A stretch of DNA of 64,000 nt from Candidatus Omnitrophota bacterium (GTDB lineage: Bacteria > Omnitrophota > Gorgyraeia > Gygaellales > Profunditerraquicolaceae), in the NCBI GenBank assembly GCA_030693145.1, contig JAUYBI010000068.1, positions 16,374 to 80,373 on the forward strand, read 5' to 3'. The notes beneath the pieces were generated by a model. It did not search any database, had not been told where the DNA came from, and saw only the letters and a list, made by a program, of their open reading frames with translations. The position numbers and the translations under genes are program-made. Of the stretch, positions 1 to 64,000 are shown one piece after another (within the stretch, counting starts at the first letter, position 1; the number at the start of each line of letters is the position of its first letter).

Positions 1-247
1 TATTTAATTTCTGGATGAGTTCAACTACCTGGCTTTCAGTTGCGCCTTCAGCTAAAGCGCGCAAACAATATTCAATCCCAAGTTCACCCGCTAACCTCTG
101 CTGTGACTTTGCGTAACTCATTGCCCCGGCATTTTCCCCGATCAGAATACTAGCTAAAACCGGAGGCTGCTTTAAACCGCGCACAGCGAGGATTAAATTT
201 TCCTTTATTTTTTCAGCGATAGGCTTACCCTCTAATAACTTTGCCAA
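1..247 (-). CDS. folD: Bifunctional methylene-THF dehydrogenase/cyclohydrolase FolD, N-terminal 82 aa; gene continues beyond window start
   Basis: Reverse-strand translation from TTG at 247 gives MAKLLEGKPIAEKIKENLILAVRGLKQPPVLASILIGENAGAMSYAKSQQRLAGELGIEYCLRALAEGATESQVVELIQKLN, matching the FolD N-terminus (ILDGK..., PGLAVILVG, SxxYVxxKxK). It overlaps the 3' end of the upstream cyclodeaminase gene by about 23 nt in another frame. Confidence 0.65.
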   Translation of the reverse strand, partial: MAKLLEGKPIAEKIKENLILAVRGLKQPPVLASILIGENAGAMSYAKSQQRLAGELGIEYCLRALAEGATESQVVELIQKLN

Positions 248-788
248 CTTTTTCCTCCATTTTGGCCCTGGCCTGCTTAACGAACTTAGCTTTCAACCCT
301 AATTCTTTATTGACCACGCCCGCCAGTTTTTTATCATTGAGTATTTTTAAATTGATATCCACATTAAGGCACGCAGAGCAAAATGCCGACTCTAAAAATA
401 TCGCCGCTATGGCCATATCGCTAATTAAATTTACGTTGGTTTTTTTAATTAAAGGCGCCAGTATCTTTAGCCCTTCATAACAAAGCCTGGCGAGCATCAA
501 CGGCACATCCATTGCCTTCCGGAGATCCTTACTCTTATAGGCTAAGATATCTAAATCCACCAAATTCAAGAAATCATCTTTTAATTTATCTGTTTTTTTT
601 AAAATCACTTTGAGTTCTGCCTCATATTTAAAATATTTGGGCTTGCCCAAAGTAAAATTAATCACCATACTCAGGAGGCCGGCCCCCATAGCCGCATTCA
701 TTGCCGCGGCAGATCCGCCGCCAGGAGCAGGAAGCTTAGCGGAAAGGTCATTTAAGTATTTAGTTAAGCTTTGAGTTTTATATTCCAT
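225..788 (-). CDS. Cyclodeaminase-domain protein (FchA-like methenyl-THF cyclohydrolase / formiminotransferase-cyclodeaminase C-domain family)
   Basis: 187 aa with an LPAPGGGSAAAMNAAMGAGLLSMV motif typical of the cyclodeaminase domain. It sits directly upstream of folD, which fits folate one-carbon metabolism. Confidence 0.7.
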   Translation of the reverse strand: MEYKTQSLTKYLNDLSAKLPAPGGGSAAAMNAAMGAGLLSMVINFTLGKPKYFKYEAELKVILKKTDKLKDDFLNLVDLDILAYKSKDLRKAMDVPLMLARLCYEGLKILAPLIKKTNVNLISDMAIAAIFLESAFCSACLNVDINLKILNDKKLAGVVNKELGLKAKFVKQARAKMEEKVGKVIRG

Positions 789-792
789 GATT

Positions 793-1173
793 TTACAGTG
801 TAAAGTTTGCGTTTAATTCAAAAGCATCTTTAATTAATGAAATCTTCGGCAGATTATCCAGATATAAAAGCGACAACACATCAAAACGCGCTGAACGCTC
901 CAGGAGATTATTGCTCTTTAAATAATAAATAGCGGCTTTGGAGATCTGCCTCTGTTTCTTGGCAAAAACCGCTTCCTCAGGAACCCCGAAATTAGAGGAA
1001 TGCCTGGCCTTAACCTCCACAAAACAAATAGTGCCCTTATCTTCCGCGATTATATCCACTTCGCCAAATTTAGTTCGATAATTGCGCTGGAGAATCTTAT
1101 AACCCTTAGTTTTTAGAAACTCCACTGCTGTTTTTTCTGCTTGCTTGCCAAACTCTATCCTTGTTTCAGGCAC
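793..1173 (-). CDS. yraN: YraN/UPF0102 family endonuclease
   Basis: 126 aa. GEVDIIA ... FVEVKAR motifs and the conserved position next to rnhB. Confidence 0.65.
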   Translation of the reverse strand: MPETRIEFGKQAEKTAVEFLKTKGYKILQRNYRTKFGEVDIIAEDKGTICFVEVKARHSSNFGVPEEAVFAKKQRQISKAAIYYLKSNNLLERSARFDVLSLLYLDNLPKISLIKDAFELNANFTL

Positions 1174-1769
1174 TTTAAAAAACTCTTTCTGTGAATAGCC
1201 GTAGGCCCAATTTTATTCAGGATATCCCGGTGCATGCGCGTGGGATAACCTTTATGCTGAATAAAACCGTATTGCGGATAAATTTTATGATACGCATCCA
1301 TAATCTGATCACGCCGTACTTTGGCCAGTATGGATGCGGCGGCGATACTCAAAGATTTGCCATCCCCCTTAATAATACTCTGATAAGGCAGATCCAGCTT
1401 AAGGCGCATATTTCCGTCAATAAGCACAAATACGCGTTCTAATTCTTGGGGTTTAAGCTGCTTGGTTAATCTAGAGATTGCCTTTTGCATGGCTAAGATT
1501 GTCGCTTGCAAAATATTAATCTGATCTATCTTAATATGGTTAACGGCGGCAATGGCATATAAAGATTTACTTTTTATTTCAAAAAACGCGTCTTTTCTTT
1601 TTGCCGGAGTTAATTTTTTAGAATCATCCACCCGATGATTGAATCGAAAATCCTTTAACCACACTGCCGCCGCTACTACCGGCCCGGCTAAAGGCCCGCG
1701 GCCTGCCTCATCCACGCCGATAATTAAATCATAACCCTTAAGCTTGAGCTTTCTTTCGTATAAAAGCAC
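1155..1769 (-). CDS. rnhB: Ribonuclease HII
   Basis: 204 aa. DLIIGVDEAGRGPLAGPVV active-site motif. Classic rplS-rnhB neighbourhood. Confidence 0.9.
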   Translation of the reverse strand: MLLYERKLKLKGYDLIIGVDEAGRGPLAGPVVAAAVWLKDFRFNHRVDDSKKLTPAKRKDAFFEIKSKSLYAIAAVNHIKIDQINILQATILAMQKAISRLTKQLKPQELERVFVLIDGNMRLKLDLPYQSIIKGDGKSLSIAAASILAKVRRDQIMDAYHKIYPQYGFIQHKGYPTRMHRDILNKIGPTAIHRKSFLKCLKQG

Positions 1770-2125
1770 TACTTGGCTTTTTCTTCTTTGGTTTCTATTT
1801 TGGTGGCATGCTTGCCAATCTTCCCTCTTAAATAATAAAGCTTGGCCCTTCTAACCTTACCAAAACGGATAACCTCAATGCGGTCAATAACCGGAGAATA
1901 AAGCGGAAACACCCGCTCCACCCCCTCACCGGAAGAAACTTTCCTCACGGTAAAATTAAGTTTGATGCCCGATCCACTTTTAGCAATCACCACACCCTCA
2001 AAAGGATGCAGGCGGAATTTATCCACTCCTTCGGAAATCCTGGTAAGCACCTTAACCGTGTCTCCGACATTAATCGCCGGCATCTCTTTCTTAGTAAACC
2101 CTGCCTCAATTGATTTGATATCCAT
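1769..2125 (-). CDS. rplS: 50S ribosomal protein L19
   Basis: 118 aa. Sequence is typical of L19. Follows trmD as in the conserved trmD-rplS operon. Confidence 0.9.
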
Positions 2126-2140
2126 TACTGTTACTCCTTT

Positions 2141-4183
<2,043 letters not shown>

Positions 4184-4190
<7 letters not shown>

Positions 4191-4609
4191 ATAATAAACG
4201 GGGACTCACTATAATTCTTATCTAAATGGATCCTGCATAATTTATTATTACCGAGTTTTATTTCTGGGGCAATAATTTCTATATAAAATGGGTTAACTCT
4301 ATGAGGGGATTTATGTGGTCCATAAATCCAAGCATCAACTAATTGTTCCTCGATTTCAAATTTAATGCGTGTAAAACTGAATTTTTCCTCAAAATTTTTA
4401 TCGTCAGGAGACCATTTTATGGAATTCGTCTCAAAGTCAGGATTAAATATTTTGAGCGGTTTTCCTAATTCTACGTTTATCGATCCTAAATAACAATCCT
4501 TGATCTCAGGAAATACTTCTATGAAAAATGGCATTTGAAATTTGAGATTATATCTAGCACACCCCATTCCAGTTACAATTCTTCCTTCAATAATGATCAT
4601 AAGATCCAC
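4184..4609 (-). CDS. DUF120-like protein resembling archaeal-type CTP-dependent riboflavin kinase
   Basis: 141 aa. IIEGRIVTGMGCARY ... LGSINVEL ... EIIAPEI resemble the GxGxGxxY / GTLN / EIIAP pattern of the CTP-dependent riboflavin kinase family. This is from recollection, not a database search. Confidence 0.4.
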
Positions 4610-4771
4610 CTATATTCAAAAACCAAGAACACCTCGCTCTACATCAAATCTCACTTACTCATTAGGATATTTAATGTTATGATTCTCATTATTTCCACTG
4701 GACACAAAATGAGCCCACAAAAATCAGAACCTTTCAGCGGAAAACTTGCTAGAAGCGTTTAAATAATCTGG

Positions 4772-4861
4772 ATTAGCGGGTGGCTTGGGTGTTTTCGACG
4801 CGCGTCAGCGCTAGAAAATACCCAAGACAGCCTGCCCACCAATTATTATGGCGGGGACCCG
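4772..4861 (-). ncRNA. Structured palindromic element between queA and the DUF120 gene (long imperfect hairpin with an internal perfect palindrome gacgcgcgtc)
   Basis: The outer stem ttagcgggt/acccgctaa encloses ggcttgggt/acccaag and gacgcgcgtc. It lies immediately 3' of the queA stop codon. Confidence 0.3.
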
Positions 4862-5854
4862 CTAAATGATCAGCATTGCATCACCGTAGCTATAAAATCT
4901 ATACTTCTTATCCACTGCTTCCTGATACGCTTTTAGCATCAGCTCTTTGCCCCCGAATGCGCAAACGAGCATTAAAAGAGTAGTCATCGGAAGATGGAAG
5001 TTAGTCAATAGGCAATCCACTGATGCGAATTTGTAACCCGGGTAGATAAATAAATCCGTATTGCCTTCTTTACGGCCAGTGGCATAAGTTTCTAGAGTCC
5101 GCAGGCTTGTCGTGCCCACAGCGATAATGCGGCCTTTATCCGCTTTTACTTTAGCCAGCGCGGCAATGGCAGCATCAGGAACTAAGAAATATTCCGGCTC
5201 CATTTTATGCTCCGTTATATTTTCGCATTTTACCGGGCGAAATGTGCCTAACCCCACATGCAAGGTAACATAGGCCAAGTTAATCCCCGCGCCCTGGATT
5301 TCTTTAAGTGACTCTTGCGTAAAATGCAGGCCGGCAGTAGGCGAAGCAAGCGCCCCTGCATTTTTTGCATAAACCGTCTGATAATAAACCGTATCTAAAT
5401 CCTCAGGCTCACGTTTAATATATGGCGGCAGAGGAACAATCCCAAAGTTATAAATCACATCCGCATCCGGCTGTTTAAAACTGATCTGCCCCCGGCTGCT
5501 TAAAGTTCCGGTAACTTTACCGGAAGCAAAAATAATCTTTTCGCCGACTTTTGTGCGGCTGGGCTGAACCAGGCAGGAAAAAGTTGTGCCGTTAATTCGG
5601 CGGGTGAGTAAAATTTCAACTCTGCCGCCGGTTATTTTATTTCCCATTAAACGGCAATGCAGGACCTTGGTATCATTAAGCACCAACAAATCATTTTTCC
5701 TAAAAAATCCGGCAATCTCCTTAAATACTCCGTGGCTGATCGTGCCGGTTTTTCGATTGACGATCAAAAGGCGGGACTGGCCTCTACTTTCCAGAGGATA
5801 CTGCGCAATCAGTTCTTTAGGGAGCGGGTAATCAAATTCAGTAAGTTTTAGCAT
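4862..5854 (-). CDS. queA: S-adenosylmethionine:tRNA ribosyltransferase-isomerase
   Basis: MLKLTEFDYPLPKELIAQYP matches the QueA N-terminus. The start was moved to the ATG at 5854; the track's upstream TTG at 5893 lies inside a terminator hairpin. Confidence 0.9.
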   Translation of the reverse strand: MLKLTEFDYPLPKELIAQYPLESRGQSRLLIVNRKTGTISHGVFKEIAGFFRKNDLLVLNDTKVLHCRLMGNKITGGRVEILLTRRINGTTFSCLVQPSRTKVGEKIIFASGKVTGTLSSRGQISFKQPDADVIYNFGIVPLPPYIKREPEDLDTVYYQTVYAKNAGALASPTAGLHFTQESLKEIQGAGINLAYVTLHVGLGTFRPVKCENITEHKMEPEYFLVPDAAIAALAKVKADKGRIIAVGTTSLRTLETYATGRKEGNTDLFIYPGYKFASVDCLLTNFHLPMTTLLMLVCAFGGKELMLKAYQEAVDKKYRFYSYGDAMLII

Positions 5855-5865
5855 ATTAAAAACTA

Positions 5866-5922
5866 GGGGACGGTTCTGTTTTTCCGAATCCAATTTTAGA
5901 AAAACAGAACCGTCCCCATGAT
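5866..5922 (-). terminator. Intrinsic terminator hairpin after the 5923..7125 gene
   Basis: Perfect 18-bp stem ggggacggttctgttttt / aaaaacagaaccgtcccc with a 16-nt loop. It is followed on the minus-strand RNA by a U-rich tract (uaguuuuua). Confidence 0.6.
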
Positions 5923-7125
5923 TTAATTAAGGTAGCCGATAACTTGATCGCTTAAATCGTCAATGGAATAGAGGACTACGCCGTCGGGAGCCAAATCAGT
6001 AATCAAACGAAGTTGATTAGCAAACAGGTCCGGATTGTCTTTCATTAAGAATACCCCCATACCGACATAAATTTTCCCTTTGCCGCGATGGCCCAGGCTG
6101 CTTTTTACCACTTCTTTAGCAAACTGATTATCCTTCGTATAAGACATCAATACCACATAATCAATAATCCCCTCTTCTAACCAACCCGACCAATCCTGGA
6201 AGGCGTTGCTATAGGCGCGCTCAGTAACCGGAATAACCGCGCAGGAGACCGCTAAACTGGGGGATTTAACTTTAACTAAACTGGTGATTTTACGCAATAA
6301 ATCCGTAACCTGCTGACGTTTCCAATTATCCCAAGCTAAATATTCATCTTCATTATTCAGCGTATCCAAAACATTAATTCCGGTTTTTTCACGAAACCGC
6401 TCCACATTCTTTGCTCCATAGCCATAAGTTAAACCGAATTTATTAAATCTCGAACCCGGAATAAAAGGAACCGGAGACGGATAGCGTATGTAATCTAAGT
6501 GTATCCCGCTAAATAACGGATAACGGTTAATAATTTCATTAATAATCGTAAGCATATACGCCTCTACCCTGGGGTCGCCCGGCTCTAAGAATATCATATC
6601 TTCTCTTAAATAGTATTTATCCAGCTCGGTACTCGTGGAAATCTTCGATGGCCTTTGATACTGATCACGGGTAAGAATGGAGCTGCCGTACTTATTCAGA
6701 ATATCCGCTTTTTCATTTTTCCCTAATCCTAAGATGTTCACCCAGGCAAAAACCTTAATATTGTTCTGCCCGGCCTCCCTAAGCAATAAATCCAGCGTAT
6801 CCAACCCGGCAGAGGCAACCATCTGGTCATATTTTATTTTGTCAGCAATCCTGGAATCATAATAAGCATTACCCGACTGAAAAATCTGCAGGTAAATCTC
6901 ATTGATTTTAGCCTTATTACATTGCGCAATCAAATTATGCACACCGGCTTCAGAATAAAGCATTTTTTTAGCGGAAAACACCGACACCCAAATACCTCGA
7001 GGAACGGCCGGCTTAACTGGAATCGGCTGATCTGCGGCTAAGGCCAATCTAAGGCTAAATAAATATAAGAATAAAAATATAACTATTATTTTAAATTTCA
7101 TTTTTCTCCTTAATTCGGCCAACAA
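5923..7125 (-). CDS. Secreted glycoside-hydrolase-like family 10 (DUF4015/YngK-like) protein
   Basis: 400 aa with an N-terminal signal peptide. The TIM-barrel-like pattern (GIHLDYIRYP, VLMSYT) is typical of the GHL10 family. Confidence 0.5.
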   Translation of the reverse strand: MLAELRRKMKFKIIVIFLFLYLFSLRLALAADQPIPVKPAVPRGIWVSVFSAKKMLYSEAGVHNLIAQCNKAKINEIYLQIFQSGNAYYDSRIADKIKYDQMVASAGLDTLDLLLREAGQNNIKVFAWVNILGLGKNEKADILNKYGSSILTRDQYQRPSKISTSTELDKYYLREDMIFLEPGDPRVEAYMLTIINEIINRYPLFSGIHLDYIRYPSPVPFIPGSRFNKFGLTYGYGAKNVERFREKTGINVLDTLNNEDEYLAWDNWKRQQVTDLLRKITSLVKVKSPSLAVSCAVIPVTERAYSNAFQDWSGWLEEGIIDYVVLMSYTKDNQFAKEVVKSSLGHRGKGKIYVGMGVFLMKDNPDLFANQLRLITDLAPDGVVLYSIDDLSDQVIGYLN

Positions 7126-7142
7126 ACTTATAACATTATAAT

Positions 7143-7217
7143 AAGGTTTGCTAACTTTTATTAGTTATCAATTACAGTAGGGGAGGTTTAAACCTCCCCT
7201 ACTGTAAAAAGTCAACT
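7143..7217. repeat. Repeat family A, copy 1: long palindromic element with a GTAG-palindrome core agtaggggagg-tttaaa-cctcccctact
   Basis: Near-identical to the elements at 41502-41600 and 53925-54030. Its right arm supplies the last codons (VDFLQ*) of queH. Confidence 0.8.
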
Positions 7218-7744
7218 GCATAAGTTTTAAGCGGCATTGAGTATTTACAACCGCAATATTTCTGGCGATAAATACCTTGACGCTTAGCTTCTATCTGCGC
7301 CTGCTTGAAGCCAAGGCGGAAATCTTCATAATAAAAATCTATACCTATTTCTTGGCTAATTTGATGGCCTAGCTGCTTAAGCAATTCATGATGCTGATAC
7401 GGACTGGCCAATAAGGTGGTACTAAATGCCCTAAAACCGCCTTGCTTAGCCTGCCTGGCAGTTTTGCGCAAACGCAATGACCAACAGATTGCGCACCGAT
7501 GAAGCAGTAATTCCGGAGTATTCATTGCCTGAAAAAAATCAGATTCTTCATGCTCCGGATACTCTACAACCAGGGAAAATTCCCGGCTAATAATCTTTAA
7601 GGCCTCAACACGCCGATGGTATTCACTAACCGGGTAAATATTAGGATTGTAATAAAATCCGCTAATTTTAAATCCCTGATCTACCAACCTGCTAAAGGGA
7701 TAAATTAAACAAGGCCCGCAGCAGATGTGCAGTAGGATATCCAT
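7199..7744 (-). CDS. queH: Epoxyqueuosine reductase QueH (DUF208)
   Basis: 181 aa. HICCGPC and CxxCxxxR motifs of QueH. Completes the tgt/queA/queH queuosine cluster. Confidence 0.8.
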   Translation of the reverse strand: MDILLHICCGPCLIYPFSRLVDQGFKISGFYYNPNIYPVSEYHRRVEALKIISREFSLVVEYPEHEESDFFQAMNTPELLLHRCAICWSLRLRKTARQAKQGGFRAFSTTLLASPYQHHELLKQLGHQISQEIGIDFYYEDFRLGFKQAQIEAKRQGIYRQKYCGCKYSMPLKTYAVDFLQ

Positions 7745-7751
7745 TACTTTA

Positions 7752-8804
7752 CTAAAAGATTCCTTCTTGCTGTTCTTGATTAAACTTTAAACCAAAATGC
7801 TCAAAAGCCTTCCGGGTAGCTAAGCGGCCCCGCGAAGTACGTTTTAAATACCCCGCCATCAAAAGATACGGCTCGACCGCATCCTCAATCGTATCCACCT
7901 CTTCATTGAGGCTGGCAGCTAAAGACTCAATCCCTACCGGCCCGCCGCCAAATGACTCCAGAATTAATTTTAAAACCTTACGATCCAAATCATCAAAACC
8001 TGCCTGATCAATACCCAGCTCATTAAGGATCTTGGAAGCTGATGCTTGATCTACATTTTTAATTTTTAAAACCTGGGCGTAATCCCTCACCCGGCGCAAG
8101 AGCCGGTTGGCGATACGCGGAGTCCCCCGGGAGCGTTTGGCAATCTCTAAAGTTGCCGCCGCATCAATTTTTACCGATAATAACTGGCTGGAATTTTTTA
8201 TAATTTTAGCCAAATCTTCCAGCTTGTAGAAATCCAGGCTATAAAACATACCAAACCTGCTCCTCAACGGAGCAGCTAAAAGCCCGGTGCGCGTAGTGGC
8301 ACCGATTAAAGTAAATGGCTTAAGGTTAAACTTGATGGTCTTAGCGTATGGCCCTTTATCAATAATAAAATCAATCTGGAAACTTTCCATTGCCGGATAC
8401 AAAAATTCTTCAACCACTTTGGACATACGATGTATCTCGTCAATAAACAGGACATCTCCGTTTTCCAAATTGGTGAGTATACCGATTAAATCTCCGGCCC
8501 GCTCAATCGCCGGCCCGCTGGTGGCGGTAATTTTAGCGCCCATCTCATGCGCGATAATATGTGACAGGGAAGTTTTACCCAACCCCGGAGGCCCGCTTAA
8601 AAGCACATGCTCTAAGGGCTCTTTTCTCTCTTGAGCCGCCTGAATGGCAATTTTTAAATTATCCACAATATCCTGATGGCCGACAAACTCACCAAACTTC
8701 TTTGGCCTTAAGGATATATTTAAAACTACATCCTCTTCGGATTCCTTGATATCAGTATTAATGGAATCAGCTTTCAGCAGTGTGTGCCTGGTCTCTTCGC
8801 TCAT
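7752..8804 (-). CDS. ruvB: Holliday junction branch migration ATPase RuvB
   Basis: 350 aa. LRPKKFGEFVGHQ, GPPGLGKTSL Walker A and an AAA+ fold. Confidence 0.9.
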   Translation of the reverse strand: MSEETRHTLLKADSINTDIKESEEDVVLNISLRPKKFGEFVGHQDIVDNLKIAIQAAQERKEPLEHVLLSGPPGLGKTSLSHIIAHEMGAKITATSGPAIERAGDLIGILTNLENGDVLFIDEIHRMSKVVEEFLYPAMESFQIDFIIDKGPYAKTIKFNLKPFTLIGATTRTGLLAAPLRSRFGMFYSLDFYKLEDLAKIIKNSSQLLSVKIDAAATLEIAKRSRGTPRIANRLLRRVRDYAQVLKIKNVDQASASKILNELGIDQAGFDDLDRKVLKLILESFGGGPVGIESLAASLNEEVDTIEDAVEPYLLMAGYLKRTSRGRLATRKAFEHFGLKFNQEQQEGIF

Positions 8805-9540
8805 AAGGAATAATGTTTTCTTTGTTCCTGATCATAATTATATCTTCAAATTCCACGTCTTGACGGGCAATAATTTCCTTCATTTTAGCCAGCTCCAGGA
8901 TTGCCAAAAAGATCACCACGATCTCCATCTTGCTTTTGGTCTTGGAGAATAGCTCCGAAAGCTTAATTTCTGTTTGTACCAGCAGCAAGTGCAGAATATC
9001 GTGGACTTTTTGCTCAACCGTATACTGATCCTTGATCACCTCATAAAAAACTTCGCGGGGTATATCTTTTAAAGCCCGAGAAAAAGCATTAATCAAATCA
9101 AAAATGTTGGCCTCAAAATATTTATCCACTTGCCTATCGAATGCTTTGCTCTCCGCCACTTCTTCGGTTTTCGGGCGCTTAAAAATTTCCTGCTGGCTAG
9201 CTTCCCTTTGCTTTAAATTTTCAGCGATTTGTTTAAACTTTTCATACTCCAGAAGCCTTTTGACCAACTCCGCGCGCGGATCCCCCTGTTCTTCTAAAAC
9301 CGCCAACTCTTCTGCCGGAAGCAACATTTTGGATTTTATCTGCATCAGCGTGGCCGCCATTACCAAAAATTCTCCCACAATATTTAAATCCAAAAGTTGC
9401 ATCAAATTAATATACTCTAAGTATTGTTGAGTGACTTTGGCAATCGGAATATCGTAAATATTAAGGTGGTCTTTTTTGACTAAATATAATAGCAGGTCTA
9501 ACGGCCCCTCAAACATATCCAGCCGGATTTTATAGTTCAT
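8767..9540 (-). CDS. scpA: Segregation and condensation protein A
   Basis: 257 aa. FEGPLDLLLYLVKKDHLNIYDIPIAKVTQQY kleisin N-terminal motif. Confidence 0.85.
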   Translation of the reverse strand: MNYKIRLDMFEGPLDLLLYLVKKDHLNIYDIPIAKVTQQYLEYINLMQLLDLNIVGEFLVMAATLMQIKSKMLLPAEELAVLEEQGDPRAELVKRLLEYEKFKQIAENLKQREASQQEIFKRPKTEEVAESKAFDRQVDKYFEANIFDLINAFSRALKDIPREVFYEVIKDQYTVEQKVHDILHLLLVQTEIKLSELFSKTKSKMEIVVIFLAILELAKMKEIIARQDVEFEDIIMIRNKENIIPYERRDQAHTAES

Positions 9541-10517
9541 ATTTTAAGTAATGCTCTTACTTCTAAAATAGTTTTCTTAGCCAACAGGGATGCCTTTTGC
9601 CTCCCGGTGGATAAAATCTCCTGAATGCGCTTCTTGTCTTTTTGCCAAGCGAGCCGTTTTTCCTGAATCGGCGCTAATAAATTAGCAAGCAAAGCTGCCA
9701 ATTCCTTTTTACATTCCGTGCAACCAATCATGGCTTTTGTGCAACGCTCATGCACCTGATCCTTAAGCGCAGGTGAAAACGCCGCATAATAAGAGAAAAC
9801 ATTGCATTTATCCGGATGCCCGCTATCCGCAACGTGGATACGCTCCGGGTCTGTAAACATCCCCTGCACCTTTTTACGGATAACCTCGGGCGCGTCAGTG
9901 AGAGCGATATAATTATTATAACTCTTACTCATCTTGCGGCCATCCAGGCCTAAAAGACGGGTAGTCTGGGTAAGCAAAGCCTTGGGTTCCGCAAAACAAG
10001 CTGTCTTGTAAAGACGATTAAACTTTCGCGCTATCTGACGGCACAACTCTAAATGCGGCAGTTGATCCTCACCCACAGGCACGCTATCGGCCTTATAAAG
10101 TAAAATATCCGCGGCTTGTAGAACCGGATACCCTAAAAAAGCATAGGTACTTAAATCGCGATTAACCACTTGGCGCAATTGTTCTTTATAGGTAGGGCAA
10201 CGCTCAAGCAGCCCTAAGGGCGTAATCAGAGAAAAAATAAAATAAAGCTCCAGGTGTTCGGGAACTTGCGATTGAATAAAAATAGTGGATCTTTCCGGGT
10301 CAATCCCGCAGGAGAGCCAATCAATGACATTGTCCAACATGTTATCTTTAAGCAGGCCCGGATTTTCATATTCAGACATCAGCGCGTGCCAATCCGCGAC
10401 CATAAATAAACAATCATATTCATCTTGCAGCTTCGTCCAATTAGCCAAAGCCCCAACCAAATGGCCCAGATGTAATTTACCCGTAGGACGCATCCCGCTT
10501 AATATTCTTTTTTTCAT
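9537..10517 (-). CDS. trpS: Tryptophan--tRNA ligase
   Basis: 326 aa. Class I HIGH-like TGKLHLGH and KMSKS motifs. Confidence 0.9.
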   Translation of the reverse strand: MKKRILSGMRPTGKLHLGHLVGALANWTKLQDEYDCLFMVADWHALMSEYENPGLLKDNMLDNVIDWLSCGIDPERSTIFIQSQVPEHLELYFIFSLITPLGLLERCPTYKEQLRQVVNRDLSTYAFLGYPVLQAADILLYKADSVPVGEDQLPHLELCRQIARKFNRLYKTACFAEPKALLTQTTRLLGLDGRKMSKSYNNYIALTDAPEVIRKKVQGMFTDPERIHVADSGHPDKCNVFSYYAAFSPALKDQVHERCTKAMIGCTECKKELAALLANLLAPIQEKRLAWQKDKKRIQEILSTGRQKASLLAKKTILEVRALLKI

Positions 10518-10537
10518 CCTTCGACTTAATCCTTATT

Positions 10538-10590
10538 TCATTCGCTAAGCGCTCAGGATGACCCTGAGCATAGTCGAATGGGTCATCGCT
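10538..10590. repeat. Repeat family C-related palindrome (gctcaggatgac ... gggtcatc)
   Basis: Shares the ctcaggatgac arm with the elements at 34716-34806 and 41663-41729. Confidence 0.5.
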
Positions 10591-10596
10591 GAATTC

Positions 10597-12807
10597 TCAT
10601 AGCTTGCGGGCGATTTTCTCTATATCATAAGCTTCAATAATATCGCCTTCGACTAGTTGATCAAACCCGCTAACTGCAATACCGCACTCAAACCCCTCGC
10701 CAACCTCGCGCACATCATCCTTAAAACGTTTAAGGCTGGCAAGCTTGCCTTCAAAAGCAACCGCACCATTGCGCATCACGGTAATCATGCAGTTACGGTT
10801 AATCTTCCCCTTGGTTACAAAACATCCGGCAATGATACCGGAACGGGAAAGCTTAAACATCTTCCTGACTTCGACCCTGCCTAAAAATACTTTCTTTAAT
10901 TTTGGATCAAGCATGCCCTCAACCGCAGCTTTTATGTCATTAGCCAGCTCATAAATAATATTATATATTTTTACATCTATGCCTTCTTTAGAGATGAGCT
11001 TCTTAGCCGGCTCATCAGCAGAAACATTAAATCCCAAAAGCAACGCATCAGAAGCTACCGCTAAAATTACATCGGAAGTATTAATGTTTCCCGCCCCCAG
11101 ATGGATGATATTAATTTTTATTTCGGAAACATTCAACTTCTCCAAAGTATCTCTAATTGCCTCCAGCGATCCCTGGACATCCGCCTTAATAATTAAATTT
11201 AATTCCTTAATTTTACCGGCGGCAATCTGCAGATGCAACTCTTCCAAGCTTACCCTTTTTACCTCTTTAACCTGCTGAAGCTTTTCTTTTTCCACACGGG
11301 CGGCAATTAAACTCTTGGCCTGTCTTTCATCTTCAATCACAAAAAACTGGCCCCCTACCTGCGGAATTCCGCTTATCCCTAAAATTTCTACCGGAGTTGC
11401 CGGGCCGACAGAAGTTACTCCCTGCCCCCGGTCATTAAGCATCGCTCTGACTTTTCCATATAAATTACCTACGATTATATTCTGGTTAAGATGTAATGTG
11501 CCGTTCTGCACAAGCAATGTCGCTACCGGCCCCCTGCCTTTAGCCATCCGGGCTTCCACGACTACTCCATAGGCCAGGCGGTCAGGATTGGCTTTTAATT
11601 CCATGATTTCGGCTTGCAACAAAATCATTTCCAGTAAGCTGTCTATTCCTGCGCCGGTCTTAGCAGAGACCGGGACAATAATCGTTTTACCGCCCCAATC
11701 CTCAGGAGTTAATCCGGCTGCAGCTAACTGTTTTTTAACCGTGTCTAGATTTGCCTGCGCTTTATCTATTTTATTAATCGCCACGATGATCGTTACTCCG
11801 GCAGCCCGCGCATGGTCGATGGCTTCCTGAGTTTGCGACATAATTCCGTCATCAGCAGCTACAACTAACACCACAATATCGGTAATCCGGGCGCCGCGAG
11901 CACGCATCGCGGTAAATGCTTCATGGCCGGGTGTATCTAAAAAGGTAATCTCCCCCTGCGGAAGGCTGACCCGGTAAGCACCGATATGCTGAGTAATCCC
12001 TCCATGTTCTCCTTCTGTAACTTTAGTTTTACGTATGGCATCCAAAAGAGAAGTCTTACCATGATCAACATGCCCCATAAAAGTAACTATCGGTGAACGG
12101 CTCTTTTGCTCTTGCGGCTTATCTATTTTTTGATGCGCCTGCAAAGCCGTTTCTTCGGCATTCAAAGCTTTCTTCACTCCAAAATTATATTTTAAACATA
12201 ACTTATTTAAAGTAGCCTCATCTAAAGACTGATTAATCCCGATCATTACCCCCATACCCATAAGATGCTTAATCAGAACCGAAGACTTCTCCTGTAATTT
12301 TATGGATAAATCTTTAACCGTAATCGGAAGCTCCAGTTCAATCTCTTTTTCCGGGCCGGCTTCGGCCTTAACCTCAGGGATAAATTCTGATTTCACTGGA
12401 GGAGAGACTTCGACTTTTACCTCTGGCTTATGGATAGGCTTAACTGCCACTTTTACTTCAACCTTGGGCTCAGGTTTTATTACCGGTTTAACTGCAACTT
12501 TCTCTTCAACCCTGGGTTCAGGTTTTATTATCGGCTTAACTACCATTTTCACTTCAACCTTGGGCTCAGGTTTTGTTACCGGTTTAAGCATAGATTTAAA
12601 TACCGGCTTAATTTTTTCCTTAACCTTGTTTACTGCCAATTTGAGCTTAAGCGGCTTAGCTAGAGGCTTAAACTTAACCGCCTCTTGCGCTTTAGCAACC
12701 GGCTTCTTAGTTTTTACCTCCACGTTAACCTTAGGCTTAACTATTTTTTTCACTACTTTTTTTTCTTTTTTTATTTTTAGCATATTTTTCTCTTTCTCGC
12801 CCGCCAA
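10597..12807 (-). CDS. infB: Translation initiation factor IF-2
   Basis: 736 aa. [13 protein letters not shown]-domain and the rimP-nusA-infB operon order. The N-terminus carries tandem KPEPKVEVK-rich repeats. Confidence 0.95.
12400..12640 (-). repeat. Intragenic tandem repeat of about 60 nt, about 3.5 copies, encoding the (V)[15 protein letters not shown] units of the IF-2 N-terminal region
   Basis: Direct repeats are visible in the DNA (ggctcaggttttattaccggtttaac...). They are reflected in the periodic protein sequence. Confidence 0.8.
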
Positions 12808-12836
12808 TCTTTGTGGCGGGACTTTATATTAAAAAA

Positions 12837-14108
12837 CTACGACAGCTTCTTAGCCTTGGCGATAATTTTTTGAGCCTTCTTTTCTCCAATACCCTTGATC
12901 TTAGTCAGCCCCTCCACCTGAAGTTTAATTACATCATCTACACTCTTGACGCCTGCTTCTTTTAAACTTTCGACGAGCTTCTCACTGACTTCTAGCAGTT
13001 CACCTAAAGAAGTTTCTTTTTTAGCACCGGACTTAGGCGCCTTTTTTCCTGTCTTTTTGGTTTCTTTCCTGGCTTTTTCAACCTTGGCGGAATCCGGCTG
13101 AATATCTTCTGCTTTCAAAACAGCAGCAGGGCCTTCTTCTGTTTTGCCGCCTAACGCCTCAGCAGCGATCATGCTCTTAGTGCGGATATCCAACTCCCAA
13201 CCCACGAGGCGGGAAGCTAAACGCACGTTCTGGCCATGCTTACCGATACTCAAAGATAACTGATCATCATCAACAATCACCCCGGCCTTCATTTTATCTC
13301 TGTCTAATTTTATCTCTGAAACCTTAGCCGGAGAAAGCGCGGCCTTGATATATTCACGGACATCATCATTAAAACGCACGATATCAATTTTCTCCCCTTG
13401 TAACTCATTAACAATATTTCTTACCCGATTTCCGCGCATGCCTACGCAAGCGCCTACAGCATCAACCTTATCATTCTTGGAATAGACCGAAATTTTAGTA
13501 CGTTCACCGGCTTGGCGCGATATGCCCCTGATCTCCACGATCCCTTCATAGATCTCCGGAACCTCCAGTTCAAATAATTCCTTAACTAAATTAGGATGGG
13601 CGCGCGACAAAACAATCTGCGGGCCCTTGGTATCTTTTTTTACCTCCACCACATAGGCCCGAATACGCTGTCCTTGCTTAAATTCTTCTTTGGGCGACTG
13701 TTCGCGTTTAAGCAAAACACCCTCGGCCTTACCCAACAAATCCACAATCACATTACCCTTTTCAAAACGGTAAACCGTACCGCTGACAATCTCTCCCACG
13801 CGGCTCTGGAATTCCGCAAAAACCACATCTTTTTCCGCCTCGCGCATTTTCTGGATAATTACCTGGCGCGCAGTAGAGGCGGCAATACGCCCAAAATCAA
13901 TATTGGTAACTAACTCATTATTACGAAAAGCGCGGATCTCTCCGGTAACCCGGTCAATCTGAACCTTAAATTCCTCATCCGGCTTTAAATCAATTACCCT
14001 TTTAGCAGCGCTAAGCATGGCGCTTTCTACAGCCTCCAGCATAATTTCTTTCTTAATCCCCTTTTCTCGTTCAATCTGTTCAATAATGGCTAAAAGTTCC
14101 TGACTCAT
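12837..14108 (-). CDS. nusA: Transcription termination/antitermination factor NusA
   Basis: 423 aa. MSQELLAIIEQIEREKGI N-terminus, S1 and KH domains, and a C-terminal acidic/HhH extension. Confidence 0.95.
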   Translation of the reverse strand: MSQELLAIIEQIEREKGIKKEIMLEAVESAMLSAAKRVIDLKPDEEFKVQIDRVTGEIRAFRNNELVTNIDFGRIAASTARQVIIQKMREAEKDVVFAEFQSRVGEIVSGTVYRFEKGNVIVDLLGKAEGVLLKREQSPKEEFKQGQRIRAYVVEVKKDTKGPQIVLSRAHPNLVKELFELEVPEIYEGIVEIRGISRQAGERTKISVYSKNDKVDAVGACVGMRGNRVRNIVNELQGEKIDIVRFNDDVREYIKAALSPAKVSEIKLDRDKMKAGVIVDDDQLSLSIGKHGQNVRLASRLVGWELDIRTKSMIAAEALGGKTEEGPAAVLKAEDIQPDSAKVEKARKETKKTGKKAPKSGAKKETSLGELLEVSEKLVESLKEAGVKSVDDVIKLQVEGLTKIKGIGEKKAQKIIAKAKKLS

Positions 14109-14235
14109 TTTTTTACTCTCCTAAATGAACGCTTAACTTACGAACACGACAGTGGACGTAAGTTAATGCGTGAATTTATCCCGAGCTATGAAAAGTATTT
14201 TTAAAATAAAAATGCTCAAGCGAGGGACTCCTCTG

Positions 14236-14676
14236 TTAAATTACTAATTGCGCCTTATTTATTTTGATTAACGGAATCTCCAAGCTCTCACCCGGAGCCT
14301 GAATAAACACAGTAGTTTCATCCACCTGAATGATCACTCCCTGCCACTGGCATTTACCATTCACTAAATCATTAAGGAAAAATACCACCTCTTTATTTAG
14401 GGAACGTAAAAAATCTCTTTGCCGCTTAAGCGGCCGGTCCAGCCCCGGCGAAGAAACTTCTAAAACATAATCCACGTCAATTATATTTTTTTCTTCCAGT
14501 AGGTTTTTAAGTTGGCGGCAAAGCCCGGCGCACTCTTGCAGGGTTATCCCGCCCTGCGGCTTATCCACCAAAACCGTTAAAACCCGTCTTTTTCCTTCAG
14601 ATCGACAAATCAGGTCAATCAGCTCAAGGTTCTGACTCTCCAGGTAACCGGAGAACAAAACATTTAATTCTTCCAT
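14236..14676 (-). CDS. rimP: Ribosome maturation factor RimP
   Basis: 146 aa. Sits upstream of nusA. The sequence is DUF150-like. Confidence 0.8.
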   Translation of the reverse strand: MEELNVLFSGYLESQNLELIDLICRSEGKRRVLTVLVDKPQGGITLQECAGLCRQLKNLLEEKNIIDVDYVLEVSSPGLDRPLKRQRDFLRSLNKEVVFFLNDLVNGKCQWQGVIIQVDETTVFIQAPGESLEIPLIKINKAQLVI

Positions 14677-15971
14677 TTTGTAATAAGCTTTACGGCGCTG
14701 TCTTTAGGTAAAACTTGGGTACTTTTATCTTTACGTATTCTTAATTCTATATTTCCTTCATCAATACTCTTTTTACCAATAATAATGCTTGCCGGTACAC
14801 CGATCAAATCCGCATCCTTAAATTTTACCCCCGCCCGCTCATCGCGGTCATCCAAAAGCACATCCAGGCCGCTGGCTTTAAGCTCCCAATATAAACTGTT
14901 GGCCAACTGCATAAGCTCCGGATTGGTTACATCTAAAGGCAGAATAATCATGTCAAAAGGAGCAACCTCACTAGGCCAAATAATTCCGTCAGTATCATTA
15001 TTCTGTTCGATAATCGCCGAAATCAGGCGCGATACTCCGATACCATAACAGCCCATAACCAAAGGCTTAAGCTGCCCGGAGCTGTCCGAAAAATTAGCCT
15101 GCATTGCCTGGCTGTATTTTGTACCCAACTTAAAGATATGGCCAACTTCAGTAGTATTAACTTCCTCCATTTCTAGCTGACAGTTAGGGCAAGAGCTTCT
15201 TCCTTCTTTCCCTGTATGGGAGGATCCCGCCGCATTTTCTATCTCCGGACGGGAAAAAGCCTTGGTCAGCTTGCATTTTGAACAAACCAAAACTATATCT
15301 TCACCCAGAGGTGAAGGTGCCATAAATTCATGTGAAACTTTGCCGCCCATCACCCCGGAATCCGCCTCGGTAATCAGAGTTTCCAGCCCGCATCGGGAGA
15401 ATACCCTCTTATACGCTGCATACATTAATTGATAATTTTTATCCAGTCCGGCTTCATCCTGATCAAAACTATAAGCATCCTTCATTATAAATTCACAGGC
15501 ACGGATTAAACCAAAACGCGGCCGGATCTCATCGCGAAATTTTGTCTGAATTTGGTATAAAATCAGAGGCAGTTGCCGGTAACTGGAAAGATTATTTTTT
15601 AACAACTCGGTAATTACCTCTTCATGCGTGGGGCCTAAACTTACTTTTCTGCCACGGCGGTCTTGAAATTGAAACATTACCTGGCCCAAATCTTTATCCC
15701 GTCCGGTTTTCTGCCAAAGCTCTAAAGGATGCAGTGCCGGCAAGAGCAGCTCACTGGCGCCGGCTGCATTCATCTCCTGGCGAATTATTCCCTGGATTTT
15801 TTCTAAAACCCGTAACCCTATCGGCAGATAAGTATAAACCCCCGCCATCAGCATGCGCACAAACCCGGCACGCAATAACAATTGATGGCTTAAGGATTCT
15901 GCTTCCTTGGGTGTTTCTTTTAACGTGGGAATAAATACTTTACTCCAAAACATATCAATTCTCCAACTCAA
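14664..15971 (-). CDS. proS: Proline--tRNA ligase, short form without INS editing domain and with an inserted Cys4 segment
   Basis: 435 aa. Class II motifs are present. CSKC...CPNC lies where the INS domain would normally sit. Confidence 0.85.
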   Translation of the reverse strand: MSWRIDMFWSKVFIPTLKETPKEAESLSHQLLLRAGFVRMLMAGVYTYLPIGLRVLEKIQGIIRQEMNAAGASELLLPALHPLELWQKTGRDKDLGQVMFQFQDRRGRKVSLGPTHEEVITELLKNNLSSYRQLPLILYQIQTKFRDEIRPRFGLIRACEFIMKDAYSFDQDEAGLDKNYQLMYAAYKRVFSRCGLETLITEADSGVMGGKVSHEFMAPSPLGEDIVLVCSKCKLTKAFSRPEIENAAGSSHTGKEGRSSCPNCQLEMEEVNTTEVGHIFKLGTKYSQAMQANFSDSSGQLKPLVMGCYGIGVSRLISAIIEQNNDTDGIIWPSEVAPFDMIILPLDVTNPELMQLANSLYWELKASGLDVLLDDRDERAGVKFKDADLIGVPASIIIGKKSIDEGNIELRIRKDKSTQVLPKDSAVKLITKWKN

Positions 15972-16004
15972 CCCCTGGATTGATGGTGAGCGAAAGTCGA
16001 ACCA

Positions 16005-17267
16005 TTAGTCCTTATTAAAAATTTCTTTAGGTAAAACTACTCCTCTTTTGCCAAAAATCGGATAAAATACAGGCACCACCCCCGTAGCTTTAAAACGGCC
16101 ATGCACATTTCCATTTTCATCCACATGTTCAATGTCGTAATAAAAAATATCCTCAAGATTCACCCAACCGTCTTTTAGGCCGTTAATCTGGGTAATCCGG
16201 GTAATCTTACGCGAACCATCAACCAGCTGATCCTGCTGAATAATTAGGTGTAAAGAGGAAACAATCTGCCGGTCTATCGCCTCTAAAGTTAGAGGAACCC
16301 CGGACATGAGAATCATTGTCTCTAACCTATACATCACATCCTGAGGGGTATCCGCGTGGATAACGGAAAGCGCTCCGCTGTGGCCGGAGCACATTGCCTG
16401 AAGCATATCCAGGGCTTCGGCGCTTCTAATTTCGCCTAAGATAATCCGCTGAGGCCGCATGCGCAAAGTATTAAGAAAAAGATCTCTCACGGTAATCTCG
16501 CCCTTGCCTTCAATATTCGCAGGCTTAGTCTCCAATCTGACTACGTGATCCTGCGCCAGATGCAACTCCGCCGTATCCTCAATAGTAATGGTCCGTTCGT
16601 CATTTCCAATATAGCTGGAAAGCACGCCGACAGTAGTAGTTTTTCCGCTGCCGGTAGCACCCGCGAACATAATATTGGCCTTACCCTTAATACAAGCAAT
16701 TAAAAAATCCGCCATTCTTCTATCTAACGTCCCTAAATTAATAAGATCTTCGGCATTTATAATTTTTTTAAGGAATTTGCGGATAGTTACGGTCGGGCCA
16801 TCCAAGGCCAGAGGCGGAATAATAATATTGACTCGCGAACCATCCGGCAGGCAGATATCCGTATAAGGAACCGATTCATCAACCCTTCTTCTGGTAGGGG
16901 ACAAAATCTTTTGAATAACATACATCAGCTGCTGATCACTATCGAACTTCATACCGGTCAGGGTTTTTTTACCATACTTTTCTACATAGACATTATGCCT
17001 GCCATTAATCATGATTTCCGTAATATCGGGATCCAGCATCAATTTCTCGATCGGCCCTAAACCCGCAAACTCATCAACCAATTCATTAATAATATTCTCT
17101 CTCTCCTGTTCCTTAAGCGGGCTGCGCGGCTGGCTTAAAACCCCTTCCAAAATATTCCTGACTACAGCGGCAACTTCGGCTTTGTTGTCGACATTTTTAA
17201 ATAAAATATTGCTGTATTTAGCCAAGAAATCTTCACGCACCCTACCCTTTAAAGTCAACTGAGCCAT
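16005..17267 (-). CDS. CpaF/TadA-family secretion ATPase (type II/IV secretion NTPase), orphan
   Basis: 420 aa. GATGSGKTT Walker A plus Asp box and His box. No other tad/cpa/pil genes nearby. Confidence 0.8.
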   Translation of the reverse strand: MAQLTLKGRVREDFLAKYSNILFKNVDNKAEVAAVVRNILEGVLSQPRSPLKEQERENIINELVDEFAGLGPIEKLMLDPDITEIMINGRHNVYVEKYGKKTLTGMKFDSDQQLMYVIQKILSPTRRRVDESVPYTDICLPDGSRVNIIIPPLALDGPTVTIRKFLKKIINAEDLINLGTLDRRMADFLIACIKGKANIMFAGATGSGKTTTVGVLSSYIGNDERTITIEDTAELHLAQDHVVRLETKPANIEGKGEITVRDLFLNTLRMRPQRIILGEIRSAEALDMLQAMCSGHSGALSVIHADTPQDVMYRLETMILMSGVPLTLEAIDRQIVSSLHLIIQQDQLVDGSRKITRITQINGLKDGWVNLEDIFYYDIEHVDENGNVHGRFKATGVVPVFYPIFGKRGVVLPKEIFNKD

Positions 17268-17290
17268 ATTCTCTCCTTATCTACTAAGAT

Positions 17291-17372
17291 AACACCGGCG
17301 CAATTCCGCTTAGCGCCGGGTGTCTTATCTAGCCAGACAACACCCGCGCAATTCAAATAAGCGCGGGGTGTC
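17291..17372. repeat. Repeat family B: two tandem hairpins acaccggcgc-N11-gcgccgggtgt and acacccgcgc-N11-gcgcggggtgt with compensatory changes
   Basis: Same motif as at 31838-31945. The second hairpin overlaps the last codons of ispG and precedes the cpaF RBS. Confidence 0.7.
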
Positions 17373-18432
17373 TTGAATTAATCTCTTTTAACAGAGTTTG
17401 CACGCAGTCTTTCGCTAATACCTTCTTCACTATTTTACCTCGCGAAAATAAAATCCCTCCGCCTTTACCGAAAGCCACTCCCAAATCCGCTTCTTTTGCT
17501 TCTTGCGGCCCATTAACCACACAACCCATTATTGCTACTTTTAAAGAACGAGCGGATTGCTTATATTCTTTAGCGGCTAATTTATTTTCCAGGTCCTTAA
17601 CGATATTAATCAAATCTATTTCACAGCGCCCGCAAGTAGGGCAACTAATCAGCTGGACTCCTCCCCGGCGTAAACCTAAAGATTCCAAAATACATTTAGC
17701 TGCCCTTACCTCTTCGATGGGGTTATCCGTAAGCGACACCCTTATTGTATCACCGATACCCTCCAGCAGTAAAGACCCTAAAGCAATACTGGATTTAATA
17801 ACACCATTATAAGCAGAACCTGTGGCCGTAACCCCCAAATGCAGAGGATAACTGCAGGCTCTGGCGATCTTACGGTAAGCCTCAACCGTATCCAAAACAT
17901 TGTTCGCTTTAAGCGAGATTACGATATTAGTAAACTTTAACTTCTCAATCATTTTAAGATAACCCCGGCAAGCAGCTACCAATTTATCGGCCATCGAAGA
18001 TTTTCTAGAGCCTGTATCCTTTACCGAACCGCTATTCAACCCGATACGCAAAGGAATCTTAGCTGCTTTTAGCGCAGAGATAACTGCTTCTATCTGGCTA
18101 GGCTTATCAATGTTCCCGGGATTCAGCCTGATTTTATCTGCGCCATGCTCAATAGCCGCAATGGCCAGCCGATATGAAAAATGGATATCCGCTACTAACG
18201 GTAACCTTACCCTGAACTTAATTCTCCTGATAGCCGCTGCATCCGCTGAGTCCTTGACCGCCAAGCGCACAATCTGGCAGCCCGCCCCCTCTAATTGCTT
18301 GATTTGTTTGACGGTATTATCAATATCAGAGGTTTTGGTCTTAGTCATGGATTGAATAACAACGGAATTTTTGCCGCCGATTAGACAGGTGCCGATTTTA
18401 ATAACCTTACAATCTCTTCTTTGGATTTCCAT
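17353..18432 (-). CDS. ispG: 4-hydroxy-3-methylbut-2-enyl diphosphate synthase
   Basis: 359 aa. GcpE family with a CPTCGRC [4Fe-4S] motif. Confidence 0.9.
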   Translation of the reverse strand: MEIQRRDCKVIKIGTCLIGGKNSVVIQSMTKTKTSDIDNTVKQIKQLEGAGCQIVRLAVKDSADAAAIRRIKFRVRLPLVADIHFSYRLAIAAIEHGADKIRLNPGNIDKPSQIEAVISALKAAKIPLRIGLNSGSVKDTGSRKSSMADKLVAACRGYLKMIEKLKFTNIVISLKANNVLDTVEAYRKIARACSYPLHLGVTATGSAYNGVIKSSIALGSLLLEGIGDTIRVSLTDNPIEEVRAAKCILESLGLRRGGVQLISCPTCGRCEIDLINIVKDLENKLAAKEYKQSARSLKVAIMGCVVNGPQEAKEADLGVAFGKGGGILFSRGKIVKKVLAKDCVQTLLKEINSRHPALI

Positions 18433-18433
18433 A

Positions 18434-19516
18434 TTATTTGGCTACCAATTTACTAAGCCTGTCTCCATAAAGCCTTAAGATATCATTATAGGTAACAAAC
18501 AAAGTCAGGGTAATTAACAGAGAAAAACCCAGATTATTAATTATCTCTTCTGCCTTAGCCCCTAATGCTTTTTTCCTTAATTTTTCCAAACCTAATAAAA
18601 ATAGATGGCCCCCATCCAGGATAGGCAACGGTAAAAGGTTAAAGATTGCCAGGCTGACGCTTAATACCGCAATCAGATGCATCAGGGCGACCAGGCCTAA
18701 TTTTGCCGCCTTGGAAGTAATAAAAAATATTCCCAGGGGGCCGGTCATCGAATCGCGCATCGACATCTTTCCGCTGACTAATTTCCACAAACCGGTATAA
18801 GTCATCGCCGTTAAATTAATAGTTTTCTTAAGGCCAAGATAGGCAGACTCAAAGAACCCGTGTTTGACTTCGATTATTTCATCAAAAGGAGAAATACCGA
18901 TAATTCCTAAAACACGCTTTTCTCCTGTTTGATCATCAAGGAGCTTATCCTTGATGGGAATATTAAGCTTAAACTCCTGATTACCCCGTAAAACTTCAAG
19001 GGCAACAGTCGATTTTATTTTTCTATCCCGGATCGCCTGCTGTAAATCCTCCCAGATATCAACTTTAGCGCCATCTACCGCGACAATCTTATCCCCCACC
19101 CGCAAGCCGGCAGCTTGGGCACCGTAGCCATCAATTAAACCGCCGACTTTAGTCGTAAGGCTGGGGTAACCCATGAAAAAAATTAACCAAAAAAATAAAA
19201 ATCCAAGAATATAATTTAATAGCGGGCCAAAGAAAATAATTTGAAATCGTTTCCCCGGAGTTTTATTAAAATATTCGTCTGTTTTTCCCTGATATTCTGA
19301 TTGGCTGTCTCCGGCCATTTTGACATACCCGCCCAAAGGGATCAAATTCAGGCTATACTCCGTATCGCCTTTTTTGGTTTTAAAAATACGCGGCCCGAAC
19401 CCTAAAGAGAACTGTTCAACGCGCACGCCATTAATGCGGGCGGCAATAAAATGCCCAAACTCATGCACAATGATCAACAGGCTCAGAATTAAAATAAAAA
19501 TAAGTACAGCCATCAT
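18434..19516 (-). CDS. rseP: RIP metalloprotease RseP (site-2 protease, M50)
   Basis: 360 aa. HEFGHF zinc motif, PDZ domain and LDG motif. Confidence 0.85.
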   Translation of the reverse strand: MMAVLIFILILSLLIIVHEFGHFIAARINGVRVEQFSLGFGPRIFKTKKGDTEYSLNLIPLGGYVKMAGDSQSEYQGKTDEYFNKTPGKRFQIIFFGPLLNYILGFLFFWLIFFMGYPSLTTKVGGLIDGYGAQAAGLRVGDKIVAVDGAKVDIWEDLQQAIRDRKIKSTVALEVLRGNQEFKLNIPIKDKLLDDQTGEKRVLGIIGISPFDEIIEVKHGFFESAYLGLKKTINLTAMTYTGLWKLVSGKMSMRDSMTGPLGIFFITSKAAKLGLVALMHLIAVLSVSLAIFNLLPLPILDGGHLFLLGLEKLRKKALGAKAEEIINNLGFSLLITLTLFVTYNDILRLYGDRLSKLVAK

Positions 19517-19539
19517 CTTTTAATAAAATCTCCGGTAAG

Positions 19540-20685
19540 TTAACAAGCCAACGCCAGAGCCTCTTCCCTGGCCCAGGCATCAGCGCACATAATCTGGTTA
19601 AGATTTGGGCTGGCAATTCTAGTGTGCCGCCGCATTACCTTTTCCACTATTTTTGGTATAGTTAAAAAACTAATCTTCTTCGCCAGAAACCTGTCCACGC
19701 TTGCTTCATTAGCCGCGTTTAAAACCGCCGGCATCGTCCCTAAATCCCGGGCAGCCTGATAAGCAAACGCCAGGCACGGAAATTTACTCAGATCCGGTTT
19801 TGCAAAATGAAGTTTACTTAAACCATAGAAATCAATTCCGGCAAGCGCACTAGGCAGCCGCTTAGGATAAGATAAAGCGTACTGGATAGGTATGCGCATA
19901 TCCGCAACTGAAAGCTGCGCCATAATCACCCCGTCATTAAATTCCACCATAGAATGAATCAGCGCCTCAGGATGAATCAATACTTTTATTTTTTCAACTC
20001 CTAAATTAAATAAGAACATTGCCTCCAGCAGTTCCAGCCCTTTATTCATTAAAGTCGCCGAATCTACCGTAATCTTCTTACCCATCTTCCAACGAGGATG
20101 CCGCAATACTTTGGCTATAGTCACCTGCTTAAATTTACTGCGCGGCAGGCTCCATAACGCGCCACCGGAAGCAGTCAGATATACCTGCCTGACATTAGCC
20201 GCACCCTGTCCGCCTAAGCTCTGCCAGATAGCTGACTGTTCACTATCCACCGGCCTGATCAGAACCTTATGTTCCCTGGCTAAGCGCATGACCATGGCTC
20301 CAGCCATGACTAAGGCTTCTTTATTCGCTAAGGCAATCTCTTTACCGCTTTTAATCGCACTAATTAAAGGAGCCAGAGCAGCAGAGCCGGTAATGGCGAC
20401 CATTACCTGCTGGATATTTTTATCCTTAACCAGTTCATCCAGGCCTTCTGGACCACAAAAGACTTTTATCGAAGACCCCAGGCTGGCCCTTAACTTCGCG
20501 GCTGCCCGCGGATCTCTAACGCATACCAGCTTGGGCTGAAATTCCCGGATCTGCTGTTTTAACTTAACAATATCCGAATTAACGCTTAAAGCCACGATCT
20601 TAAATTGCCGCGGTAAACTTCTGACTACTGCCAGCGTACTTTGGCCGATGGAGCCGCTAGAACCTAATACCGCAATGCTTTTCAT
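19540..20685 (-). CDS. dxr: 1-deoxy-D-xylulose 5-phosphate reductoisomerase
   Basis: 381 aa. MKSIAVLGSSGSIG NADPH-binding N-terminus. Confidence 0.9.
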   Translation of the reverse strand: MKSIAVLGSSGSIGQSTLAVVRSLPRQFKIVALSVNSDIVKLKQQIREFQPKLVCVRDPRAAAKLRASLGSSIKVFCGPEGLDELVKDKNIQQVMVAITGSAALAPLISAIKSGKEIALANKEALVMAGAMVMRLAREHKVLIRPVDSEQSAIWQSLGGQGAANVRQVYLTASGGALWSLPRSKFKQVTIAKVLRHPRWKMGKKITVDSATLMNKGLELLEAMFLFNLGVEKIKVLIHPEALIHSMVEFNDGVIMAQLSVADMRIPIQYALSYPKRLPSALAGIDFYGLSKLHFAKPDLSKFPCLAFAYQAARDLGTMPAVLNAANEASVDRFLAKKISFLTIPKIVEKVMRRHTRIASPNLNQIMCADAWAREEALALAC

Positions 20686-21477
20686 CTATAATCGCGCTAA
20701 AATAAAATAAAATACCGGAGCAGTAAATAACAAACTATCAATTTCATCTAATACCCCGCCCATGCCCGGAAAAATATCTCCGGAATCCTTAACTTGACAG
20801 TCCCGCTTAAGCAGCGATTCCGAAAGATCACCCAACTGGCCAAGAGCCCCTAAGCTCGCCGAAATGATCAGCAACTGTCCATATCCAAAGGGAAGAAATG
20901 GCTTACAAACTAACCCCCCTAAAATGCTAAAAAACAAACCTCCCAGCGCCCCTTCGATAGTCTTCTTCGGGCTAATGTGCGGCATTAAAAGTTTCTTACC
21001 CCATTTACTTCCCACTAAATATGCCCCAATATCCCCCAGCTTAGTGATTAATAACAAAGCCGTCAGAAAACCTAATCCCCCGGAGAGATATCTTATTTTG
21101 ATCAAGAAGCTAAAAAACCAGGAAACATAAAGTATGCCAAAAAGCGTGGTGGAGATATCCACAATCACTCCTGAGCTATCCCGGCGCTTGAATTGCATAA
21201 GGATAAGAAAAAACAAAGCCAAAACGATAAAGAGCAGCTCCCAGTTTTTGGTCGGCTCAAATCGAAACATTATGGATAAGGGAATAATCGTTCCCATACC
21301 GATCCCAAAATATTTGTAAATGCTTATCCCTTTTTTCTCAAGCATCACAAAATATTCATACAAACCTGCGATAATAAATAAAATAATTACCAAACTACAC
21401 AACCAATCAAAAAAGATTACTCCCGAAATAATACCAATGAGTATCGCGGAACTAACTATTCTTTTAATTAACATCAA
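20686..21477 (-). CDS. cdsA: Phosphatidate cytidylyltransferase
   Basis: 263 aa polytopic membrane protein. Sits in the conserved uppS-cdsA-dxr-rseP cluster. Confidence 0.85.
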   Translation of the reverse strand: MMLIKRIVSSAILIGIISGVIFFDWLCSLVIILFIIAGLYEYFVMLEKKGISIYKYFGIGMGTIIPLSIMFRFEPTKNWELLFIVLALFFLILMQFKRRDSSGVIVDISTTLFGILYVSWFFSFLIKIRYLSGGLGFLTALLLITKLGDIGAYLVGSKWGKKLLMPHISPKKTIEGALGGLFFSILGGLVCKPFLPFGYGQLLIISASLGALGQLGDLSESLLKRDCQVKDSGDIFPGMGGVLDEIDSLLFTAPVFYFILARL

Positions 21478-22183
21478 TGCCCCCGAATCTCCTGTCCCTT
21501 TTTTGATATTCCTTAATTGCTTCTTTTAACTGCTCTACCCCAAAATCCGGCCAGCATTTGCCGGAAAAGTAAAACTCCGAATATGATAGCTGCCAAAGCA
21601 AAAAATTACTAATGCGCATCTCATTACTTGTACGGATGAGCAGGTCCGGATCCGGAATATCCAAAGTATAAAAATACCGGCTAAACTCCCGCGCATCCAG
21701 GCTTTCCAAATCTGCCTTTGCCTCCAATACATCCCGGGCAAATTTTTTAGCAGCGTCTACAATTTCCTGCCTGCCTCCATAATTTAAAGCCAATACAACC
21801 CTTAAGCCGGTATTCTCCCTGGTCTTGCCTTGAGCTTTTTTAATTCTTGCCTGAAGATATTTAGGAAGAGGATCATCCCGGCCAATAACTGTAAAACGCA
21901 TATTATTTTTATGTAATACCTTGATCTCTTGTCCTAAGAAGTTATCCAGATAGCGCATCAAAAAATTTACTTCGCTTTTTGGCCTGCTCCAGTTTTCCGT
22001 AGAAAAAGCAAAGAAGGTTACAATCTGGATACCCAGGCTACCGGCACCCCGGATAATCTCCTTTACCCGCTGCGCGCCCTGGCGGTGTCCGGCAGTACGC
22101 GACAGGCCTCTTTCTTTAGCCCAACGGCCATTACCATCCATAATAAAAGCTATGTGTTTGGGGATTTTAAAATTATCCTGCAT
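21464..22183 (-). CDS. uppS: Ditrans,polycis-undecaprenyl-diphosphate synthase
   Basis: 239 aa. HIAFIMDGNGRWA motif. Confidence 0.9.
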   Translation of the reverse strand: MQDNFKIPKHIAFIMDGNGRWAKERGLSRTAGHRQGAQRVKEIIRGAGSLGIQIVTFFAFSTENWSRPKSEVNFLMRYLDNFLGQEIKVLHKNNMRFTVIGRDDPLPKYLQARIKKAQGKTRENTGLRVVLALNYGGRQEIVDAAKKFARDVLEAKADLESLDAREFSRYFYTLDIPDPDLLIRTSNEMRISNFLLWQLSYSEFYFSGKCWPDFGVEQLKEAIKEYQKRDRRFGGIDVN

Positions 22184-22184
22184 A

Positions 22185-23765
22185 CTACTGATGGACCCGG
22201 TAATCTATATTCGGAAAGAGGTTGTCTTTATATTCAATATCGGCAAGCCAATTCTCATCAATATGATTAGACTTAACATCTTCATAAAACCGGTTAAATC
22301 TTAAAAGATGGTCTTTAGTGCGGCGCGCTGCATAACTGGTGTGTGTACCGGTGCCTAAAATAAACGCCCAATCCGAACTCTGGGCCAGGAGCAATTCACG
22401 TAAAGCCTGATTCAACGCCCGGCGCTGTAAACCCGCGGCGTTAGGATTATTCCTCACCAGCTCACTCATACGCTCCGAGGCTACATGCAAGTGGCGGTAA
22501 ATCCAATCATTGGTTCCTTGCAGCCACATTTCCGAATACCCTTTATAACCCCAACTGGAGAAAGACGGAGTAATTACCTGATTACGCGGATTCTGATCTA
22601 AATATTCGCTAGGTGTAATCAAACTGATTTCATTCTGGTCACAAGCAATTTTACGGAATAAGAAATCCAACCACATCGGGCCTTCATACCACCAATGGCC
22701 AAAAAGCTCAGCATCATAAGGCGAAACAAGAATCGGCTTCTTACCCATCAGGTCATTAAGATAACTTACTTGTTTCTGACGATTAAACATAAAATTACCC
22801 GCGTGCTCTGCCGAGCGTTCTTTGGCCCACTGCGCAACGTAGGGTTCCTTGTGATTATTGGTACCGGTAATCCGGTAATATTTTATTCCCGTATTAATAC
22901 GAACCCCATCCGGATGAATATAAGGCTTGATATAATCAAACTCCAGGTCAAAACCTGCATCCCGGTAAAATTCCCGGTAATTATAATCGCCAGGATAGCC
23001 TTCGATAGAACTCCAGACCTGCTTGGAGGATTCCAGGTCCCTGCCAAAAGCAGCTACTCCGGTACCTTTACAATAAACCGGAGCAAACACCCCATATTTA
23101 GGACGCGGAGTTCCATGTAATAGGCCATGCGCATCCGTAAAAAAATAACGCAGCCCTGCTTCTTTGAGTATTTCATCGTGTCCCGGGCAAAAACCACACT
23201 CCGGTAACCAAATCCCCCTGGGCCTTCTGCCAAAGGTATTTTCATAATGATCCACGGCCACCTTTACCTGAGCGCGGACCGAATCACGGCAAACATCCAT
23301 CAACGGAAAAAATCCATGGGTAGCCGCGCAGGTAATTATTTCTAATTTTCCTAAATCCTGAAACTTTTTAAAAGCAGCTACCAGATTAGAATTATATTGA
23401 TAGAAAGTATCCCGGGCATGTGAAAATCTGTCAAAATACATCTGGGCCAGATTTTTGAAATCCGGCTGCCATTTTGTTCTCTCTATTTCTTTTTGGGTCA
23501 ATTCGATAAGCTTATTAATATGCTTTAAATAACGCTCCTGCAACAAGGGGTCGGCAAGCATGGAAATAAGCGTGGGGCTTAAGGTCATCGTCATCCGGAA
23601 ATCTATACCATCATTTACTAAGCCCTGAAAAACAGAAATTAGGGGTACATAGGTTTCCGTGATTGCCTCATAAAGCCAATCCTCCTCTAAAAAATTCTCA
23701 TGTTCCGGATGGCGTACGAAAGGCAAATGTCCATGTAAGACTAAACAAAGGTATCCTTTAGGCAT
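22185..23765 (-). CDS. GH57-family 1,4-alpha-glucan branching enzyme
   Basis: 526 aa. LVLHGHLPFVRHPE N-terminus and the overall GH57 pattern. Confidence 0.75.
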   Translation of the reverse strand: MPKGYLCLVLHGHLPFVRHPEHENFLEEDWLYEAITETYVPLISVFQGLVNDGIDFRMTMTLSPTLISMLADPLLQERYLKHINKLIELTQKEIERTKWQPDFKNLAQMYFDRFSHARDTFYQYNSNLVAAFKKFQDLGKLEIITCAATHGFFPLMDVCRDSVRAQVKVAVDHYENTFGRRPRGIWLPECGFCPGHDEILKEAGLRYFFTDAHGLLHGTPRPKYGVFAPVYCKGTGVAAFGRDLESSKQVWSSIEGYPGDYNYREFYRDAGFDLEFDYIKPYIHPDGVRINTGIKYYRITGTNNHKEPYVAQWAKERSAEHAGNFMFNRQKQVSYLNDLMGKKPILVSPYDAELFGHWWYEGPMWLDFLFRKIACDQNEISLITPSEYLDQNPRNQVITPSFSSWGYKGYSEMWLQGTNDWIYRHLHVASERMSELVRNNPNAAGLQRRALNQALRELLLAQSSDWAFILGTGTHTSYAARRTKDHLLRFNRFYEDVKSNHIDENWLADIEYKDNLFPNIDYRVHQ

Positions 23766-23770
23766 TATTT

Positions 23771-24793
23771 TTATTTGGTTTCTCGAGTTACGATTGGAGT
23801 AATGGTGCGCTCTTCTATTTTATCCGCGGAAATTGCCTTAACCGGAATTATCTGTTTTCCATCGGGTAAATAATAACGCAAAGTAAAGGTACCATCCGGC
23901 CTTAATTTGACAGGTAATCCCTGTACGGTTACTAAGGCACTTGGTTCAGTTGCTCCGTAAACAATTAATTCACAATCCACTTTCAGCCAAAAATTTCTTT
24001 CTTTAATCTCATTCTTTACCGGGCTACTGGACAGCCCCGAACTAAACAAGCCTTGCTTTATACGTTCCTGCCAGGCGCCTCCTACCGGTGAGCTTTTACC
24101 CAGGCCAAAACCCATGCCATAAAGCCGGGCAAACATTTCATCAGGTATCATCCATTCTTCATCAGTAATCCAGGATGGGCCATCTAATGGAGTTTGCACG
24201 ACATTAGAGCGTAAAATAGTAATAAACCTGCCATCAGCCAACGCTAACCCTAGATCCACGCACCAAGCGCGTCCCGGGCCGTTCGTATCCACATACCAGC
24301 TATTAGCAAAATCATTAATCTGAATATCAAAAAACCTATGAGCATTAGATCCGTCAAATATAATATTAGTAACGTCATAAACTCTTAAAACTTTTTTCGC
24401 GCTATAGAAATCATCACCTAATTTGCTCTTAACATCCTGGATAGTCTGGTTCCTGAGTTCCCAATAAGCATGCAGCCAACGCGGATCACGAACCTGTAAA
24501 ATAATTTTATCCTGATCATAAAAAGCAGGGAGATCCTGCGGCCTAACCGGGGCAAAACAAGTATTCTCGGAGCGAGAAAATTTTGTATTAACGATAGCTG
24601 TTTCATAGAAGCTGGGAATATCTTTGGACGGCTGCTTAGGGGAAACTCTCTGTAGAGGTGATTTCTTTTTTAATCCAAACTTAAATTTAGATTTTGCTTT
24701 AGAAATAGTTTTCATCAATGCTTCTTTTGATTTTTTTAATATCTTCATTTTCTTCTGCCTCCACCCTATTTCACTTCTTAAGCTTTTTCCCAT
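23771..24793 (-). CDS. DUF4912 domain protein (frequent partner of GH57 branching enzymes)
   Basis: 340 aa. WLHAYWEL motif. Immediately upstream of the GH57 gene. Confidence 0.55.
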   Translation of the reverse strand: MGKSLRSEIGWRQKKMKILKKSKEALMKTISKAKSKFKFGLKKKSPLQRVSPKQPSKDIPSFYETAIVNTKFSRSENTCFAPVRPQDLPAFYDQDKIILQVRDPRWLHAYWELRNQTIQDVKSKLGDDFYSAKKVLRVYDVTNIIFDGSNAHRFFDIQINDFANSWYVDTNGPGRAWCVDLGLALADGRFITILRSNVVQTPLDGPSWITDEEWMIPDEMFARLYGMGFGLGKSSPVGGAWQERIKQGLFSSGLSSSPVKNEIKERNFWLKVDCELIVYGATEPSALVTVQGLPVKLRPDGTFTLRYYLPDGKQIIPVKAISADKIEERTITPIVTRETK

Positions 24794-25175
24794 TTACCAA
24801 AGCCTGCCTTAAATCCTCTTCCAGGGTTTCTTTAAGTTTAGTTACCTTCTCTAACTCTTCTTTTAAACTCATGTTTACCAGCTGATCCTGAAGTAAGGCT
24901 TTTTTAGCTGCCTCCAGAGCCACTTTTAACTCATCTGTCTCATTCTCTTTGGCCTTGGCTTTTTCCTCTAAGGCTGATTTCTCTTGCACATACTTACTTG
25001 TCCTCTCCTCCAGGGCAAGACGCGCAGCCATTTCTTTATCGCGAGCAGCCTTCTGGCGTATCGCGCTATTGCAAGAACTAAGCGTACCAAAAAAGAATAC
25101 CGCCGAGAATACCGCTAAAATTATTACGATGCGGTTTTTTAAAGCCTCATCCATTTTCTTAATTAAATTTCCCAT
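24771..25175 (-). CDS. Membrane-anchored coiled-coil protein, hypothetical
   Basis: 134 aa with an N-terminal TM segment followed by a K/E-rich coiled coil. Confidence 0.4.
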   Translation of the reverse strand: MGNLIKKMDEALKNRIVIILAVFSAVFFFGTLSSCNSAIRQKAARDKEMAARLALEERTSKYVQEKSALEEKAKAKENETDELKVALEAAKKALLQDQLVNMSLKEELEKVTKLKETLEEDLRQALVNGKKLKK

Positions 25176-25188
25176 TTCGCCCTTTAAC

Positions 25189-25839
25189 TTACTTAAGATT
25201 CTCGCGGGGTTCTTTTAATTCATAAGCACCCGTAGAATTACCCTTAACCTTAGTAATGTTCGGCAAGATCACTATCTCTACCCTGCGATTTTGTTCGCGG
25301 CCATCTTTAGCCTCATTTGAAGCCACGGGGCGATATTCACCATAACCAATCGCCGACAGGCGCTCCGGTGATATTCCCTGATCATTGGCTAAATAATGTA
25401 AAACACTCAAGGCGCGCGCGGAAGAAAGCTCCCAATTGGATTTCCAACCGCTCTGTTTAATCGGGACATTATCCGTGTGGCCTTCTATACCTACGCTAAA
25501 CTGCGCCATATTATCTTTTAATATCCTGGACACCTTAGTGAGCAAGCCAAATGCCTCCGGCCTAATCTTGGCTTTCCCGGAATTAAATAAAAGGTCTCCG
25601 ACGACGGTAATCACCAGCCCCTTCTCCATCATTTGGAGTTTAATCTGTTTGTCATTTATCTCCTGGCTAAGTTTCTCTTCCAACAAAAGCTTGGAACGAG
25701 CAAGCTCATCCAGTTGAGTACTTAACTCTTGAATTTTTTGAGTATCAGAAGATTTGCCGGCTTGAAAAATAAACGTACAACCCGCTAGATTAAAAGTTAT
25801 AAATAAAAACAACACAAATTTAAGAAAATTATTCATCAT
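25189..25839 (-). CDS. OmpA/MotB-domain lipoprotein
   Basis: 216 aa. Lipobox LAGC and a C-terminal OmpA-like peptidoglycan-binding domain (GHTDNVP ... NRRVEI). Confidence 0.7.
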   Translation of the reverse strand: MMNNFLKFVLFLFITFNLAGCTFIFQAGKSSDTQKIQELSTQLDELARSKLLLEEKLSQEINDKQIKLQMMEKGLVITVVGDLLFNSGKAKIRPEAFGLLTKVSRILKDNMAQFSVGIEGHTDNVPIKQSGWKSNWELSSARALSVLHYLANDQGISPERLSAIGYGEYRPVASNEAKDGREQNRRVEIVILPNITKVKGNSTGAYELKEPRENLK

Positions 25840-25958
25840 TTTTCTCTCCTTGGCTTTGGCTATTGCAAGGCCTCTTTACAGCTTTTTGGCCTGTTTCCGA
25901 TTGAAGTTTAAATATAACATAACCTGTTTTATTAGTCAAGTGTTTTATCCTCAAGCAC

Positions 25959-27251
<1,293 letters not shown>

Positions 27252-27254
27252 TCA

Positions 27255-28496
27255 TTACGGCGTCATCGTAAATATCTTATGCGCAATATCCGGATATTTA
27301 GCGATAAAGTTTAACTCGTCATCAACCAGCGGCTTCTGATTATGCACATTAGCATATCTAACCAACTCTAATATACGCGTAGCCTCCGCGTCATCCTTAA
27401 AAGCCACCTCTAGTTTTTCATAAACGTTGCGAAAACCTTTGATCCCGGAATATTCTCCGGCAGTAATCTTTCTGCCGGTTTCAATTATCTCCGGCTCCCC
27501 GCGGCCCAGCTCCTCAAAATCATAAAGCTCATAATTACGCCTGTCCTTTAACGCGCCGTCGGCATGAATCCCGGATTCATGGGCAAAGGCATTGGCTCCT
27601 ACCCCCGGCTGGTTAATCGGGATGGGAACGCCAAAAGCATAGGAAGCATATTTACAAATCTTCCAGGCCATCTTTAAATCCACTTTTTCATCTAACTGAT
27701 AGCCGCTCATTCCCTGGCCGTATTTAATCGCTAAAATTACCGAAACTAAATCCGCATTTCCTGCCCGCTCTCCCATTCCATTTACGCAGGTATTAATATA
27801 GGAATCTTGCCCCGCATCAGCCGCTGCTCTGGCGCCGGCAATAGAGTTAGCCACCACTAATCCTAAATCATTATGGCAGTGCACTTCAATCGGAAGCTGC
27901 ACTTGCTTAGCCAGCGATTCTATTCTTTCGTAAATACTAAAAGGAGTATCCGTGCCTAAAGTATCGCAATAACGAATCCTGTCGGCGCCGGCCTCTTTAG
28001 CTTTAAGGGCAAATTCGATTAAGTATTCTAAATTCGAACGCGAAGCATCCTCGGCATTTACACCAACACCGGTTGCTCCTAGCTTTTTCGCCTCGCTCAC
28101 TGCCTCTTGCATTTCCCGGATTATCGACTGATGATCAAGTTTGCCTTTAAATTTATGCACAATCATCTGGTCGCTGGTAGAGATAGAAAGATTTAAATAT
28201 TTTAAACGCGGCACCAATTTCAAAGCGCCCCTTACGTCATCTTTTGTCGCCCGCAGCCAACCACTTAACCGGATCCTGGAAAATCCGCCCAATTCCGCTA
28301 ATTCCAGGTTGGCATTCAGATAATTTGTCTCATGCCGCGTAAGCGGAAAACCAAACTCCGACTGAAAAACACCCATCTGATCAAGATACCAATTGATCAT
28401 GGTCTTCTGCAGCTTAGAAAGGCAAATGCGCGAAGTCTGCACTCCGTCGCGGTTAGTTACATCCAATAGATAAATCTTTGGTTTATGCGTCATCAT
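27255..28496 (-). CDS. HMGL-like aldolase of the 2-isopropylmalate/homocitrate/citramalate synthase family (no C-terminal regulatory domain)
   Basis: 413 aa. LDVTNRDGVQ and HCHNDLG motifs. Confidence 0.7.
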   Translation of the reverse strand: MMTHKPKIYLLDVTNRDGVQTSRICLSKLQKTMINWYLDQMGVFQSEFGFPLTRHETNYLNANLELAELGGFSRIRLSGWLRATKDDVRGALKLVPRLKYLNLSISTSDQMIVHKFKGKLDHQSIIREMQEAVSEAKKLGATGVGVNAEDASRSNLEYLIEFALKAKEAGADRIRYCDTLGTDTPFSIYERIESLAKQVQLPIEVHCHNDLGLVVANSIAGARAAADAGQDSYINTCVNGMGERAGNADLVSVILAIKYGQGMSGYQLDEKVDLKMAWKICKYASYAFGVPIPINQPGVGANAFAHESGIHADGALKDRRNYELYDFEELGRGEPEIIETGRKITAGEYSGIKGFRNVYEKLEVAFKDDAEATRILELVRYANVHNQKPLVDDELNFIAKYPDIAHKIFTMTP

Positions 28497-28504
28497 CCCC
28501 CCCT

Positions 28505-30235
28505 CTACCTCTTGAGTATTTTTCTAAACTCCTCTTTACCCAGCACACCCCGAAAAGAAAAAATTTCCTGATTATCTAACAGGCAGCTTGTCTCGGAAGG
28601 AATCTGCAATTGCTTATTTAAACTGATATTTTCTCTAAGCAAATTTGTTCCCTCTACCCCTCTGGCGCAACTTTTTACTCCCGAGAAATCCAACCCGCTA
28701 AGACAATCCTCCCAATAGGAGCTCTGGATATTCCTAGACCGGCAGATTAAATAATCCCAGAATTTTTCCGGATAATATTTCTGTACGCACGCCGCGCGTA
28801 AATCTTCCTCCACTTCGGGAATACCATTCTTAGCGTCAAAACCTTCATTCTTCTCGGTGGCCAAAAAATGTAAATCCGGATTAAATTCTTTTACCGTAGT
28901 CAACAATAAAGCAGCATCTTTTTCAAAGATACTAAAAAATAAATCAAAATTCCCCGGCTTTGGTTTTTGATTCAAAAAATAGGATATCCCGCTTGCCTGC
29001 GGTTTAAATACATAGAAATCATTAATTAATTGTAAATCATTTTTAATGCTCTCGAAATTGTCTTCTTTTTCAACTGCCCTAGGAAAAATATACGCCGGTA
29101 GAACTTGAAGCGATAGATCTTTGATCATTTTCTGCGCCGCCGGGCCCGGATAATCTAGGCGTTTTATCGTTAATCCGGGAAACTTCTTTTCCAGCAATTT
29201 TAGAACCGGTTCAAGATTACAAGTAACGCAATCTTTTACATTAATCACAAATAAATCTACTCTATTCGGCTTAGCAAATAAACAGGCGGCATTTAACGCG
29301 CCCGGATTTTGGCAGGTTCCCGTTAAATTACCCTCTTTACAATTAACATCGGAGTAACAGCGCGGCAAGATCCGCGCAATATCAGGATCATCAATAAACT
29401 TAGCGGACAAAGTCAACTCCTCAACCGTGCAATTAAAAAGCTTACCGTCTTGGATTTTCAAAGCTAACTTCCCCAGCTTACGCCCCTGCCAGGTTGGACG
29501 CAGAATAAAAGTTTCCTCGACCTTCGTCAACGCCTCATCCTTTAATGGCCTATCTCCGGCAAAAATTATATCAATACCCTTAACTTTAGAAATTAATTTT
29601 AAATCTTCACTCTCCCCCAGAGTACTCAAGGCAATCACGACTTGCACGCCTGTACTCTTTAAGCGGCTGACTAACTCGCTGAGTTGGTTCGGCGCACTAA
29701 TCTTTAATCCTTCCGCCTTTTGGTTAGCGGATAAACCGGTCAACCCGATAATGGCGATCTTGACCCCAGCGCTATCTTTAATGATATAAGGAACAACTTT
29801 ATCCGTAGCTAAATTAACACTCAAGAAAGCCGGATTATTTTTTTTAGCATTTTTTAAGAAAAACTCTCTGCCAAAATTAAACTCACCCGAGCCGATACCT
29901 ACAGCATCATATTGCATAAGCTCTAAAGCTTTATAATTGACCTCGGAGCGCTGCATATCTAATTGGGTATTCTGAGTATATTCATCCAGCAAACCGCCGG
30001 CGGTAAAATTTCCGCAATCCAGGAGTAAAAGCTGCGGGTCTTTTTTTCTTAGCTCTTTAATTAAACTGGCCCGGCGGGCAATTCCCCCATCCTGTTGAAT
30101 AGGGCAGCTGCAGGGATAAAGCATAGCGTGCGTCTGGCCGCTATAAATTATGGTTATATCTTTAGCATACAAACTGCCTGCCGCAGAAATTAAAAAACAG
30201 AGAATTAAACATAACCTGATTGTAAAATGCTTCAT
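28505..30235 (-). CDS. Secreted 5'-nucleotidase/metallophosphoesterase-like protein with substituted metal ligands, plus a C-terminal Cys-rich domain
   Basis: 576 aa with a signal peptide. The GGxARxAxLIKxLR ... LLLDxG ... GxxEFxxG scaffold of the UshA N-domain is present, but the His/Asp ligands are replaced (SGQTHA, CGNFTAG, GSGEF). Confidence 0.4.
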   Translation of the reverse strand: MKHFTIRLCLILCFLISAAGSLYAKDITIIYSGQTHAMLYPCSCPIQQDGGIARRASLIKELRKKDPQLLLLDCGNFTAGGLLDEYTQNTQLDMQRSEVNYKALELMQYDAVGIGSGEFNFGREFFLKNAKKNNPAFLSVNLATDKVVPYIIKDSAGVKIAIIGLTGLSANQKAEGLKISAPNQLSELVSRLKSTGVQVVIALSTLGESEDLKLISKVKGIDIIFAGDRPLKDEALTKVEETFILRPTWQGRKLGKLALKIQDGKLFNCTVEELTLSAKFIDDPDIARILPRCYSDVNCKEGNLTGTCQNPGALNAACLFAKPNRVDLFVINVKDCVTCNLEPVLKLLEKKFPGLTIKRLDYPGPAAQKMIKDLSLQVLPAYIFPRAVEKEDNFESIKNDLQLINDFYVFKPQASGISYFLNQKPKPGNFDLFFSIFEKDAALLLTTVKEFNPDLHFLATEKNEGFDAKNGIPEVEEDLRAACVQKYYPEKFWDYLICRSRNIQSSYWEDCLSGLDFSGVKSCARGVEGTNLLRENISLNKQLQIPSETSCLLDNQEIFSFRGVLGKEEFRKILKR

Positions 30236-31818
30236 GTCCTAATTACTTTCACCGTTAAAATATTTTCTAATTTTTTTATTTTATCCTGAATTTCCGGGCT
30301 GACCTGATTATCTACGCTCCAGACACTAATGGCTTTATCGCCGGGTTGATTACGGCCCAAGGCCATGGCGGCAATATTTATGTCATTTTTACCCATCAGC
30401 GTTCCTAAGCTTCCGATTAAACCCGGCTTATCCAAGTTACGGATAAAAATCATTTCTCCGACCGGATACAGATCTAAATAATAATCGTCAATTTTAACAA
30501 TCCTGGGCTGTTTATTACCGGAGAGTGTCCCCAGAATAGATTTAGTTTCTTTGTCTGTTTTAAGCTCTAATTGAATAAGATTTACAAATTCGCCTTCCTG
30601 TCCGGATTTTGACTCCAGCAGTTTTATTCCTCTTTCTTTAAGCAAAGATAAGCCATTAACAAAATTAACTGTTTCCTTTAATATCGGTGTAAGTAAGCCC
30701 TTAACTAAAGCCATGGTCACCGGGCTTAAATTATATTTAGTAATCTGGCCGCTATAACTTATGGTCAACTCCAGAAACCTGCCTTCTACTAATTGCGCGG
30801 CAAACATTCCTAATTTCTCTCCTAAATTAATAAAAGGATTAAGCATATCGCAGGCCTCCGCATCCAAGCAAGGATAATTCGCGGCATTCCGGATCCCCTT
30901 CCCTAAGAGCGCATCACGTACAATTTCAGCAACTTCAATAGCTACGTTTATCTGCGCTTCTTCGGTGGATGCGCCAAGATGCGGAGTAGTAATGACATTA
31001 TCCAGTTTTAGCAATTCACTATCCGCGGCCAGCGGCTCAGTTTCAAAAACATCCATCGCTGCCCCGGCCACCTTGCCCTCTTTTACCGCCCTGGCTAAAG
31101 CCGCCTCATCGATAATTCCGCCACGCGCGCAGTTTATAATCCGCACGCCTTTTTTCATTATTCCAAACTCTTTATCTGAAATCATATGCCTGGTCTCCTC
31201 AGTCAAAGGAGTATGCACGGTAATATAGTCAGACTCCAGCAGGACTTTTTTTAATTCTGAGATCTCCACCCCAATGTCCTGGGCTACTTGCGCGGACAGA
31301 AAAGGATCAAATGCCAAAACTTTCATGCCGAATGATTTTGCCCGCTTAGCAACCTCTGAACCAATCCTGCCAAACCCCACAATACCTAAAACCTTGTTAT
31401 ATAATTCCACCCCCATAAATTTAGAACGCTTCCACTCTCCCTTTTTCATCGAGGCATTTGCCTGGGCAATATTCCTGGATAAAGTCAAAATCAGGCTAAA
31501 GGTATGTTCCGCGGTAGAAATCGTATTTCCACCCGGGGTATTCATGACGATAATCCCTTTTTGCGTAGCCGCTTCCAAATCTACATTATCCAGGCCAACA
31601 CCGGCCCGGCCGATAACCTTGAGCTTAACTGCCGCCTGAATTACCTCTTTGGTTACTTTCGTCGCGCTGCGCACCACCAAAGCATCATAATCCTTAATAA
31701 TTTCTTTTAAGGCCTCTGGTTTTAGGTCTGTTTTTACATCCACGCTTAATTCCTTGGAATCTTTAAATACCTTTAAACCTTCCTCACTTAATGCATCGCT
31801 AACTAAAATCCTGATCAT
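30232..31818 (-). CDS. serA: D-3-phosphoglycerate dehydrogenase
   Basis: Start moved to MIRILVSD (ATG at 31818), which has a strong upstream aaggag RBS. Rossmann GRIGSEVAKR motif and a C-terminal ACT domain. Confidence 0.9.
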   Translation of the reverse strand: MIRILVSDALSEEGLKVFKDSKELSVDVKTDLKPEALKEIIKDYDALVVRSATKVTKEVIQAAVKLKVIGRAGVGLDNVDLEAATQKGIIVMNTPGGNTISTAEHTFSLILTLSRNIAQANASMKKGEWKRSKFMGVELYNKVLGIVGFGRIGSEVAKRAKSFGMKVLAFDPFLSAQVAQDIGVEISELKKVLLESDYITVHTPLTEETRHMISDKEFGIMKKGVRIINCARGGIIDEAALARAVKEGKVAGAAMDVFETEPLAADSELLKLDNVITTPHLGASTEEAQINVAIEVAEIVRDALLGKGIRNAANYPCLDAEACDMLNPFINLGEKLGMFAAQLVEGRFLELTISYSGQITKYNLSPVTMALVKGLLTPILKETVNFVNGLSLLKERGIKLLESKSGQEGEFVNLIQLELKTDKETKSILGTLSGNKQPRIVKIDDYYLDLYPVGEMIFIRNLDKPGLIGSLGTLMGKNDINIAAMALGRNQPGDKAISVWSVDNQVSPEIQDKIKKLENILTVKVIRT

Positions 31819-31837
31819 TTTATCTTTCACTCCTTGT

Positions 31838-31945
31838 GTAGTGACACAACACCGGCGCAATACCGCTTAGCGCCGGGTGTCTCATGTAGTGACACCTGCC
31901 TACCGGCAGGCAGGCAACACCGGCGCAATACAAATTAGCGGAGTG
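31838..31945. repeat. Repeat family B, copy 2 (caacaccggcgcaataccgcttagcgccgggtgtc twice, plus gtagtgacac direct repeats and the cctgcctaccggcaggcagg palindrome)
   Basis: Direct sequence match to 17291-17372. Confidence 0.7.
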
Positions 31946-31947
31946 CC

Positions 31948-33084
31948 TTATTTTAGAAATACCTCTTCGGCTGCCCTAATACCTGCGCCTAAAATAAATT
32001 TATAGCCCATTTGCGTAAGTACTTTTTCCAGGCAGGACAACCCCATAATAATATCAGGTTCAGCAATAAACCCCATATGCGCAATACGAAAAACTTTACC
32101 CTTAAGCTCATCCTGGCCGCCGGCAATCGTCACGCCATAAGTATCGCGCATGGTTTTAACTAATTTTTCACCATCAATACCCGCAGGTACCTTGACGGCC
32201 GTCACCCCATCCGAAGCTGCCAACGGGGCAAATAACTCTAAACCCAGCGCCTGCATCGCGGACCGGGTGGCATCCGCCATGACCCGATGACGCTTAAATA
32301 TATTTTCCAGGCCATCCTGCCGCATCATTTTTAAAGCTTCATTTAAAGCGATAACCAAAGTAATTGAAGATGTGAACGGTGTGTCATTTTTATCTAAGGC
32401 CTTCTTGGCCTTTCTTAAATCCAAATAATAACGGCTAGACTTGGAAGCCTCCACTAATTTCCAGGCGCGGGCGCTAAGCGAAATAAAACCTAGCCCCGGA
32501 GGCAGCATCAGGCCTTTCTGCGATCCGGCAACCACCACATCCACCCCCCAGGCATCAGTTTTTAAATCTACCGCTCCCAGGCCGCTTATCGCATCTACCA
32601 CTAAAACCGCAGAGCTTTCTTTGACCACCGCGGCAATTGCCCGGATATCATTATCCACGCCGGTAGAAGTTTCGCATAAAGTCGTAAATACCGCTTTTAT
32701 CTGCGGGTTAGATTTTAATTTTTTACTTATTTCTTCCGGGCTTACGGCTTTTCCCCACTCCACATTAATGATCTCAGGGATAATCCCATAAGCCTTGGCA
32801 ATCTCCGTCCATCTTTCTCCGAATTTACCGCCTTGAACCACCAAAGCAGTATCACCGCCAGAAAGTAAATTGATTACCGCTGCCTCCATCGCTCCGGTTC
32901 CTGAAGAAGAGATAATAAAAACATCGTTGGCCGTCTGAAACGCCCATTTTAACCCCAGGCTTGCCTCTTTTAGAATTTCCTGAAACTGCGGCGTACGGTG
33001 GTGAATAATCGGTTTGGCCATCGCCAAACTTACTTGAGGTGGTAAAGGGGTTGGGCCCGGAGTTAACAAATATTCCTTTTTCAT
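31948..33084 (-). CDS. Class V aminotransferase (serine-pyruvate / phosphoserine aminotransferase-like), next to serA
   Basis: The PLP-dependent AGXT-family pattern. The start is probably MKKEYLLTPGPTP (33084). The track's upstream ATG at 33102 falls inside a family C repeat. Confidence 0.8.
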   Translation of the reverse strand: MKKEYLLTPGPTPLPPQVSLAMAKPIIHHRTPQFQEILKEASLGLKWAFQTANDVFIISSSGTGAMEAAVINLLSGGDTALVVQGGKFGERWTEIAKAYGIIPEIINVEWGKAVSPEEISKKLKSNPQIKAVFTTLCETSTGVDNDIRAIAAVVKESSAVLVVDAISGLGAVDLKTDAWGVDVVVAGSQKGLMLPPGLGFISLSARAWKLVEASKSSRYYLDLRKAKKALDKNDTPFTSSITLVIALNEALKMMRQDGLENIFKRHRVMADATRSAMQALGLELFAPLAASDGVTAVKVPAGIDGEKLVKTMRDTYGVTIAGGQDELKGKVFRIAHMGFIAEPDIIMGLSCLEKVLTQMGYKFILGAGIRAAEEVFLK

Positions 33085-33097
33085 CGTGATTTCTCCT

Positions 33098-33170
33098 GTC
33101 ATTCCCGCAAAAACGGGAATCTATTTTTTTTCTAGATCCCCACTTTCGTGGGGATGACGCTTCGCGTCAC
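33098..33170. repeat. Repeat family C copy: double hairpin gtcattcccgc-aaaaa-gcgggaatc ... gatccccac-tttc-gtggggatgac
   Basis: Same architecture as 51376-51424 and 51894-51952. It encodes the odd C-terminal tail ([12 protein letters not shown]) of the clpP ORF. Confidence 0.8.
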
Positions 33171-33810
33171 TTTTTTTAGCTTCCGGTAAAATTACCTCAT
33201 CAATCAAACCATAATCTTTTGATTCCTGAGCGGACATAAAATAATCCCGGTCCGTATCTTTTTGTATTTTGTCTAACGACTGGCCGGTATGATGCGACAA
33301 GATCTCATTAATCCGGTCGCGCAGCTTTAAAATTTCTTTAGCCTGAATAGAAATATCCGCGGCCGCTCCCTGTACCCCGCCCCATGGCTGATGAATCATC
33401 ACTCTGGAATTAGGAAGCACAAAACGCTTTCCCTTAGAGCCTGCCGATAATAAAAGTGCCCCCATGCTCGCTGCCTGGCCCACGCAATAGGTGGCGACAT
33501 CGCATTTTATAAATTGCATGGTATCGTATATCGCCAACCCCGCAGTAACCGAGCCGCCGGGTGAATTAATATAAACATTAATATCTTTATCCTTATCTTC
33601 CATTTGTAAAAAAAGCAGCTGGGCAATCACTAAATTTGCCACATAATCATCAATGGGAGTACCGATAAATAAAATCCGGTCTTTTAGCAGGCGTGAATAG
33701 ATATCGTAGGCACGTTCAAAACCCCGGGTAGTCTGCTCAATGACCATGGGAACCAATGTCTGCATTTTTGTCTGCATATTACCCTCCGTTATTAAGAAGT
33801 TGGCTGCCAA
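33121..33810 (-). CDS. clpP: ATP-dependent Clp protease proteolytic subunit; C-terminal tail read from a repeat element
   Basis: 229 aa. GxSM catalytic Ser context (GQAASMGA) and His/Asp. tig lies upstream. Confidence 0.9.
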
Positions 33811-34670
33811 TTAGCTTCTCTGAGTAAAAACTCCATTACTTTACGCGGCATGTGATCATCAATAACAATATTTTCTTTTTTGGCAATCTGAGATAAAATT
33901 AGATAGACCTTAACCTGTTTTTTGGCTTCCGGCTGAATTCCTTCTAAAAGCAATTTCTCCTGCTCATCAATTTTATCCCGCGGCAGGCCTTTCATCGCTA
34001 AGTCGATTTTAGCCTGCCTAAGCATGTCCTGAACCTGGCGCTCCACCAACCCGGCCGGCAGCTTAAACTCCAAACCACGAGTTATATTTTCAATTAACTC
34101 ATTTTCAATCCGCTGGCGCTCTTGATTCTCTTTGGTCATAAAGATCTGTCTTTCTACCGCCTTCTCTAGCTCGCTAAAATTAGGATACCCTAGAGAGCGG
34201 CTGAATTTATCATCCAGGCTTTCGGCCTTACGTGATTCTTTAACCGAATCAATCTGCCTGGCGATTTCATCGCTGGAAACTGAAACTAATTTGTAATTTA
34301 TTAACTGATGCTTATAGTTCTTAACCGCAATTTCAGGAGTAACTTCGACGATAGCTTTAAAAGAAAGGCTGCTGCGATCAAGCTTGACATCGGTAATCTG
34401 CGGTAGCTCGATAACATCAAGTTTTTCCGCGGCAATCGCCTGGTTATAAACATCCGGAACCAATTCCTTTAAAACCTGCTCATGCACACCGGATGCGTAA
34501 TGTTTTTCTAAAATATCCCTGGGCGCTTTGCCCGGACGAAAACCCGGAACCTTGGCCTCTTTGGCAACTTGAGCAAAAACCTCCTCAAATTTATTTTTAA
34601 CCAACTCTCCGCTTATGGCAACATTAATTTCGCACTTGGTGCTATCCAGTTTCTTAACTTCGGTTTTCAT
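33792..34670 (-). CDS. tig: Trigger factor, short form lacking the FKBP/PPIase domain
   Basis: 292 aa. The ribosome-binding N-domain (GFRPGKAP) joins directly to the C-terminal arm domain. Confidence 0.7.
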
Positions 34671-34715
34671 TTGTTCCCTTTCTTAAGATGCAATTGTTAT
34701 GAATTTACTAATTTT

Positions 34716-34806
34716 GTCATTCTGAGGCCACATTCGCTTCGCTCAGTGCGGGCTCCGGCCGAAGAATCTCGCCGGCAATGTGATCCTTCGCTCCGCTCAG
34801 GATGAC
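34716..34806. repeat. Repeat family C variant (gtcattctgagg ... gccgaagaatctc ... gatccttcgctccgctcaggatgac)
   Basis: Matches 41663-41729. The outer gtcat/atgac arms are shared with the other family C copies. Confidence 0.75.
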
Positions 34807-34831
34807 AAAAAAGGGTATTTCGCAATAAACC

Positions 34832-35554
34832 CTACATGCGGAATTTCTCACCCAGATAAACCTGGCGCGCCTGCGGGTGATTAATCAGTTCCTGCGCCGA
34901 TCCTGAAATAAGAATTACCCCGTCTGAAATTAAATACGCCCGGTCAGTTATAGCCAAAGTCTCCCTAACATTGTGATCGGTTAATAAAATACCCAGGCCT
35001 TTGGCTTTTAATTCTTTAATAATCTCCTGAGCTTCATTAACCACGATCGGATCAATTCCGCTAAATGGCTCATCCAGAAGTATAAAAGAAGGATTGGTTA
35101 CCAGCGCCCGGGTAATCTCCAAACGCCTTCTCTCCCCGCCGCTTAAAGTATAGGCTTTGTTTTTGGCTAAATGCGCGATATTTAACTCTTCCAATAAAAA
35201 TGCCAGCCTGCGTTTTCTTTCTGTCCGGCTTAAAGATAAAGTTTCTAAAATCGCGTTTATATTTTCTTGGACCGTCAGTTTACGGAATATCGAGGCTTCT
35301 TGCGACAAGTACCCGATACCGAAACGCGCGCGCTCATGAATAGCCATATTGGTAATTTCATGGTTATCAAAAACAATCGTCCCCTTATTCGGAGCAACGA
35401 TACCTACGATCATATAAAAAGTGGTAGTTTTACCGGCGCCATTAGGCCCCAAGAGCCCCACAATCTCTCCGCGCTTAACCGTAATATCCACGCCTCTGAC
35501 TACCTGGCGGCCGTCATAGGATTTAGCTAAGCCTTTAGTTTCCAGAAGCCGCAT
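34832..35554 (-). CDS. lptB: LPS export ABC transporter ATP-binding protein
   Basis: 240 aa. Walker [13 protein letters not shown] signature LSGGE and LptB-like length. Confidence 0.8.
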
Positions 35555-36451
35555 TTACTGAGTCTCCGTTTGGTAAATGACTATTTGGGGCCTACCGGTT
35601 AAAGTTATCTTTTTATCTATGGCGGTATAAATTGCTTCCTGGCTATAAGAAATATTTTCACCGCGCAATATCCGCACATTTCCTAAAGCCACAATCTTAT
35701 GCACGGAACTGGAGATCGCGGCCGGCCCTTGAGCCGCTGCCTGATCCTGTTGTTTCGGGGTAAAATAAACCTGCATTTTATCGCTGTAAATTGTTAAATC
35801 CGGTTTTTCTACTTTAACATTATTATTAAATATGGCAATATTTTTTTCATAATCCACATCCAGCGGCCCATCGCAGGTAATCACAATCTTTTCCTTTTTA
35901 TTAACCTGCCCATCCTGCGCCTGAATATCCAACCGCACATTTTTGTCTAACACAATCTGCTTTAATGCGGTTTGCCCCTGCGCCCCCTGCCCCGAAAGGT
36001 TCATATCCTGCCGGCTAAAATTAACTTTATCCAGAGTACTCACAATCTGCTGATTGCGGTCCCAATCCAGAGTATCCGTAGTAAGTTTTGAGCCGCTGGA
36101 GGTAGTAATTACGACATTATCCTGCAAATGCACCAGGCCGCTTTTCTTATTAAAATCACCCTTATCCGCGGTGAGATTAATCGTATCATTCTGGCCATAA
36201 TTATTACCCACTACTTTTTTCAGCTTAACCACTTCACTAAATATATCCGCGGACTTGCCGGCAAGATCCCAGGACTTTTTTCCTTTATCCCCGAATCCGG
36301 AAAGAGAAAAATCTCCGATCTGTTGATCGGATTCCCGGGCTTTGGCCTTGGCTGCCGGGATAGGTTTTATTTCTTTAACTTCAACTGCCCCAAGATGAGC
36401 GTAGGTAAGAAATAAAAACGCGAAAATTAAAACTGTTTTTTTATGCTCCAT
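35555..36451 (-). CDS. LptA/LptC-family (OstA-like) periplasmic LPS transport protein
   Basis: 298 aa with a signal peptide. Beta-jellyroll repeat pattern. Sits between kdsC and lptB as in kdsDC-lptCAB loci. Confidence 0.5.
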   Translation of the reverse strand: MEHKKTVLIFAFLFLTYAHLGAVEVKEIKPIPAAKAKARESDQQIGDFSLSGFGDKGKKSWDLAGKSADIFSEVVKLKKVVGNNYGQNDTINLTADKGDFNKKSGLVHLQDNVVITTSSGSKLTTDTLDWDRNQQIVSTLDKVNFSRQDMNLSGQGAQGQTALKQIVLDKNVRLDIQAQDGQVNKKEKIVITCDGPLDVDYEKNIAIFNNNVKVEKPDLTIYSDKMQVYFTPKQQDQAAAQGPAAISSSVHKIVALGNVRILRGENISYSQEAIYTAIDKKITLTGRPQIVIYQTETQ

Positions 36452-36983
36452 AAAACTTTAAAACATCTTTCCACTTGTCTTGCGATTTAAGAATTAACTC
36501 GGCTACTTCCCGGACTGCTCCCCGGCCACCCCGGCAATTAGTTACATAAACGGCTGCCTCTTTTACTTCGCTGGAGGCATTGGCCGGGGCTATCGGCAGG
36601 CCGATTTCACGCATCAGCGATAAATCCACCAGATCGTCACCCACAAAACAAACCTCATCTTTTGCCACGCGGTATTTCTTAAGAATTTTATCTAAAACCG
36701 CGGTCTTAGGAAAAATATCAGCAAAAACTTCGGCCACCCGCATATCTTTTGAACGCGGCGAGATAGTCTTAGAATTCTTGGCAGTAATGATGACTGTATT
36801 GATACCGCATTTATGTAAACAATAGACACCTAAACCATCATGCACATCAAAAAATTTAGAATCCCGGCCGCTGGAATCATAAATTATTCTACCGTCGGTT
36901 AAAACCCCATCTACATCCAAAAGCAGCAGTTTGACTTTTCTAAAACGTGCTTTTAATTCTTCTTTAATCAGTTCCCCTGACAT
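36441..36983 (-). CDS. kdsC: KDO 8-phosphate phosphatase
   Basis: 180 aa HAD protein. LLLLDVDGVLTDG motif. Confidence 0.8.
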   Translation of the reverse strand: MSGELIKEELKARFRKVKLLLLDVDGVLTDGRIIYDSSGRDSKFFDVHDGLGVYCLHKCGINTVIITAKNSKTISPRSKDMRVAEVFADIFPKTAVLDKILKKYRVAKDEVCFVGDDLVDLSLMREIGLPIAPANASSEVKEAAVYVTNCRGGRGAVREVAELILKSQDKWKDVLKFYGA

Positions 36984-36987
36984 ATTT

Positions 36988-37956
36988 TTAGATTAATCCT
37001 GCTTTCAACAGGTCCTGCACATCCAATAAGCCCACCGGGCGCATAAATTTATCTACCACCGGGACTTCGTCGATTTTTTTGGCCTGCAATATCCGCATGG
37101 CCTCAGCCGCCAGCATATCTTTATTGACGACAGTAGGATTCTTAGTCATTACCTCTTTAATCGGCCGGCCCGGCAAATTATTATCAGAAGCCAAATGCCG
37201 GCGCAGGTCTCCATCGGTAAAAATTCCTTTTAGTTTTCCGCCTTTATCCACCACGATAGCTGAGCCGGCCCGAGCCCGGGTAATCGCCAATAAAACTTCC
37301 GCTACCAATTTATCTTCCCGGACAATCGCATTGGCTTGCCCCTGGCGCATAATATCCTGGACCGTTAAAAGCAGGCGCCTGCCTAAAGCCCCCCCGGGAT
37401 GAAAAAAAGCAAAATCCTTTTCTTTAAAACCTTTGCGTTCCAATAAACATATAGCCAGGGCATCCGCCATCGCCAAAGCAGCCGTGGTCGAAGCGGTGGG
37501 AGCCAGGCCCAATGGACAGGCTTCTTTTTTAACGGAAACATCTAAAACTACATCGCTGTATTTAGCCAACACGGATTTAGAATTTCCGGTAAGCGAAATA
37601 ATCGGCACACCTATTTTTTTGAGTATCGGCAAAAGCTGCTTCATTTCTTCAGTTGAGCCGCTATTAGAAAGAATGATTACGACATCATCAGGCGTGACCT
37701 TGCCTAAATCACCGTGAATTGCTTCCGCGGTATGCAGAAATAAACTGGGGGTTCCCGTAGAAGCCAAAGTGGCGGAAAATTTTTGCGCAATAATCCCGGT
37801 TTTACCCATTCCACTCACTACCACCCTGCCTTTGCTCTTAAGGATCAGCTCTATTGCCTGAATAAAGCCTTTGCCTAAGCGCGCCTTTAACCGCCGGATT
37901 GCCTGCGCTTCAATTTCCAAAACTTCTTTTGCCCGTTTAATTATGTTGATATTCAT
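36988..37956 (-). CDS. kdsD: Arabinose 5-phosphate isomerase (SIS + CBS domains)
   Basis: 322 aa. GMGKTGII SIS motif and a C-terminal CBS pair. Confidence 0.85.
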   Translation of the reverse strand: MNINIIKRAKEVLEIEAQAIRRLKARLGKGFIQAIELILKSKGRVVVSGMGKTGIIAQKFSATLASTGTPSLFLHTAEAIHGDLGKVTPDDVVIILSNSGSTEEMKQLLPILKKIGVPIISLTGNSKSVLAKYSDVVLDVSVKKEACPLGLAPTASTTAALAMADALAICLLERKGFKEKDFAFFHPGGALGRRLLLTVQDIMRQGQANAIVREDKLVAEVLLAITRARAGSAIVVDKGGKLKGIFTDGDLRRHLASDNNLPGRPIKEVMTKNPTVVNKDMLAAEAMRILQAKKIDEVPVVDKFMRPVGLLDVQDLLKAGLI

Positions 37957-38768
37957 AGTGCCTGCCTAATTTTTTTTATTTGTTTTAAGAGATCTTCCAG
38001 TTCCTTATAATTAATCATATTCGACCCGTCGCAAGGCGCGGTTTTAGGATCGGGATGCACCTCCAAAAACAGGCCATCACAGCCAAAAGCAACCGCTGCC
38101 CGGGATAACCCGGCGACAAACTCCGTCTGGCCTCCTGAACAAGCGCCTAAACCTCCGGGAAGCTGCACACTATGCGTAGCATCATAAATTACCGGATACC
38201 CGAAATTACGCATAATTTTTAAACTACGCAAATCCGTAACTAAATTATTGTACCCAAAACTTACCCCTCTTTCCGTGATCAGGATCTGTTTATTACCCAG
38301 GCTCTCGACCTTCTTAATAATCGGCAGGATATCCCAGGGCGCAAGAAACTGGCCTTTTTTAATATTAACCACCTTACCGGTCCTGGCGGCGGCTAAAACA
38401 ATATCGGTCTGCCGGCATAAAAATGCCGGTATCTGAATAATATCCAACACTTCGGCTGAGGCCGGAATATCTTTTACACAATGCACATCACTTAAAATCG
38501 GCACCTTGAGCCTGGCTTTTACTTTCTTTAAAATCGCCAGCCCTTTCTTTAATCCCGGCCCGCGGTAAGAACCTACGGAAAGCCGGTTAGCTTTGTCAAA
38601 ACTAGATTTAAATATAAACGGTATATCTAAACTGGCAGCAATATTTTTAATCTTCCCCGCCGCTTCCAAGCAAGAACTTTCGGATTCGATAGCACATGGC
38701 CCGGCAATCAGAACCAGCGGATACCGCTCCCCAAATTTTATATTTCCCACATTAACCGGATGCATCAA
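37953..38768 (-). CDS. kdsA: 2-dehydro-3-deoxyphosphooctonate aldolase (KDO-8-P synthase)
   Basis: 271 aa. GPCAIES and KSSFDKANR motifs. Confidence 0.9.
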   Translation of the reverse strand: MMHPVNVGNIKFGERYPLVLIAGPCAIESESSCLEAAGKIKNIAASLDIPFIFKSSFDKANRLSVGSYRGPGLKKGLAILKKVKARLKVPILSDVHCVKDIPASAEVLDIIQIPAFLCRQTDIVLAAARTGKVVNIKKGQFLAPWDILPIIKKVESLGNKQILITERGVSFGYNNLVTDLRSLKIMRNFGYPVIYDATHSVQLPGGLGACSGGQTEFVAGLSRAAVAFGCDGLFLEVHPDPKTAPCDGSNMINYKELEDLLKQIKKIRQAL

Positions 38769-39505
38769 TTTATCCTCTTTTGCAATTTTTCCTTCACTTT
38801 TTCTAAATCCTTAGGAGTATCCACGCCAATGGTATCAAATGGCGTCTGAATTACTTTAATTTTGTAACCTTCAGCCAAAACGCGCAACTGTTCTAATTTC
38901 TCCGTTTTTTCAAGATTAGAAACGGGAAGATTTTTATAAGTAAAAAGAAAATCCTTGGTATAACCATAAAGGCCGATATGCTTATAATAAGTTACCTGGT
39001 CAATCTCGGCATTGGGCGCTAAATACGGGATAGGCGCGCGCGAAAAATACAAAGCAAAATTATTTTTATCCACTACGACTTTTACCACATTTGGATCAAG
39101 CAATTCTAAAACATCTTCGATCTTTTTCATCAGCGTAGCCATATTTAGCATTTTGTCTTCCAATAATGCCCGGGCAACGCTATCAATCATCATCGGATGA
39201 ACCAACGGTTCATCCGCCTGAATATTAATAATGACTTTTACATCCAGGGGGTTAATTACTTCACTAATCCGGTCGGTGCCGCAGGTGTGCTCATTCGAGG
39301 TCATTACGGCTTTAGCCCCAAATTCAGTAGCTACTTTCAGGACAATTTCATGATCACAAGCAATGATTAGATCATCCAACATGCGGGATTGTTTGGCCCG
39401 CTCCCAAACATGCTGCAACATCGGCTTGCCCATAATATCCGCCAGCACCTTAGCCTGGAACCTGGTAGACGAGTACCTGGCAGGGATTACCCCGATAACA
39501 TCCAT
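38765..39505 (-). CDS. kdsB: 3-deoxy-manno-octulosonate cytidylyltransferase
   Basis: 246 aa. IPARYSSTRF and GTDR motifs. Confidence 0.9.
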   Translation of the reverse strand: MDVIGVIPARYSSTRFQAKVLADIMGKPMLQHVWERAKQSRMLDDLIIACDHEIVLKVATEFGAKAVMTSNEHTCGTDRISEVINPLDVKVIINIQADEPLVHPMMIDSVARALLEDKMLNMATLMKKIEDVLELLDPNVVKVVVDKNNFALYFSRAPIPYLAPNAEIDQVTYYKHIGLYGYTKDFLFTYKNLPVSNLEKTEKLEQLRVLAEGYKIKVIQTPFDTIGVDTPKDLEKVKEKLQKRIN

Positions 39506-40519
39506 TTAGTTTATCCTCTCTAAAAGTTCTTTTGTACTCGTAACCGCCGTCCCCAATTTACCCACTACGATTCCGGCGGCAAAATTAGCGATATGCGCTG
39601 CCTCTAACTTAGAGGCACCGGCACAAAGAGCCAAAGTAAAAGTACTGATTACCGTATCTCCTGCCCCGGATACATCAAAAACCTCCTGGGCTACCGTGGG
39701 GATATGCGTCAAGCGGCCATTCTTCTCCAACAACTTCATCCCCTGCTCACCTAAGGTAATCAGGATAGAATCAAGATTAAGGTATTCTAAAATTTCCCGG
39801 CCAGCCAAATCCACATCTTTATCCGTAAATAATTTATCCGTATTTATTTTAAAACGATTGGTGGTGTCTTGGATCTTAAGATTCCTGATCGCATTTTCCA
39901 GCTCTTTGCGGTTAGGGGTAATGGCATTCACCGACCGATAATACTGAAAATTTTCCTCTTTAGGGTCCACCGTAATAATTTTCTTACGCGCTTTGGCCAG
40001 CCGGATGAGCATCTCCAGCAGAGCGATATTAACCACTCCTTTGCCATAATCCTCGATGATCACCGCATCAAAGGAATTAATATTCTTTTGGATAAATTTC
40101 AAAATTTTCGCGTTTAATTCTTTAGGCAGGTCATGCGTATGCTCCCAATCAACCCGAACTACCTGCTGATGGCCGGCCAGGATGCGCGTCTTGACCGTAG
40201 TATGCCGGTTGGCCTCCACAAAGATACCTTTAGTATTAATCTTTCTTTTCTTTAATTCACTAAGCAGAATTTTAGAATTGGCGTCACTTCCGGTAACTCC
40301 CAACAAGGTAACTTTACCGCCGAGAGAGCAAATATTGTTGGCCACGTTCGCTGTGCCTCCGGGAACGAATGTCCGCTTCTTTGCCCAAAGCACGGGAACC
40401 GGAGCTTCCGGAGAAATCCTTTCCACGCTTCCCCAGATATATTCATCCAAGATCAAATCCCCCACCACCAGGATATTCACTTGATTGAATTTACGGATTA
40501 TATTTTTTAAATTTCTCAT
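39506..40519 (-). CDS. hldA: D-glycero-beta-D-manno-heptose-7-phosphate kinase (RfaE domain I / HldA-like, PfkB family)
   Basis: 337 aa. ILVVGDLILDEY N-terminus and a C-terminal PfkB GAGD motif. Confidence 0.75.
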   Translation of the reverse strand: MRNLKNIIRKFNQVNILVVGDLILDEYIWGSVERISPEAPVPVLWAKKRTFVPGGTANVANNICSLGGKVTLLGVTGSDANSKILLSELKKRKINTKGIFVEANRHTTVKTRILAGHQQVVRVDWEHTHDLPKELNAKILKFIQKNINSFDAVIIEDYGKGVVNIALLEMLIRLAKARKKIITVDPKEENFQYYRSVNAITPNRKELENAIRNLKIQDTTNRFKINTDKLFTDKDVDLAGREILEYLNLDSILITLGEQGMKLLEKNGRLTHIPTVAQEVFDVSGAGDTVISTFTLALCAGASKLEAAHIANFAAGIVVGKLGTAVTSTKELLERIN

Positions 40520-41463
40520 ATCTTCTCAATTACGCTTTGCGCTAAAAGCGGAAGCATGATTTCATGGTGTCCGATAATATAATACCCCTTACCCCCGGAA
40601 GCAGTGGGCCGGCTGACCACGTTCTGTGCCGCTCGATACTGATAAAGCATATCAAAATTCGCGGAAGTAAAATCTTTAACTTTATTTCCTAAATTCCGGG
40701 CAAGGTTGAGGGCCTTTAGGAATACCTCCGGCAACATCACTGCTGAACCAAAATTTAAAACCACTCCCCCCTGATTTAAGGAAGGGATGTTTTCTGCCAA
40801 AATATGGAAATCCCGCAATGAACCCACGGCCGTAGAAGCAGCGTCAAATGACTGATGCTGATGAATAATATCCGTGCCAATTCCCACAAAAACACAAACC
40901 GGCACCTTATGTTTATACGCATGATAAAGTAAACTTAAATCTTTATTCGCTAAAGCGGTTGTGGCTATCGCATTCGCCACGGCATAACCTAAACCAAAAC
41001 CTTTCTTTACCCCTTCCTTGGCCGCGCAGTTTAAGAAATCCGCGGTCTCCTTACCCATGCCGAATTTTCCGGTTTTGAGGTTTGCGGCAACATCTTCGGA
41101 GGTTTTCCCCTGAAAAGCAATTTCAAAATCATGAATAATACCCGCGCCGTTTAGGCAAATACAGGAAATTACTTTTTTCTCAAGCAACTCAATTAAAACC
41201 GGATTCAGCCCGCACTTAATCACGTGCGCCCCGGCCATCAAGATTACTCCTTTATTTTTCTTGCGCGCGGAAACAATATCCGCAGAAACCGCACGCAAAT
41301 CTTTGGCTTTTAGAATATTAGGTAAAGAATCCAAAAAGCTGACAAAGCTTTTAGCTTTGGCGGGTTTGGAGGCAAAATCCCCCTTATTCACCTTGCTGGC
41401 GCGCTCTTTAATCGAATATCTTTTTACTTTCTTTAAGTTAATCATAGGAATTGATTTTAACAC
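40516..41463 (-). CDS. Deoxyhypusine synthase-like family protein (tentative)
   Basis: 315 aa. ISCICLNGAGIIHDFE resembles the DHS VDVLVTTAGGVEED region. Low certainty. Confidence 0.3.
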   Translation of the reverse strand: MLKSIPMINLKKVKRYSIKERASKVNKGDFASKPAKAKSFVSFLDSLPNILKAKDLRAVSADIVSARKKNKGVILMAGAHVIKCGLNPVLIELLEKKVISCICLNGAGIIHDFEIAFQGKTSEDVAANLKTGKFGMGKETADFLNCAAKEGVKKGFGLGYAVANAIATTALANKDLSLLYHAYKHKVPVCVFVGIGTDIIHQHQSFDAASTAVGSLRDFHILAENIPSLNQGGVVLNFGSAVMLPEVFLKALNLARNLGNKVKDFTSANFDMLYQYRAAQNVVSRPTASGGKGYYIIGHHEIMLPLLAQSVIEKI

Positions 41464-41501
41464 AATTCAACCTGAAATCAAATAGAAATATTTGATGGAC
41501 A

Positions 41502-41600
41502 CTATAATAAACTCTGCTGACTTTTATTAACAATAGTGGGGTGGGTTTAAACCCACCCTACTATTGAAAGTCAACAAGGTTTATTACACTGTCATTTGAT
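41502..41600. repeat. Repeat family A, copy 2 (aactctgctgacttttattaa ... tagtggggtggg-tttaaa-cccaccctacta ... ttgaaagtcaacaaggtttattacactg)
   Basis: About 95-nt match to 53925-54030 in the same orientation. The stem has compensatory substitutions relative to copies 1 and 3. Confidence 0.85.
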
Positions 41601-41662
41601 GGGATTTTTCTTTTTAAGAGAACCTTCTGATCATGGGACTGTTGCGAAATTCAATTTGTACC

Positions 41663-41729
41663 GTCATTCTGAGGCCGAAGGCCGAAGAATCTCGACGCTG
41701 ATAAGATCCTTCGCTTCGCTCAGGATGAC
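41663..41729. repeat. Repeat family C variant copy
   Basis: gtcattctgaggccgaaggccgaagaatctcg ... gatccttcgcttcgctcaggatgac. The + strand track ORF at 41596..41784 is its spurious translation. Confidence 0.75.
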
Positions 41730-41960
41730 GGAGAATGGCATTTCGCAACAGGCTCATTATATAAGAATAGATGGCCTCAGATAAAAACTCCCTGTCTTTC
41801 GAACAGAAAGCTGGAGAAAAATCGTAATTTGTAAAATTAGAGAAAAATTGGCAGGTTTTATAAAATTTTAGTACAAATTGTAACTTTATCGTAGTGCTGG
41901 GCTCTAAGTTTATAAGTTTTATGCGCCTATTTGAACGGGCTAAACAAAAACGGTCTAAGA

Positions 41961-42647
41961 TTATTCACGGGGTTCTTGTTCTGCTTCCAGTTTTATCTGA
42001 TGCTGCCAGATGAAAAAGAATCCGGCGCCTAAAATACCAAGAAATATAACAATGAATAAAATAATCTTCCAGGTAAATTTGGCTAATCCTTTAGGTGCGA
42101 CTTCTGACAAAAGGGTCTTTGCGGCTACCAAATCAGCCTTGGCGGAATTAAGCAAACTCAAACTATTGCGATAATTAGAAATTTTATAATCCGGACCGAC
42201 AGATGACAGATCTTGCATAGCCTCTGCCTCTTTTAATTTATTATCTACCCCATCATAGAGCGGTTTGGCGCGGTCATAATAATCTGTTTTCTTGAATTCA
42301 TCCAAGATTGCTTTAGCATCCTGACGCATTATTGCTATCTGGGTTGGATCAATCACCCAAACATCTTTAATCTCTATTTCTTTTTCTAATTTCTCTTTGG
42401 GCTCAAGCAAATATTCACCGAAAACATAATAACTCCCTTGTTGGGCGTCATAAGCAATCTCAAGGTCGCCTTTATAAAGAACATCTTCGGGTTTTACTTC
42501 TAAAGGAAGGTAAACTTTAATCGGAACTGTTTTATCTGAATCAGCGGGATTTACAGCTATAAGACGCATAGTAATTCCAGCTTGGGCGGGTATGCAAAAT
42601 AACAAACCAAAAACAAAAAACAGAAAAGCAAACTTCCTAATTTTCAT
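41961..42647 (-). CDS. Signal-peptide protein with a C-terminal transmembrane anchor, hypothetical; immediately downstream of the giant surface protein
   Basis: 228 aa. N-terminal signal peptide with AQAG cleavage context. C-terminal TM segment KIILFIVIFLGILGAGFFFIW. Confidence 0.5.
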   Translation of the reverse strand: MKIRKFAFLFFVFGLLFCIPAQAGITMRLIAVNPADSDKTVPIKVYLPLEVKPEDVLYKGDLEIAYDAQQGSYYVFGEYLLEPKEKLEKEIEIKDVWVIDPTQIAIMRQDAKAILDEFKKTDYYDRAKPLYDGVDNKLKEAEAMQDLSSVGPDYKISNYRNSLSLLNSAKADLVAAKTLLSEVAPKGLAKFTWKIILFIVIFLGILGAGFFFIWQHQIKLEAEQEPRE

Positions 42648-42695
42648 ACTTATACGCGCTGCATACCGTAACTATGGTTGAACTAAAGTATAAAT

Positions 42696-45600
42696 TTATT
42701 TAAATTCAAACCAGCTCTGCACAACAGGTTTCTTATTCTGGTCTTCAATCAACTTTTTATTAATTTCCATGGCCGCTTTTAACTCTTCAGACTTATTCTT
42801 AATGTAAGTTATATCATTATTTTTATCTTTGGAAACTTCATAAAGTTTTTCAAGGTTAATCCCTTTTGTCCCGCCGATATCCTCAATCTGCTTGCTTATC
42901 GCCTCCAGCTGTTTAAAAGCGCTGGCCAGATCATCTACCGCGTTCTTGGTATCTCCGAGTTTACCGGCAATATCTTTACTAATCTTAGTCAATAGTTTAT
43001 CCATATCATTAAACTGTAAACCTATTGTTTCAGCAACATTCTTTAATCCGCTTATACCGGAGGTTGAACCTAAAACCGCAGAAACCTGCCCGGAAACATC
43101 CTCTAAATTAGATTGAGTCACCGTCATCACCAAAGCATCAACAGTACCATTGGTAGACTCGGAACAAATCACAGTAAAAGTGCCTAAGCCCCAACTGGCT
43201 AAAAATGTAACATTATATTCATAAATACCTGCAGCGCCTATCTCTGTCATTCCTTTGTTTGAAAGAAGCAGGACGTCCTTAGGGCTGTAAATGTTTAAAA
43301 CAGGAGCTAAGCCGGTAACAGTACGGTAACGTATGGTCATCTTTCCACCCTGTTTAATCGTCGTTTCGCTGTTAAGAATCCCCGAGGTTATATGCGGCTT
43401 AATCTTGGTAGCAATGTTATCCGTTATCGCTGTTTGTGCTGTGGTTATCTGCGCAGGTATGGCGGTAGTAGTAGTTAAAATCTGCCCTGCTTGAGCACTT
43501 ACTTGCGCAACCTTTGCCTGAGTAGCCGCAGCCGTAGACTCTATTTTCGACGTCAGTTGCGACCTGGTAAGAGCCCCTTCAGAGGCAACCGAAGCCGCAA
43601 TCTGCCCGGCCAGAGTATTTAAAGTTGACATTACCGAGATAGTAAAATCATTGGCCGCCGAATACGTGACATTCGTTGATAAATCGACTCCGCCGTAGAG
43701 AATAGTCATTTTGGCAAAATAATTCCTGCCCCTGACAAAACCCTTTGCCGCTACGGCATTATCAATATTAAAATAATAATTGCTGTTTGCATCAGTCACA
43801 GCCAATGAAGCGGTATATTTAGGATTAACCGCGTCGGAACTATCGAAGATCTTCAAAGTGCTGGTTTTTAGAGTATTTATGTCATCGCTGGTAATCTGCT
43901 TACCTCTTTTCTCCAGCCGCACCAAGCCAGTTATCCGGTCATTAGCTTCATCGTAGACAAAGTTACTTAATACTTTGTAATCCGCCAGAGATTCAGCAGT
44001 GGACATAAGAAACACGGTCCAGCTAATATTATTGTCGTACGCGCCATCAACCGCATCCGCGGAGACATTCGCAGTCTTATCAACTGTACTCTCTACGTAT
44101 GCGGTTTTATTAAAATTAAAACTATAATTTCCGTAAGGCAAATTAAACGAAAATGGGCTATTACCGATTATCGGGTTGGTAAGGCCGGTGACTAATTGTC
44201 CGGTGTTTGAATCAATAATCTTAAGCGTAAGTTCGGTCAATGGGCTGCCATTTACCGAATCAAATGCTTTCATTGTAATCGCATATTTTTCTACTACGGT
44301 TACATTATTAGATGCGCCGCTGGCGGTAACTCCAGCGGCAGTGGCATTTAAGGTAACTATCCCCGGATAAACTGCGCAATACACCGCAAGATTATCAAAA
44401 GTCGCTATACCGGATACCGTTGCCACTTGAGCAGTTGCTCCCGCTCTCAAAGTGCCTCCAGTAGGGGCAACCGTTAGATTAATTGCGCTGGGAGCGATAT
44501 TTCCATAAGTATCAACTACACTCACTTTAAACGAAGACCACGGCGCGTTAGCCACCACTGTAGCCACCGGTTGAGTATTCCAAGAAAGTTTACTTGCAGC
44601 GCCGCCGGTAACTACCACAGCTAAGGCATCTGCATCTGGAGTGGTAATTACAGCATCTGAGGTCTTTGTTTTAATAGCCGCGCTTTCAGCTTTATATAAC
44701 TTCATCGTTATAGTCGAAATGCTCTGCCCTGAGGTAAAATTCACCAGCGTAATATTTCCAAATGCTATATCTACCGCCGAATAGTTTGTGCAAGTAGGAT
44801 TATAAGTAGTGCCTCCGCTTGTCGCGGAATTGGCGCCGCTAAAGATTATCTCTTTTACACCGCTATAGTCCGTGTCTAGGTTATTGTTGATATCTGTTGC
44901 TTTAGTAGTTACAGTGCTGCTTGCTCCGGCAGCCACAATAGCGCTGTCTCCGCTAACCATAAATTTAGTAACTGTTACATCAACAACCAAAGAACTGGTT
45001 ATTGCGCCGGCAGCGGCAAATGCTGAACCGGGAGAATCTACGGTAAGGTTAGCAGTGGGGTTAACGCTAAAAGCAATGGCCTTTCCGTCTGCTCCCACAG
45101 GCAAAGTTTGATTGAGGTAAACGCTTAAAGTGTAAGTCTTGCTTTGCCCATCAGGCACAGAAGAAATTATGCTGGTGCCGGTTCCAAAAGTTAAAGCGTC
45201 ATTTGTGATTGTGCCCATTATCGAAGTGGTGCCGTCGGATATGGCGGCTCCGGCAATATAACTCTGCCAACCGCCGGTGGTATCCGTGGCAGTGTTTCTG
45301 GCAATTACAATCTGTTTAAGCTTTGTCGCGTATCCGTCTGAACCGGCATCAGTAACCTTAAAATCAAAAACCTGCAACTTCGCCGCATCAGTATAGATTA
45401 AGGAAGATATACTGGTTGGTTTGACTAACGGGCCGGTTGCGATGGCAGTATCCGCGCCAACCTTAAAGGTTATCTGATAAGAATATATATCCGGCGCCAG
45501 ATTTCCCATTGAATGCGCCTTTAAATATATGCTTTCCGGATAACTATATTTTATCCCGCTAAAAGTTGCCACGCCGTTTACTAGAACCACTGCTAGAGAA

Positions 45601-48600
45601 TCACCGCTTAATGTTCCGTTGGTAACTGGAGTATAAGTTCCGCTGGTAAGCGAAGGAAGCAAGCTAATCTGGTCAGAAACTGAGGTAACCGCATTACCAT
45701 ACTGATCAGCCACATTAACTTTTGGCTGCGCGGGTAAAGCAATATTGGTAAAAGGATTTGTAGAGGGTTGTTGAGAAAACCAGAGTTTGCCCATCGCTGC
45801 TGCTTGCATAGTAATTGAATTAGAAGCGATATTTGCTCCCGTTAAATCAGCAGCGTTTGCCGTAATCGTAGTAGATTGAGCGCGATACAAAGTAACGCTC
45901 AAAGCCGCTGACACACCGTTAGTAAAACTAACCGGGTTAGTTGGCCAGAGATCGGTCGCGGAGCCGTCAGGGGCATTGGTTAAGCCGCTTAAAACATAGC
46001 TGATAGTTTTACTTCCGGTGTAGGCTGCGCCTCCGTTTGCTCCGTCACATAAGTTATTATATAAATCCACGGCATTTAACGCCCCTAAACTAATAGCGGT
46101 GCCAACTGTAGCTCCATTAACCGTTCCGGAAAATTTCAAATGGTCTGCCGTATTATGTTTAACCACAAATCCCAAGGCCTGGGCATTAGATGTAGTCACC
46201 GGCAGAGCACTTGTCTTAATCAACACACTCTCTGCCTTATATAATTTTAAAGTAGCAGTAGCTGCGCCATTGGTAAAAGTAAGCAAAGTATCCGCGCCAA
46301 AATTTATATCATTACTAAGATTATTTGAAGAGGTTGGCGAATTACTTGAAGGCGCAAGTGATGCATTGGCTCCGGAAAATACTATTGCCACATCGCTATT
46401 TAAATTTGTCTTTACGTTATCATATGCATCATAAGCAGTAATCGTAATCGGCCGGGAACTACCTGCAGTCAATGTGGTGGTTGAGCCGGTAATTGCAAAG
46501 TGGTCAAGGCCCGCGGCAAGAATATTTATAGACGCCGAAGATGAGCTCACGTTCAAACTATCACCTGCGCTGCGCGCTGCGGTAATAGCCGGAAGCCCGA
46601 TGGCAGTATCTTTGTAATAGAAAGCCGCGCTGCTTGCGCCTGAGGCTACCGTTATACTGCTAATGCTGATGGTGCCTGCGCTATCGCTATAAAAACTCCC
46701 GGTAGCAACGTTGCTGGTAAGAAGAAATGCAGTGGCGGTTACGGCATTTGTAAGATTATCATAGGAATCCTTGATTATCGCGGAAAACGCCGTAGAAACT
46801 ACTCCGGCGTTGCTTGAGCCCGGGCCGCTTAAGACTACTTTATAAGGAACTCCGGCTAAACCGGTAGCGGTAAAATTAACCGAGGTTAATCCGGCATAGC
46901 TTACCGTCACCACATAATCACCTGTTTTATTTCCTAGAGTAAGCACTGTTTGTGCCTGGCCATTTGCGTCAGTAGTAGCTGAAGTAACTGACAATACCTG
47001 GCCCGTTGCTCCGGTAGGAACGGAAGAAATTGCAAAAGTTACGGTTTCATTCGGGATAGCCACATTACCTGCGCCAACGAGTTTAACTACCAAGGGGTCA
47101 GTTAAAATAAGGGCAACTGTTTTAGACTGGCTATCTCCGCTGATTTTATTTAACGTTGAAGGCGTAACTGCTATGCTAGTAAAGGTTATTGGCGAGCCGG
47201 TAAGCCCGGTAGAAGTTGCTGTTACTTGATATTGGCCTGCAGTATTTCCTAAAGTAAGCGTGGTCTGTGCCTGGCCGCTTGCATCAGTGGTGGCTGAAGT
47301 AACCGACAATACCTGGCCGGTTGCTCCGCCAGGCACAGAGGAAATTGCAAAAGTTACGCTTGCGCCGGAAACCGCGTTGCCATAAGCATCTTTGACAGTT
47401 ACGACAAAGGGATTGGCTAAAGCAACAGAGACTTTTCCACTTTGGCTATCCCCGCTGGCAAGACTCATATTCGCAGCGCTGGCAGAAGGCGCAGTTACGG
47501 TTACTGTCAGAGGAAATACCGCATAACTCTGCCCTACTTCGGAAACGGAAAACGAAGCGGTTTCTGCCTTGTAAGCAGTCAAGGTAGCTCCATTTGCCAG
47601 AGATACACCGCCGGGAGAAATCGGAAAATTAATTGTTGTATTATAACCAAGGGTAACGCCATTCATCGCAGGATTATTACCACCTATACTAGCTAATCCT
47701 GAAAATATAAATGTATGATTATTGATGTAATCCTTATCAATATTTTTATTAGCGTCTGTTGCTCTCACCGTGAGATTTACCGGCGAACCAGCGGCAACAC
47801 TAATCGAGGAATTTCCGGTAGCTTGCCCTACAACCTCTAAGTAAGACACAACCACGGTAATTGTGCCGGTTACCGTAGTCACCTTACTGGTATTCGCGCT
47901 CATTTGCGTAGAAACCCCCGTATCGGTTCCTATGCCTGTTTCATTTATGCCAAATGTATAAGTTTGTCCTTCTGTGGCAGTCAGTTTTCCGGGTTTCATA
48001 TAGATATAAACTGTAAACTCGATAGCCGTATTATCGGCTATCGAATACAAATCCGCAATTGAGTTACTATTCGGGGTAATGCCAAAGGTAATTGTAGAAT
48101 TGGTAATTGCCGGCCCTGTGGCTGTAGCCACCTGAGTTGCTCCCTGATACAATCCCGCCCAGGCAATATCTGTCGCGGCATTGCCGCCGGTGCCGCCTAC
48201 GGTTAGCTGAATTCTATCAATCTGCGTCGGAACCGAATCTGTGCCTGTATCTTTAACCTTAAAACTTAATACCGCGAATTTATTCGCCAATTCGCTGTTG
48301 GTAGGAGCAAGGTTAAAATTAGTTACCGGCACAGCAGCTAACTCTACCGTAGAGTCGCTGGCAGTAGAAAAAGTAATCCCGGTGGAAAATACCGGCTGAA
48401 GAGTTCCGCTCTGGGCATAAAGATAGATTACTCCGGTAGTATTATACTTTACACCGCTGAAATTCGCCTGGCCGGCTATTGCTGAAAGAGGATTAGCGGC
48501 AGCCGCTAATGTCCCCGGAGCAGCAGTATAAACTGAATTAGATGTTGAGGCATAAAGCGTTATCGGGTCAGTATCAGTTGTCTGATTACCGTAAGCATCC

Positions 48601-50000
48601 TGGATAGCCACTATCGGCTGGCTAGCCAGAACATTATTTATTGCAGCAGTAGAAGGCGGCTGTTGTTTAAAAGCCAATTTTGCCTTTGTGCCGGGGTTAA
48701 CTGTAGTTGTTCCGGTGGCAGTAGATGGCGTCATTGTGTCTCCGGCGCTTCTGGTTGCGGTAATTGTGGGCGTGCCGGTTTTAGTATCTTTGTAGTAGAA
48801 GGTTGCGTTGCTTGTGCCTGCCCCGATGGTTACGCTGGTAATTGTCGTTGTGCCTGCTGCATCGCTATAAAAGGTAACTGTGCCGGTTGAGTTAGAAGAA
48901 AGCGAGAACGTCGTAGCTAAAGTAACATTGGCGCCGGTATTGCCATAAATATCCATACCAGTAATGGTAAAAGCGCCTGAAACAGTTCCGGCAATTACCG
49001 AAACCGAACTTGAAATACTTGCCCTAGAAGCAGCTGCAGCGTTAAAAGTTATGGGCAGGGATGTGCCGGTCATCGAAGTATATGTGGCAGTAACCGTAAC
49101 ATTTTCGGATTCAGTGTCGGTTAAGGTAACCGCAGCCGCGCCGTTAGTAAAATCCACTGCTGTTAAAGAGCTCTTGTTCAGAGCAGCAGAGTCAACCACG
49201 GTTCCTCCTGTTTCAGCTTTGGTTACACTTACGCTAGTGGCAGGACTATAAACAGTAATAGTATTGCCGGCTGAATCTTTGGCAGTAATCGTTACTGTCT
49301 GATTCTGGCCTGCAATTGCCTGATAAGTCGGATGCGTTACTAAAAAATAGTCGGTGTTAGCGCTACTTAGAAGGATATCGCCAGAGGCAAATGAAAAGTA
49401 TCCATCATAACTGCCTCCGGCAAAAAGAACACCTGCGCTTGAAATAATTTGGATTGTTTTATTATCTTTTATATAGCTTACGCCTGTATTATAAATATCC
49501 AATCCTAAATAATCTGCTGATGCGGCAGCGGTAAAGCTGGTAAAAGAAAGCCCTCCGACAGTAATATATTCGCTTGCTATAAAATTAGAGGTAACATTTA
49601 AGACTAATATTTGGCCTGAACCCTCATAAGTTACCACGGTGCTTACTTTAGCAGAAGCAGTGCCGCTAATGGTGGCAGTAGTTTTAGTGGTATCCCAGAG
49701 CATACCAAAGCCCGAGGGAATTCTTATCCTTAAATCGTTAATCGCAGTAATGGCTCCGCCGGTAGAATCAGTTATGGTTATGCTGGAGATAGCCGTAGAC
49801 GCCTGGCCAACTACAAAACTCTGATTAGCAGCAGCCGAAGAAATAGTTACGTTAGGCCCGCCAAGATTAAGGTCAACAGAGACGCCTGAGCCATAGCCGT
49901 CGTAACTGCCGCCGGTGTAGTCGGCAAAGGCAACGCCTACGCAGGCAAATAACAGCGCAACCGTCAGCACTACCTTATTCAGCGTATTAAACTTCATCAT
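42696..50000 (-). CDS. Giant (2434 aa) secreted surface protein with many bacterial Ig-like (Big_1/invasin-type) repeats and a C-terminal coiled-coil region
   Basis: Signal peptide MMKFNTLNKVVLTVALLFACVGVAFA. T/S/A/G-rich beta repeats including repeated GQVLSVTSATTDA(S/N)GQAQT(T/V)LTLGN units. The last ~300 aa are K/E-rich and heptad-like. RBS agaggtgg lies 5 nt before the ATG. Only a 12-nt gap separates it from the DGR RT stop. Confidence 0.8.
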   Translation of the reverse strand: MMKFNTLNKVVLTVALLFACVGVAFADYTGGSYDGYGSGVSVDLNLGGPNVTISSAAANQSFVVGQASTAISSITITDSTGGAITAINDLRIRIPSGFGMLWDTTKTTATISGTASAKVSTVVTYEGSGQILVLNVTSNFIASEYITVGGLSFTSFTAAASADYLGLDIYNTGVSYIKDNKTIQIISSAGVLFAGGSYDGYFSFASGDILLSSANTDYFLVTHPTYQAIAGQNQTVTITAKDSAGNTITVYSPATSVSVTKAETGGTVVDSAALNKSSLTAVDFTNGAAAVTLTDTESENVTVTATYTSMTGTSLPITFNAAAASRASISSSVSVIAGTVSGAFTITGMDIYGNTGANVTLATTFSLSSNSTGTVTFYSDAAGTTTITSVTIGAGTSNATFYYKDTKTGTPTITATRSAGDTMTPSTATGTTTVNPGTKAKLAFKQQPPSTAAINNVLASQPIVAIQDAYGNQTTDTDPITLYASTSNSVYTAAPGTLAAAANPLSAIAGQANFSGVKYNTTGVIYLYAQSGTLQPVFSTGITFSTASDSTVELAAVPVTNFNLAPTNSELANKFAVLSFKVKDTGTDSVPTQIDRIQLTVGGTGGNAATDIAWAGLYQGATQVATATGPAITNSTITFGITPNSNSIADLYSIADNTAIEFTVYIYMKPGKLTATEGQTYTFGINETGIGTDTGVSTQMSANTSKVTTVTGTITVVVSYLEVVGQATGNSSISVAAGSPVNLTVRATDANKNIDKDYINNHTFIFSGLASIGGNNPAMNGVTLGYNTTINFPISPGGVSLANGATLTAYKAETASFSVSEVGQSYAVFPLTVTVTAPSASAANMSLASGDSQSGKVSVALANPFVVTVKDAYGNAVSGASVTFAISSVPGGATGQVLSVTSATTDASGQAQTTLTLGNTAGQYQVTATSTGLTGSPITFTSIAVTPSTLNKISGDSQSKTVALILTDPLVVKLVGAGNVAIPNETVTFAISSVPTGATGQVLSVTSATTDANGQAQTVLTLGNKTGDYVVTVSYAGLTSVNFTATGLAGVPYKVVLSGPGSSNAGVVSTAFSAIIKDSYDNLTNAVTATAFLLTSNVATGSFYSDSAGTISISSITVASGASSAAFYYKDTAIGLPAITAARSAGDSLNVSSSSASINILAAGLDHFAITGSTTTLTAGSSRPITITAYDAYDNVKTNLNSDVAIVFSGANASLAPSSNSPTSSNNLSNDINFGADTLLTFTNGAATATLKLYKAESVLIKTSALPVTTSNAQALGFVVKHNTADHLKFSGTVNGATVGTAISLGALNAVDLYNNLCDGANGGAAYTGSKTISYVLSGLTNAPDGSATDLWPTNPVSFTNGVSAALSVTLYRAQSTTITANAADLTGANIASNSITMQAAAMGKLWFSQQPSTNPFTNIALPAQPKVNVADQYGNAVTSVSDQISLLPSLTSGTYTPVTNGTLSGDSLAVVLVNGVATFSGIKYSYPESIYLKAHSMGNLAPDIYSYQITFKVGADTAIATGPLVKPTSISSLIYTDAAKLQVFDFKVTDAGSDGYATKLKQIVIARNTATDTTGGWQSYIAGAAISDGTTSIMGTITNDALTFGTGTSIISSVPDGQSKTYTLSVYLNQTLPVGADGKAIAFSVNPTANLTVDSPGSAFAAAGAITSSLVVDVTVTKFMVSGDSAIVAAGASSTVTTKATDINNNLDTDYSGVKEIIFSGANSATSGGTTYNPTCTNYSAVDIAFGNITLVNFTSGQSISTITMKLYKAESAAIKTKTSDAVITTPDADALAVVVTGGAASKLSWNTQPVATVVANAPWSSFKVSVVDTYGNIAPSAINLTVAPTGGTLRAGATAQVATVSGIATFDNLAVYCAVYPGIVTLNATAAGVTASGASNNVTVVEKYAITMKAFDSVNGSPLTELTLKIIDSNTGQLVTGLTNPIIGNSPFSFNLPYGNYSFNFNKTAYVESTVDKTANVSADAVDGAYDNNISWTVFLMSTAESLADYKVLSNFVYDEANDRITGLVRLEKRGKQITSDDINTLKTSTLKIFDSSDAVNPKYTASLAVTDANSNYYFNIDNAVAAKGFVRGRNYFAKMTILYGGVDLSTNVTYSAANDFTISVMSTLNTLAGQIAASVASEGALTRSQLTSKIESTAAATQAKVAQVSAQAGQILTTTTAIPAQITTAQTAITDNIATKIKPHITSGILNSETTIKQGGKMTIRYRTVTGLAPVLNIYSPKDVLLLSNKGMTEIGAAGIYEYNVTFLASWGLGTFTVICSESTNGTVDALVMTVTQSNLEDVSGQVSAVLGSTSGISGLKNVAETIGLQFNDMDKLLTKISKDIAGKLGDTKNAVDDLASAFKQLEAISKQIEDIGGTKGINLEKLYEVSKDKNNDITYIKNKSEELKAAMEINKKLIEDQNKKPVVQSWFEFK
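46930..47370 (-). repeat. Near-identical intragenic tandem duplication of about 300 nt (two Big_1 units) inside the giant gene
   Basis: gaagtaactgacaatacctggcc ... ggaagaaattgcaaaagttacg recurs about 300 nt apart with few differences. Confidence 0.7.
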
Positions 50001-50012
50001 CCACCTCTGCAG

Positions 50013-51074
50013 TTAATTGGTTAATAAATTTTGCGCCAGATAACCGATACTGCTTTTTTTCCTGGCTAACTCCTTAAAGATACTTCTGCGTAAAGTTGCG
50101 GTGTTAGCGTATTTACTGTGCGCTGCCCAGCAACGCAGAGAGTCCCTGACCGCGGCCTTTGTAATTTTGCCGCTGGCAAATAAAAAGTCAAATTTATTGA
50201 GCTGTTTTTTAAAACGTTTCACATTATCGGAAGTAAGCCGGCGATACCCGGAGAACAGCCTAAAGCCCAAAAACTTTATGCCCTCAGACGCAGAATAAAT
50301 CTGCGATTTATCTTGGTGCAGTCGAAGCTCTAAACTGGCGTGCAAAAAATTTCTTATTCTTTCTTTAATCTCAACCAGCCTTATTTTTTCATTGCTAAAA
50401 ATTAAAAAATCATCCATATAGCGCAGATAATACCTTATTCTCAAATCAAATTTTATAAAATAATCCAATTCGTTTAAATAAAGGTTGGCAAAAAACTGGC
50501 TGGTGAGATTACCGATGGGTAAACCTACGCCTAACTGCAGACAGGCAGGCAATGACCTAGCCGAATCAACAATCTCATCCAAAAGCCAGAGGGCGTCTTT
50601 ATCCTCAATCCTCATTCTTAAAATCCCCTTAATGATCCGGTGGTTGATGGAAGGAAAATATTGTTTGATGTCGCCGTGAAAACAAAATTTATTCGCCCGT
50701 AAAAATCCCTGCGCCCTGTCCACCGCCTTATGCGTTCCCTTGTCTTTCCGGCAGGCGTAAGAATCGTAAATAAAAGTCTTATCGATTATCGGCTCAATAA
50801 CATCGTGCACCGCGTGATGCACAACCCTGTCCTTAAAAGGTGCTGCGGCGATATTGCGTTCTTTCGGGTCATAAATTTTAAATAAACGGTATTTCCCATG
50901 GCGATAGGTTTTGCGAAGCAATTCTTTATGCAGAAGGTCAATCTTTTCCTCAAGAAAAAAATTAAAATCCGCCGTTGAATCCCTGTATCGCCTGCCTTTT
51001 GAGGCCATAAAGGCCGAGTGATAAAGATTTTCTTTTGATATTATTTTAGGATAAATATTGTTTATCTTCACCAT
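50013..51074 (-). CDS. Diversity-generating retroelement (DGR) reverse transcriptase
   Basis: 353 aa. RT motifs include NIAAAPFKDRVVHHA, LPIGNLTSQFFANLYLNELD (the DGR-specific I/LGxxxSQ) and YLRYMDDFLIF (YxDD catalytic motif). Lies next to the TR/VR pair. Confidence 0.9.
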   Translation of the reverse strand: MVKINNIYPKIISKENLYHSAFMASKGRRYRDSTADFNFFLEEKIDLLHKELLRKTYRHGKYRLFKIYDPKERNIAAAPFKDRVVHHAVHDVIEPIIDKTFIYDSYACRKDKGTHKAVDRAQGFLRANKFCFHGDIKQYFPSINHRIIKGILRMRIEDKDALWLLDEIVDSARSLPACLQLGVGLPIGNLTSQFFANLYLNELDYFIKFDLRIRYYLRYMDDFLIFSNEKIRLVEIKERIRNFLHASLELRLHQDKSQIYSASEGIKFLGFRLFSGYRRLTSDNVKRFKKQLNKFDFLFASGKITKAAVRDSLRCWAAHSKYANTATLRRSIFKELARKKSSIGYLAQNLLTN

Positions 51075-51142
51075 ATTTTCCTCGTCATTGCGTTATAGTA
51101 GCGGACGTTTAAACGTCCGCTACTGGATTCGTGTAAAACTAA

Positions 51143-51270
51143 AGAGGTTTTGACGGCACGGCCGCCGTTATTGTTGTTCCGATTCGCATTCGTGTTCGCC
51201 GCGTTGTTGCGGTCAGAGGCGCGAGCGTTCGTCGCAGCATTGTTCCAATTGCCGCCGCGATTGCCAGCAC
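51143..51270 (-). repeat. DGR template repeat (TR), about 128 bp
   Basis: Matches the 3' end of the target gene (52008-52136). In my manual alignment all 17 differences are at TR positions that are A on the coding (minus) strand. It is AAC-codon rich on the coding strand. Confidence 0.85.
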
Positions 51271-51375
51271 AACACTTTTACGACGCTGAACCATTTTTTA
51301 AAACCATATCGGGTAGAAACTTACTTCACAACAGGCCTCCGCCCGATATTACTGCGTGTTTTCCCTCCACCTTGT

Positions 51376-51424
51376 GTCATTCCCGCGCATGCGGGAATCT
51401 GATCCCCGCTTTCGCGGGGATGAC
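51376..51424. repeat. Repeat family C copy between TR and avd (gtcattcccgcgcatgcgggaatct gatccccgctttcgcggggatgac)
   Basis: Double-hairpin architecture. The track ORF 51321..51596 is its spurious translation. Confidence 0.8.
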
Positions 51425-51516
51425 GTATAGCGGAGGATGGAAATAGCGTCTGAACCTCTCCAGTTCTAGTTCCGCTCCCGGGGTCCGTAGGCCGCGGGAT
51501 TCTGGAATATATGTCC

Positions 51517-51855
51517 TCAAAGAACAGACATCTTAAGCCAACCGCCAACCATTTTTCCGATTTCAATGGCTGATTGGCAGAAAAAATCATAAGCATTGAT
51601 ATTAACGTACTTCATATCTTTGGCGATTCGCATCATAAAACGTAAAACATCTAATTTCAGATTAATCTTTATTAAGATCTCTCTTTTCTGCTTGGAATAA
51701 TTGGCTTCGATCAGCATTTCCAATATATCCAGCAGGATCCTCTCGATCCTGTCTGCCAGTAAAAATTTCTGATCCTTGGGGAAATTTGCCATTTTGGGCA
51801 GCATCCAGAGGATCAATTTGTAATGCTTTTCCACTACCGGTGTTACTGTTTTCAT
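51517..51855 (-). CDS. avd: DGR accessory variability determinant (Avd-like)
   Basis: 112 aa, basic, predicted helical. Sits between target/VR and TR/RT as in canonical DGRs. The C-terminal IGKMVGGWLK resembles the end of Bordetella phage bAvd (recalled from memory). Confidence 0.7.
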   Translation of the reverse strand: MKTVTPVVEKHYKLILWMLPKMANFPKDQKFLLADRIERILLDILEMLIEANYSKQKREILIKINLKLDVLRFMMRIAKDMKYVNINAYDFFCQSAIEIGKMVGGWLKMSVL

Positions 51856-51875
51856 CTTACAGCCTCATTCCATCC

Positions 51876-51952
51876 GTCATTCCCGTGATCCCTGTCATTC
51901 CCGCGGAAGCGGGAATCTACTTCTTTTAGATCCCCACTTCCGTAGGGATAAC
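51876..51952. repeat. Repeat family C copies (one partial, one full) immediately downstream of the VR and upstream of the avd start
   Basis: gtcattcccgtgatccct then gtcattcccgcggaagcgggaatc ... gatccccacttccgtagggataac. Confidence 0.75.
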
Positions 51953-52001
51953 AACTTACAAATCCTCAAAAGAACAAATAACCAAAGTTCTACAAAACCT
52001 C

Positions 52002-53486
52002 TTATGGAGAGGTTCTGACGGCACGGCCGCCGTAATCGATGTCCCGACCCGCACTCGTGAACGCCGCGTAGTAGCGGTCAGAGGCGCGAGCGTACGTCGC
52101 AGCATTGCCCCAACTGCCGCCGCGATAGCCAGCACCAACCGCATCTGTAACAGGCCAATTAGTAACATTGGCATTTCCTGTTCCGTCTAACGCGCCGTCT
52201 CCATTTAAACCCGTAAAAGCCCTGCCTGTAGTATTCCCTACGGTAACCGGCCTCTCCCAGAGATTTCCGGAAAGTTCCATTACACCATAATAGCCTGCCC
52301 CACTGGTTACCCTTGTACTTGAACCAGTAGCGAATATACCGCATCTTAAAGGGCCTGTTCCCGCGTCCCCGCCGATAAAAGTTGTGTTATTATAAGCGCA
52401 ATTTGCCCCGGCGTTGGTAATTGTCTCGGTGCCGTTTTCTGCGCCGGATATGTCTCGAGCCGCGGTAATGCTTGTGCTCCCCCAGGCGTATTCATTGGGC
52501 GTAGAGACAGAATCTCCTCTGGCTGCCTTTTCAAATTCTAACTCTGTGAAAGGCCTTAAGGCCGCCCAATCAAAATAAGCGGTTACATCCGCCCAGGAAA
52601 TAAAATTGCACGCCCTGTCCGGACGGGACGCGGAATAATTCGGGTAGGTGCCGGAAATAGTATGGCGGTAAGTAGTTTGAGCCGGATATCTGGTTGTGGC
52701 TTGCGCTGAGGTAATGGTGTTTAAAAAATCCGCGTATTGGCCTTGGGAGATTTCGTATTTCATCATATAGAATGCCGCGTATCCTTTGGGGAATGCCACC
52801 GGGATTGGCCCGGCCTGGTCGCCGCCGTAAGTGCTTAACGCATAATAGAGATTACCGGCTGTTGTCCCTACGGTAATCTCGTTTTCTGAAGCTATTAAAT
52901 AGGCATTCGTGGTTGTGGGATAGGTATAGAATGCTGACGTCTCAGTTCCACCCGAACCTACATAGAAAGCGCTGGTAGGAATATAGACCATCTCTATGGC
53001 AAATACCTTTACCCGCACAGTACTTGTGCTGATAACGCCATCCGCGCCATAATCCCAAACAAATTGGATAGAACTTGTGGAAACGCTTCCTGCACCATTA
53101 GCCGAACGCTGCAGAAAAACGCCTTTTTTATCCGCGGGCACAATAATATCCAGAGCCGTACCTGAGCCCTGAGAAAAACCCGCAGGATTTGTACCTGAGG
53201 TTTTAAGCGTAGCGTGATTCCAACTTACTCCTGCGTTTGTGGAATATTTGATAAATACCCAGGCCGCGTCATAATTAGCAGCCGTTCTCCAGGAGTTATC
53301 CCAGGAAATATTAAACTGTACTGCTGCCGTCACTTGGCCTAAAGATACATTGCCTAGAGAAACAGTTGAAACGTTAAGATTATTCGCTTCTGCCTTATCT
53401 ATCAGAAGGCAAAAGACAAAAGACAAAAGACAAACAGAAAATAAAAACAAACAATATTTACATCCCTGCCGGCTATTTTTTTTCAT
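52002..53486 (-). CDS. DGR target protein: secreted/membrane-anchored protein with a C-terminal C-type-lectin/FGE-like fold carrying the variable region
   Basis: 494 aa. N-terminal hydrophobic leader. C-terminal motifs YMMKYEISQGQYADF, VMELSGNLWERP and YRGGSWGN are typical of DGR variable-protein CLec folds. The VR forms its last ~43 codons. Confidence 0.85.
   Translation of the reverse strand: MKKNSRQGCKYCLFLFSVCLLSFVFCLLIDKAEANNLNVSTVSLGNVSLGQVTAAVQFNISWDNSWRTAANYDAAWVFIKYSTNAGVSWNHATLKTSGTNPAGFSQGSGTALDIIVPADKKGVFLQRSANGAGSVSTSSIQFVWDYGADGVISTSTVRVKVFAIEMVYIPTSAFYVGSGGTETSAFYTYPTTTNAYLIASENEITVGTTAGNLYYALSTYGGDQAGPIPVAFPKGYAAFYMMKYEISQGQYADFLNTITSAQATTRYPAQTTYRHTISGTYPNYSASRPDRACNFISWADVTAYFDWAALRPFTELEFEKAARGDSVSTPNEYAWGSTSITAARDISGAENGTETITNAGANCAYNNTTFIGGDAGTGPLRCGIFATGSSTRVTSGAGYYGVMELSGNLWERPVTVGNTTGRAFTGLNGDGALDGTGNANVTNWPVTDAVGAGYRGGSWGNAATYARASDRYYAAFTSAGRDIDYGGRAVRTSP
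52008..52136 (-). repeat. DGR variable repeat (VR) with a GC-rich IMH-like 3' end (cggcggccgtgccgtc on the coding strand)
   Basis: Aligned with the TR at 51143-51270. Every substitution sits at a TR adenine on the coding strand. Confidence 0.85.
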
Positions 53487-53571
53487 CGCTACTTCCCTCC
53501 TTCTAATCTCTTAGAACTTATAAAATAAAACTCCACGACTTTACGGACGTGGAGTTACGCTGGATAATAAA

Positions 53572-53620
53572 AAAGCCCGAATTTCTAATGACTTAAGAAA
53601 TTCGGGCTTTTTTATCAGCC
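53572..53620. terminator. Bidirectional intrinsic terminator hairpin (aagcccgaatttct-N-agaaattcgggctt) flanked by A/T tracts
   Basis: 13-bp stem with T-runs on both sides. It separates the TA/RAYT region from the DGR target promoter region. Confidence 0.5.
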
Positions 53621-53657
53621 TCTGGCTGACAACTAAAAAATTTTTACTTAAAAAGGA

Positions 53658-53712
<55 letters not shown>

Positions 53713-53924
53713 ATACCATTGTCTCCATTAAAAAATCCCCAGCAGGTTATGCCGGGGATAATTCCCTAAAAAACTTTTTTCACTTCGGCAGTCTGCCTTT
53801 CCGCTTTCGCGGAAGCATAACTTTGCGTCCTCCGATTACCCGGAGTTTGCCTTTTCGGTTCCATTCCTGCTTTTTCTATATATAAGTATAACATAAATTT
53901 TATTCCTTTCAAGCTCCGCACATT

Positions 53925-54030
53925 TTTGACATTATATTAAACTCTGCTGACTTTTATTAATTATCAATTATAGTAGGGGAGGTTTAAACCTCCCCTACTA
54001 TTAAAAGTCAACAAGGTTTGTTACACTGTA
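53925..54030. repeat. Repeat family A, copy 3 (aactctgctgacttttattaattatcaattatagtaggggaggtttaaacctcccctactattaaaagtcaacaaggtttgttacactg)
   Basis: Direct repeat of copy 2 (41502-41600). Together the two copies bracket the DGR plus giant-protein block. Confidence 0.85.
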
Positions 54031-54409
54031 GCATTTTTTTGAATACATAGCGTTAACAGATGCGTAATACCAGACTGTACTTATGTATTTTATTTTAACA
54101 GGTCATGATATTAATTGCAATAAAAATCTTTCTACAATCTGCAAAAATTTTTTAACAAACTTTCTGAAAAACTACCCAAAGCTAAACCAGAGGTCTCTGA
54201 TTGCATAGATTTTAAAAAGCTTGAACAGATTGTCCGCTATTGTCTTAATCTGTGTATCCTACCTTTTAATATGCTCATACCGCAAAAAATAATTCCCAAC
54301 AAGATAGAATATGCCTGTGCGTATTACCTGCTTTCGAGGGTATTCCCGTATTATTCTATTAGCTGTAAAACTCCTTTAATTCCAAGCAGTTACATGTTGA
54401 ATGTAATAT

Positions 54410-54667
54410 TTACCTATAAACTTCTCTTCTATGATCAATTCTAATTATGCCGATATATTTTTCTGTCTTTGAAAAGGAATATATTACTCTGTAATCACCA
54501 ATGCGATATGCATAGCAACCCTTGAATTCTGCCTGTAAGGGTTTACCTATAAGGGGGTCGCTGGCAATATACTCTAATGCTGAAGCAACCCTTTCTTTAA
54601 GTTTTTTATCTTTGAGTTTTTGGAATTGACCTGAGGAGATATTCGAAAATCTGATAGGATAGCTCAT
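54410..54667 (-). CDS. relE: RelE/ParE-family type II toxin
   Basis: Short basic protein with YRVIY motif. Overlaps the antitoxin gene. The start is likely MSYPIRF (54667), not the track's upstream Met. Confidence 0.65.
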   Translation of the reverse strand: MSYPIRFSNISSGQFQKLKDKKLKERVASALEYIASDPLIGKPLQAEFKGCYAYRIGDYRVIYSFSKTEKYIGIIRIDHRREVYR

Positions 54668-54668
54668 A

Positions 54669-54938
54669 TTAATTTCTTTGCGGCCGGCCCACCACTTCTT
54701 TAAAGCTTTTAGTTTTACCAAGGCTTAATTCTCTTTTTGCCTTTCTAATTTCTCCCAAAGCTTTTCTATCAGACATTATTTCTAAAGTTTCAAGCCACCC
54801 TTCAAATTCATCAGCATTCATTACTACTGCTGCCGGCTTTCCCCGCTTAGTTATTATAAATCTTTCCAGCCTTTTGTCAGAGTTTCTAATCAGCTCTAAA
54901 AAATGCGCCTTTGCTTCGGTAACAGTTAATGTAGTCAT
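54669..54938 (-). CDS. yefM: Phd/YefM-family antitoxin
   Basis: 89 aa. N-terminal MTTLTVTEAKAHFLELI is typical of YefM. Immediately upstream of the toxin. Confidence 0.7.
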   Translation of the reverse strand: MTTLTVTEAKAHFLELIRNSDKRLERFIITKRGKPAAVVMNADEFEGWLETLEIMSDRKALGEIRKAKRELSLGKTKSFKEVVGRPQRN

Positions 54939-54950
54939 ATCTTTACCTCC

Positions 54951-55166
54951 CTAAATATTTCTCTTTTTACCATTTAAAGTATAAATCATAATTCTAAACT
55001 TGTCAAGGACAAAATGACTATTTTTATGACTATAAAGGAGATCATTCCTATCATCCGCAATGACATCGCCATTTTGGGCGCCCACGAGGGGCGCCCCTAC
55101 GATTGCGATCACACCATGCAAATGATTCGGTAATTCCGGGCACCATGCAGGTAATTCCGGGGACAC
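54951..55166 (-). pseudogene. Fragmentary duplicate of the RAYT/IS200-like transposase (HuH region only)
   Basis: An 88-bp segment (55051-55137) duplicates 55449-55536 within the intact gene. It encodes PNHLHGVIAIVGAPLVGAQNGDVIADDRND. Confidence 0.5.
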
Positions 55167-55198
55167 ATTACTTAATTATTTTACCAATTCAAGTAAGT

Positions 55199-55822
55199 TC
55201 AAGTTTTTGTTTCTGAGGCATAATATTCATCCTCTTCCCATTTTACCGGATTATTAACGATATATTCCCGAATACGATTTAAATCGTTATCATTGCGGAT
55301 AACATGTTCATAATAATTGCGCTGCCAGAAATATTCGTCAAACGGTAACCAATTTTCATTTTTGACATTTCGAATATATTCATTTGTGGTAATTGATTTA
55401 AACGCGCCAATAATATCTCCCAACGTAGGGGCAACCCTCGTGGTTGCCCGATCATTCCTATCATCCGCAATGACATCGCCATTTTGGGCGCCCACGAGGG
55501 GCGCCCCTACGATTACGATCACACCATGCAAATGATTCGGCATTACGATAAATTCATCCAATTCAATAAATTGAAACCGTTGTTGCAATTTATTCCAGCT
55601 GTCTTCAACCATTATACCCACACCATTTAACATTATTTTCCCGCCATCAATATCACCAAATAAATTCCGGCGTTCATTTACGCATACCGTCACAAAATAA
55701 TACCCTGCCTGCGAATAATCATAACCCGCCAAACGAATCGACCTGCGATTCCTATTATCAAAACCTACGCGCATTATTTTTTCCAATTCACGTAGGGGCA
55801 ACCCTTGTGGTTGCCCCATCAC
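55199..55822 (-). mobile_element. IS200-like / REP-associated tyrosine transposase (RAYT, COG1943)
   Basis: 207 aa. RLAGYDYSQAGYYFVTVC N-motif, HuH motif MPNHLHGVI and a C-terminal catalytic Tyr region FWQRNYYEHVIR. GTAG-palindromes (gtaggggcaaccctygtggttgcccc) occur at its 5' end and internally. Confidence 0.8.
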
Positions 55823-55830
55823 CGTCCCCT

Positions 55831-57879
55831 TTATTTTAAAATCTCCTGCGCGGCCCCAAGCACATCCTCAACAGTGGTGGCTTTAAGACAAGCAAAATCT
55901 TTCTGGCAATTGTGCGCCAGGCAGGTAGTGCAACCTACGGTTTTATACAAAACCCTGTTCTTTTCTCCTAATGGGCCCCAGCGCCGCGGGCTCAGACCGG
56001 CTTGACTGCGCCCAAAAATCGCAATCACCGGTACACCTAAGGCTGAGGCCATATGTATCGGCCCGGAATCCGTAGAAATAAACAACCGGCATCTTCGTAA
56101 TAAGCTGGCTAACTGGCTAACGGAAGTCTTTCCCGCCAAGTTCAGCGCTTGGATGCGCATATTTTTAATCATCTCCTGGGCCTTTTGCATATCTTTCGGC
56201 CCGGAAACAACGATAACCTTAAAACCATGCTTCTGGGCAAGCCTATCCGCGGCTTGGGCAAATCTTTCCCCGGGCCAAATCTTGGAAGGACAGCTTGCCG
56301 CCGGATGAATTACCAGGAGCTGATCGCTATCCTTAATTCCGGTTTGGCTAAACAAATCATCCACCCATCTTTCAGATTCTTGTTTGATCGGCATAAATAA
56401 GGTTTCATCGACAGGCGCAATTCCCAAATACCTTATTAAATCCAAAGCATACTCTGATTCATGTTTTTGCCCATACTGTTTAGTATGTTTAATCCTATCG
56501 GTAAGCAGAAATCCAAATTTACGATCATAACCTAAGCGTTTAGGTATCCCGGCCAGAAAAGTTAGTAAATGCAGGCGGATAGTAGGATGTAAAACTATCG
56601 CCAAATCAAATTTCTTTTTCCTCAAGAACCAGGCGAACTTAAGCGCAGCCAGCCAACCCTTATTTTTTGCGTCTTTATCAAAAATTATTACTTCATCTAA
56701 ATCCGGATTACCCTCGAGCACATCTTTAGCGTAAGGAGAAACCAGCATACAGATATAACCTTGAGGGAATTTTTGCCTTAAAGCTTTAATCACCGGCGTA
56801 GATAAAAGCACATCCCCTAAGCGGTCAGTACGCGTAATAAGAATCCGGTGATATAAAATCCCGGGGACGGTTCTCTTTTTATCCTCTATACTCTGAAAAA
56901 AAGAACCGTCCCCTTTATTCGCAAGTAATGATTCGATCTGTCTGAGTACATCCGCCGGTTTAATCGCCTTTAAGCATGCCAAACTCCCGAAACGGCACTG
57001 GGCTTTTTCACAGGGCCGGCAGAAGATATCTTTCTTGACTACGGCGCTTCTTTCTGACCATGGGCCATATTTTTTTTCATCAGTAGGCCCGAAGATGGCC
57101 ACCACCGGCACATGCAAATAGCTGGCTAAGTGCATGGCCGCGCTATCATTAGTAATTAAAAGCTGCGAACTTTTAAGTAATTGCGCCAGTTGGCTAAGAT
57201 TAGTTTTAGCGCAAAGATTAATGATCTTTTGATCGCCAACAGTTTGAAGATAATTGCATACCGGCTGATCCAGCGGATCACCAACCAGGACAATCTGGTG
57301 GCCGGCCTTAACCAGCTGACAGCAAAGCTGGCTAAAATTTTGTTTATCCCAGCATTTAACCCGGCTTCTGGAGCCGGGCGCAATCACAATTAATTTAGCG
57401 CCATTGGCTAAATTCTGCCCGCTTAAAATGCCCCGGATATAATCAACATCCTGAGAAGTAATATTTAATGACTGATATTGTTTATTTTTCTTGGAATATT
57501 CGAAAAGATTAGCCCAAAAAAGATGTTTTTCCTTCATGTGTTTAATCTTGGAGGGAATCCGGCGCAAGGGGCTAAAAAACAGGCTTTTTTTTCTAACGGG
57601 CAGAAGGGCGCCAAAAAAACTATTGCGCAAATCCACCACCAGGTCGAAGTTTGCCTTGCTTAAAGCAAAAAACAATTTTAGCTTAGCGATTAACTTGGCG
57701 TGCTTATCAAAAATAATTACATCTTTGACTGCGGGATTATGCAGAAAGATTTCCTTCGGGCGCGGAGGCACCAGGCAGGTAATCGCCGCATCCGGATATT
57801 TTTGGCGCAAGAAATCCAGGACCGGTAGAGTTAAAATACAGTCACCGATATTGCTTAAGGTTATAAAAAGAATTTTCAT
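55831..57879 (-). CDS. Tandem double GT9 glycosyltransferase (two fused ADP-heptose:LPS heptosyltransferase modules)
   Basis: 682 aa. Two successive modules each start (K/R)ILxxxxxxxGD and carry the GT9 GPxD/SGPxHxA C-terminal motifs. Confidence 0.8.
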   Translation of the reverse strand: MKILFITLSNIGDCILTLPVLDFLRQKYPDAAITCLVPPRPKEIFLHNPAVKDVIIFDKHAKLIAKLKLFFALSKANFDLVVDLRNSFFGALLPVRKKSLFFSPLRRIPSKIKHMKEKHLFWANLFEYSKKNKQYQSLNITSQDVDYIRGILSGQNLANGAKLIVIAPGSRSRVKCWDKQNFSQLCCQLVKAGHQIVLVGDPLDQPVCNYLQTVGDQKIINLCAKTNLSQLAQLLKSSQLLITNDSAAMHLASYLHVPVVAIFGPTDEKKYGPWSERSAVVKKDIFCRPCEKAQCRFGSLACLKAIKPADVLRQIESLLANKGDGSFFQSIEDKKRTVPGILYHRILITRTDRLGDVLLSTPVIKALRQKFPQGYICMLVSPYAKDVLEGNPDLDEVIIFDKDAKNKGWLAALKFAWFLRKKKFDLAIVLHPTIRLHLLTFLAGIPKRLGYDRKFGFLLTDRIKHTKQYGQKHESEYALDLIRYLGIAPVDETLFMPIKQESERWVDDLFSQTGIKDSDQLLVIHPAASCPSKIWPGERFAQAADRLAQKHGFKVIVVSGPKDMQKAQEMIKNMRIQALNLAGKTSVSQLASLLRRCRLFISTDSGPIHMASALGVPVIAIFGRSQAGLSPRRWGPLGEKNRVLYKTVGCTTCLAHNCQKDFACLKATTVEDVLGAAQEILK

Positions 57880-58913
57880 CTTTGGGTTATCTTCTTAGCT
57901 TGCGCTAAAACATCATCCGGGGTAACTACCTGCATACAACGATTATCCGGGCAATTCACTTTATAGCAGGGTATCCGGCAGCCGATATCTTTCTGCAGGA
58001 TAACCACATTCACAGACGGATACGGCCCGGTGATCCTTTGAGCTGTCGGGCCGAAAATGGCAATTATTTTTTTGGCCCCCACGGCATTAGCAATGTGCAG
58101 CGGCCCGGTATCGGAACTGATAAACAATTCAACTTTTTTGGCTAATGCCCCTAACTGTTTAATGTTAAAAACCCCGCAGGCAATTAATGGGGACTCCTTC
58201 ATCGCATCCTTAATTTTACCGGCCAACAATAAATCCGAGATACTGCCGGTAATAATTACTTTGGCGCCGGTTTGGCTGATTAATTTATCCGCCAATTGCG
58301 CCCAATAATCCGGAGGCCAGCGTTTAGGCATCCAGTTGCCTCCGGGATTAATGGCGACTATAAAATCATGGGTTTTGAGTAAATTTTTTTTGAAGAAATT
58401 ATCAACGTGCTCTTCATCCTCCGGGGTAAATGAGAAATCTAAATACCTATCCTCAACACGCAGGCCCGCCTTTTCAATCACATTCAAATAATAATCTATG
58501 CGGTGCAGAGAATCTTTTTTAGGAGGAGTTATCTTTTTAGTCAAAAGGAATGCGCGCTTCTTAGTGCAGTGGCCAATCCTTTCTTTAATTCCGGCGAGCC
58601 GACAGATCAGCGCGCGGCTAAATGATTGGTGCAGTAAAAACACCATATCAAACTTTTTTTTCTTAAGCAGGCTGACAAAATTAAGTTTTTCCAGCACCCC
58701 TTTATGCCTATCCTTGTCGTCAAAAATAATCACCTCGTCCAAATAAGGATTGCCTTTTAATATGGGATAACAGCGGCTGGGAATTACGCAGGCAATATAA
58801 CTATCCGGATAATTTCTGCGGACATTCCTAATGGTGGCGCTGGAGAATAAAACATCCCCTAACCAGTTGACGTTAAAAATAAGGATGCGTTTGGCCTGGA
58901 ATTTTTCGCTCAT
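57876..58913 (-). CDS. GT9 LPS heptosyltransferase (WaaC/WaaF family)
   Basis: 345 aa. ILIFNVNWLGDVLFSS and DTGPLHIANAVG motifs. Confidence 0.85.
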   Translation of the reverse strand: MSEKFQAKRILIFNVNWLGDVLFSSATIRNVRRNYPDSYIACVIPSRCYPILKGNPYLDEVIIFDDKDRHKGVLEKLNFVSLLKKKKFDMVFLLHQSFSRALICRLAGIKERIGHCTKKRAFLLTKKITPPKKDSLHRIDYYLNVIEKAGLRVEDRYLDFSFTPEDEEHVDNFFKKNLLKTHDFIVAINPGGNWMPKRWPPDYWAQLADKLISQTGAKVIITGSISDLLLAGKIKDAMKESPLIACGVFNIKQLGALAKKVELFISSDTGPLHIANAVGAKKIIAIFGPTAQRITGPYPSVNVVILQKDIGCRIPCYKVNCPDNRCMQVVTPDDVLAQAKKITQR

Positions 58914-60026
58914 TTATACTATTGCCTCTTTAATAAATTGCTGATAAACTTTTTCGGTTTTATCCACCATCTCTTCTTTAGAAAAATTAGCGATAATAAA
59001 TTTACGGGCCTGAGCGCCTAAATTACCCCGTAGCCGGGAATCATTAAGTAAAGTAATAATTGCCTGCGCCAGAGCCGGCGCATCCGCCGGCGCAACTAAT
59101 AAACCATTCAGTTTATCCTGAATCAAGGTTTTGATCCCGCCTACGGCTGAACCCACCACGGCAATTCCCTGCGCCATTGCCTCCATCAACGCTAACCCTA
59201 AACCCTCCTGCAATGAAGGCATGACAAAAACATCCATTGCCGCCAGCAGGTCTTTAGTATTTTTAGCTTCCGGGATAAATACAACACTTCCCCCTAACCC
59301 TAAATCCCGGGTTTCTTTAATCAACGCGCCTTTAGCCTTACCCTTACCGATAATCAGCAGCCTGGCTCCGGGAAAGTTTTTGATAACTTCCTGCATCGCC
59401 TGAAGAAGATAAGTGTGGCCTTTAACATCAGATAAACGGGCAATAATCCCCACTAAAAAATCCGCCTGCCCGCCCCACTCCCGGCGCATACTCTCCCTTG
59501 CCGAAAAATCCCCGAAATTATTAGTATCGATGCCGTTATTGATTACGCTGACCTTAAATTCATCCAGCTTAAAATCGATAATTAAATGCTCCTTTACCTC
59601 CCGGCTGATCGCAATTACTTTTTGGCCCCAGCAGCCAAAAATCCGGCGTGAAAATTTAGGCTTAAAAAAACCGTGACAGGTAAAAATGTGCGGCTTAGCT
59701 GACACCCGGCCTAATAAATCACCCAAAACTTGCGTCGTACGGCTATGCGAATGAATTAAATCAATATTAAATTCCCGTATAACTTTCTTTAGCTTCCAAA
59801 AGCTAAAAAATATCTTCGGGCTAATCTCATTCTTGGTGGCCAGGGGCGATGGAATAAGCGTTATTCCTGCCCGGATAAATTTATCCTCTAATTCTCCGCC
59901 GCTGGAAGCCAAATAAACCTGATGGCCTTTTTGTTTTAATCCACTGGCCAAAGTAAACAGGTAACTGGAAATCCCCCCCACATTAAGATGATTAGCAATA
60001 AAAAGCACCTTCATTTGCCTGGTCAT
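58914..60026 (-). CDS. GT4-family glycosyltransferase (LPS core)
   Basis: 370 aa. GT-B fold with the E(x7)E-like motif region (VFVMPSLQEGLGLALMEAMAQG). Confidence 0.85.
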   Translation of the reverse strand: MTRQMKVLFIANHLNVGGISSYLFTLASGLKQKGHQVYLASSGGELEDKFIRAGITLIPSPLATKNEISPKIFFSFWKLKKVIREFNIDLIHSHSRTTQVLGDLLGRVSAKPHIFTCHGFFKPKFSRRIFGCWGQKVIAISREVKEHLIIDFKLDEFKVSVINNGIDTNNFGDFSARESMRREWGGQADFLVGIIARLSDVKGHTYLLQAMQEVIKNFPGARLLIIGKGKAKGALIKETRDLGLGGSVVFIPEAKNTKDLLAAMDVFVMPSLQEGLGLALMEAMAQGIAVVGSAVGGIKTLIQDKLNGLLVAPADAPALAQAIITLLNDSRLRGNLGAQARKFIIANFSKEEMVDKTEKVYQQFIKEAIV

Positions 60027-62134
60027 TTCAGTAACTTCATTACCGCCTCAAACACTTCCGCGGGGCTAATTTGCACCATACAGCTCTTTTTACGGCATTT
60101 AGTTTTATAACAAGGGCTGCAACGCAGCTGTTTATTCATCAGAATATAGTTTTTTCCGGGAGGCAGATGCCGGCGCGCATCCGTCGGGCCAAATAAGGCA
60201 ATAAACGGGGTGCCGACTGCCGAAGCAATGTGCAAAGGCGAAGAATCCGCGGAAATAAAAACCTGGCATTTTTTAATTAACACGGCTAATTCGTTGATAT
60301 TAGTTTTACCGCAGGCATTGATAACTTTGGCATTTTTTAAAGAATTAATCAGCATATTCGCCAGCGCTTGATCCTCCTGCGTTCCGGTAATAATTACGCG
60401 GATATCTTTTAACCCCAGCTCCTCGCATAGGCAAATCAAATATTCCAACGGCCAAAGTTTGGTACTCCATCTTTTAGATGCGCTAATATTAATTCCCACC
60501 ACCTTCTGCGCCTGGCTTAGCCACTGGGCATTAAGGAGTTCATCCACCGCTTTTTGATCTTCGGCCGACGGCCAAAGCTCCAATGCATTATTCAGCAGGT
60601 CAATTCCCAGCATTTTTAAGACCCTAAATTGGTGGGTTACCGGATCCTGCGGAAGCTTCTGGTCGCAAATAGCATGATTAAGCAGGAAAGAAAATTTCTT
60701 ATTATTATAACCATAACGGTTAATACATCCGCTAAGGTAAGCTAAGCTATGGCTAACGCGGCTGTTCTGCAGGTCAATAATCAGGTCAAAATTCTTTTTC
60801 CTTAAACTACGGCCGATCCCCCATAAACCCGCCGGGCCTTTATCTTTATTTTTTAAATCGCAGACCAACAACTCATCAATATGCGGGCTTCTTAAGAGAA
60901 TATCCTTAGATTCCTCGCTGATAAGAAAACTTATTTTGTAATTACCTTGCGCCCCGGATGTCCCTGCCGGGAATTTTTCCCGGATGGCCCTGAGTGCAGC
61001 CGTAGAGAGAATAACATCCCCTAAAGAGCTAAGCTTGATCACCAGGATCTTAAAATTATTTAAGACTTCGCGGTAAACATCCAAAGTATTTTTTACCATC
61101 AACTCCACATTGTATTTTTCTTTAACCTTAATATAAGCATTTTCCGCCAGCTCCCTGGCAAATTGCGCATCCTTGAAGATACGCATGACGGCCTCCGCCA
61201 TGCTGTTGGAATCCGCCGGAGGCACCAGGAGGCCATTTTTGCCGTCATCGATAATATCAATCACCCCTCCGACTTTAGTCGCTACCACCGGAACACCCGC
61301 AGCTTGCGCCTCAATCACCACCCGGCCAAATGCCTCATGAGTGGTCGTCGCTAAAACCAATAGATCCAGATGCGCTAATATTCCCGGAATATCCCTCTGC
61401 GTACCCAGAAACTCCGTGCAATGCCAGAGCCCAAGCCTGCGCACTAAAATCTGCAGTTCTTCCTTATACGCCTCCTTAGAAGCCGGGGCATCTCCGACAA
61501 TCCAGATCTTCAGGCGCGGCACTAACCTGGAAATATGCGCCATAGCTTTGATGAAATGCAAGTGCCCCTTTAAAGGAGTGATCCTGCCGACAATTCCGAC
61601 ATTAAAATCCTCTTTTCTTTTGGTTTTAGGATCCAGGTATTTAAATTTTTCCAGGTCTACGCTGCGCGGCACAAGCTTAATGCGTTCATGCGGCACAGAA
61701 AAATCTTCGATCATGTGCCTGGCAATCACATTGCTTAAGACAATCACTCTTTTTGCCCAGCCCATAACCACGCTAAATAAATGTTTTTTATAATAACCGT
61801 GGCAGGTGGTGACAAATACTGCCCGGCTCCGGCGGCAGGCAAAATAAGCAATCCAAGCCGGTACCCGGGAACGGGCATGCACGATATCAATCTCTTCCTT
61901 ATTAATTATTTCCACCAGCTTAGGAATTAATTTAAACATCGAAATAACGGATTTTTTATTTACCGGCAAACTGTAATGTTTGGCGCCGCCTGCCTCCAGC
62001 TCTTTGACCAGGGCTCCGCCGGCAGAGACAACCACGGATTTATGCCCCAGGCGCACCAGATACTTGGAAAGATCCAGTGTGCCGGTCTCTACTCCTCCGA
62101 CATTAAGTTCAGGCAATATCTGCAGTATTTTCAT
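60023..62134 (-). CDS. Bifunctional GT4 glycosyltransferase / GT9 heptosyltransferase fusion
   Basis: 703 aa. The N-terminal ~350 aa are GT4. The C-terminal ~350 aa are GT9 (LVIKLSSLGDVILST ... SADSSPLHIASAVG). Confidence 0.8.
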   Translation of the reverse strand: MKILQILPELNVGGVETGTLDLSKYLVRLGHKSVVVSAGGALVKELEAGGAKHYSLPVNKKSVISMFKLIPKLVEIINKEEIDIVHARSRVPAWIAYFACRRSRAVFVTTCHGYYKKHLFSVVMGWAKRVIVLSNVIARHMIEDFSVPHERIKLVPRSVDLEKFKYLDPKTKRKEDFNVGIVGRITPLKGHLHFIKAMAHISRLVPRLKIWIVGDAPASKEAYKEELQILVRRLGLWHCTEFLGTQRDIPGILAHLDLLVLATTTHEAFGRVVIEAQAAGVPVVATKVGGVIDIIDDGKNGLLVPPADSNSMAEAVMRIFKDAQFARELAENAYIKVKEKYNVELMVKNTLDVYREVLNNFKILVIKLSSLGDVILSTAALRAIREKFPAGTSGAQGNYKISFLISEESKDILLRSPHIDELLVCDLKNKDKGPAGLWGIGRSLRKKNFDLIIDLQNSRVSHSLAYLSGCINRYGYNNKKFSFLLNHAICDQKLPQDPVTHQFRVLKMLGIDLLNNALELWPSAEDQKAVDELLNAQWLSQAQKVVGINISASKRWSTKLWPLEYLICLCEELGLKDIRVIITGTQEDQALANMLINSLKNAKVINACGKTNINELAVLIKKCQVFISADSSPLHIASAVGTPFIALFGPTDARRHLPPGKNYILMNKQLRCSPCYKTKCRKKSCMVQISPAEVFEAVMKLLK

Positions 62135-64000
62135 AGTATTTTATCTAACGCCGCGCTTACCTTTAAGTTATCTTCAGGAAAATTCACTTCCGGATGATCT
62201 TGCCAAATTTCTTTAATAAAACCCGCCAAATCTTCGGTTTGTTTTAAATATATGTATTTTTTATTTTGATAATTTTTCAGGAAACGTTGGTGCTTGGCGC
62301 TAAGCTTACCGGAATTAAAAACTATAACATATTTTTTCGCGCAGACCGCCTCAGAAATCATGGAAATACTTTCCGGAGAGGTAACGATCATATTACTTAA
62401 TCCCAGCATCCCGCCTACGACATCCGGATTATTATTCTGGCGCGCGATAACTAAAAGTTTGCAACGCGCATAATTGCTGAATTCATTTTTAATCACTTCC
62501 TCCACTTCGCCGGTACTGCGGCGGGAAGTAGAGATCAGGATATCCGCATTTAGCCCTTCAGCGGATTTTTTAATTTCTTTGGCCAAAGCCGATATTTGTT
62601 CTGAGCCCAGAGAAAACCCCTTACTATTGCCGCCAATTAATACTCCGATACAAGGATGAAGTAGCGGGCTATTCAGCAGCCCGGACTGTTCTAATCCCTT
62701 AGCCTTTTGGCTTAAATAATCCGCATCAATTAAATTAAGCGCCCCTTCGGTAATCACCAGGTTACTTTGAGGGGCTGGCTGATCATGCCGGGGAATGACC
62801 GCTAAATTAAATTTCTTTAAACTTAAATTGGCCGGCCGCATCAATACCACGGATTTAGCCTGATTTTCTTTAGCCAAAAGATAATTTACCGCGCTAATTG
62901 CTCCTCCGGCGGAAATAATAATATCCGGTTTAAAACTAATCAAGCTCTGCCAGCTTTGGGAGGTTAAAGCATAACGTAAATAACGCAAGGATCCACCCTG
63001 CCCCCGGTATTTGCCGCTAAATCCAGCCACCCAGCTTAATATCAATCCGGATAGGGGCCGGCGAAATTTCACCTCCCCAACTGACAAATGAGTTTTTATA
63101 CCCCGGACAGCTAACTGCCGGCTGATTAATTTAGCTGCCCCTTCAGACTGGCGCAAATGCCCGGTCTTACTATCAGTAATGATTAAAACCTCTTTTTCTT
63201 TAGCATACTTATATATTTTATAAGTCCAGAGATATTCATGCGGATATTGACGAATATATTTTTCATAGATACTAATTAACCTTTGTAGATTCAGGCGCAG
63301 ATCGTTTTGGGAATCCGCGCTCCGGGTTACCGTAAAAACCTGATCCAGGATTACTTTGGTATACGGCCCTTTGACCCGCGTATAAAAAACCGGAATTATC
63401 GCGCAGTCATATTTTAAAGCTAATCTCACTGCCCCCGTAGACATGGAAGCTTCTTTACCAAAAAAATTAACCAACTGGCCATTTTTACCCCCTTGATCTG
63501 TAGTCATGCCAATTGACTGATTGCTCTTGAGCACCTCGACCAGCTGACGGATCCCGGTGTCTTTATGAATAATTTTTGCCCCTTGCTTAAGCCGGTAAGT
63601 ATTAAGCAAAGCGTTTAACCTGGGAAAACCTTGATCGCGCACAAATAAAATAAACGGAAAACCTAAATTCGCGCAAATAATATTGGAAAGTTCCCAATTA
63701 CCTTCATGCACGATAAGAAAAATTACTCCCTTACCCCGGTTAAAAGCCTCCTGAATACAATCCTTATTTTCAATATGGATGTATTTTTGCAGATATTGCT
63801 TATTTACCCGCGGAAGAAAAGAAATCTCCATCAGATTCTGGCCAAAGGCCTGATAAGCCCGGCGCGTAATCCTGGCACCAGAGGCGCAATCCAGATTATC
63901 GGAAACAGTCTTTCTAATATTGGCGTAGGCAACCGCCCGATGCCGCCGGTCAAATAGATAAATCAGATCCCCCAGCCTCCTGCCTAAAAAAAGGCTGAAA
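62131..64000 (-). CDS. LpxL/HtrB-family lipid A acyltransferase fused to a C-terminal ELM1/DUF1022-like domain; 5' end lies beyond the window
   Basis: The reading frame stays open upstream of the track's ATG to the window edge (…LGRRLGDLIYLFDRRHRAVAYANIRK… is an LPLAT N-region). HEGNWE matches the LpxL H(x)4E catalytic motif. The ~330-aa C-terminal domain is unassigned. Confidence 0.65.
   Translation of the reverse strand, partial: FSLFLGRRLGDLIYLFDRRHRAVAYANIRKTVSDNLDCASGARITRRAYQAFGQNLMEISFLPRVNKQYLQKYIHIENKDCIQEAFNRGKGVIFLIVHEGNWELSNIICANLGFPFILFVRDQGFPRLNALLNTYRLKQGAKIIHKDTGIRQLVEVLKSNQSIGMTTDQGGKNGQLVNFFGKEASMSTGAVRLALKYDCAIIPVFYTRVKGPYTKVILDQVFTVTRSADSQNDLRLNLQRLISIYEKYIRQYPHEYLWTYKIYKYAKEKEVLIITDSKTGHLRQSEGAAKLISRQLAVRGIKTHLSVGEVKFRRPLSGLILSWVAGFSGKYRGQGGSLRYLRYALTSQSWQSLISFKPDIIISAGGAISAVNYLLAKENQAKSVVLMRPANLSLKKFNLAVIPRHDQPAPQSNLVITEGALNLIDADYLSQKAKGLEQSGLLNSPLLHPCIGVLIGGNSKGFSLGSEQISALAKEIKKSAEGLNADILISTSRRSTGEVEEVIKNEFSNYARCKLLVIARQNNNPDVVGGMLGLSNMIVTSPESISMISEAVCAKKYVIVFNSGKLSAKHQRFLKNYQNKKYIYLKQTEDLAGFIKEIWQDHPEVNFPEDNLKVSAALDKIL

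Follow-up and report, generated by a model that had tools for sequence, protein, structure and literature searches.

The window analysed here, a 64-kb stretch of one Omnitrophota contig, carries 14.3 kb of DNA between two blocks of LPS genes that directly adjoin each other in its relatives. Very probably, this island is an accessory mosaic of three modules, acquired or translocated, in a REP-rich variable spacer of the LPS cluster, and the operon that forms its main cargo would encode a regulated attachment apparatus. At least three modules can be told apart in the island, and we do not treat it as one demonstrable element. As an event this is ordinary: a surface-polysaccharide locus would have received accessory DNA in a variable spacer. 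The cargo is more interesting: it combines a diversity-generating retroelement (DGR) with a giant Ig-like protein and the membrane protein p228, preceded by a newly found c-di-GMP-I aptamer with its own terminator and by a (GACA)13 leader ORF ahead of a second terminator (Table 1).

As the initial annotation had stated, LPS genes flank the island on both sides, all on the minus strand, and a RAYT-like gene with a duplicated fragment, an addiction module, a DGR and a giant adhesin-like protein all lie between them. No LPS gene is interrupted by the island. On the right, the island ends at the stop codon of the double-GT9 gene, at 55831. On the left, mapping of the junction against the closest relative has moved the edge from the earlier 41464 to 41493/41494, the homology to L002 restarting at window position 41493; the start codon of the adjacent DS-like gene is most likely the ATG at 41445. 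The placement of the island is known from one metagenome-assembled contig, and independent Logan contigs, from one sample, back the junction of PAL-A with native DNA and the p228 end only.

In all related Omnitrophota genomes examined, the double-GT9 gene directly adjoins the block of DS-like (GSU2086-family), HldA and Kds genes, and therefore window positions 41494-55830 are extra DNA. The loci without the island are L002, L003, L004, L172, L173 and further contigs with the DS-like protein P0060 (85% identical), together with one further place similar to L003/L004. In total, the island is missing from at least six loci and ∼20 contigs, at 85-96% identity; the flanks of L002 are 93-96% identical to those of the window at the nucleotide level. 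The spacers between the GT9 and DS-like genes of the relatives are 95-950 nt long and unlike each other, with REP/MITE sequence and a pilin-like ORF among their contents. The synteny comparison that had been proposed earlier thus supports insertion into the surface-polysaccharide locus, as the flanks are contiguous in the relatives and the island is extra, and the same gene order with the same content was not seen in any of them.

Table 1. Features of the island and its flanks (window coordinates).
Feature	Position	Strand	Details
Left flank genes		-	LptB, LptC/A, KdsC, KdsD, KdsA, KdsB, PfkB/HldA-like kinase, DS-like gene
DS-like gene	40516-41463	-	NCBIfam: GSU2086 family
Accessory island	41494..55830	-	14,337 nt; bounded by the double-GT9 stop codon and by the conserved promoter-like sequence of the DS-like gene
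PAL-A	41498..41592	-	MITE-like, 95 nt, palindromic over its whole length; adjoins the native DS-like promoter on the upstream side; -48.7 kcal/mol, z -10.8
REP3-like element	41637..41748	.	paralogue 34757-34825 (2 copies)
Backbone remnant	41783..41866	-	84 nt; 91.7% identical to L174 sequence between p228 and sigma-like gene
p228, membrane protein	41961-42647	-	228 aa; signal peptide, beta-sandwich, three long helices, C-terminal transmembrane helix
Giant secreted Ig-like (Big_1) repeat protein	42696-50000	-	2434 aa; starts 12 nt past RT stop
DGR reverse transcriptase (RT)	50013-51074	-	RVT_1 76 bits; IGNLTSQ motif in translation
Template repeat (TR)	51143-51270	-	17/17 TR/VR mismatches at TR adenines
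REP2/REP4 hairpin doublet	51375..51424	.	between Avd and TR; 3 copies in all
Avd	51517-51855	-	Pfam bAvd 72.7 bits; NCBIfam DivGenRetAVD 106.6 bits, cutoff 80
DGR target, secreted	52002-53486	-	494 aa; C-terminal FGE-sulfatase/C-type-lectin fold
Variable repeat (VR)	52008-52135	-	3' end of target gene, up to stop codon
Leader ORF	53541..53714	-	57 aa; Shine-Dalgarno and ATG, then at once (GACA)13
T2, second leader terminator	53562..53620	-	long hairpin and U-run; -34 kcal/mol, z -7.4; kept in L007, L092, L051, L096
Tetranucleotide tract (SSR)	53658-53712		(GACA)13 on minus strand; (GTCT)13-14 on plus strand
T1, intrinsic terminator	53735..53759	-	25 nt after aptamer; -19 kcal/mol, z -4.3; kept in L007, L051
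c-di-GMP-I (GEMM-I) aptamer	53784..53861	-	RF01051 65.8 bits, gathering score 35
P2, promoter-like	53885..53912	-	TTGAAA-16-TATACT, TG extension; just upstream of aptamer; kept in L007
PAL-B	53928..54029	-	between P1 and P2; -42.7 kcal/mol; missing at this position in L007, L092
P1, promoter-like	54092..54120	-	TTGCAA-17-TAAAAT; kept in L007 and L092
RelE/ParE-superfamily toxin	54410-54721	-	ParE_toxin 48.2 bits; RelE_StbE 28.6, cutoff 27.9
Phd/YefM antitoxin	54669-54938	-	PhdYeFM_antitox 56.8 bits; phd_fam 40.6
Duplicated RAYT fragment	55040-55130	-	91 nt; 99% identical to 55450-55540 (middle of gene)
RAYT-like Y1 (HUH) transposase gene	55199-55822	-	Pfam Y1_Tnp 26.3 bits, cutoff 23
REP1 hairpins, GTAG foot	55790-55821, 55423-55454	+	
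REP1 hairpin, GTAG foot	near 55480-55513	-	
Right flank genes		-	double GT9 (55831-57879), GT9, GT4, GT4+GT9, LpxL+Elm1

The translation of the RAYT-like gene contains an HLH motif of the HUH type. Its match to the NCBIfam model REP_Tyr_transpos reaches 67.9 bits, under the cutoff of 80, and is broken by a 30-aa insert encoding REP-like hairpins. One REP1 hairpin is located at the 5' edge of the gene, two are within the ORF and none is on the 3' side, and the family is found nowhere else in the 64-kb window. The duplicated fragment stops where the internal REP1 hairpin starts in the intact gene. No other recombinase was found in the island; no integrase, RepO or tRNA gene was annotated anywhere in the window, and neither a clean target-site duplication nor att direct repeats were found at the island. 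Next to the RAYT-like gene is a type II toxin-antitoxin (TA) pair (54410..54938, minus strand), and both of its genes exceed Pfam/NCBIfam family cutoffs. As the RAYT-like gene and the TA pair were not found beside other copies of the DGR/adhesin operon, we consider them modules separate from it.

The operon occupies ∼12.3 kb of the minus strand, from its conserved 5' edge at ∼54143 to 41783, and is presumably transcribed as one unit. The aptamer in its leader matches the full length of the RF01051 model (positions 1-87), including the conserved GGCAAAC and GACGCAAAG segments; the model of the variant c-di-GMP-I-GGC gives 57.6, under its threshold of 59. Homologous aptamers are present in L007, L051 and L138, while none at the gathering threshold was found in the homologous leader of L092 or in the loci L094 and L096 (in L096, the contig begins within the repeat tract). 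Judging by the sequence, T1 is the likely expression platform of the riboswitch. The window offers a single candidate for an antiterminator pairing, and L007 does not share it.

Downstream of T1, the tetranucleotide repeat lies inside a leader ORF that has a Shine-Dalgarno sequence and a start codon of its own; this holds for the window and for L007, L092, L107 and L051. The tracts occupy the same leader position across loci, and both the repeat unit and the copy number differ between them: (GACA)13, (AAGC)8, (AAGC)7, (AAGC)6, (AAGC) in at least 32 copies, and (AGAC)7. In the window, L007 and L092, one of the three frames crosses T2 and the other two end 34-38 nt ahead of it; the present frame of the window ORF runs through the T2 hairpin.

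The DGR is complete, with a target, Avd, TR and RT, and its nearest RT relatives share the target-Avd-RT arrangement. All mismatches between TR and VR fall at TR adenines, and a GC-rich stretch with a hairpin (51993-52017) lies across the stop codon of the target. This DGR lineage was found in Omnitrophota-type contigs only, with no close viral relatives, the best viral RT being 41% identical. The giant protein, a putative fibrillar adhesin, is 88% identical in amino acids to its counterpart in L007 and has no sequence match in PDB. For p228, we found no match in Pfam or NCBIfam, and its predicted structure (AF2 pLDDT 82.7) has no fold match in PDB. p228 has 254 homologues and is a conserved partner of giant proteins across Omnitrophota; the two form a widespread chromosomal pair adjoining type IV pilus and F-ATPase loci.

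The operon is also found at other sites. In L007, which is related to the same degree (its LpxK and the LpxK of L002 are 92% identical), it is located between OsmC and GDT1-LpxK, ∼9 kb away in the same cluster, and a 49-nt stretch of the native sequence upstream of GDT1 is duplicated around it. Window positions 53927-41877 match L007 5091-17262 at 84-87% nucleotide identity, compared with ∼92% for the core, so that vertical descent with local translocation is not separable from re-acquisition. The same gene order occurs in unrelated contexts in L087, L088, L092, L094, L095, L096 and L127. In addition, L174/L175 are 85-88% identical to the window at the nucleotide level, and there p228 is followed by a sigma70_r4-like gene, RepO, HTH_17, a tyrosine integrase and tRNA-Lys. 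The window retains a backbone remnant from this region, and L095 also has a RepO-like gene past p228. As a close lineage has the operon beside an integrase/HTH_17/RepO module, we take the window copy to be, most plausibly, the cargo portion of an element of this kind whose recombination module has been lost. L174 shows only one end of the putative element, and there the integrase module may lie next to the operon without having carried it.

Could the RAYT-like gene, the TA pair and the operon have come together as one 14-kb element, through the HUH enzyme of the RAYT or through PAL recombination? We consider this rather unlikely. In its favour, Y1_Tnp-like genes stand directly upstream of the DGR target in eight other loci (L051, L094, L096, L133, L137, L138, L143 and L144), and in L094 Y1 genes flank the operon on both sides; moreover, PAL copies in direct orientation enclose most of the window operon, and the 49-nt duplication encloses that of L007. 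However, the Y1 genes of the other loci belong to a different family with no significant similarity to the window RAYT, and the near-identical operons of L007, L092 and L174 have neither the RAYT-like gene nor the TA pair beside them. PAL, in turn, is a dispersed palindromic element of 95-102 nt with three copies in the window, the third 34 kb away, and PAL-B is an insertion into the leader that L007 and L092 lack; PAL was therefore dismissed as an att site.

An ancestral island, deleted in the compared genomes, is very improbable. Host-type REP2/REP4 elements have colonised the DGR (further copies are at 51891-51952 and, in the native flank, at 33095-33158), which suggests some residence time, and the GC content of the island equals that of the flanks. 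Against this stand the loci without the island listed above, the mutual differences between their spacers, which are expected of a variable spacer and not of a common deletion scar, and the other positions of the operon in L007 and L174. The composition check suggested in the initial annotation weakly supports insertion in one part only: compared with the remainder of the window, the island has a tetranucleotide correlation of 0.50-0.71 vs 0.86 ± 0.02 outside, with the largest effect in the biased giant gene, whose richness in Thr, Ala, Ser and Gly confounds the comparison, while GC does not differ.

There is also little chance that the contig is chimeric at repeats, with an island from elsewhere in the genome. 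The region is indeed repeat-rich, with PAL, REPs, TR/VR and the SSR; the repeats claimed earlier are present, although as more than three families (PAL, REP1, REP2/REP4, REP3 and the tetranucleotide tract). Short-read assemblies of the same sample end at PAL-A and REP3. Still, the PAL copies are only 84-86% identical, with exact runs of at most 23 nt, the junction between GT9 and RAYT has no long repeat, and an independent Logan contig of that sample, L001, begins inside PAL-A and links the final 27 nt of this element with the DS-like gene. A prophage remnant, with the DGR and the giant protein left from a phage receptor-binding apparatus, is hardly credible: many DGRs are phage-borne (PMC8144416) and L174 carries Phage_rep_O and integrase genes, but no phage structural genes were found in the window or in related loci with annotated flanks, p228 has no relative in IMG/VR, the best viral RT is only distantly similar, and the giant/p228 pair is chromosomal.

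We thus favour an accessory mosaic. Accessory DNA, horizontally acquired or translocated, would have entered a short, REP-rich and variable spacer between two LPS blocks. One module would be the RAYT-like gene together with the REP hairpins that belong to it and a rearranged fragment, another the Phd/RelE-ParE addiction pair, and the main cargo would be the operon, which starts with two promoter-like sites, the riboswitch with T1, the leader ORF tract and T2, continues with the target, Avd, TR, RT, the giant protein and p228, and seems to move as a unit within Omnitrophota. The product of the operon would be a cell-surface attachment apparatus under three stacked controls. In particular, c-di-GMP may gate transcription via the leader riboswitch, in either polarity; changes in the number of repeat units within the leader ORF may switch expression stochastically, with ribosomes crossing T2 in one of three frames; and mutagenic retrohoming by the DGR may alter the ligand-binding face of the lectin-like protein.

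A bolder reading, which we put forward only tentatively, is that the operon is a self-contained transferable host-attachment cassette with the riboswitch, the leader attenuator and the DGR in series on one transcript. If so, the giant Ig-like fibre and its membrane partner would work with a lectin-like protein rewritten by the DGR, the operon would provide the first case of a DGR with its target operon under both riboswitch and contingency-locus control, and second-messenger signalling, phase variation and targeted hypermutation would be linked in an ultra-small, probably host-dependent bacterium.

Chromosomal DGRs that diversify surface proteins with the C-type-lectin fold are known from Treponema denticola (TvpA) and Legionella pneumophila (LdtA), the Legionella DGR being on a horizontally acquired island. 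Like these, the window DGR combines an RT, Avd and TR with a VR that ends an FGE-type C-type-lectin fold at its C-terminus; it has adenine-only changes from TR to VR and a GC-rich stretch with a hairpin past VR, and it resides in accessory DNA. Unlike these, the window RT is followed after 12 nt by the 2434-aa Ig-like protein and then by the conserved membrane protein in one gene string, the leader contains a c-di-GMP riboswitch and a repeat-tract ORF, and the system occurs in Omnitrophota-type contigs only.

Riboswitches of the c-di-GMP-I class are found upstream of adhesin, pilus and flagellar genes, as in Vibrio cholerae (Vc2) and Clostridioides difficile (Cd1). The window aptamer resembles them in its full RF01051 match, in the intrinsic terminator 25 nt downstream and in the predicted control of surface-protein genes; unlike them, it precedes a DGR target and, apparently, a second, translation-dependent attenuator. 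Among the papers covered by our full-text searches, none ties a c-di-GMP-I riboswitch to a DGR target. The arrangement suggests that the expression of a DGR target can be regulated and is possibly phase-variable, which our literature searches did not find described.

A phase-variable leader-peptide attenuator with a GCAGA pentanucleotide repeat has been described for pil1 of Streptococcus gallolyticus (Danne et al., 2014, PMC3894217). As in pil1, the tract is just past the start of the leader ORF and a stem-loop terminator precedes the structural genes; by analogy, the repeat number would decide whether ribosomes arrive at the terminator, and a surface adhesion organelle would be controlled. 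Unlike pil1, the system has GACA/AAGC tetranucleotides, belongs to a Gram-negative candidate phylum, is joined to a riboswitch and a DGR, and is predicted from sequence.

The island is similar to tRNA-adjacent integrase islands in being missing from close relatives and in its cargo, which includes a TA pair and a transposase-like gene; the near-identical operon of L174 even adjoins an integrase, HTH_17, RepO and tRNA-Lys. Unlike such islands, the window copy has no integrase, tRNA or att repeats and is placed in a spacer between genes of an LPS cluster, while the operon of L007 is ∼9 kb away in the same cluster with the 49-nt duplication around it.

Omnitrophota are uncultivated, mostly ultra-small and thought to attach to other cells; little is understood of the large proteins on their surface. 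The conserved mobile gene string gives concrete hypotheses on how attachment in this phylum may be controlled and varied. Giant ORFs of more than 20 kb have been reported from Omnitrophota and proposed to encode host-attachment proteins (Seymour et al., 2023, PMC10066038; bioRxiv 10.1101/2023.11.21.568195); a keyword search of PMC10066038 did not find them linked to a DGR, a riboswitch or p228. Unlike these, the window protein has 2434 aa, which is well under the >20-kb ORFs. Like them, it is a large secreted repeat-rich protein, and homologous giant/p228 pairs are found near the described F-ATPase and type IV pilus loci.

The initial annotation had described what looked like mobile DNA inserted into an LPS biosynthesis locus, and its inventory proved correct: LPS genes on both sides and, between them, a RAYT with a duplicated fragment, a TA pair, a DGR, and a giant protein were all located in the window. 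Every long ORF from 33 to 64 kb lies on the minus strand. The left flank ends with the DS-like gene, whose protein homologues come from Candidatus Omnitrophota/Omnitrophica in every source-named case. This GSU2086-family (deoxyhypusine-synthase-like) gene is the first in the HldA/KdsB/KdsA/KdsD/KdsC/Lpt block and is kept in all relatives examined.

Coordinates and composition of the features discussed, in the window and in related loci
Feature	Sequence	Position	Strand	Remarks
Left flank	window		minus	ClpP, trigger factor, LptB, LptC/LptA-like, KdsC, KdsD, KdsA, KdsB, PfkB/HldA-like kinase
DS-like gene, end of left flank	window	40516-41463		weak deoxyhypusine-synthase match; NCBIfam GSU2086 family
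Right flank	window		minus	double GT9 heptosyltransferase-like, GT9, GT4, GT4+GT9 fusion, LpxL+Elm1 fusion
Y1_Tnp/RAYT-like gene	window	55199-55822	minus	
RAYT hairpin regions	window	55423-55540, 55790-55821		
Copy of RAYT gene middle	window	55040-55130		91 nt, 99% identical
Rest of island, in order	window		minus	Phd, RelE/ParE, 494-aa FGE-sulfatase/C-type-lectin-fold protein, Avd, reverse transcriptase
After reverse transcriptase	window			2434-aa Big_1 protein, then 228-aa p228 without family matches
P1, promoter-like	window	54120-54092	minus	followed by PAL-B
P2, promoter-like	window	53912-53885	minus	upstream of aptamer
c-di-GMP-I aptamer	window	53861-53784	minus	full-length; 65.8 bits, gathering score 35
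T1 intrinsic terminator	window	53759-53735	minus	
Leader ORF start	window		minus	Shine-Dalgarno and ATG, (GACA)13 directly after
T2 strong hairpin with U-run	window	53620-53562	minus	-34 kcal/mol; then target ribosome-binding site and ATG
VR	window	52008-52135		
TR	window	51143-51270		
PAL copies	window	7123-7233, 41498-41592 (PAL-A), 53928-54029 (PAL-B)		one shared orientation
48-64-nt repeats	window	12440-12587, 17276-17374, 31826-31889		repeat tools
49-nt direct duplication	L007	4980-5028, 17417-17465		L002 170-218
Spacer ORF	L003	9235-9699		type IV pilin-like, 154 aa
MITE-like element	L004	9560-10000		~170 nt (GCGGGTGGC...GACCCGCGTAA), GT9/DS spacer; also L002 1-170, upstream of GDT1
Y1_Tnp gene upstream of target	L096; L051	545-1309; 3809-4537		examples
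tRNA-Val(AAC)	L143; L144	281-356; 3554-3629		
REP-like insert in target ORF	L092	3051-3336		
Giant/p228 superclusters	L167, L168, L170, L171	about 10000-20600		p228 72-79% identical to window p228

Synteny supports an insertion of the 14-kb segment, its placement being taken from a single MAG contig. In L002, a relative whose flanks are 93-96% identical to those of the window at the nucleotide level, 95 nt separate the double-GT9 gene from the DS-like gene. The GT9-to-DS gap is about 950 nt with a single pilin-like ORF in L003, and 440 nt with REP/MITE-like sequence in L004. The adjacency recurs in L172, L173, and further contigs with an 85%-identical DS-like protein, so that relatives join the two genes without the island; the contig of one DS-like homologue, P0020, begins 80 nt upstream of the gene and is therefore uninformative on the spacer. 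As the spacer is different in each genome, it is a variable hotspot. On the left, homology to L002 picks up again at window position 41493, and a conserved promoter-like TTGATT-16-TAAAAT lies beside the DS-like start, just downstream of this edge; on the right, the island begins directly behind the stop codon of GT9. The LPS genes are all left uninterrupted, and the island as such is an ordinary kind of event. Small mobile repeats are plentiful in the L002, L003, and L004 genomes.

Composition gives soft support: k-mer composition and GC skew are shifted, and GC content is unchanged. The tetranucleotide correlation is 0.50-0.71 in the island versus 0.86 ± 0.02 elsewhere, with the peak effect in the compositionally odd giant gene, and the GC skew in the island is close to zero.

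The island is a mosaic, within which the 12-kb operon is one unit. In L007, an Omnitrophota MAG with LpxK 92% identical to that of L002, the string runs from the riboswitch through the target, Avd, TR, and RT to a giant protein (2433 aa) and a further protein of 226 aa; at the nucleotide level it is 84-87% identical to window 53927-41877. This copy, which has neither the RAYT nor the TA pair, lies between OsmC and GDT1-LpxK, that is, at the opposite end of the same LPS cluster, and has on either side one copy of a 49-nt stretch that natively lies upstream of GDT1 and is single-copy in L002. Either a long target duplication or an att-like core could account for this. In seven metagenome loci (L087, L088, L092, L094, L095, L096, and L127), the operon gene order stands among unrelated genes, namely UvrC/PCMT/MBL/VanZ, a histidine kinase, or Y1_Tnp.

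The closest relative of p228 outside the source genome (84% identity) is found on L174/L175, where the operon is 85-88% identical to that of the window at the nucleotide level and is followed by sigma70_r4-like, Phage_rep_O, HTH_17, and tyrosine integrase genes and then by tRNA-Lys(CTT); in L174, only one end of the locus is visible. Within the probable source, an NCBI Omnitrophota MAG, protein P0122 is 100% identical over 89% of p228, and sample SRR13727537 contains proteins identical to the DS-like protein and to p228. Window 41783-41866 is an 84-nt remnant of the L174 sequence just past p228, and the terminator hairpin of p228, which L174 has in full, is cut at differing points in the window and L007. 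In L095, a RepO-like gene follows p228. Most economically, an integrative element would have carried the operon as its cargo, and the window and L007 copies would each have decayed independently, losing the integrase. The 64-kb window contains no tRNA genes, and a search of it for a tRNA-Lys fragment and integrase or RepO remnants found none.

Most of the operon is bracketed by PAL-A and PAL-B, and we considered the PAL copies as att sites of a 12.4-kb block. We rejected this, as there is a third copy and PAL-B is an insertion missing in L007 and L092; PAL was not found in any other fetched locus. A viral origin was likewise rejected: IMG/VR contained no relative of p228, and the best-matching viral RT is only 41% identical. 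That flanking repeats are spaced 12,437 nt apart both in the window and in L007 is coincidental, since the repeat sequences and operon offsets differ.

PAL itself, 95-102 nt long, is palindromic from end to end and folds at -43 to -49 kcal/mol, with z of about -9 to -11; its central stem carries compensatory changes from copy to copy. PAL-B sits between the two leader promoters. Each copy lies 35-70 nt upstream of a minus-strand gene start or leader, and the promoter-like sequence TTAATA-18-TATAAT is found at the downstream end. Possibly, PAL is a MITE that supplies an outward promoter. The native flank has the REP2/REP4 doublet at 33.1 kb; two spacers of the DGR also carry it, and REP3 is present at 34.8 and 41.7 kb. 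This argues for some residence time in the lineage. REP1 (GTAG-footed hairpins) is confined to the RAYT gene, at and inside it, and the duplicated RAYT fragment ends at the exact start (foot) of an internal REP1 hairpin. The coding-internal REP-like hairpins of the RAYT encode a 'VGAPLVGAQ...RATTRVAPT' insert.

The window DGR is complete, as judged from its sequence. All 17 differences between TR and VR fall at TR adenines; VR ends at the target stop codon, and the GC-rich stretch and 10-bp hairpin that come next are both missing from TR. Avd is above the NCBIfam equivalog cutoff, the RT has the IGNLTSQ motif, and the target combines a signal peptide with an FGE-type C-type-lectin fold. In eight loci (L051, L094, L096, L133, L137, L138, L143, and L144), a Y1_Tnp (HUH) gene lies directly upstream of the DGR target; the eight proteins are about 60% identical to one another and unrelated to the window RAYT. 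In L051, this gene is downstream of the riboswitch/SSR/T2 leader, and thus looks like a conserved part of this sub-lineage of DGRs, not a neighbour by chance. L051-type cassettes also have tRNA-Val(AAC) about 1.2 kb upstream of Avd. In L092, the called target ORF opens with ~90 codons of REP-like sequence, inserted just past the start; the signal peptide may be disrupted, or the real start may be further downstream.

The operon leader contains a riboswitch and a putative repeat-tract attenuator, both of which would regulate the operon. Homologous aptamers lie ahead of the target operon at 63.9 bits in L007 and at 41.5 bits in the divergent lineage of L051 and L138; several other operon versions are without one. 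In the MFE fold, the aptamer and T1 coexist. A 7-bp alternative pairing of the aptamer with T1 in the window was considered as a cue to polarity; as it is not conserved in L007, we do not assign ON versus OFF. The tetranucleotide tract occupies the same leader site across loci, each time just past a Shine-Dalgarno sequence and start codon: (AAGC)8 in L007, (AAGC)7 in L092, (AAGC)6 in L107, (AGAC)7 in L051, and at least 32 AAGC units in L096, at the contig edge. When the repeat number was varied in silico for the window, L007, and L092, one of the three frames passed through T2, and the other two terminated 34-38 nt ahead of it; the current frame is read-through in the window and L007, but not in L092. 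In the Streptococcus gallolyticus pil1 pilus operon, changes in GCAGA repeats alter the length of a leader peptide, and ribosomes were shown experimentally to destabilise the premature terminator (PMC3894217). Judged from its sequence, the window leader has the same architecture, with repeats in a leader ORF and a terminator after it.

DGRs with C-type-lectin targets, GEMM-I riboswitches before adhesin genes, and the pil1-type attenuator are already known, as are TA pairs and RAYTs on accessory DNA. In the literature searched, we found no paper tying DGRs to c-di-GMP riboswitches or detailing Omnitrophota DGRs, and no description of a DGR target controlled by a riboswitch or a contingency locus, or of DGR, riboswitch, and attenuator combined in series on one mobile Omnitrophota operon. 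The individual devices are thus known; the novelty is the combination of the cargo, the leader being the added finding.

The giant protein carries Big_1 repeats as well as a signal peptide, and gave no match in a PDB sequence search. For p228, Pfam, NCBIfam, and PDB-sequence searches also gave no match; its confident AF2 model (pLDDT 82.7) has a beta-sandwich and three long helices between a signal peptide and a transmembrane helix at the C-terminus, with nothing significant among PDB folds (best E 0.078). The pairing of a giant protein with p228 is widespread across Omnitrophota. In L167, L168, L170, and L171, the pair is followed by Peptidase_MA_2, response-regulator-GGDEF, an F-type ATPase operon, and type IV pilus genes, which points to a conserved supercluster for attachment that has a diguanylate cyclase of its own. 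Loci of that F-type ATPase/type IV pilus kind have been associated with symbiosis (Seymour et al., PMC10066038). Such neighbours would fit a c-di-GMP-linked attachment role, and we infer surface attachment as the probable function of the operon.

Elsewhere in the window, repeat tools detected a 48-nt tandem repeat in 3.1 copies and a second family of 48-64-nt repeats with a distant third copy.

Follow-up and report, generated by a model that had tools for sequence, protein, structure and literature searches.

We propose that this locus of an uncultured Candidatus Omnitrophota bacterium is a complete and very probably working diversity-generating retroelement (DGR); an intact chromosomal element of this kind explains our data best, and we hold that explanation with high confidence. 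On the minus strand of the window, by which we mean the whole 64-kb stretch of DNA analyzed, the target gene with its variable repeat (VR), avd, the template repeat (TR) and the reverse transcriptase (RT) follow one another in the canonical DGR order (Table 1), and the four-part minus-strand cassette described in an initial annotation was recovered with every element in its place. About 50 related Omnitrophota-type loci have the same target-avd-TR-RT layout and A-biased TR/VR pairs. DGRs are already well known; what this locus adds is a riboswitch, a repeat-bearing leader and a giant adhesin-like gene, all of them conserved in relatives. In the literature searched, no paper connects a DGR with such a riboswitch or repeat leader, and none describes a conserved association with a giant adhesin-like gene plus repeat leader.

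Table 1. Features of the DGR locus, in order of transcription
Feature	Position	Strand	Details
Promoter-like site, TTGAAA-16 nt (with TG)-TATACT	53885-53912	-	Upstream of riboswitch; consensus scan, 10/12 matches
c-di-GMP-I riboswitch aptamer	53784-53861	-	Rfam RF01051, 65.8 bits (gathering score 35)
Terminator T1, ATCCCCGGCATAACCTGCTGGGGAT then T6	53729-53759	-	Directly 3' of aptamer; terminator scan, 10 pairs, 6 G-C
Leader ORF, 57 codons	53541-53714	-	GGAG 8 nt ahead of ATG
Hairpin T2, AAAAAAGCCCGAATTTCT ... AGAAATTCGGGCTTTTTT, terminator-like	53562-53620	-	Inverted repeat, 25-nt arms, 92% complementary
Hairpin T3, ACTCCACG-loop-CGTGGAGT then U-rich tail	53521-53555	-	Sequence and fold
DGR target gene, 494 aa	52002-53486	-	Pfam FGE-sulfatase, AlphaFold, Foldseek
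VR	52008-52135	-	Codes target residues 451-493; ends 3 nt before stop codon
Hairpin over 3' VR boundary, CAGAACCTCT-CCATA-AGAGGTTTTG	51993-52017	-	Loop holds stop codon; no counterpart at TR
Conserved motif 3' of target stop, GTAGnnCTTTGGnTTTTTG-n6-TTTTGAGG	51950-51992	-	Alignment of 20 loci
avd, accessory variability determinant, 112 aa	51517-51855	-	NCBIfam NF033474, Pfam bAvd, PHROG
TR	51143-51270	-	35 adenines; 14 AAY codons in target's reading frame
DGR RT, 353 aa	50013-51074	-	LPIGNLTSQ and YMDDF (YMDD) motifs
Secreted Ig-like (Big_1) protein, 2434 aa	42696-50000	-	ATG 12 nt after RT stop; GAGGTGG precedes

The TR and VR align over 128 nt without a gap (offset 865, 87% identity), which bears out the TR boundaries and length given in the initial annotation; for the VR, the start given there stands, and the end, 52136, is one base too long. 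The alignment contains exactly 17 mismatches and, as had been counted by hand, every one (17/17) falls where the TR has T on the plus strand, that is, A on the coding strand. On the coding strand, A>G accounts for 9 of the changes and A>T for the other 8; read on the plus strand they are T>C and T>A, the only two types previously claimed. The claim of perfect identity elsewhere is equally correct: 0 of the 93 non-A positions of the TR differ in the VR. With 35 adenines among 128 TR bases, chance would place all 17 mismatches on A with a hypergeometric probability of 7.4e-12. Nearly all TR adenines (34/35) occupy codon positions 1 or 2, and 13 of the 14 AAY codons are changed in the VR, all changes being non-synonymous. 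This probability and the codon pattern support the earlier reading of the adenine-restricted divergence as a signature of mutagenic homing. Counting against the DGR reading, mutation can turn one TR codon, the AAA of residue 491, into a stop. The TR/VR homology stops sharply at both ends, and no additional TR-like copy is present within the 64-kb window. The hairpin over the VR boundary has a DNA fold of -12.6 kcal/mol (z = -4.1, compared with z = -0.9 for the TR equivalent) and is kept in a sub-clade of six loci (L081, L083, L084, L098, L101 and L104). By analogy, it may act in target recognition or homing, and the GC-rich 3' end of the repeats probably acts in homing as well. In relatives, the conserved motif after the target stop continues into the avd ribosome-binding site.

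In the mechanism we propose, the TR would be transcribed, the RT and Avd would copy it into cDNA while misincorporating opposite template adenines, and the VR at the target gene's 3' end would be exchanged for this cDNA. The lectin would keep its scaffold, and about 14 AAY-coded positions of its ligand-binding face would be re-drawn, giving about 1e20 theoretical sequences.

The target, a secreted lectin-like protein, has a C-type-lectin domain of the FGE type, and its C-terminal tail is the part encoded by the VR. An N-terminal hydrophobic helix (signal peptide or anchor) is followed by a beta-sandwich at about residues 38-176 and by the lectin domain at about residues 230-494; the motifs ELSGNLWERP and RGGSWGN are present. 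The protein scores 50.3 bits against Pfam FGE-sulfatase (cutoff 23.3), and its AlphaFold model (pLDDT 91.3, pTM 0.90) matches FGE structures in Foldseek (E 1.8e-7, probability 1.0); the N-terminal beta-sandwich has no clear structural match in Foldseek. Avd exceeds the cutoffs of NCBIfam DivGenRetAVD (NF033474; 106.6 bits, curated cutoff 80) and Pfam bAvd (72.7 bits, cutoff 40) and matches the PHROG family "Avd protein of DGR," and the RT matches Pfam RVT_1. These results agree with the three proteins first predicted: a leader-bearing target with a CLec/FGE-fold C-terminus, an Avd-like protein and an RT carrying the DGR motifs. The target matches NCBI MDP3042609.1, a protein of a Candidatus Omnitrophota MAG, at every residue. 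Its database record mis-annotates it as a SUMF1/FGE enzyme, and FGE-type DGR targets are routinely mis-annotated in this way.

Treponema denticola TvpA and Legionella LdtA represent cellular DGRs with FGE-type C-type-lectin targets, which diversify the C-terminal portion of surface or secreted proteins. Our target differs from those of TvpA-type DGRs in its extra N-terminal beta-sandwich domain and, since TvpA is absent from its sequence and Foldseek match lists, the relationship is one of fold and family level only. In the retrieved text of a DGR catalogue of uncultured lineages (Roux et al. 2021, PMC8144416), Omnitrophica stands within the PVC group, cellular DGRs with cell-surface or cell-cell interaction targets are the common case, and the word "riboswitch" occurs 0 times. 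Paul et al. 2017, as cited in PMC10066038, also catalogued DGRs of uncultured lineages.

The locus appears to form one transcription unit, running from a promoter through the c-di-GMP-I riboswitch with its terminator, the repeat leader with two terminator hairpins, the target, avd, TR and RT to the adhesin-like gene. The promoter-like site is kept in the syntenic locus L002 and probably works as a promoter. The aptamer, about 300 nt ahead of the target, occupies a position equivalent to that in L002 and in L046/L132/L130/L131; since its score is nearly equal with the GGC variant model (RF03167, 57.6 bits, gathering score 59), its ligand specificity is assumed. T1, a putative expression platform, differs in L002 in its loop only; both T1 and T2 are present in the minimum-free-energy fold, and the T3 stem is identical in L002. 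The leader ORF carries a (GACA)13 tetranucleotide repeat (53658-53709), reads through T2 and ends at a stop codon in the T3 loop; only one of the three frames is open beyond the repeat. At the matching site, relatives have AAGC x8, AGAC x7, x11, x12, x13 or x19, or AAGC x15 or x18, and the copy number differs even among near-identical loci. Between the window and the fully syntenic L002, conservation is higher in the leader than in the coding sequence.

At the other end of the unit, more than 20 related loci have a homologue of the giant gene immediately after the RT, and the giant gene is probably co-transcribed with the RT. We rejected it as a DGR target, as it contains no VR. If all of this is one unit, the variable lectin, the mutagenesis machinery and a giant surface protein would be co-expressed, and their expression would depend on both c-di-GMP and the leader repeat's frame, as the layout and its conservation suggest. 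c-di-GMP-I (GEMM-I) riboswitches occur upstream of adhesin, pilus or motility genes. The Omnitrophota aptamer resembles them in being well above its gathering score, with an intrinsic terminator next to it and surface-protein genes downstream, and differs in having a mutagenic retroelement within the unit downstream.

It is possible, if on balance doubtful, that the riboswitch and repeat leader are instead self-contained, serving only the small ORF or a lost gene, and that they adjoin the DGR operon for historical reasons without controlling it. Because three terminator-like hairpins lie between aptamer and target, the riboswitch may gate the leader only; several close relatives have an absent or decayed riboswitch (L086, L088, L090, L093; L127/L137/L138), and in the L046/L131 clade a Y1-transposase-like ORF comes next after the leader, with the RT and TR upstream of the riboswitch. 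Control of the DGR operon is favored by the loci having T2, which in 11/11 cases have a tetranucleotide repeat upstream and a DGR target homologue downstream on the same strand. In addition, the leaders of the window and L002 match base for base down to the target ribosome-binding site, and the stretch from T3 to the target ATG has no other strong promoter-like site. A leader peptide with a variable repeat plus a terminator is, moreover, a proven on/off switch for pilus genes: in the pil1 leader of Streptococcus gallolyticus (Danne et al. 2014, PMC3894217), a short ORF with a length-variable repeat precedes a stem-loop terminator and surface-appendage genes, and with longer, in-frame leader peptides the ribosomes melt the terminator. 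The Omnitrophota leader likewise combines a repeat ORF of variable copy number with a hairpin entered by a single frame. Its repeat is built of 4-nt units (AGAC or AAGC) where pil1 has GCAGA, it has two hairpins, a riboswitch upstream and a DGR downstream, it belongs to another phylum, and its switch is putative, being read from sequence.

Returning to the DGR itself, sister lineages are demonstrably diversifying now, and the copy in the window is probably active at present. We compared near-identical contig pairs of sister lineages from other Omnitrophota assemblies. L005 and L090 are 99.06% identical over 3.8 kb, with 20 of their 36 differences in the 130-nt VR (18 at TR-A) and 0 in the TR; for L091 and L092, 17/31 differences fall in the VR, 15 at TR-A, and for L120 and L007, 20/31, 17 at TR-A. 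Among 13 full-length protein variants of one 90%-identity cluster, AAY-coded positions 458-485 hold up to 9 residues per column. The contig pairs and protein variants refute an invariant VR in sister lineages. Related contigs end inside or right beside the VR in 11 of 43 cases. According to the retrieved catalogue text (PMC8144416), population SNV analysis found most DGRs active.

That the cassette is a relic, with a VR once diversified and now frozen, seems improbable to us. This lineage has one sequence only, no second being on record, and REP-like elements have been inserted in two places: about 95 nt now separate the VR-flank motif from avd, and a dispersed REP-like palindrome occupies the 68-nt TR-RT spacer, so that cis elements or the DGR RNA are possibly disturbed. 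Against this stand three intact ORFs with RT motifs and an Avd above cutoff, as well as the diversifying sister lineages. Because no non-A position has changed between TR and VR, whereas sister pairs of 98.4-99.1% identity already have scattered substitutions outside the VR, the last homing event would be recent.

The element resembles the DGR of Bordetella phage BPP-1 (mtd-avd-TR-brt) in its order of target with 3' VR, avd, TR and RT, in adenine-only TR-to-VR changes mostly in AAY codons, in its RT, and in a GC-rich 3' end common to TR and VR, followed by divergence and a VR-side hairpin. It differs in being chromosomal rather than phage-borne, in diversifying a secreted FGE-type lectin instead of the tail-fibre Mtd, in its palindrome-bearing TR-RT spacer, and in being embedded in a larger unit that also comprises a riboswitch leader and a giant surface-protein gene. 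A BPP-1-style DGR of a phage or prophage, switching receptor tropism, is very unlikely here, even with this gene order and with an RT and Avd that match PHROG phage families: no viral contig has an RT more than 41% identical, the neighboring genes are cellular (KdsA, KdsB, PfkB kinase, heptosyltransferases, ParE/Phd, Y1 transposase), the target has no PHROG match, many Omnitrophota MAG contigs have the DGR module beside the giant gene, and the base composition is unremarkable.

The closest solved relative of the RT is the BPP-1 DGR RT (8ub7, E 1e-44, compared with 2e-22 for group II intron RTs), and the RT reaches 380 bits with PHROG "Reverse transcriptase" phrog_1423 but no more than 106 bits with the named DRT defence models. 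The idea that the RT is of some other class (group II intron, retron or DRT/Abi defence) and that the repeat is an unrelated duplication is effectively already refuted and has a negligible chance of being right: although the top NCBIfam model is a group II intron RT/maturase and PADLOC lists DRT models, the scores are far under their cutoffs (group II intron 139 vs 300 bits, retron 56 vs 235, Drt3a 66 vs 200), the RT does not cluster with group II intron or retron RTs, BPP-1 leading the former by 22 orders of magnitude, Rfam finds no group II intron or other RNA family besides the riboswitch in the window, and avd adjoins an RT whose repeats differ at adenines only.

Judged from the sequence of the cassette and of its relatives, we regard it as a bona fide, complete diversity-generating retroelement (DGR) that is very probably active, with a secreted lectin-like protein whose binding face it very probably redraws. 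The three minus-strand ORFs that the initial annotation had read as target, Avd and reverse transcriptase (RT) are present with the lengths and positions tabulated below, and so are the motifs quoted from them, including LPIGNLTSQ and YMDD in the RT. The template repeat (TR) and the start of the variable repeat (VR) also lie where they had been placed; only the far end of the VR is corrected, from 52136 to 52135. A repeat finder aligns the two over 128 nt without gaps at 87% identity, and the homology ends sharply on either side. The hand count of 17 differences holds: on the coding strand 17/17 fall at TR adenines, and the T-to-A and T-to-C changes described for the plus strand read there as 8 A>T and 9 A>G. 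None of the 93 non-adenine positions has changed. Adenines make up 35 of the 128 nt of the TR, and the random odds that 17 mismatches would all fall on them are 7.4e-12. Since no non-A difference is found over 128 nt, the comparison argues for a recent last homing event at this locus.

Positions of features in and around the DGR cassette
Feature	Position	Strand	Remark
Giant adhesin-like gene, Ig-like (Big_1)	42696-50000	-	2434 aa, secreted
RT	50013-51074	-	353 aa
TR	51143-51270	-	128 nt
avd	51517-51855	-	112 aa
Post-stop motif GTAGnnCTTTGGnTTTTTG-n6-TTTTGAGG	51950-51992	-	~40 nt, 3' of target stop
Target gene	52002-53486	-	494 aa
VR	52008-52135	-	128 nt
Terminator-like hairpin T3	53521-53555	-	leader ORF stop codon in loop; target ribosome-binding site and ATG follow
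Leader ORF	53541-53714	-	57 codons, GGAG-N8-ATG, enters the repeat at once
Terminator-like hairpin T2	53562-53620	-	strong
(GACA)13 repeat	53658-53709	-	within leader ORF
Intrinsic terminator T1	53735-53759	-	directly 3' of aptamer, then U6
c-di-GMP-I aptamer, RF01051	53784-53861	-	Rfam 65.8 bits vs gathering score 35, model 1-87 full
ParE toxin / Phd-YefM antitoxin pair	54410-54938	-	between transposase and riboswitch promoter
71-codon ORF repeating part of Y1 transposase (NHLHGVI.IVGAPLVGAQNGDVIADDRND)	54951-55166	-	probable pseudogene fragment
Y1 transposase gene	55199-55822	-	IS200-like, RAYT-type
REP-like palindrome AGTAG-N6-TTTAAA-N6-CTACT, GTAG head	7176-7203, 41535-41562, 51097-51124, 53972-53999		intergenic
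Second dispersed hairpin ATTCCCGC-N4-GCGGGAAT	33101-33120, 51379-51398, 51897-51916		

The VR codes for residues 451-493 of the target. In the target frame the TR contains 14 AAY codons (8 AAC and 6 AAT), and 34 of its 35 adenines occupy codon position 1 or 2. In the VR, 13 of the 14 AAY codons are altered, every change being non-synonymous, and a stop codon can be reached from one TR codon only, the AAA of residue 491. When any base was allowed at the TR-A positions, only the known pair was recovered from the 64-kb window; a 23-nt weak similarity at 49904-49926 was set aside as a chance match. At their 3' ends the two repeats have the GC-rich stretch GGCGGCCGTGCCGTC in common, beyond which the VR continues with AGAACCTCTCC and the TR with AAAACCTCTTT. 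A 10-bp hairpin, its loop taking in the stop codon, spans the 3' boundary on the VR side only (DNA fold z = -4.1 vs -0.9 for the TR equivalent); it is kept in the closest sub-clade, not family-wide, and its role in homing is putative. The motif that follows the target stop is kept in 20 loci (RTs 54-86% identical), where it usually continues into the avd ribosome-binding site, and in the window ~95 nt of REP-like sequence are inserted between it and avd. It may act in homing or serve as the translation-initiation region of avd.

The RT matches Pfam RVT_1 and is of the DGR type, as its motif had led the initial annotation to propose: its closest solved relative is the Bordetella phage BPP-1 bRT (8ub7, E 1e-44 over residues 5-328), with a group II intron RT next best in the PDB at E 2e-22, and it belongs to the PHROG phage RT family phrog_1423 with 380 bits, against 106 bits for the best named DRT defence model (PADLOC). 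A check for clustering with group II intron or retron RTs revealed no such affiliation, the NCBIfam models for group II intron, retron and DRT enzymes scoring far under their cutoffs; a DGR-RT model is not among the NCBIfam set. A group II intron RT or maturase is rejected at 139 bits for TIGR04416 (cutoff 300), and Rfam found no intron RNA family in the window; a retron or DRT is rejected at 56 bits against 235 for Retron St85 and 66 against 200 for Drt3a. The small helical protein is indeed an Avd, with 106.6 bits for the NCBIfam equivalog NF033474 (cutoff 80) and 72.7 bits for Pfam bAvd (40). A phage origin is dismissed, because no RT in viral contigs is more than 41% identical and the neighbours of the DGR are cellular: KdsA, KdsB, a PfkB kinase, heptosyltransferases, the ParE/Phd pair and the Y1 transposase. 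The base composition of the locus is unremarkable. Among species-representative genomes, the closest RTs (65-89% identical) all come from Candidatus Omnitrophota MAGs but for two bins, labelled Planctomycetia or Planctomycetales, and metagenome contigs supply ~50 further related loci. These relatives have the target-avd-TR-RT layout with A-biased TR/VR pairs. One related locus, L002, is syntenic over the entire module at ~80% nucleotide identity, and a sensitive repeat search places 15/17 of its TR/VR mismatches at A. In three more distant loci (L014, L105 and L116) there are two VRs per TR, the second target gene being sometimes remote; the DGR of the window has one VR.

The C-terminus of the target, to which CLec/FGE-fold motifs had been ascribed, is matched by Pfam PF03781 (FGE-sulfatase) over residues 233-490. 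An AlphaFold model built from 60 homologues (pLDDT 91.3, pTM 0.90) predicts an N-terminal hydrophobic helix, a beta-sandwich (~38-176) and a C-terminal FGE-like domain, and Foldseek relates the last of these to FGE structures with probability 1.0 and target-normalised TM-scores of 0.53-0.57. FGE enzymes have a catalytic Cys pair in a C-terminal active-site segment. The last 60 residues of the target contain no cysteine, and the NCBIfam enzyme models (SenA and others) give at most 17 bits, so we reject its identification as a formylglycine-generating enzyme or SUMF1. Because the VR-coded tail is without cysteine where the enzymes keep their Cys pair, the sequence points to a binding protein, not an enzyme. 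The identical NCBI entry, MDP3042609.1, is annotated as a "SUMF1/EgtB/PvdO family nonheme iron enzyme." As a statement of function, this name or that of an FGE is misleading, since the segment that would carry the Cys pair lacks it and is instead the VR of a DGR; the name is a fold label only. Relatives of the target also bear this annotation or "formylglycine-generating enzyme." A recurrent mis-annotation of DGR targets is thereby exposed. TvpA was not among the sequence or Foldseek matches of the target.

Searches for exact copies of the RT, Avd and target sequences brought up no further contig of the lineage, so that the evidence for activity is indirect; VR hypervariability is seen in sister lineages whose RTs are 61-79% identical to that of the window. 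Three pairs of near-identical sister contigs, with identical TRs within each pair, concentrate their differences in the VR, which accounts for 20/36 of all differences in L005/L090, 17/31 in L091/L092 and 20/31 in L120/L007; of these VR differences 18/20, 15/17 and 17/20, respectively, fall at TR-A positions. In a 90%-identity protein cluster of 13 full-length variants from different samples, whose representative is 76% identical to the target of the window, up to 9 different residues occur per column at the AAY-coded positions 458-485, and there are only sparse biallelic changes elsewhere. In addition, 11/43 related contigs end inside or beside the VR, a pattern to be expected where strain heterogeneity disrupts assembly. 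As a separate observation, the contig of L001, the closest relative (RT 89% identical), begins within the invariant 3' end of the VR, and its stretch from the VR end to avd is ~690 bases longer than in the window (L001 50-874 vs window 51983-51852).

The cassette is preceded by a leader that is itself conserved. Its c-di-GMP-I aptamer is the sole RNA family that Rfam finds in the window, lies ~300 nt upstream of the target on the DGR strand and is preceded by a promoter-like site; it scores 57.6 bits against the GGC-variant model (gathering score 59), which leaves the ligand identity putative. Compensatory stem changes are seen in four distinct homologues. The same layout of aptamer and terminator recurs in L002, where the entire leader is kept, T1 is changed only in its loop and the repeat is (AAGC)8. 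The aptamer also stands upstream of target genes in four other related loci (L046, L132, L130 and L131); there the RT and TR precede the riboswitch, and the leader is separated from the target by a Y1-transposase-like ORF. An apparently decayed aptamer of 14-19 bits is found at the homologous position in L127 (2428-2503), L137 (3511-3586) and L138 (6784-6859), three loci that keep its 5' half (AAAAGGCAAAC) together with an intact repeat leader and T2. It is absent from L086 and other close relatives, and no other riboswitch class was found in the close relatives that are without it.

The repeat-bearing ORF followed by T2 was found in 11 fetched loci, with a homologue of the DGR target downstream in 11/11; a further locus, L101, has a similar ORF before a different terminator-like hairpin. 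All leader loci have the ribosome-binding site, the start codon and a repeat; in the relatives the corresponding position carries a different unit or number of copies, and between near-identical loci the copy number differs as 7 vs 13, 15 vs 18 and 12 vs 19. Of the three frames, only one is open past the repeat: in 7 loci the leader ORF extends into the hairpin or right through it, and in 4 it ends before the hairpin. For pil1 of S. gallolyticus it has been established experimentally that the length of a leader-peptide repeat decides whether ribosomes destabilise a terminator (PMC3894217). With its short ORF, length-variable repeat and subsequent terminator, the leader resembles pil1 in layout (PMC3894217).

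Downstream, the ATG of the giant gene lies 12 nt past the RT stop codon, and more than 20 of the relatives encode a homologue of the giant protein directly behind the RT. A pattern scan of the downstream intergenic gaps detected no terminator-like sites on the DGR strand. Compared with L002, the C-terminal 400 aa of the giant protein are 90% and the N-terminal 400 aa 75% identical. The gene has no VR, so the giant protein is not a DGR target, and it has no similarity to the N-terminal domain of the target.

From layout and conservation, we infer that the DGR may be co-expressed with the giant Ig-like surface protein under the riboswitch and a putatively phase-variable leader. The mechanism we envisage would work as follows: The c-di-GMP riboswitch would set whether transcription gets past T1, and the slippage-prone tetranucleotide repeat would fix the frame of the leader ORF; this frame would then decide whether ribosomes melt T2 and T3, giving a stochastic on/off switch. 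Only after passage of T1-T3 would the variable lectin, Avd, TR RNA, RT and giant adhesin-like protein be made. As a full three-layer surface-variation operon with the DGR in its middle, this scheme is tentative and, on the sequence, rather doubtful. That the leader exerts no control over the DGR is a possibility to be taken seriously, with the chances somewhat against it; the loci with RT and TR upstream of the riboswitch and those without the aptamer stand beside the ones in which leader and module are kept together. If control of the DGR by riboswitch and leader is true, hypermutation itself, not just the target protein, would depend both on a second messenger and on the phase state, and the redrawing of a receptor would be coupled to the attachment lifestyle of a probable epibiont or predator.

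DGR catalogues hold tens of thousands of entries, and the DGR itself, a clean textbook case in a phylum without isolates, adds little to them. To our knowledge, the control of DGR activity is largely unknown; full-text searches of the literature found no DGR linked to a riboswitch or c-di-GMP, and no DGR with a phase-variable leader was found in the literature that could be searched. The context is more useful than the cassette: it links a diversified lectin to a giant surface protein and, with a second-messenger sensor and a putative repeat switch placed before the cassette and kept in relatives, provides a case in which regulated hypermutation could be tested. DGRs of the PVC group, including Omnitrophica, have already been catalogued (PMC8144416), and giant ORFs of Omnitrophota have been described, the giant surface proteins being thought to mediate host attachment (PMC10066038).

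Two dispersed repeats were considered as elements of the DGR and rejected. The copy in the TR-RT spacer, a perfect palindrome of 28 nt, could be taken for part of the DGR RNA; further copies lie at 7176, 41535 and 53972, in intergenic sites that are unrelated, and their stems carry compensatory changes. Because of these dispersed copies, and because the TR-RT spacers of relatives shrink to ~20 nt, we consider it REP-like and not DGR-specific. The second hairpin has two copies in intergenic regions of the DGR, between VR and avd and between avd and TR; as a BPP-1-type cruciform downstream of the VR it is rejected, being a dispersed repeat that is missing there in relatives. The palindrome copy that begins at 53972 lies just upstream of the riboswitch promoter, and the Y1 transposase may mobilise the REP-like palindromes. 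In the clade with an ORF between leader and target (RT ~50% identical), this Y1_Tnp-like ORF is ~255 aa long (L046 3803-4564, L131 2258-3040), and L090 carries an apparent decayed start of such an ORF.

Follow-up and report, generated by a model that had tools for sequence, protein, structure and literature searches.

Genes and layout of the DGR cassette

The window (the entire 64-kb stretch of DNA analyzed) contains a complete DGR on its minus strand, arranged in the order target gene with VR, avd, TR and reverse transcriptase (RT) (Table 1). Homologues of the RT are at most 91% identical, and their source records name Candidatus Omnitrophota; the 128-nt TR/VR pair is located 68 nt from the RT start. 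The assignment of the accessory protein Avd was corroborated by the NCBIfam model DivGenRetAVD (106.6 bits; cutoff 80), and the C-terminus of the target protein corresponds to an FGE-sulfatase/C-type-lectin-like domain (Pfam PF03781, E 3.3e-13) that bears the VR. In the alignment, the N-terminus of Avd reads MKTV... in the window versus MESQKI... or MENKKI... in relatives; the start region of avd is reshaped in the window by the insertion upstream of it. A conserved c-di-GMP-I riboswitch precedes the target gene, suggesting a link between c-di-GMP signalling and expression of the diversified protein. An Rfam search of positions 50900-52200 gave no family match even at E<=1.

Table 1. Features of the DGR cassette and of the hairpin repeats in the window (positions of the window; sequences of minus-strand features are read on the coding strand).
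Feature	Position	Strand	Sequence or remark
DGR reverse transcriptase	50013..51074	-	353 aa; Pfam RVT_1
Family-B perfect palindrome	51097..51124		AGTAGCGGACGTTTAAACGTCCGCTACT; TR-RT spacer
TR	51143..51270	-	
IMH* of TR	51143..51167	-	CGGCGGCCGTGCCGTCAAAACCTCT; A at 51150
Structured leader RNA	51271..51516	-	RNAalifold on 12 loci
NTS-like doublet 2	51376..51424		GTCATTCCCGCGCATGCGGGAATC / GATCCCCGCTTTCGCGGGGATGAC; in apical loop of leader helix P2
Stop-like strand	51437..51450	-	GACGCU...CCAU
Primer-like strand and linker	51451..51465	-	AACUGGAGAGGUU + linker CA
avd	51517..51855	-	112 aa; Pfam bAvd, E 4e-20
Truncated NTS-like unit	51876..51893		GTCATTCCCGTGATCCCT
NTS-like doublet 1 (VR-proximal)	51894..51952		GTCATTCCCGCGGAAGCGGGAATC ... 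GATCCCCACTTCCGTAGGGATAAC
VR-end hairpin	51993..52017	-	AGAACCTCT-CCATA-AGAGGTTTT, read 52017->51993
Target gene	52002..53486	-	494 aa; ORF
GC-rich element and IMH of VR	52008..52032	-	CGGCGGCCGTGCCGTCAGAACCTCT; fixed G at 52015
VR	52008..52135	-	128 nt; 87% identical to TR
Third NTS-like doublet	33098..33160		Between aminotransferase gene and clpP, away from the DGR

The 3' ends of VR and TR

All 17 mismatches between VR and TR of the window fall at TR adenines, and the same distribution was found in the relatives. In seven related VR/TR pairs, A-mutagenesis spans TR columns 9-103 and the final 25 nt are invariant apart from column 121, which carries G in all VRs and A in all TRs. The VR and TR ends quoted in a preliminary description of the locus were matched on the coding (minus) strand, where the VR end ...CGGCGGCCGTGCCGTCAGAACCTCT runs from 52032 to 52008 and the TR end ...CGGCGGCCGTGCCGTCAAAACCTCT from 51167 to 51143; they have in common a 16-nt stretch with 14 G/C, in which a single G/A differs (VR 52015, TR 51150). 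Their interpretation as an IMH/IMH*-like pair is supported by the seven pairs, in which a non-identical IMH* marks the 3' limit of mutagenesis. The final VR/TR mismatch was also considered as an ordinary mutagenized adenine; since the VR base is G in seven of seven related VRs, column 121 represents a fixed difference instead.

Folding of the region around the VR end, suggested as a check of the preliminary description, confirmed a hairpin in doublet 1 and placed a different one directly on the VR end (51993-52017). The latter, which the preliminary description does not mention, overlaps the IMH and the stop codon (52002-52004), has no counterpart at the TR, and gave a DNA folding energy of -6.5 kcal/mol (z -3.35). 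It is present in nine of the 12 loci, where it shows no covariation: it is kept in L001, L002, L006, L007, L086 and L209, bulged in L088 and L208, and absent from L004, L087 and L210.

Form and identity of the hairpin repeats

Each doublet consists of two inverted variants of one 24-nt palindrome with the unit pattern GTCAT(T/C)CCCGC-N4-GCGGG(A/G)ATC. The stem of each unit is GC-rich and comprises 8 bp, and its loop 4 nt. The 64 kb of the window hold three doublets and one remnant, with none expected (0 in 100 shuffles). Doublet 1 is composed of an intact unit (51894-51917) and a degenerate inverted unit (51929-51952), which on the coding strand fold into a single 16-bp hairpin (51904-51942) and not into two. 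The double hairpin formerly assigned to 51876-51952 corresponds to 51894-51952, and its second hairpin is the degenerate GTAGGGATAAC and not GTGGGGAT(G)AC; 51876-51893 is a separate truncated unit, apparently the remnant of a further copy. Nor does doublet 1 lie "just 3'" of the VR, as had been stated: it begins 55 nt beyond the point where VR/TR homology ceases, with the intact unit starting 90 nt beyond that point. The second copy beyond avd was confirmed (51376-51424). A palindrome of another family (family B, 51097-51124) is an insertion in comparison with the relatives, being absent in L001, L002, L007 and L209.

On sequence grounds, the doublets belong to the already described NTS / dRS3 / 'Ssn-related motif' (SRM) class of hairpin repeats. 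Their units match the NTS/dRS3 consensus, which is that of Neisseria whereas the host here is Omnitrophota-like, at 25 of 28 positions: the NTS sequence CGTCATTCCCGCGMAVGCGGGAATCYRG was found at 51375-51402 and 51893-51920 with three mismatches each, and 33097-33124 fits the published degenerate SRM pattern. The GTC preceding the palindrome and the C following it, both of which matter for cleavage and binding by SsnA (Chenal et al. 2025, Nat Commun 16:2388, PMC11893778), are kept in all three units (51375-51402, 51893-51920, 33097-33124). The assumption of a genome-wide repeat family is supported by a third copy outside the DGR and by the exact doublet pattern in at least 119 genome stretches of many phyla, including CPR, Omnitrophota, Proteobacteria, Planctomycetota, Elusimicrobia and Actinobacteria. 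The repeats are multicopy and interspersed (three doublets in 64 kb, at least 119 stretches elsewhere) and mostly intergenic: long open frames contain 37% of the doublets, as against 78% of random positions.

In Neisseria, the GIY-YIG nuclease SsnA cleaves NTS repeats in single-stranded form (PMC11893778), and dRS3/NTS repeats cluster near variable genes in that genus. Genes for Ssn nucleases (GIY-YIG, cd10448) frequently have copies of the motif beside them. It might be supposed that an Ssn-type nuclease nicks single-stranded units near the VR, by which cDNA integration or local recombination would be stimulated and the DGR modulated; the units retain the nucleotides on which SsnA binding and cleavage depend, and an Omnitrophota contig with doublets (L090) also contains a GIY-YIG ORF. 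Such a modulation is nevertheless exceedingly improbable: neither a motif scan of the 64-kb window nor a Pfam search of its small ORFs yielded an ssnA/GIY-YIG gene, and relatives are active without the units.

Related cassettes with and without doublets

Most relatives (RT 69-91% identical) possess the same cassette without doublets, and a counterpart of doublet 1 at the same position is absent from all relatives examined. In L001, L002/L003, L006, L007, L086 and L209, the spacer between target gene and avd is 46 nt long, or similar, and free of such elements. The contigs L002 and L003, which hold no doublet at all, are identical over 13,089 nt save for 21 positions, all of them in the VR and 20 at TR adenines; as they differ at these positions only, their DGR is active without the repeats, and diversification proceeds with no GC-rich hairpin in their 46-nt spacer.

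These loci bear directly on the suggestion of the preliminary description that the repeats fill the role of the hairpin or cruciform needed for DGR homing. The premise itself is weaker than stated there, as high-confidence GC-rich inverted repeats after the IMH were found in only 34% of the DGRs in a survey (PMC5758913). The proposed check on related DGRs went against the suggestion: most relatives carry no repeat 3' of the VR, yet the VR of L002/L003 still varies. Because close relatives lacking the doublets still diversify, the doublets are not the DGR targeting hairpin, and it is very improbable that the doublet 3' of the VR was co-opted as homing hairpin or cruciform in place of a dedicated structure. 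Hairpins of phage DGRs have a 7-10 bp GC-rich stem and a 4-nt GRNA loop and follow the VR at 4-34 bp; the 8-bp stem and 4-nt loop of the units would conform to this, as would the loop GGAA of the VR-proximal unit on the sense strand. This GRNA loop, however, occurs only in the degenerate unit with its mismatched stem, the doublet lies 55 nt from the VR end and hence outside the range of phage DGRs, its conservation downstream of the VR in related DGRs is lacking, and the same doublet is found between unrelated genes and in many phyla. GC-rich hairpins in the VR-avd spacer were acquired independently by three of 12 lineages (the window, L088 and L210), a point in keeping with a co-option; such hairpins may be mildly beneficial rather than neutral. 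By eye, the spacer hairpin of L210 looks SRM-like.

The P2-loop site of doublet 2 is also occupied, with the same flanks, in L208, and L006 contains an unrelated insert of ~90 nt at this place. In the window and in L208, each VR carries the non-adenine substitutions of its own TR, which indicates that homing continued after insertion of the P2-loop doublet; this evidence concerns the P2-loop doublet, the VR-proximal doublet being unique to the window. No contigs with the exact RT and Avd of the window and other VRs were on record. A composite mobile unit of the two doublets plus avd was considered and rejected, avd occupying the same syntenic place in doublet-free relatives.

REP-type hairpins stabilize upstream mRNA in enterobacteria, and the doublets might similarly act as RNA hairpins that process, stabilize or attenuate the polycistronic transcript, e.g. 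by uncoupling the target mRNA from the avd-TR-RT RNA. The 16-bp hairpin of doublet 1 forms on the transcribed strand by means of G.U pairs, in place of which the other strand would have C.A mismatches. A function of this kind is improbable, given that the hairpin lacks a following U-tract on the coding strand (the sole terminator-like match is on the opposite strand), that the second doublet resides inside a leader helix and not between cistrons, and that relatives manage without doublets.

The leader RNA between avd and TR

The segment between avd and TR is predicted, with support from covariation, to form a structured leader RNA with the helices P1 (51470-51507), P2 (arms 51432-51436 and 51364-51368) and P3 (51306-51349). 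In the consensus structure 96.1% of the cells are paired, and MFE folding of the native sequence (376 nt) gave the same structure. Across the 12 loci, which fall into about two or three subclades, 18 pairs show changes in both partners, compared with 8.8 +/- 1.9 for shuffles (0/500); when the partners were slid, double-sided changes numbered seven or fewer.

Two adjacent strands of the leader form long-range pairings. The primer-like strand, followed by a conserved A (51451), pairs with the 3' end of TR (51137-51149), and the stop-like strand with two short segments immediately before TR, AGCGUC (51282-51287) and AUGG (51291-51294). These TR-end and pre-TR pairings (helices 3, 4 and 5) are 93.6-97.2% paired and exhibit compensatory changes, among them a CG->UA covariation at columns 64/293 (helices 4 and 5, stop-like strand). 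Between the primer-like strand and the VR end there are 10-12 Watson-Crick pairs (11 in the window) without any wobble. Its duplex with the TR end has 9-11 Watson-Crick pairs, to which most loci add two wobbles, and contains mismatches beside the likely priming site. Three compensatory changes divide two subclades (GGAGAGGTTC/GAACCTCTCC versus GGGGAAGTCC/GGACTTCCCC).

An alternative would be that the leader complementarity reflects a generic fold or shared ancestry, and that the true priming spacer is situated downstream of TR and overlaps the RT gene as in BPP-1. This is rather unlikely, but the RNAduplex z values for leader and TR are modest in some loci (-1.6 to -2.1 in L086, L087 and L088), and a published survey, in which only 100 nt downstream of TR were scanned, found elements in 207 of 278 DGRs. 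Against a downstream spacer, both long-range leader helices covary; duplexes with the TR end reach -14 to -25 kcal/mol for the upstream leader versus -10 to -16 kcal/mol for downstream candidates, whose positions are inconsistent among loci; and the TR-RT spacer (26-90 nt) can be as short as 26-33 nt. In addition, the succession P1, primer-like strand, 2-nt linker, stop-like strand, small hairpin, A-rich stretch, long hairpin and pre-TR strand matches the order of the BPP-1 elements in permuted form.

A metagenome scan with the RT alignment returned mostly DGRs of 40-46% identity, which showed neither a leader:TR-end signal nor the leader motif; in many of them TR is placed downstream of RT. 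A scan of viral contigs with a 15-mer of the leader gave 46 matches, which are regarded as chance because none was in a leader-like context.

Probable passenger repeats and a putative permuted DGR RNA

Taken together, the locus is best explained, with a probability of about 0.8, as a DGR that received NTS/dRS3/SRM-class repeats as passenger insertions and whose priming RNA likely lies upstream of TR. The repeats would have inserted, in a REPIN/MITE-like manner, at insertion-tolerant spots of a DGR cassette in an Omnitrophota-like genome. One insertion, into the spacer between target gene and avd, is seen in this lineage only and also rebuilt the start of avd; another, into the apical loop of P2, a variable leader helix upstream of TR, is common to the window and L208; a palindrome of the second family entered the TR-RT spacer. 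All of them are regarded as passengers and not as targeting structures.

For the priming RNA, a more specific proposal, to which even odds are assigned, is that the DGR RNA of this Omnitrophota clade is circularly permuted, with all spacer-type elements between avd and TR; these comprise a hairpin that is a candidate for protein binding, the primer and stop strands, a small hairpin, an A-rich strand and a long hairpin. The mechanism is modeled on the anatomy of the cassette and on published work on BPP-1. A transcript over avd, leader, TR and RT would fold such that AACUGGAGAGGUU pairs with the 3' end of TR (IMH*) and the next strand, GACGCU..CCAU, with the segment just before TR. The two duplexes would be the counterparts of the template:primer and 'cPRT stop' duplexes of BPP-1, positioned upstream of TR by circular permutation. 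cDNA synthesis would be primed near the UUCA that ends the primer strand, copy TR with errors at adenines, and halt at the pre-TR duplex. The primer strand of RNA, to which the cDNA would remain joined, is an 11-12-nt Watson-Crick complement of the VR end including the VR-specific G and, as proposed for BPP-1, would anchor the cDNA at the IMH of VR rather than at the IMH* of TR. Pairing of the RNA primer with the IMH is not a new idea, as it was already stated for BPP-1 by Naorem et al. 2017 (PMC5703328).

According to this analysis, the hairpins flanking avd are ordinary mobile repeats of a described class and not a new DGR targeting structure, by which a tempting but wrong link is removed; the case shows, in turn, where a DGR cassette tolerates insertions. 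Target finding by DGR cDNA is still described as poorly understood. If true, a clade with upstream priming would allow the RNA-primer:IMH model, put forward on the basis of a single phage, to be tested by comparison: the primer strand co-varies with the VR end between the subclades and, under a permuted RNA, would lend independent support from natural variation to primer-IMH recognition. Surveys that scan only downstream of TR would miss DGRs with an upstream spacer. The tip of P2, tolerant of NTS-like and other inserts, would then be a natural engineering site.

Comparison with known systems

With the NTS/SRM repeats (PMC11893778), the units of the window share the core GTCATTCCCGCG-N3-GCGGGAATC, the hairpin and the GTC/C orientation marks, as well as the many, mostly intergenic copies over distant phyla. 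In contrast to NTS, they are arranged as inverted, REPIN/MITE-like doublets with a 1-13-nt spacer, and the partner unit is a GTCATCCCC...GGGGATC variant; different from the NTS/SsnA system are also the Omnitrophota-like host and the lack of an ssnA gene within the window. Inverted palindromic pairs that form a long hairpin and are intergenic and multicopy recall the REP/REPIN-RAYT systems (IS200-like Y1). As in these, a RAYT-like gene is present in the window (55199-55822), although its product, at 67.9 bits, falls short of the NCBIfam cutoff of 80 bits. The GTAG 5' tetranucleotide of classical REPs is present in family B and absent from the GTCAT doublets.

The VR of BPP-1 (Guo et al. 2011, PMC3240598) resembles that of the window in that a short IMH, in which VR and TR differ in a fixed manner, comes after a GC-rich stretch, mutagenesis halts upstream of the IMH, and a hairpin is found at the VR end and none at TR. 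Past the GC-rich part, however, the IMH of the window comprises only ~9 nt with one difference, versus 21 bp with five differences in BPP-1. Whereas the BPP-1 hairpin has an 8-bp GC-rich stem and a GAAA loop and is located 4-34 bp downstream (PMC3240598), the conserved hairpin of the window overlaps the IMH, is not GC-rich (four of nine pairs are G-C) and has a 5-nt CCATA loop.

The leader bears no sequence similarity to the BPP-1 spacer (Sp), and its position differs, the element of the window being placed upstream of TR, between avd and TR, and the BPP-1 spacer immediately downstream, between TR and RT. The succession of elements is the same: in the BPP-1 RNA (Handa et al., NAR 2018, PMC6182149; bioRxiv 10.1101/2023.10.23.563531), one continuous strand pairs with the 3' end of TR and, 2 nt later, with the region upstream of TR (Sp47-56:TR117-129 and Sp59-70:avd369-379), and in the leader the two strands likewise follow each other within 2 nt; a small hairpin, an A-rich single strand and a long interrupted hairpin then ensue in both. 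In RNAs of the BPP-1 type, an internal adenosine of the spacer primes the cDNA; in the leader, a conserved A (51451) comes after the primer strand. Common to the clade of the window and to BPP-1 (PMC5703328) is, finally, that the primer strand pairs better with the IMH than with the IMH*; computed on the BPP-1 sequence, the values are 10 of 10 and 7 of 10 pairs, respectively.

Organization of the DGR cassette and its surroundings

The DGR in the window is complete and lies on the minus strand (see table); all 17 mismatches between VR and TR fall at TR adenines, and the closest RT homologues, with the source name Candidatus Omnitrophota, reach up to 91% identity. The position of the 2434-aa surface-type protein next to the cassette is kept in most relatives, a synteny that suggests a functional link between this protein and the DGR locus. 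Likewise, the c-di-GMP-I riboswitch is retained in three relatives (L001 1041-1118, L002 2506-2583, L004 3028-3105), which makes control of the diversified protein, and perhaps of the cassette, by c-di-GMP possible. Exact tandem repeats also occur upstream of the target gene in relatives (e.g. L001 1190-1279, L002 2660-2744, L087 1-99), and the (GTCT)13.8 array may be a phase-variable tract.

Features of the DGR region, repeats of the window and inserts in the VR-avd spacer of relatives (window coordinates unless a comparison locus is named)
Feature	Position	Strand	Remarks
DGR target gene	52002-53486	(-)	C-terminus FGE-sulfatase/C-type-lectin-like
avd	51517-51855	(-)	
RT	50013-51074	(-)	
VR	52008-52135	(-)	128-nt repeat pair with TR, 87% identity
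TR	51143-51270	(-)	
Giant repetitive surface-type protein, 2434 aa	42696-50000	(-)	Directly after RT; Big_1 hits in relatives
c-di-GMP-I riboswitch	53784-53861	(-)	Upstream of target gene; 65.8 bits, gathering score 35
Terminator-like hairpin	53735-53759		After riboswitch
Perfect (GTCT)13.8 tetranucleotide array	53658-53712		Between riboswitch and target gene start
Strong 25-nt inverted repeat	53562-53620		After (GTCT)13.8 array
VR-end hairpin AGAACCTCT-CCATA-AGAGGTTTT	52017->51993		Overlaps stop codon
Doublet 1	51894-51952		VR-proximal
Doublet 2	51376-51424		avd-TR leader
Third doublet	33098-33160		Between aminotransferase gene and clpP
Family B palindrome (A)GTAGSGGASGTTTAAACSTCCSCTAC(T)	7172-7207, 41531-41566, 51097-51124, 53971-54000		51097-51124 in TR-RT spacer
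Third inverted-repeat family, GGGGACGGTTCT(N)TTTTT / AAAAA(N)AGAACCGTCCCC	5849-5934, 56863-56913		
RAYT-like Y1 transposase gene	55199-55822	(-)	NCBIfam REP-associated tyrosine transposase, 67.9 bits, under cutoff 80
Truncated duplicate of the middle of the RAYT-like gene	54951-55166	(-)	Adjoins gene
ParE-type toxin / Phd-YefM antitoxin pair	54410-54938	(-)	Between DGR region and RAYT-like gene
Insert in L088	about 3230-3275		GC-rich hairpin, 11 bp
Insert in L210	about 2755-2800		Hairpin GTCATCCTGAGG...CGAAGGATC, SRM-like by eye
Insert in L004	4923-5243		MutS_I-domain ORF
Insert in L087	1767-2141		MutS_I-domain ORF
Insert in L208	1976-2547	opposite	PIN toxin pair

The source genome is rich in mobile palindromes. 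The palindrome of Family B is preserved by compensatory changes among its four copies in the window, and its ends (GTAG...CTAC) are typical of RAYT-type REPs; one copy of the third inverted-repeat family lies within a 682-aa ORF (55831-57879), and the RAYT-like ORF itself holds the GC-rich palindromes GTAGGGGCAACCC..GGTTGCCCC and GGGCGCCC..GGGGCGCCCCTAC. A palindrome insert is present in all three non-coding DGR spacers of the window, and within the clade insertions recur in the VR-avd spacer, which is a hot spot for them.

The hairpin doublets as passenger insertions

The doublets belong to a known class of hairpin repeats that spans many phyla, and they are passengers inserted at tolerant DGR sites. 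The preliminary description had placed double hairpins on either side of avd; both are present, but several details were wrong: the VR-proximal copy has a degenerate second unit (GTAGGGATAAC), which had been taken for an intact hairpin, the segment 51876-51893, counted as part of this element, is an extra truncated unit, and the doublet, thought to lie just 3' of the VR, begins 55 nt past the end of the VR/TR homology. The assignment to a genome-wide repeat family is borne out by the third doublet, which is situated far from the DGR (copies expected by chance: 0). Since the units of one doublet are inverted variants of a single 24-nt palindrome, a doublet can form two hairpins or one long hairpin; for the coding strand of the VR-proximal doublet, folding preferred a single 16-bp hairpin.

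Syntenic cassettes (target-avd-TR-RT-giant Big_1 protein; RT 69-91% identical) were compared with that of the window. The target-avd spacer of L001, L002/L003, L006, L007, L086 and L209 comprises about 46 nt and lacks a doublet, and no doublet unit was found among the 88 comparison loci L001-L088; the VR-proximal insertion of the window amounts to about 105 nt, and the start region of avd is replaced. The only relative with units (GTCATCCCC form) is L208, where they are located in the avd-TR leader at a site identical, flanks included, to that of the window. The repeats had been proposed to act as homing hairpin or cruciform, a reading which, by the preliminary description itself, would be refuted by relatives that lack the element and vary in the VR. 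L002 and L003 are such relatives, and the reading does not survive this test: the two contigs, obtained from different samples, show 21 differences over 13,089 nt, all within the VR (5078-5205) and 20 of them at TR adenines. This clean natural record of DGR activity shows directly that a relative lacking doublets is still diversifying. In the window and in L208, each VR bears the non-adenine substitutions of its own TR; homing therefore went on after insertion of the leader doublet.

The window unit differs from the Neisseria NTS consensus CGTCATTCCCGCGMAVGCGGGAATCYRG by three mismatches, NTS being a longer version of the dRS3 repeat. NTS-like “Ssn-related motifs” are known from many phyla (PMC11893778), and the upstream GTC and downstream C of the palindrome, decisive for cleavage/binding by the GIY-YIG ssDNA nuclease SsnA (Chenal et al., PMC11893778), are retained in the window units. 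A one-genome-per-species scan for the exact doublet pattern yielded at least 119 stretches. The matches listed (L089-L207) include CPR groups, Omnitrophota, Proteobacteria, Planctomycetota, Elusimicrobia, Gemmatimonas, Actinobacteria and others; among them, the outer parts GTCAT...CCC / GGG...ATGAC are constant and the inner loops highly variable (e.g. GATCCCCgatcaggtcGGGGATGAC, GATCCCCgggtcaagcccgaGGATGAC), and 37% of the doublets lie inside long open frames versus 78% of random positions. Near-identical forms among these matches, shared by CPR, Omnitrophota, Vibrio, Devosia, Rhodoferax and others, point to horizontal spread or a common mobilising enzyme. A GIY-YIG ORF is present in one doublet-bearing Omnitrophota contig; within the 64-kb window, no GIY-YIG/Ssn gene was found by motif scan and Pfam analysis of small ORFs.

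VR/TR ends and the leader RNA

The VR and TR ends had been quoted correctly: after a 16-nt stretch with 14 G/C, the VR reads AGAACCTCT and the TR AAAACCTCT. Their interpretation as an IMH/IMH* pair now rests on comparison, beyond mere resemblance, because in seven VR/TR pairs the adenine positions of TR columns 9-103 are variable, columns 104-128 are invariant, and column 121 is always G in the VR and A in the TR; the L004/L087 subclade has three differences between IMH and IMH*, some at non-adenines.

Of greatest interest is a result outside the original finding: covariation, together with analogy to BPP-1, makes an upstream, permuted DGR RNA probable in this clade. The avd-TR spacer is strongly conserved within the clade, and a repeat scan turned up 51462->51447 (TGGAGAGGTTCAGACG), of which 15 of 16 positions match the VR end in reverse complement. 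According to RNAalifold, with the leader and TR ends of 12 loci as input, the leader would begin with a 5' hairpin (P1), followed by a strand (AACUGGAGAGGUU) predicted to pair with the TR 3' end and flank and, after 2 nt (CA), by a strand GACGCU..CCAU predicted to pair with AUGG..AGCGUC directly before the TR. The rest of the predicted leader consists of a short variable hairpin (P2), a single-stranded A-rich stretch and a long interrupted hairpin (P3), in that order. Support for this predicted structure is good: 96.1% of cells are paired in the consensus fold of the 12 loci, and both partners are changed in 18 pairs, compared with 8.8 ± 1.9 in shuffled controls (0/500), slid partners giving at most 7 such pairs. 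The same helices were recovered when the native window RNA (376 nt) was folded by MFE, the doublet being stacked as an extension of P2, whose loop holds the doublet in the window and L208 and a 90-nt insert in L006.

The upstream layout fits the short TR-RT spacers of the clade (26-90 nt), the weaker and positionally non-conserved best duplexes downstream of the TR, and the distribution of the leader motif (13/13 close loci, 0/78 distant DGR loci); no published description of it was found in the literature searched. With the VR end, the leader strand can form 10-12 Watson-Crick pairs (11 in the window), including the VR-specific G and flank, versus 9-11 with the TR end, plus two wobbles in most loci; the pairing with the TR end also has mismatches that adjoin the likely priming site. 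Between the two subclades, three positions are changed on both partners of the leader strand/VR end pairing.

Comparison with known DGRs

The hairpins of phage DGRs have GC-rich stems of 7-10 bp and GRNA loops of 4 nt, 4-34 bp past the VR (Guo et al., PMC3240598). Besides the doublet, the window contains a VR-end hairpin overlooked in the preliminary description (DNA free energy -6.5 kcal/mol, z -3.35), with no counterpart at the TR end (z -1.33); it is retained in 9 of the 12 loci of the clade (missing from L004, L087 and L210), among which no compensatory changes were found. Neither structure fits the phage description: the NTS-like doublet is too distant, with a GRNA loop in its degenerate unit only, whereas the VR-end hairpin has a 5-nt loop, is not GC-rich and overlaps the IMH. 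GC-rich inverted repeats follow the IMH in only 34% of surveyed DGRs (PMC5758913), and the BPP-1 stem-loop is important, yet no strict requirement (2026 study, PMC12875486).

The BPP-1 spacer takes part in two duplexes: the template:primer duplex of Sp47-56 with TR117-129 and, after a gap of 2 nt, the cPRT stop, in which Sp59-70 is paired with avd369-379, a segment located before the TR. Next in the BPP-1 RNA come a small stem-loop, unpaired adenosines, a single-stranded ring and finally a long stem-loop (bioRxiv 10.1101/2023.10.23.563531; PMC6182149). The order of elements in the window leader is alike after circular permutation, although the spacer lies downstream of the TR in BPP-1 and its probable counterpart upstream of it in the window clade. 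The BPP-1 sequence reveals the same pairing pattern, Sp47-56 forming 10/10 pairs with the IMH and 7/10 with IMH*. This better primer pairing with the IMH had been noted for BPP-1, and a cDNA-linked RNA primer proposed to recognise the IMH (Naorem et al., PMC5703328); the principle is therefore known, and what the window clade adds is covariation support for primer:IMH pairing and, probably, a different layout.
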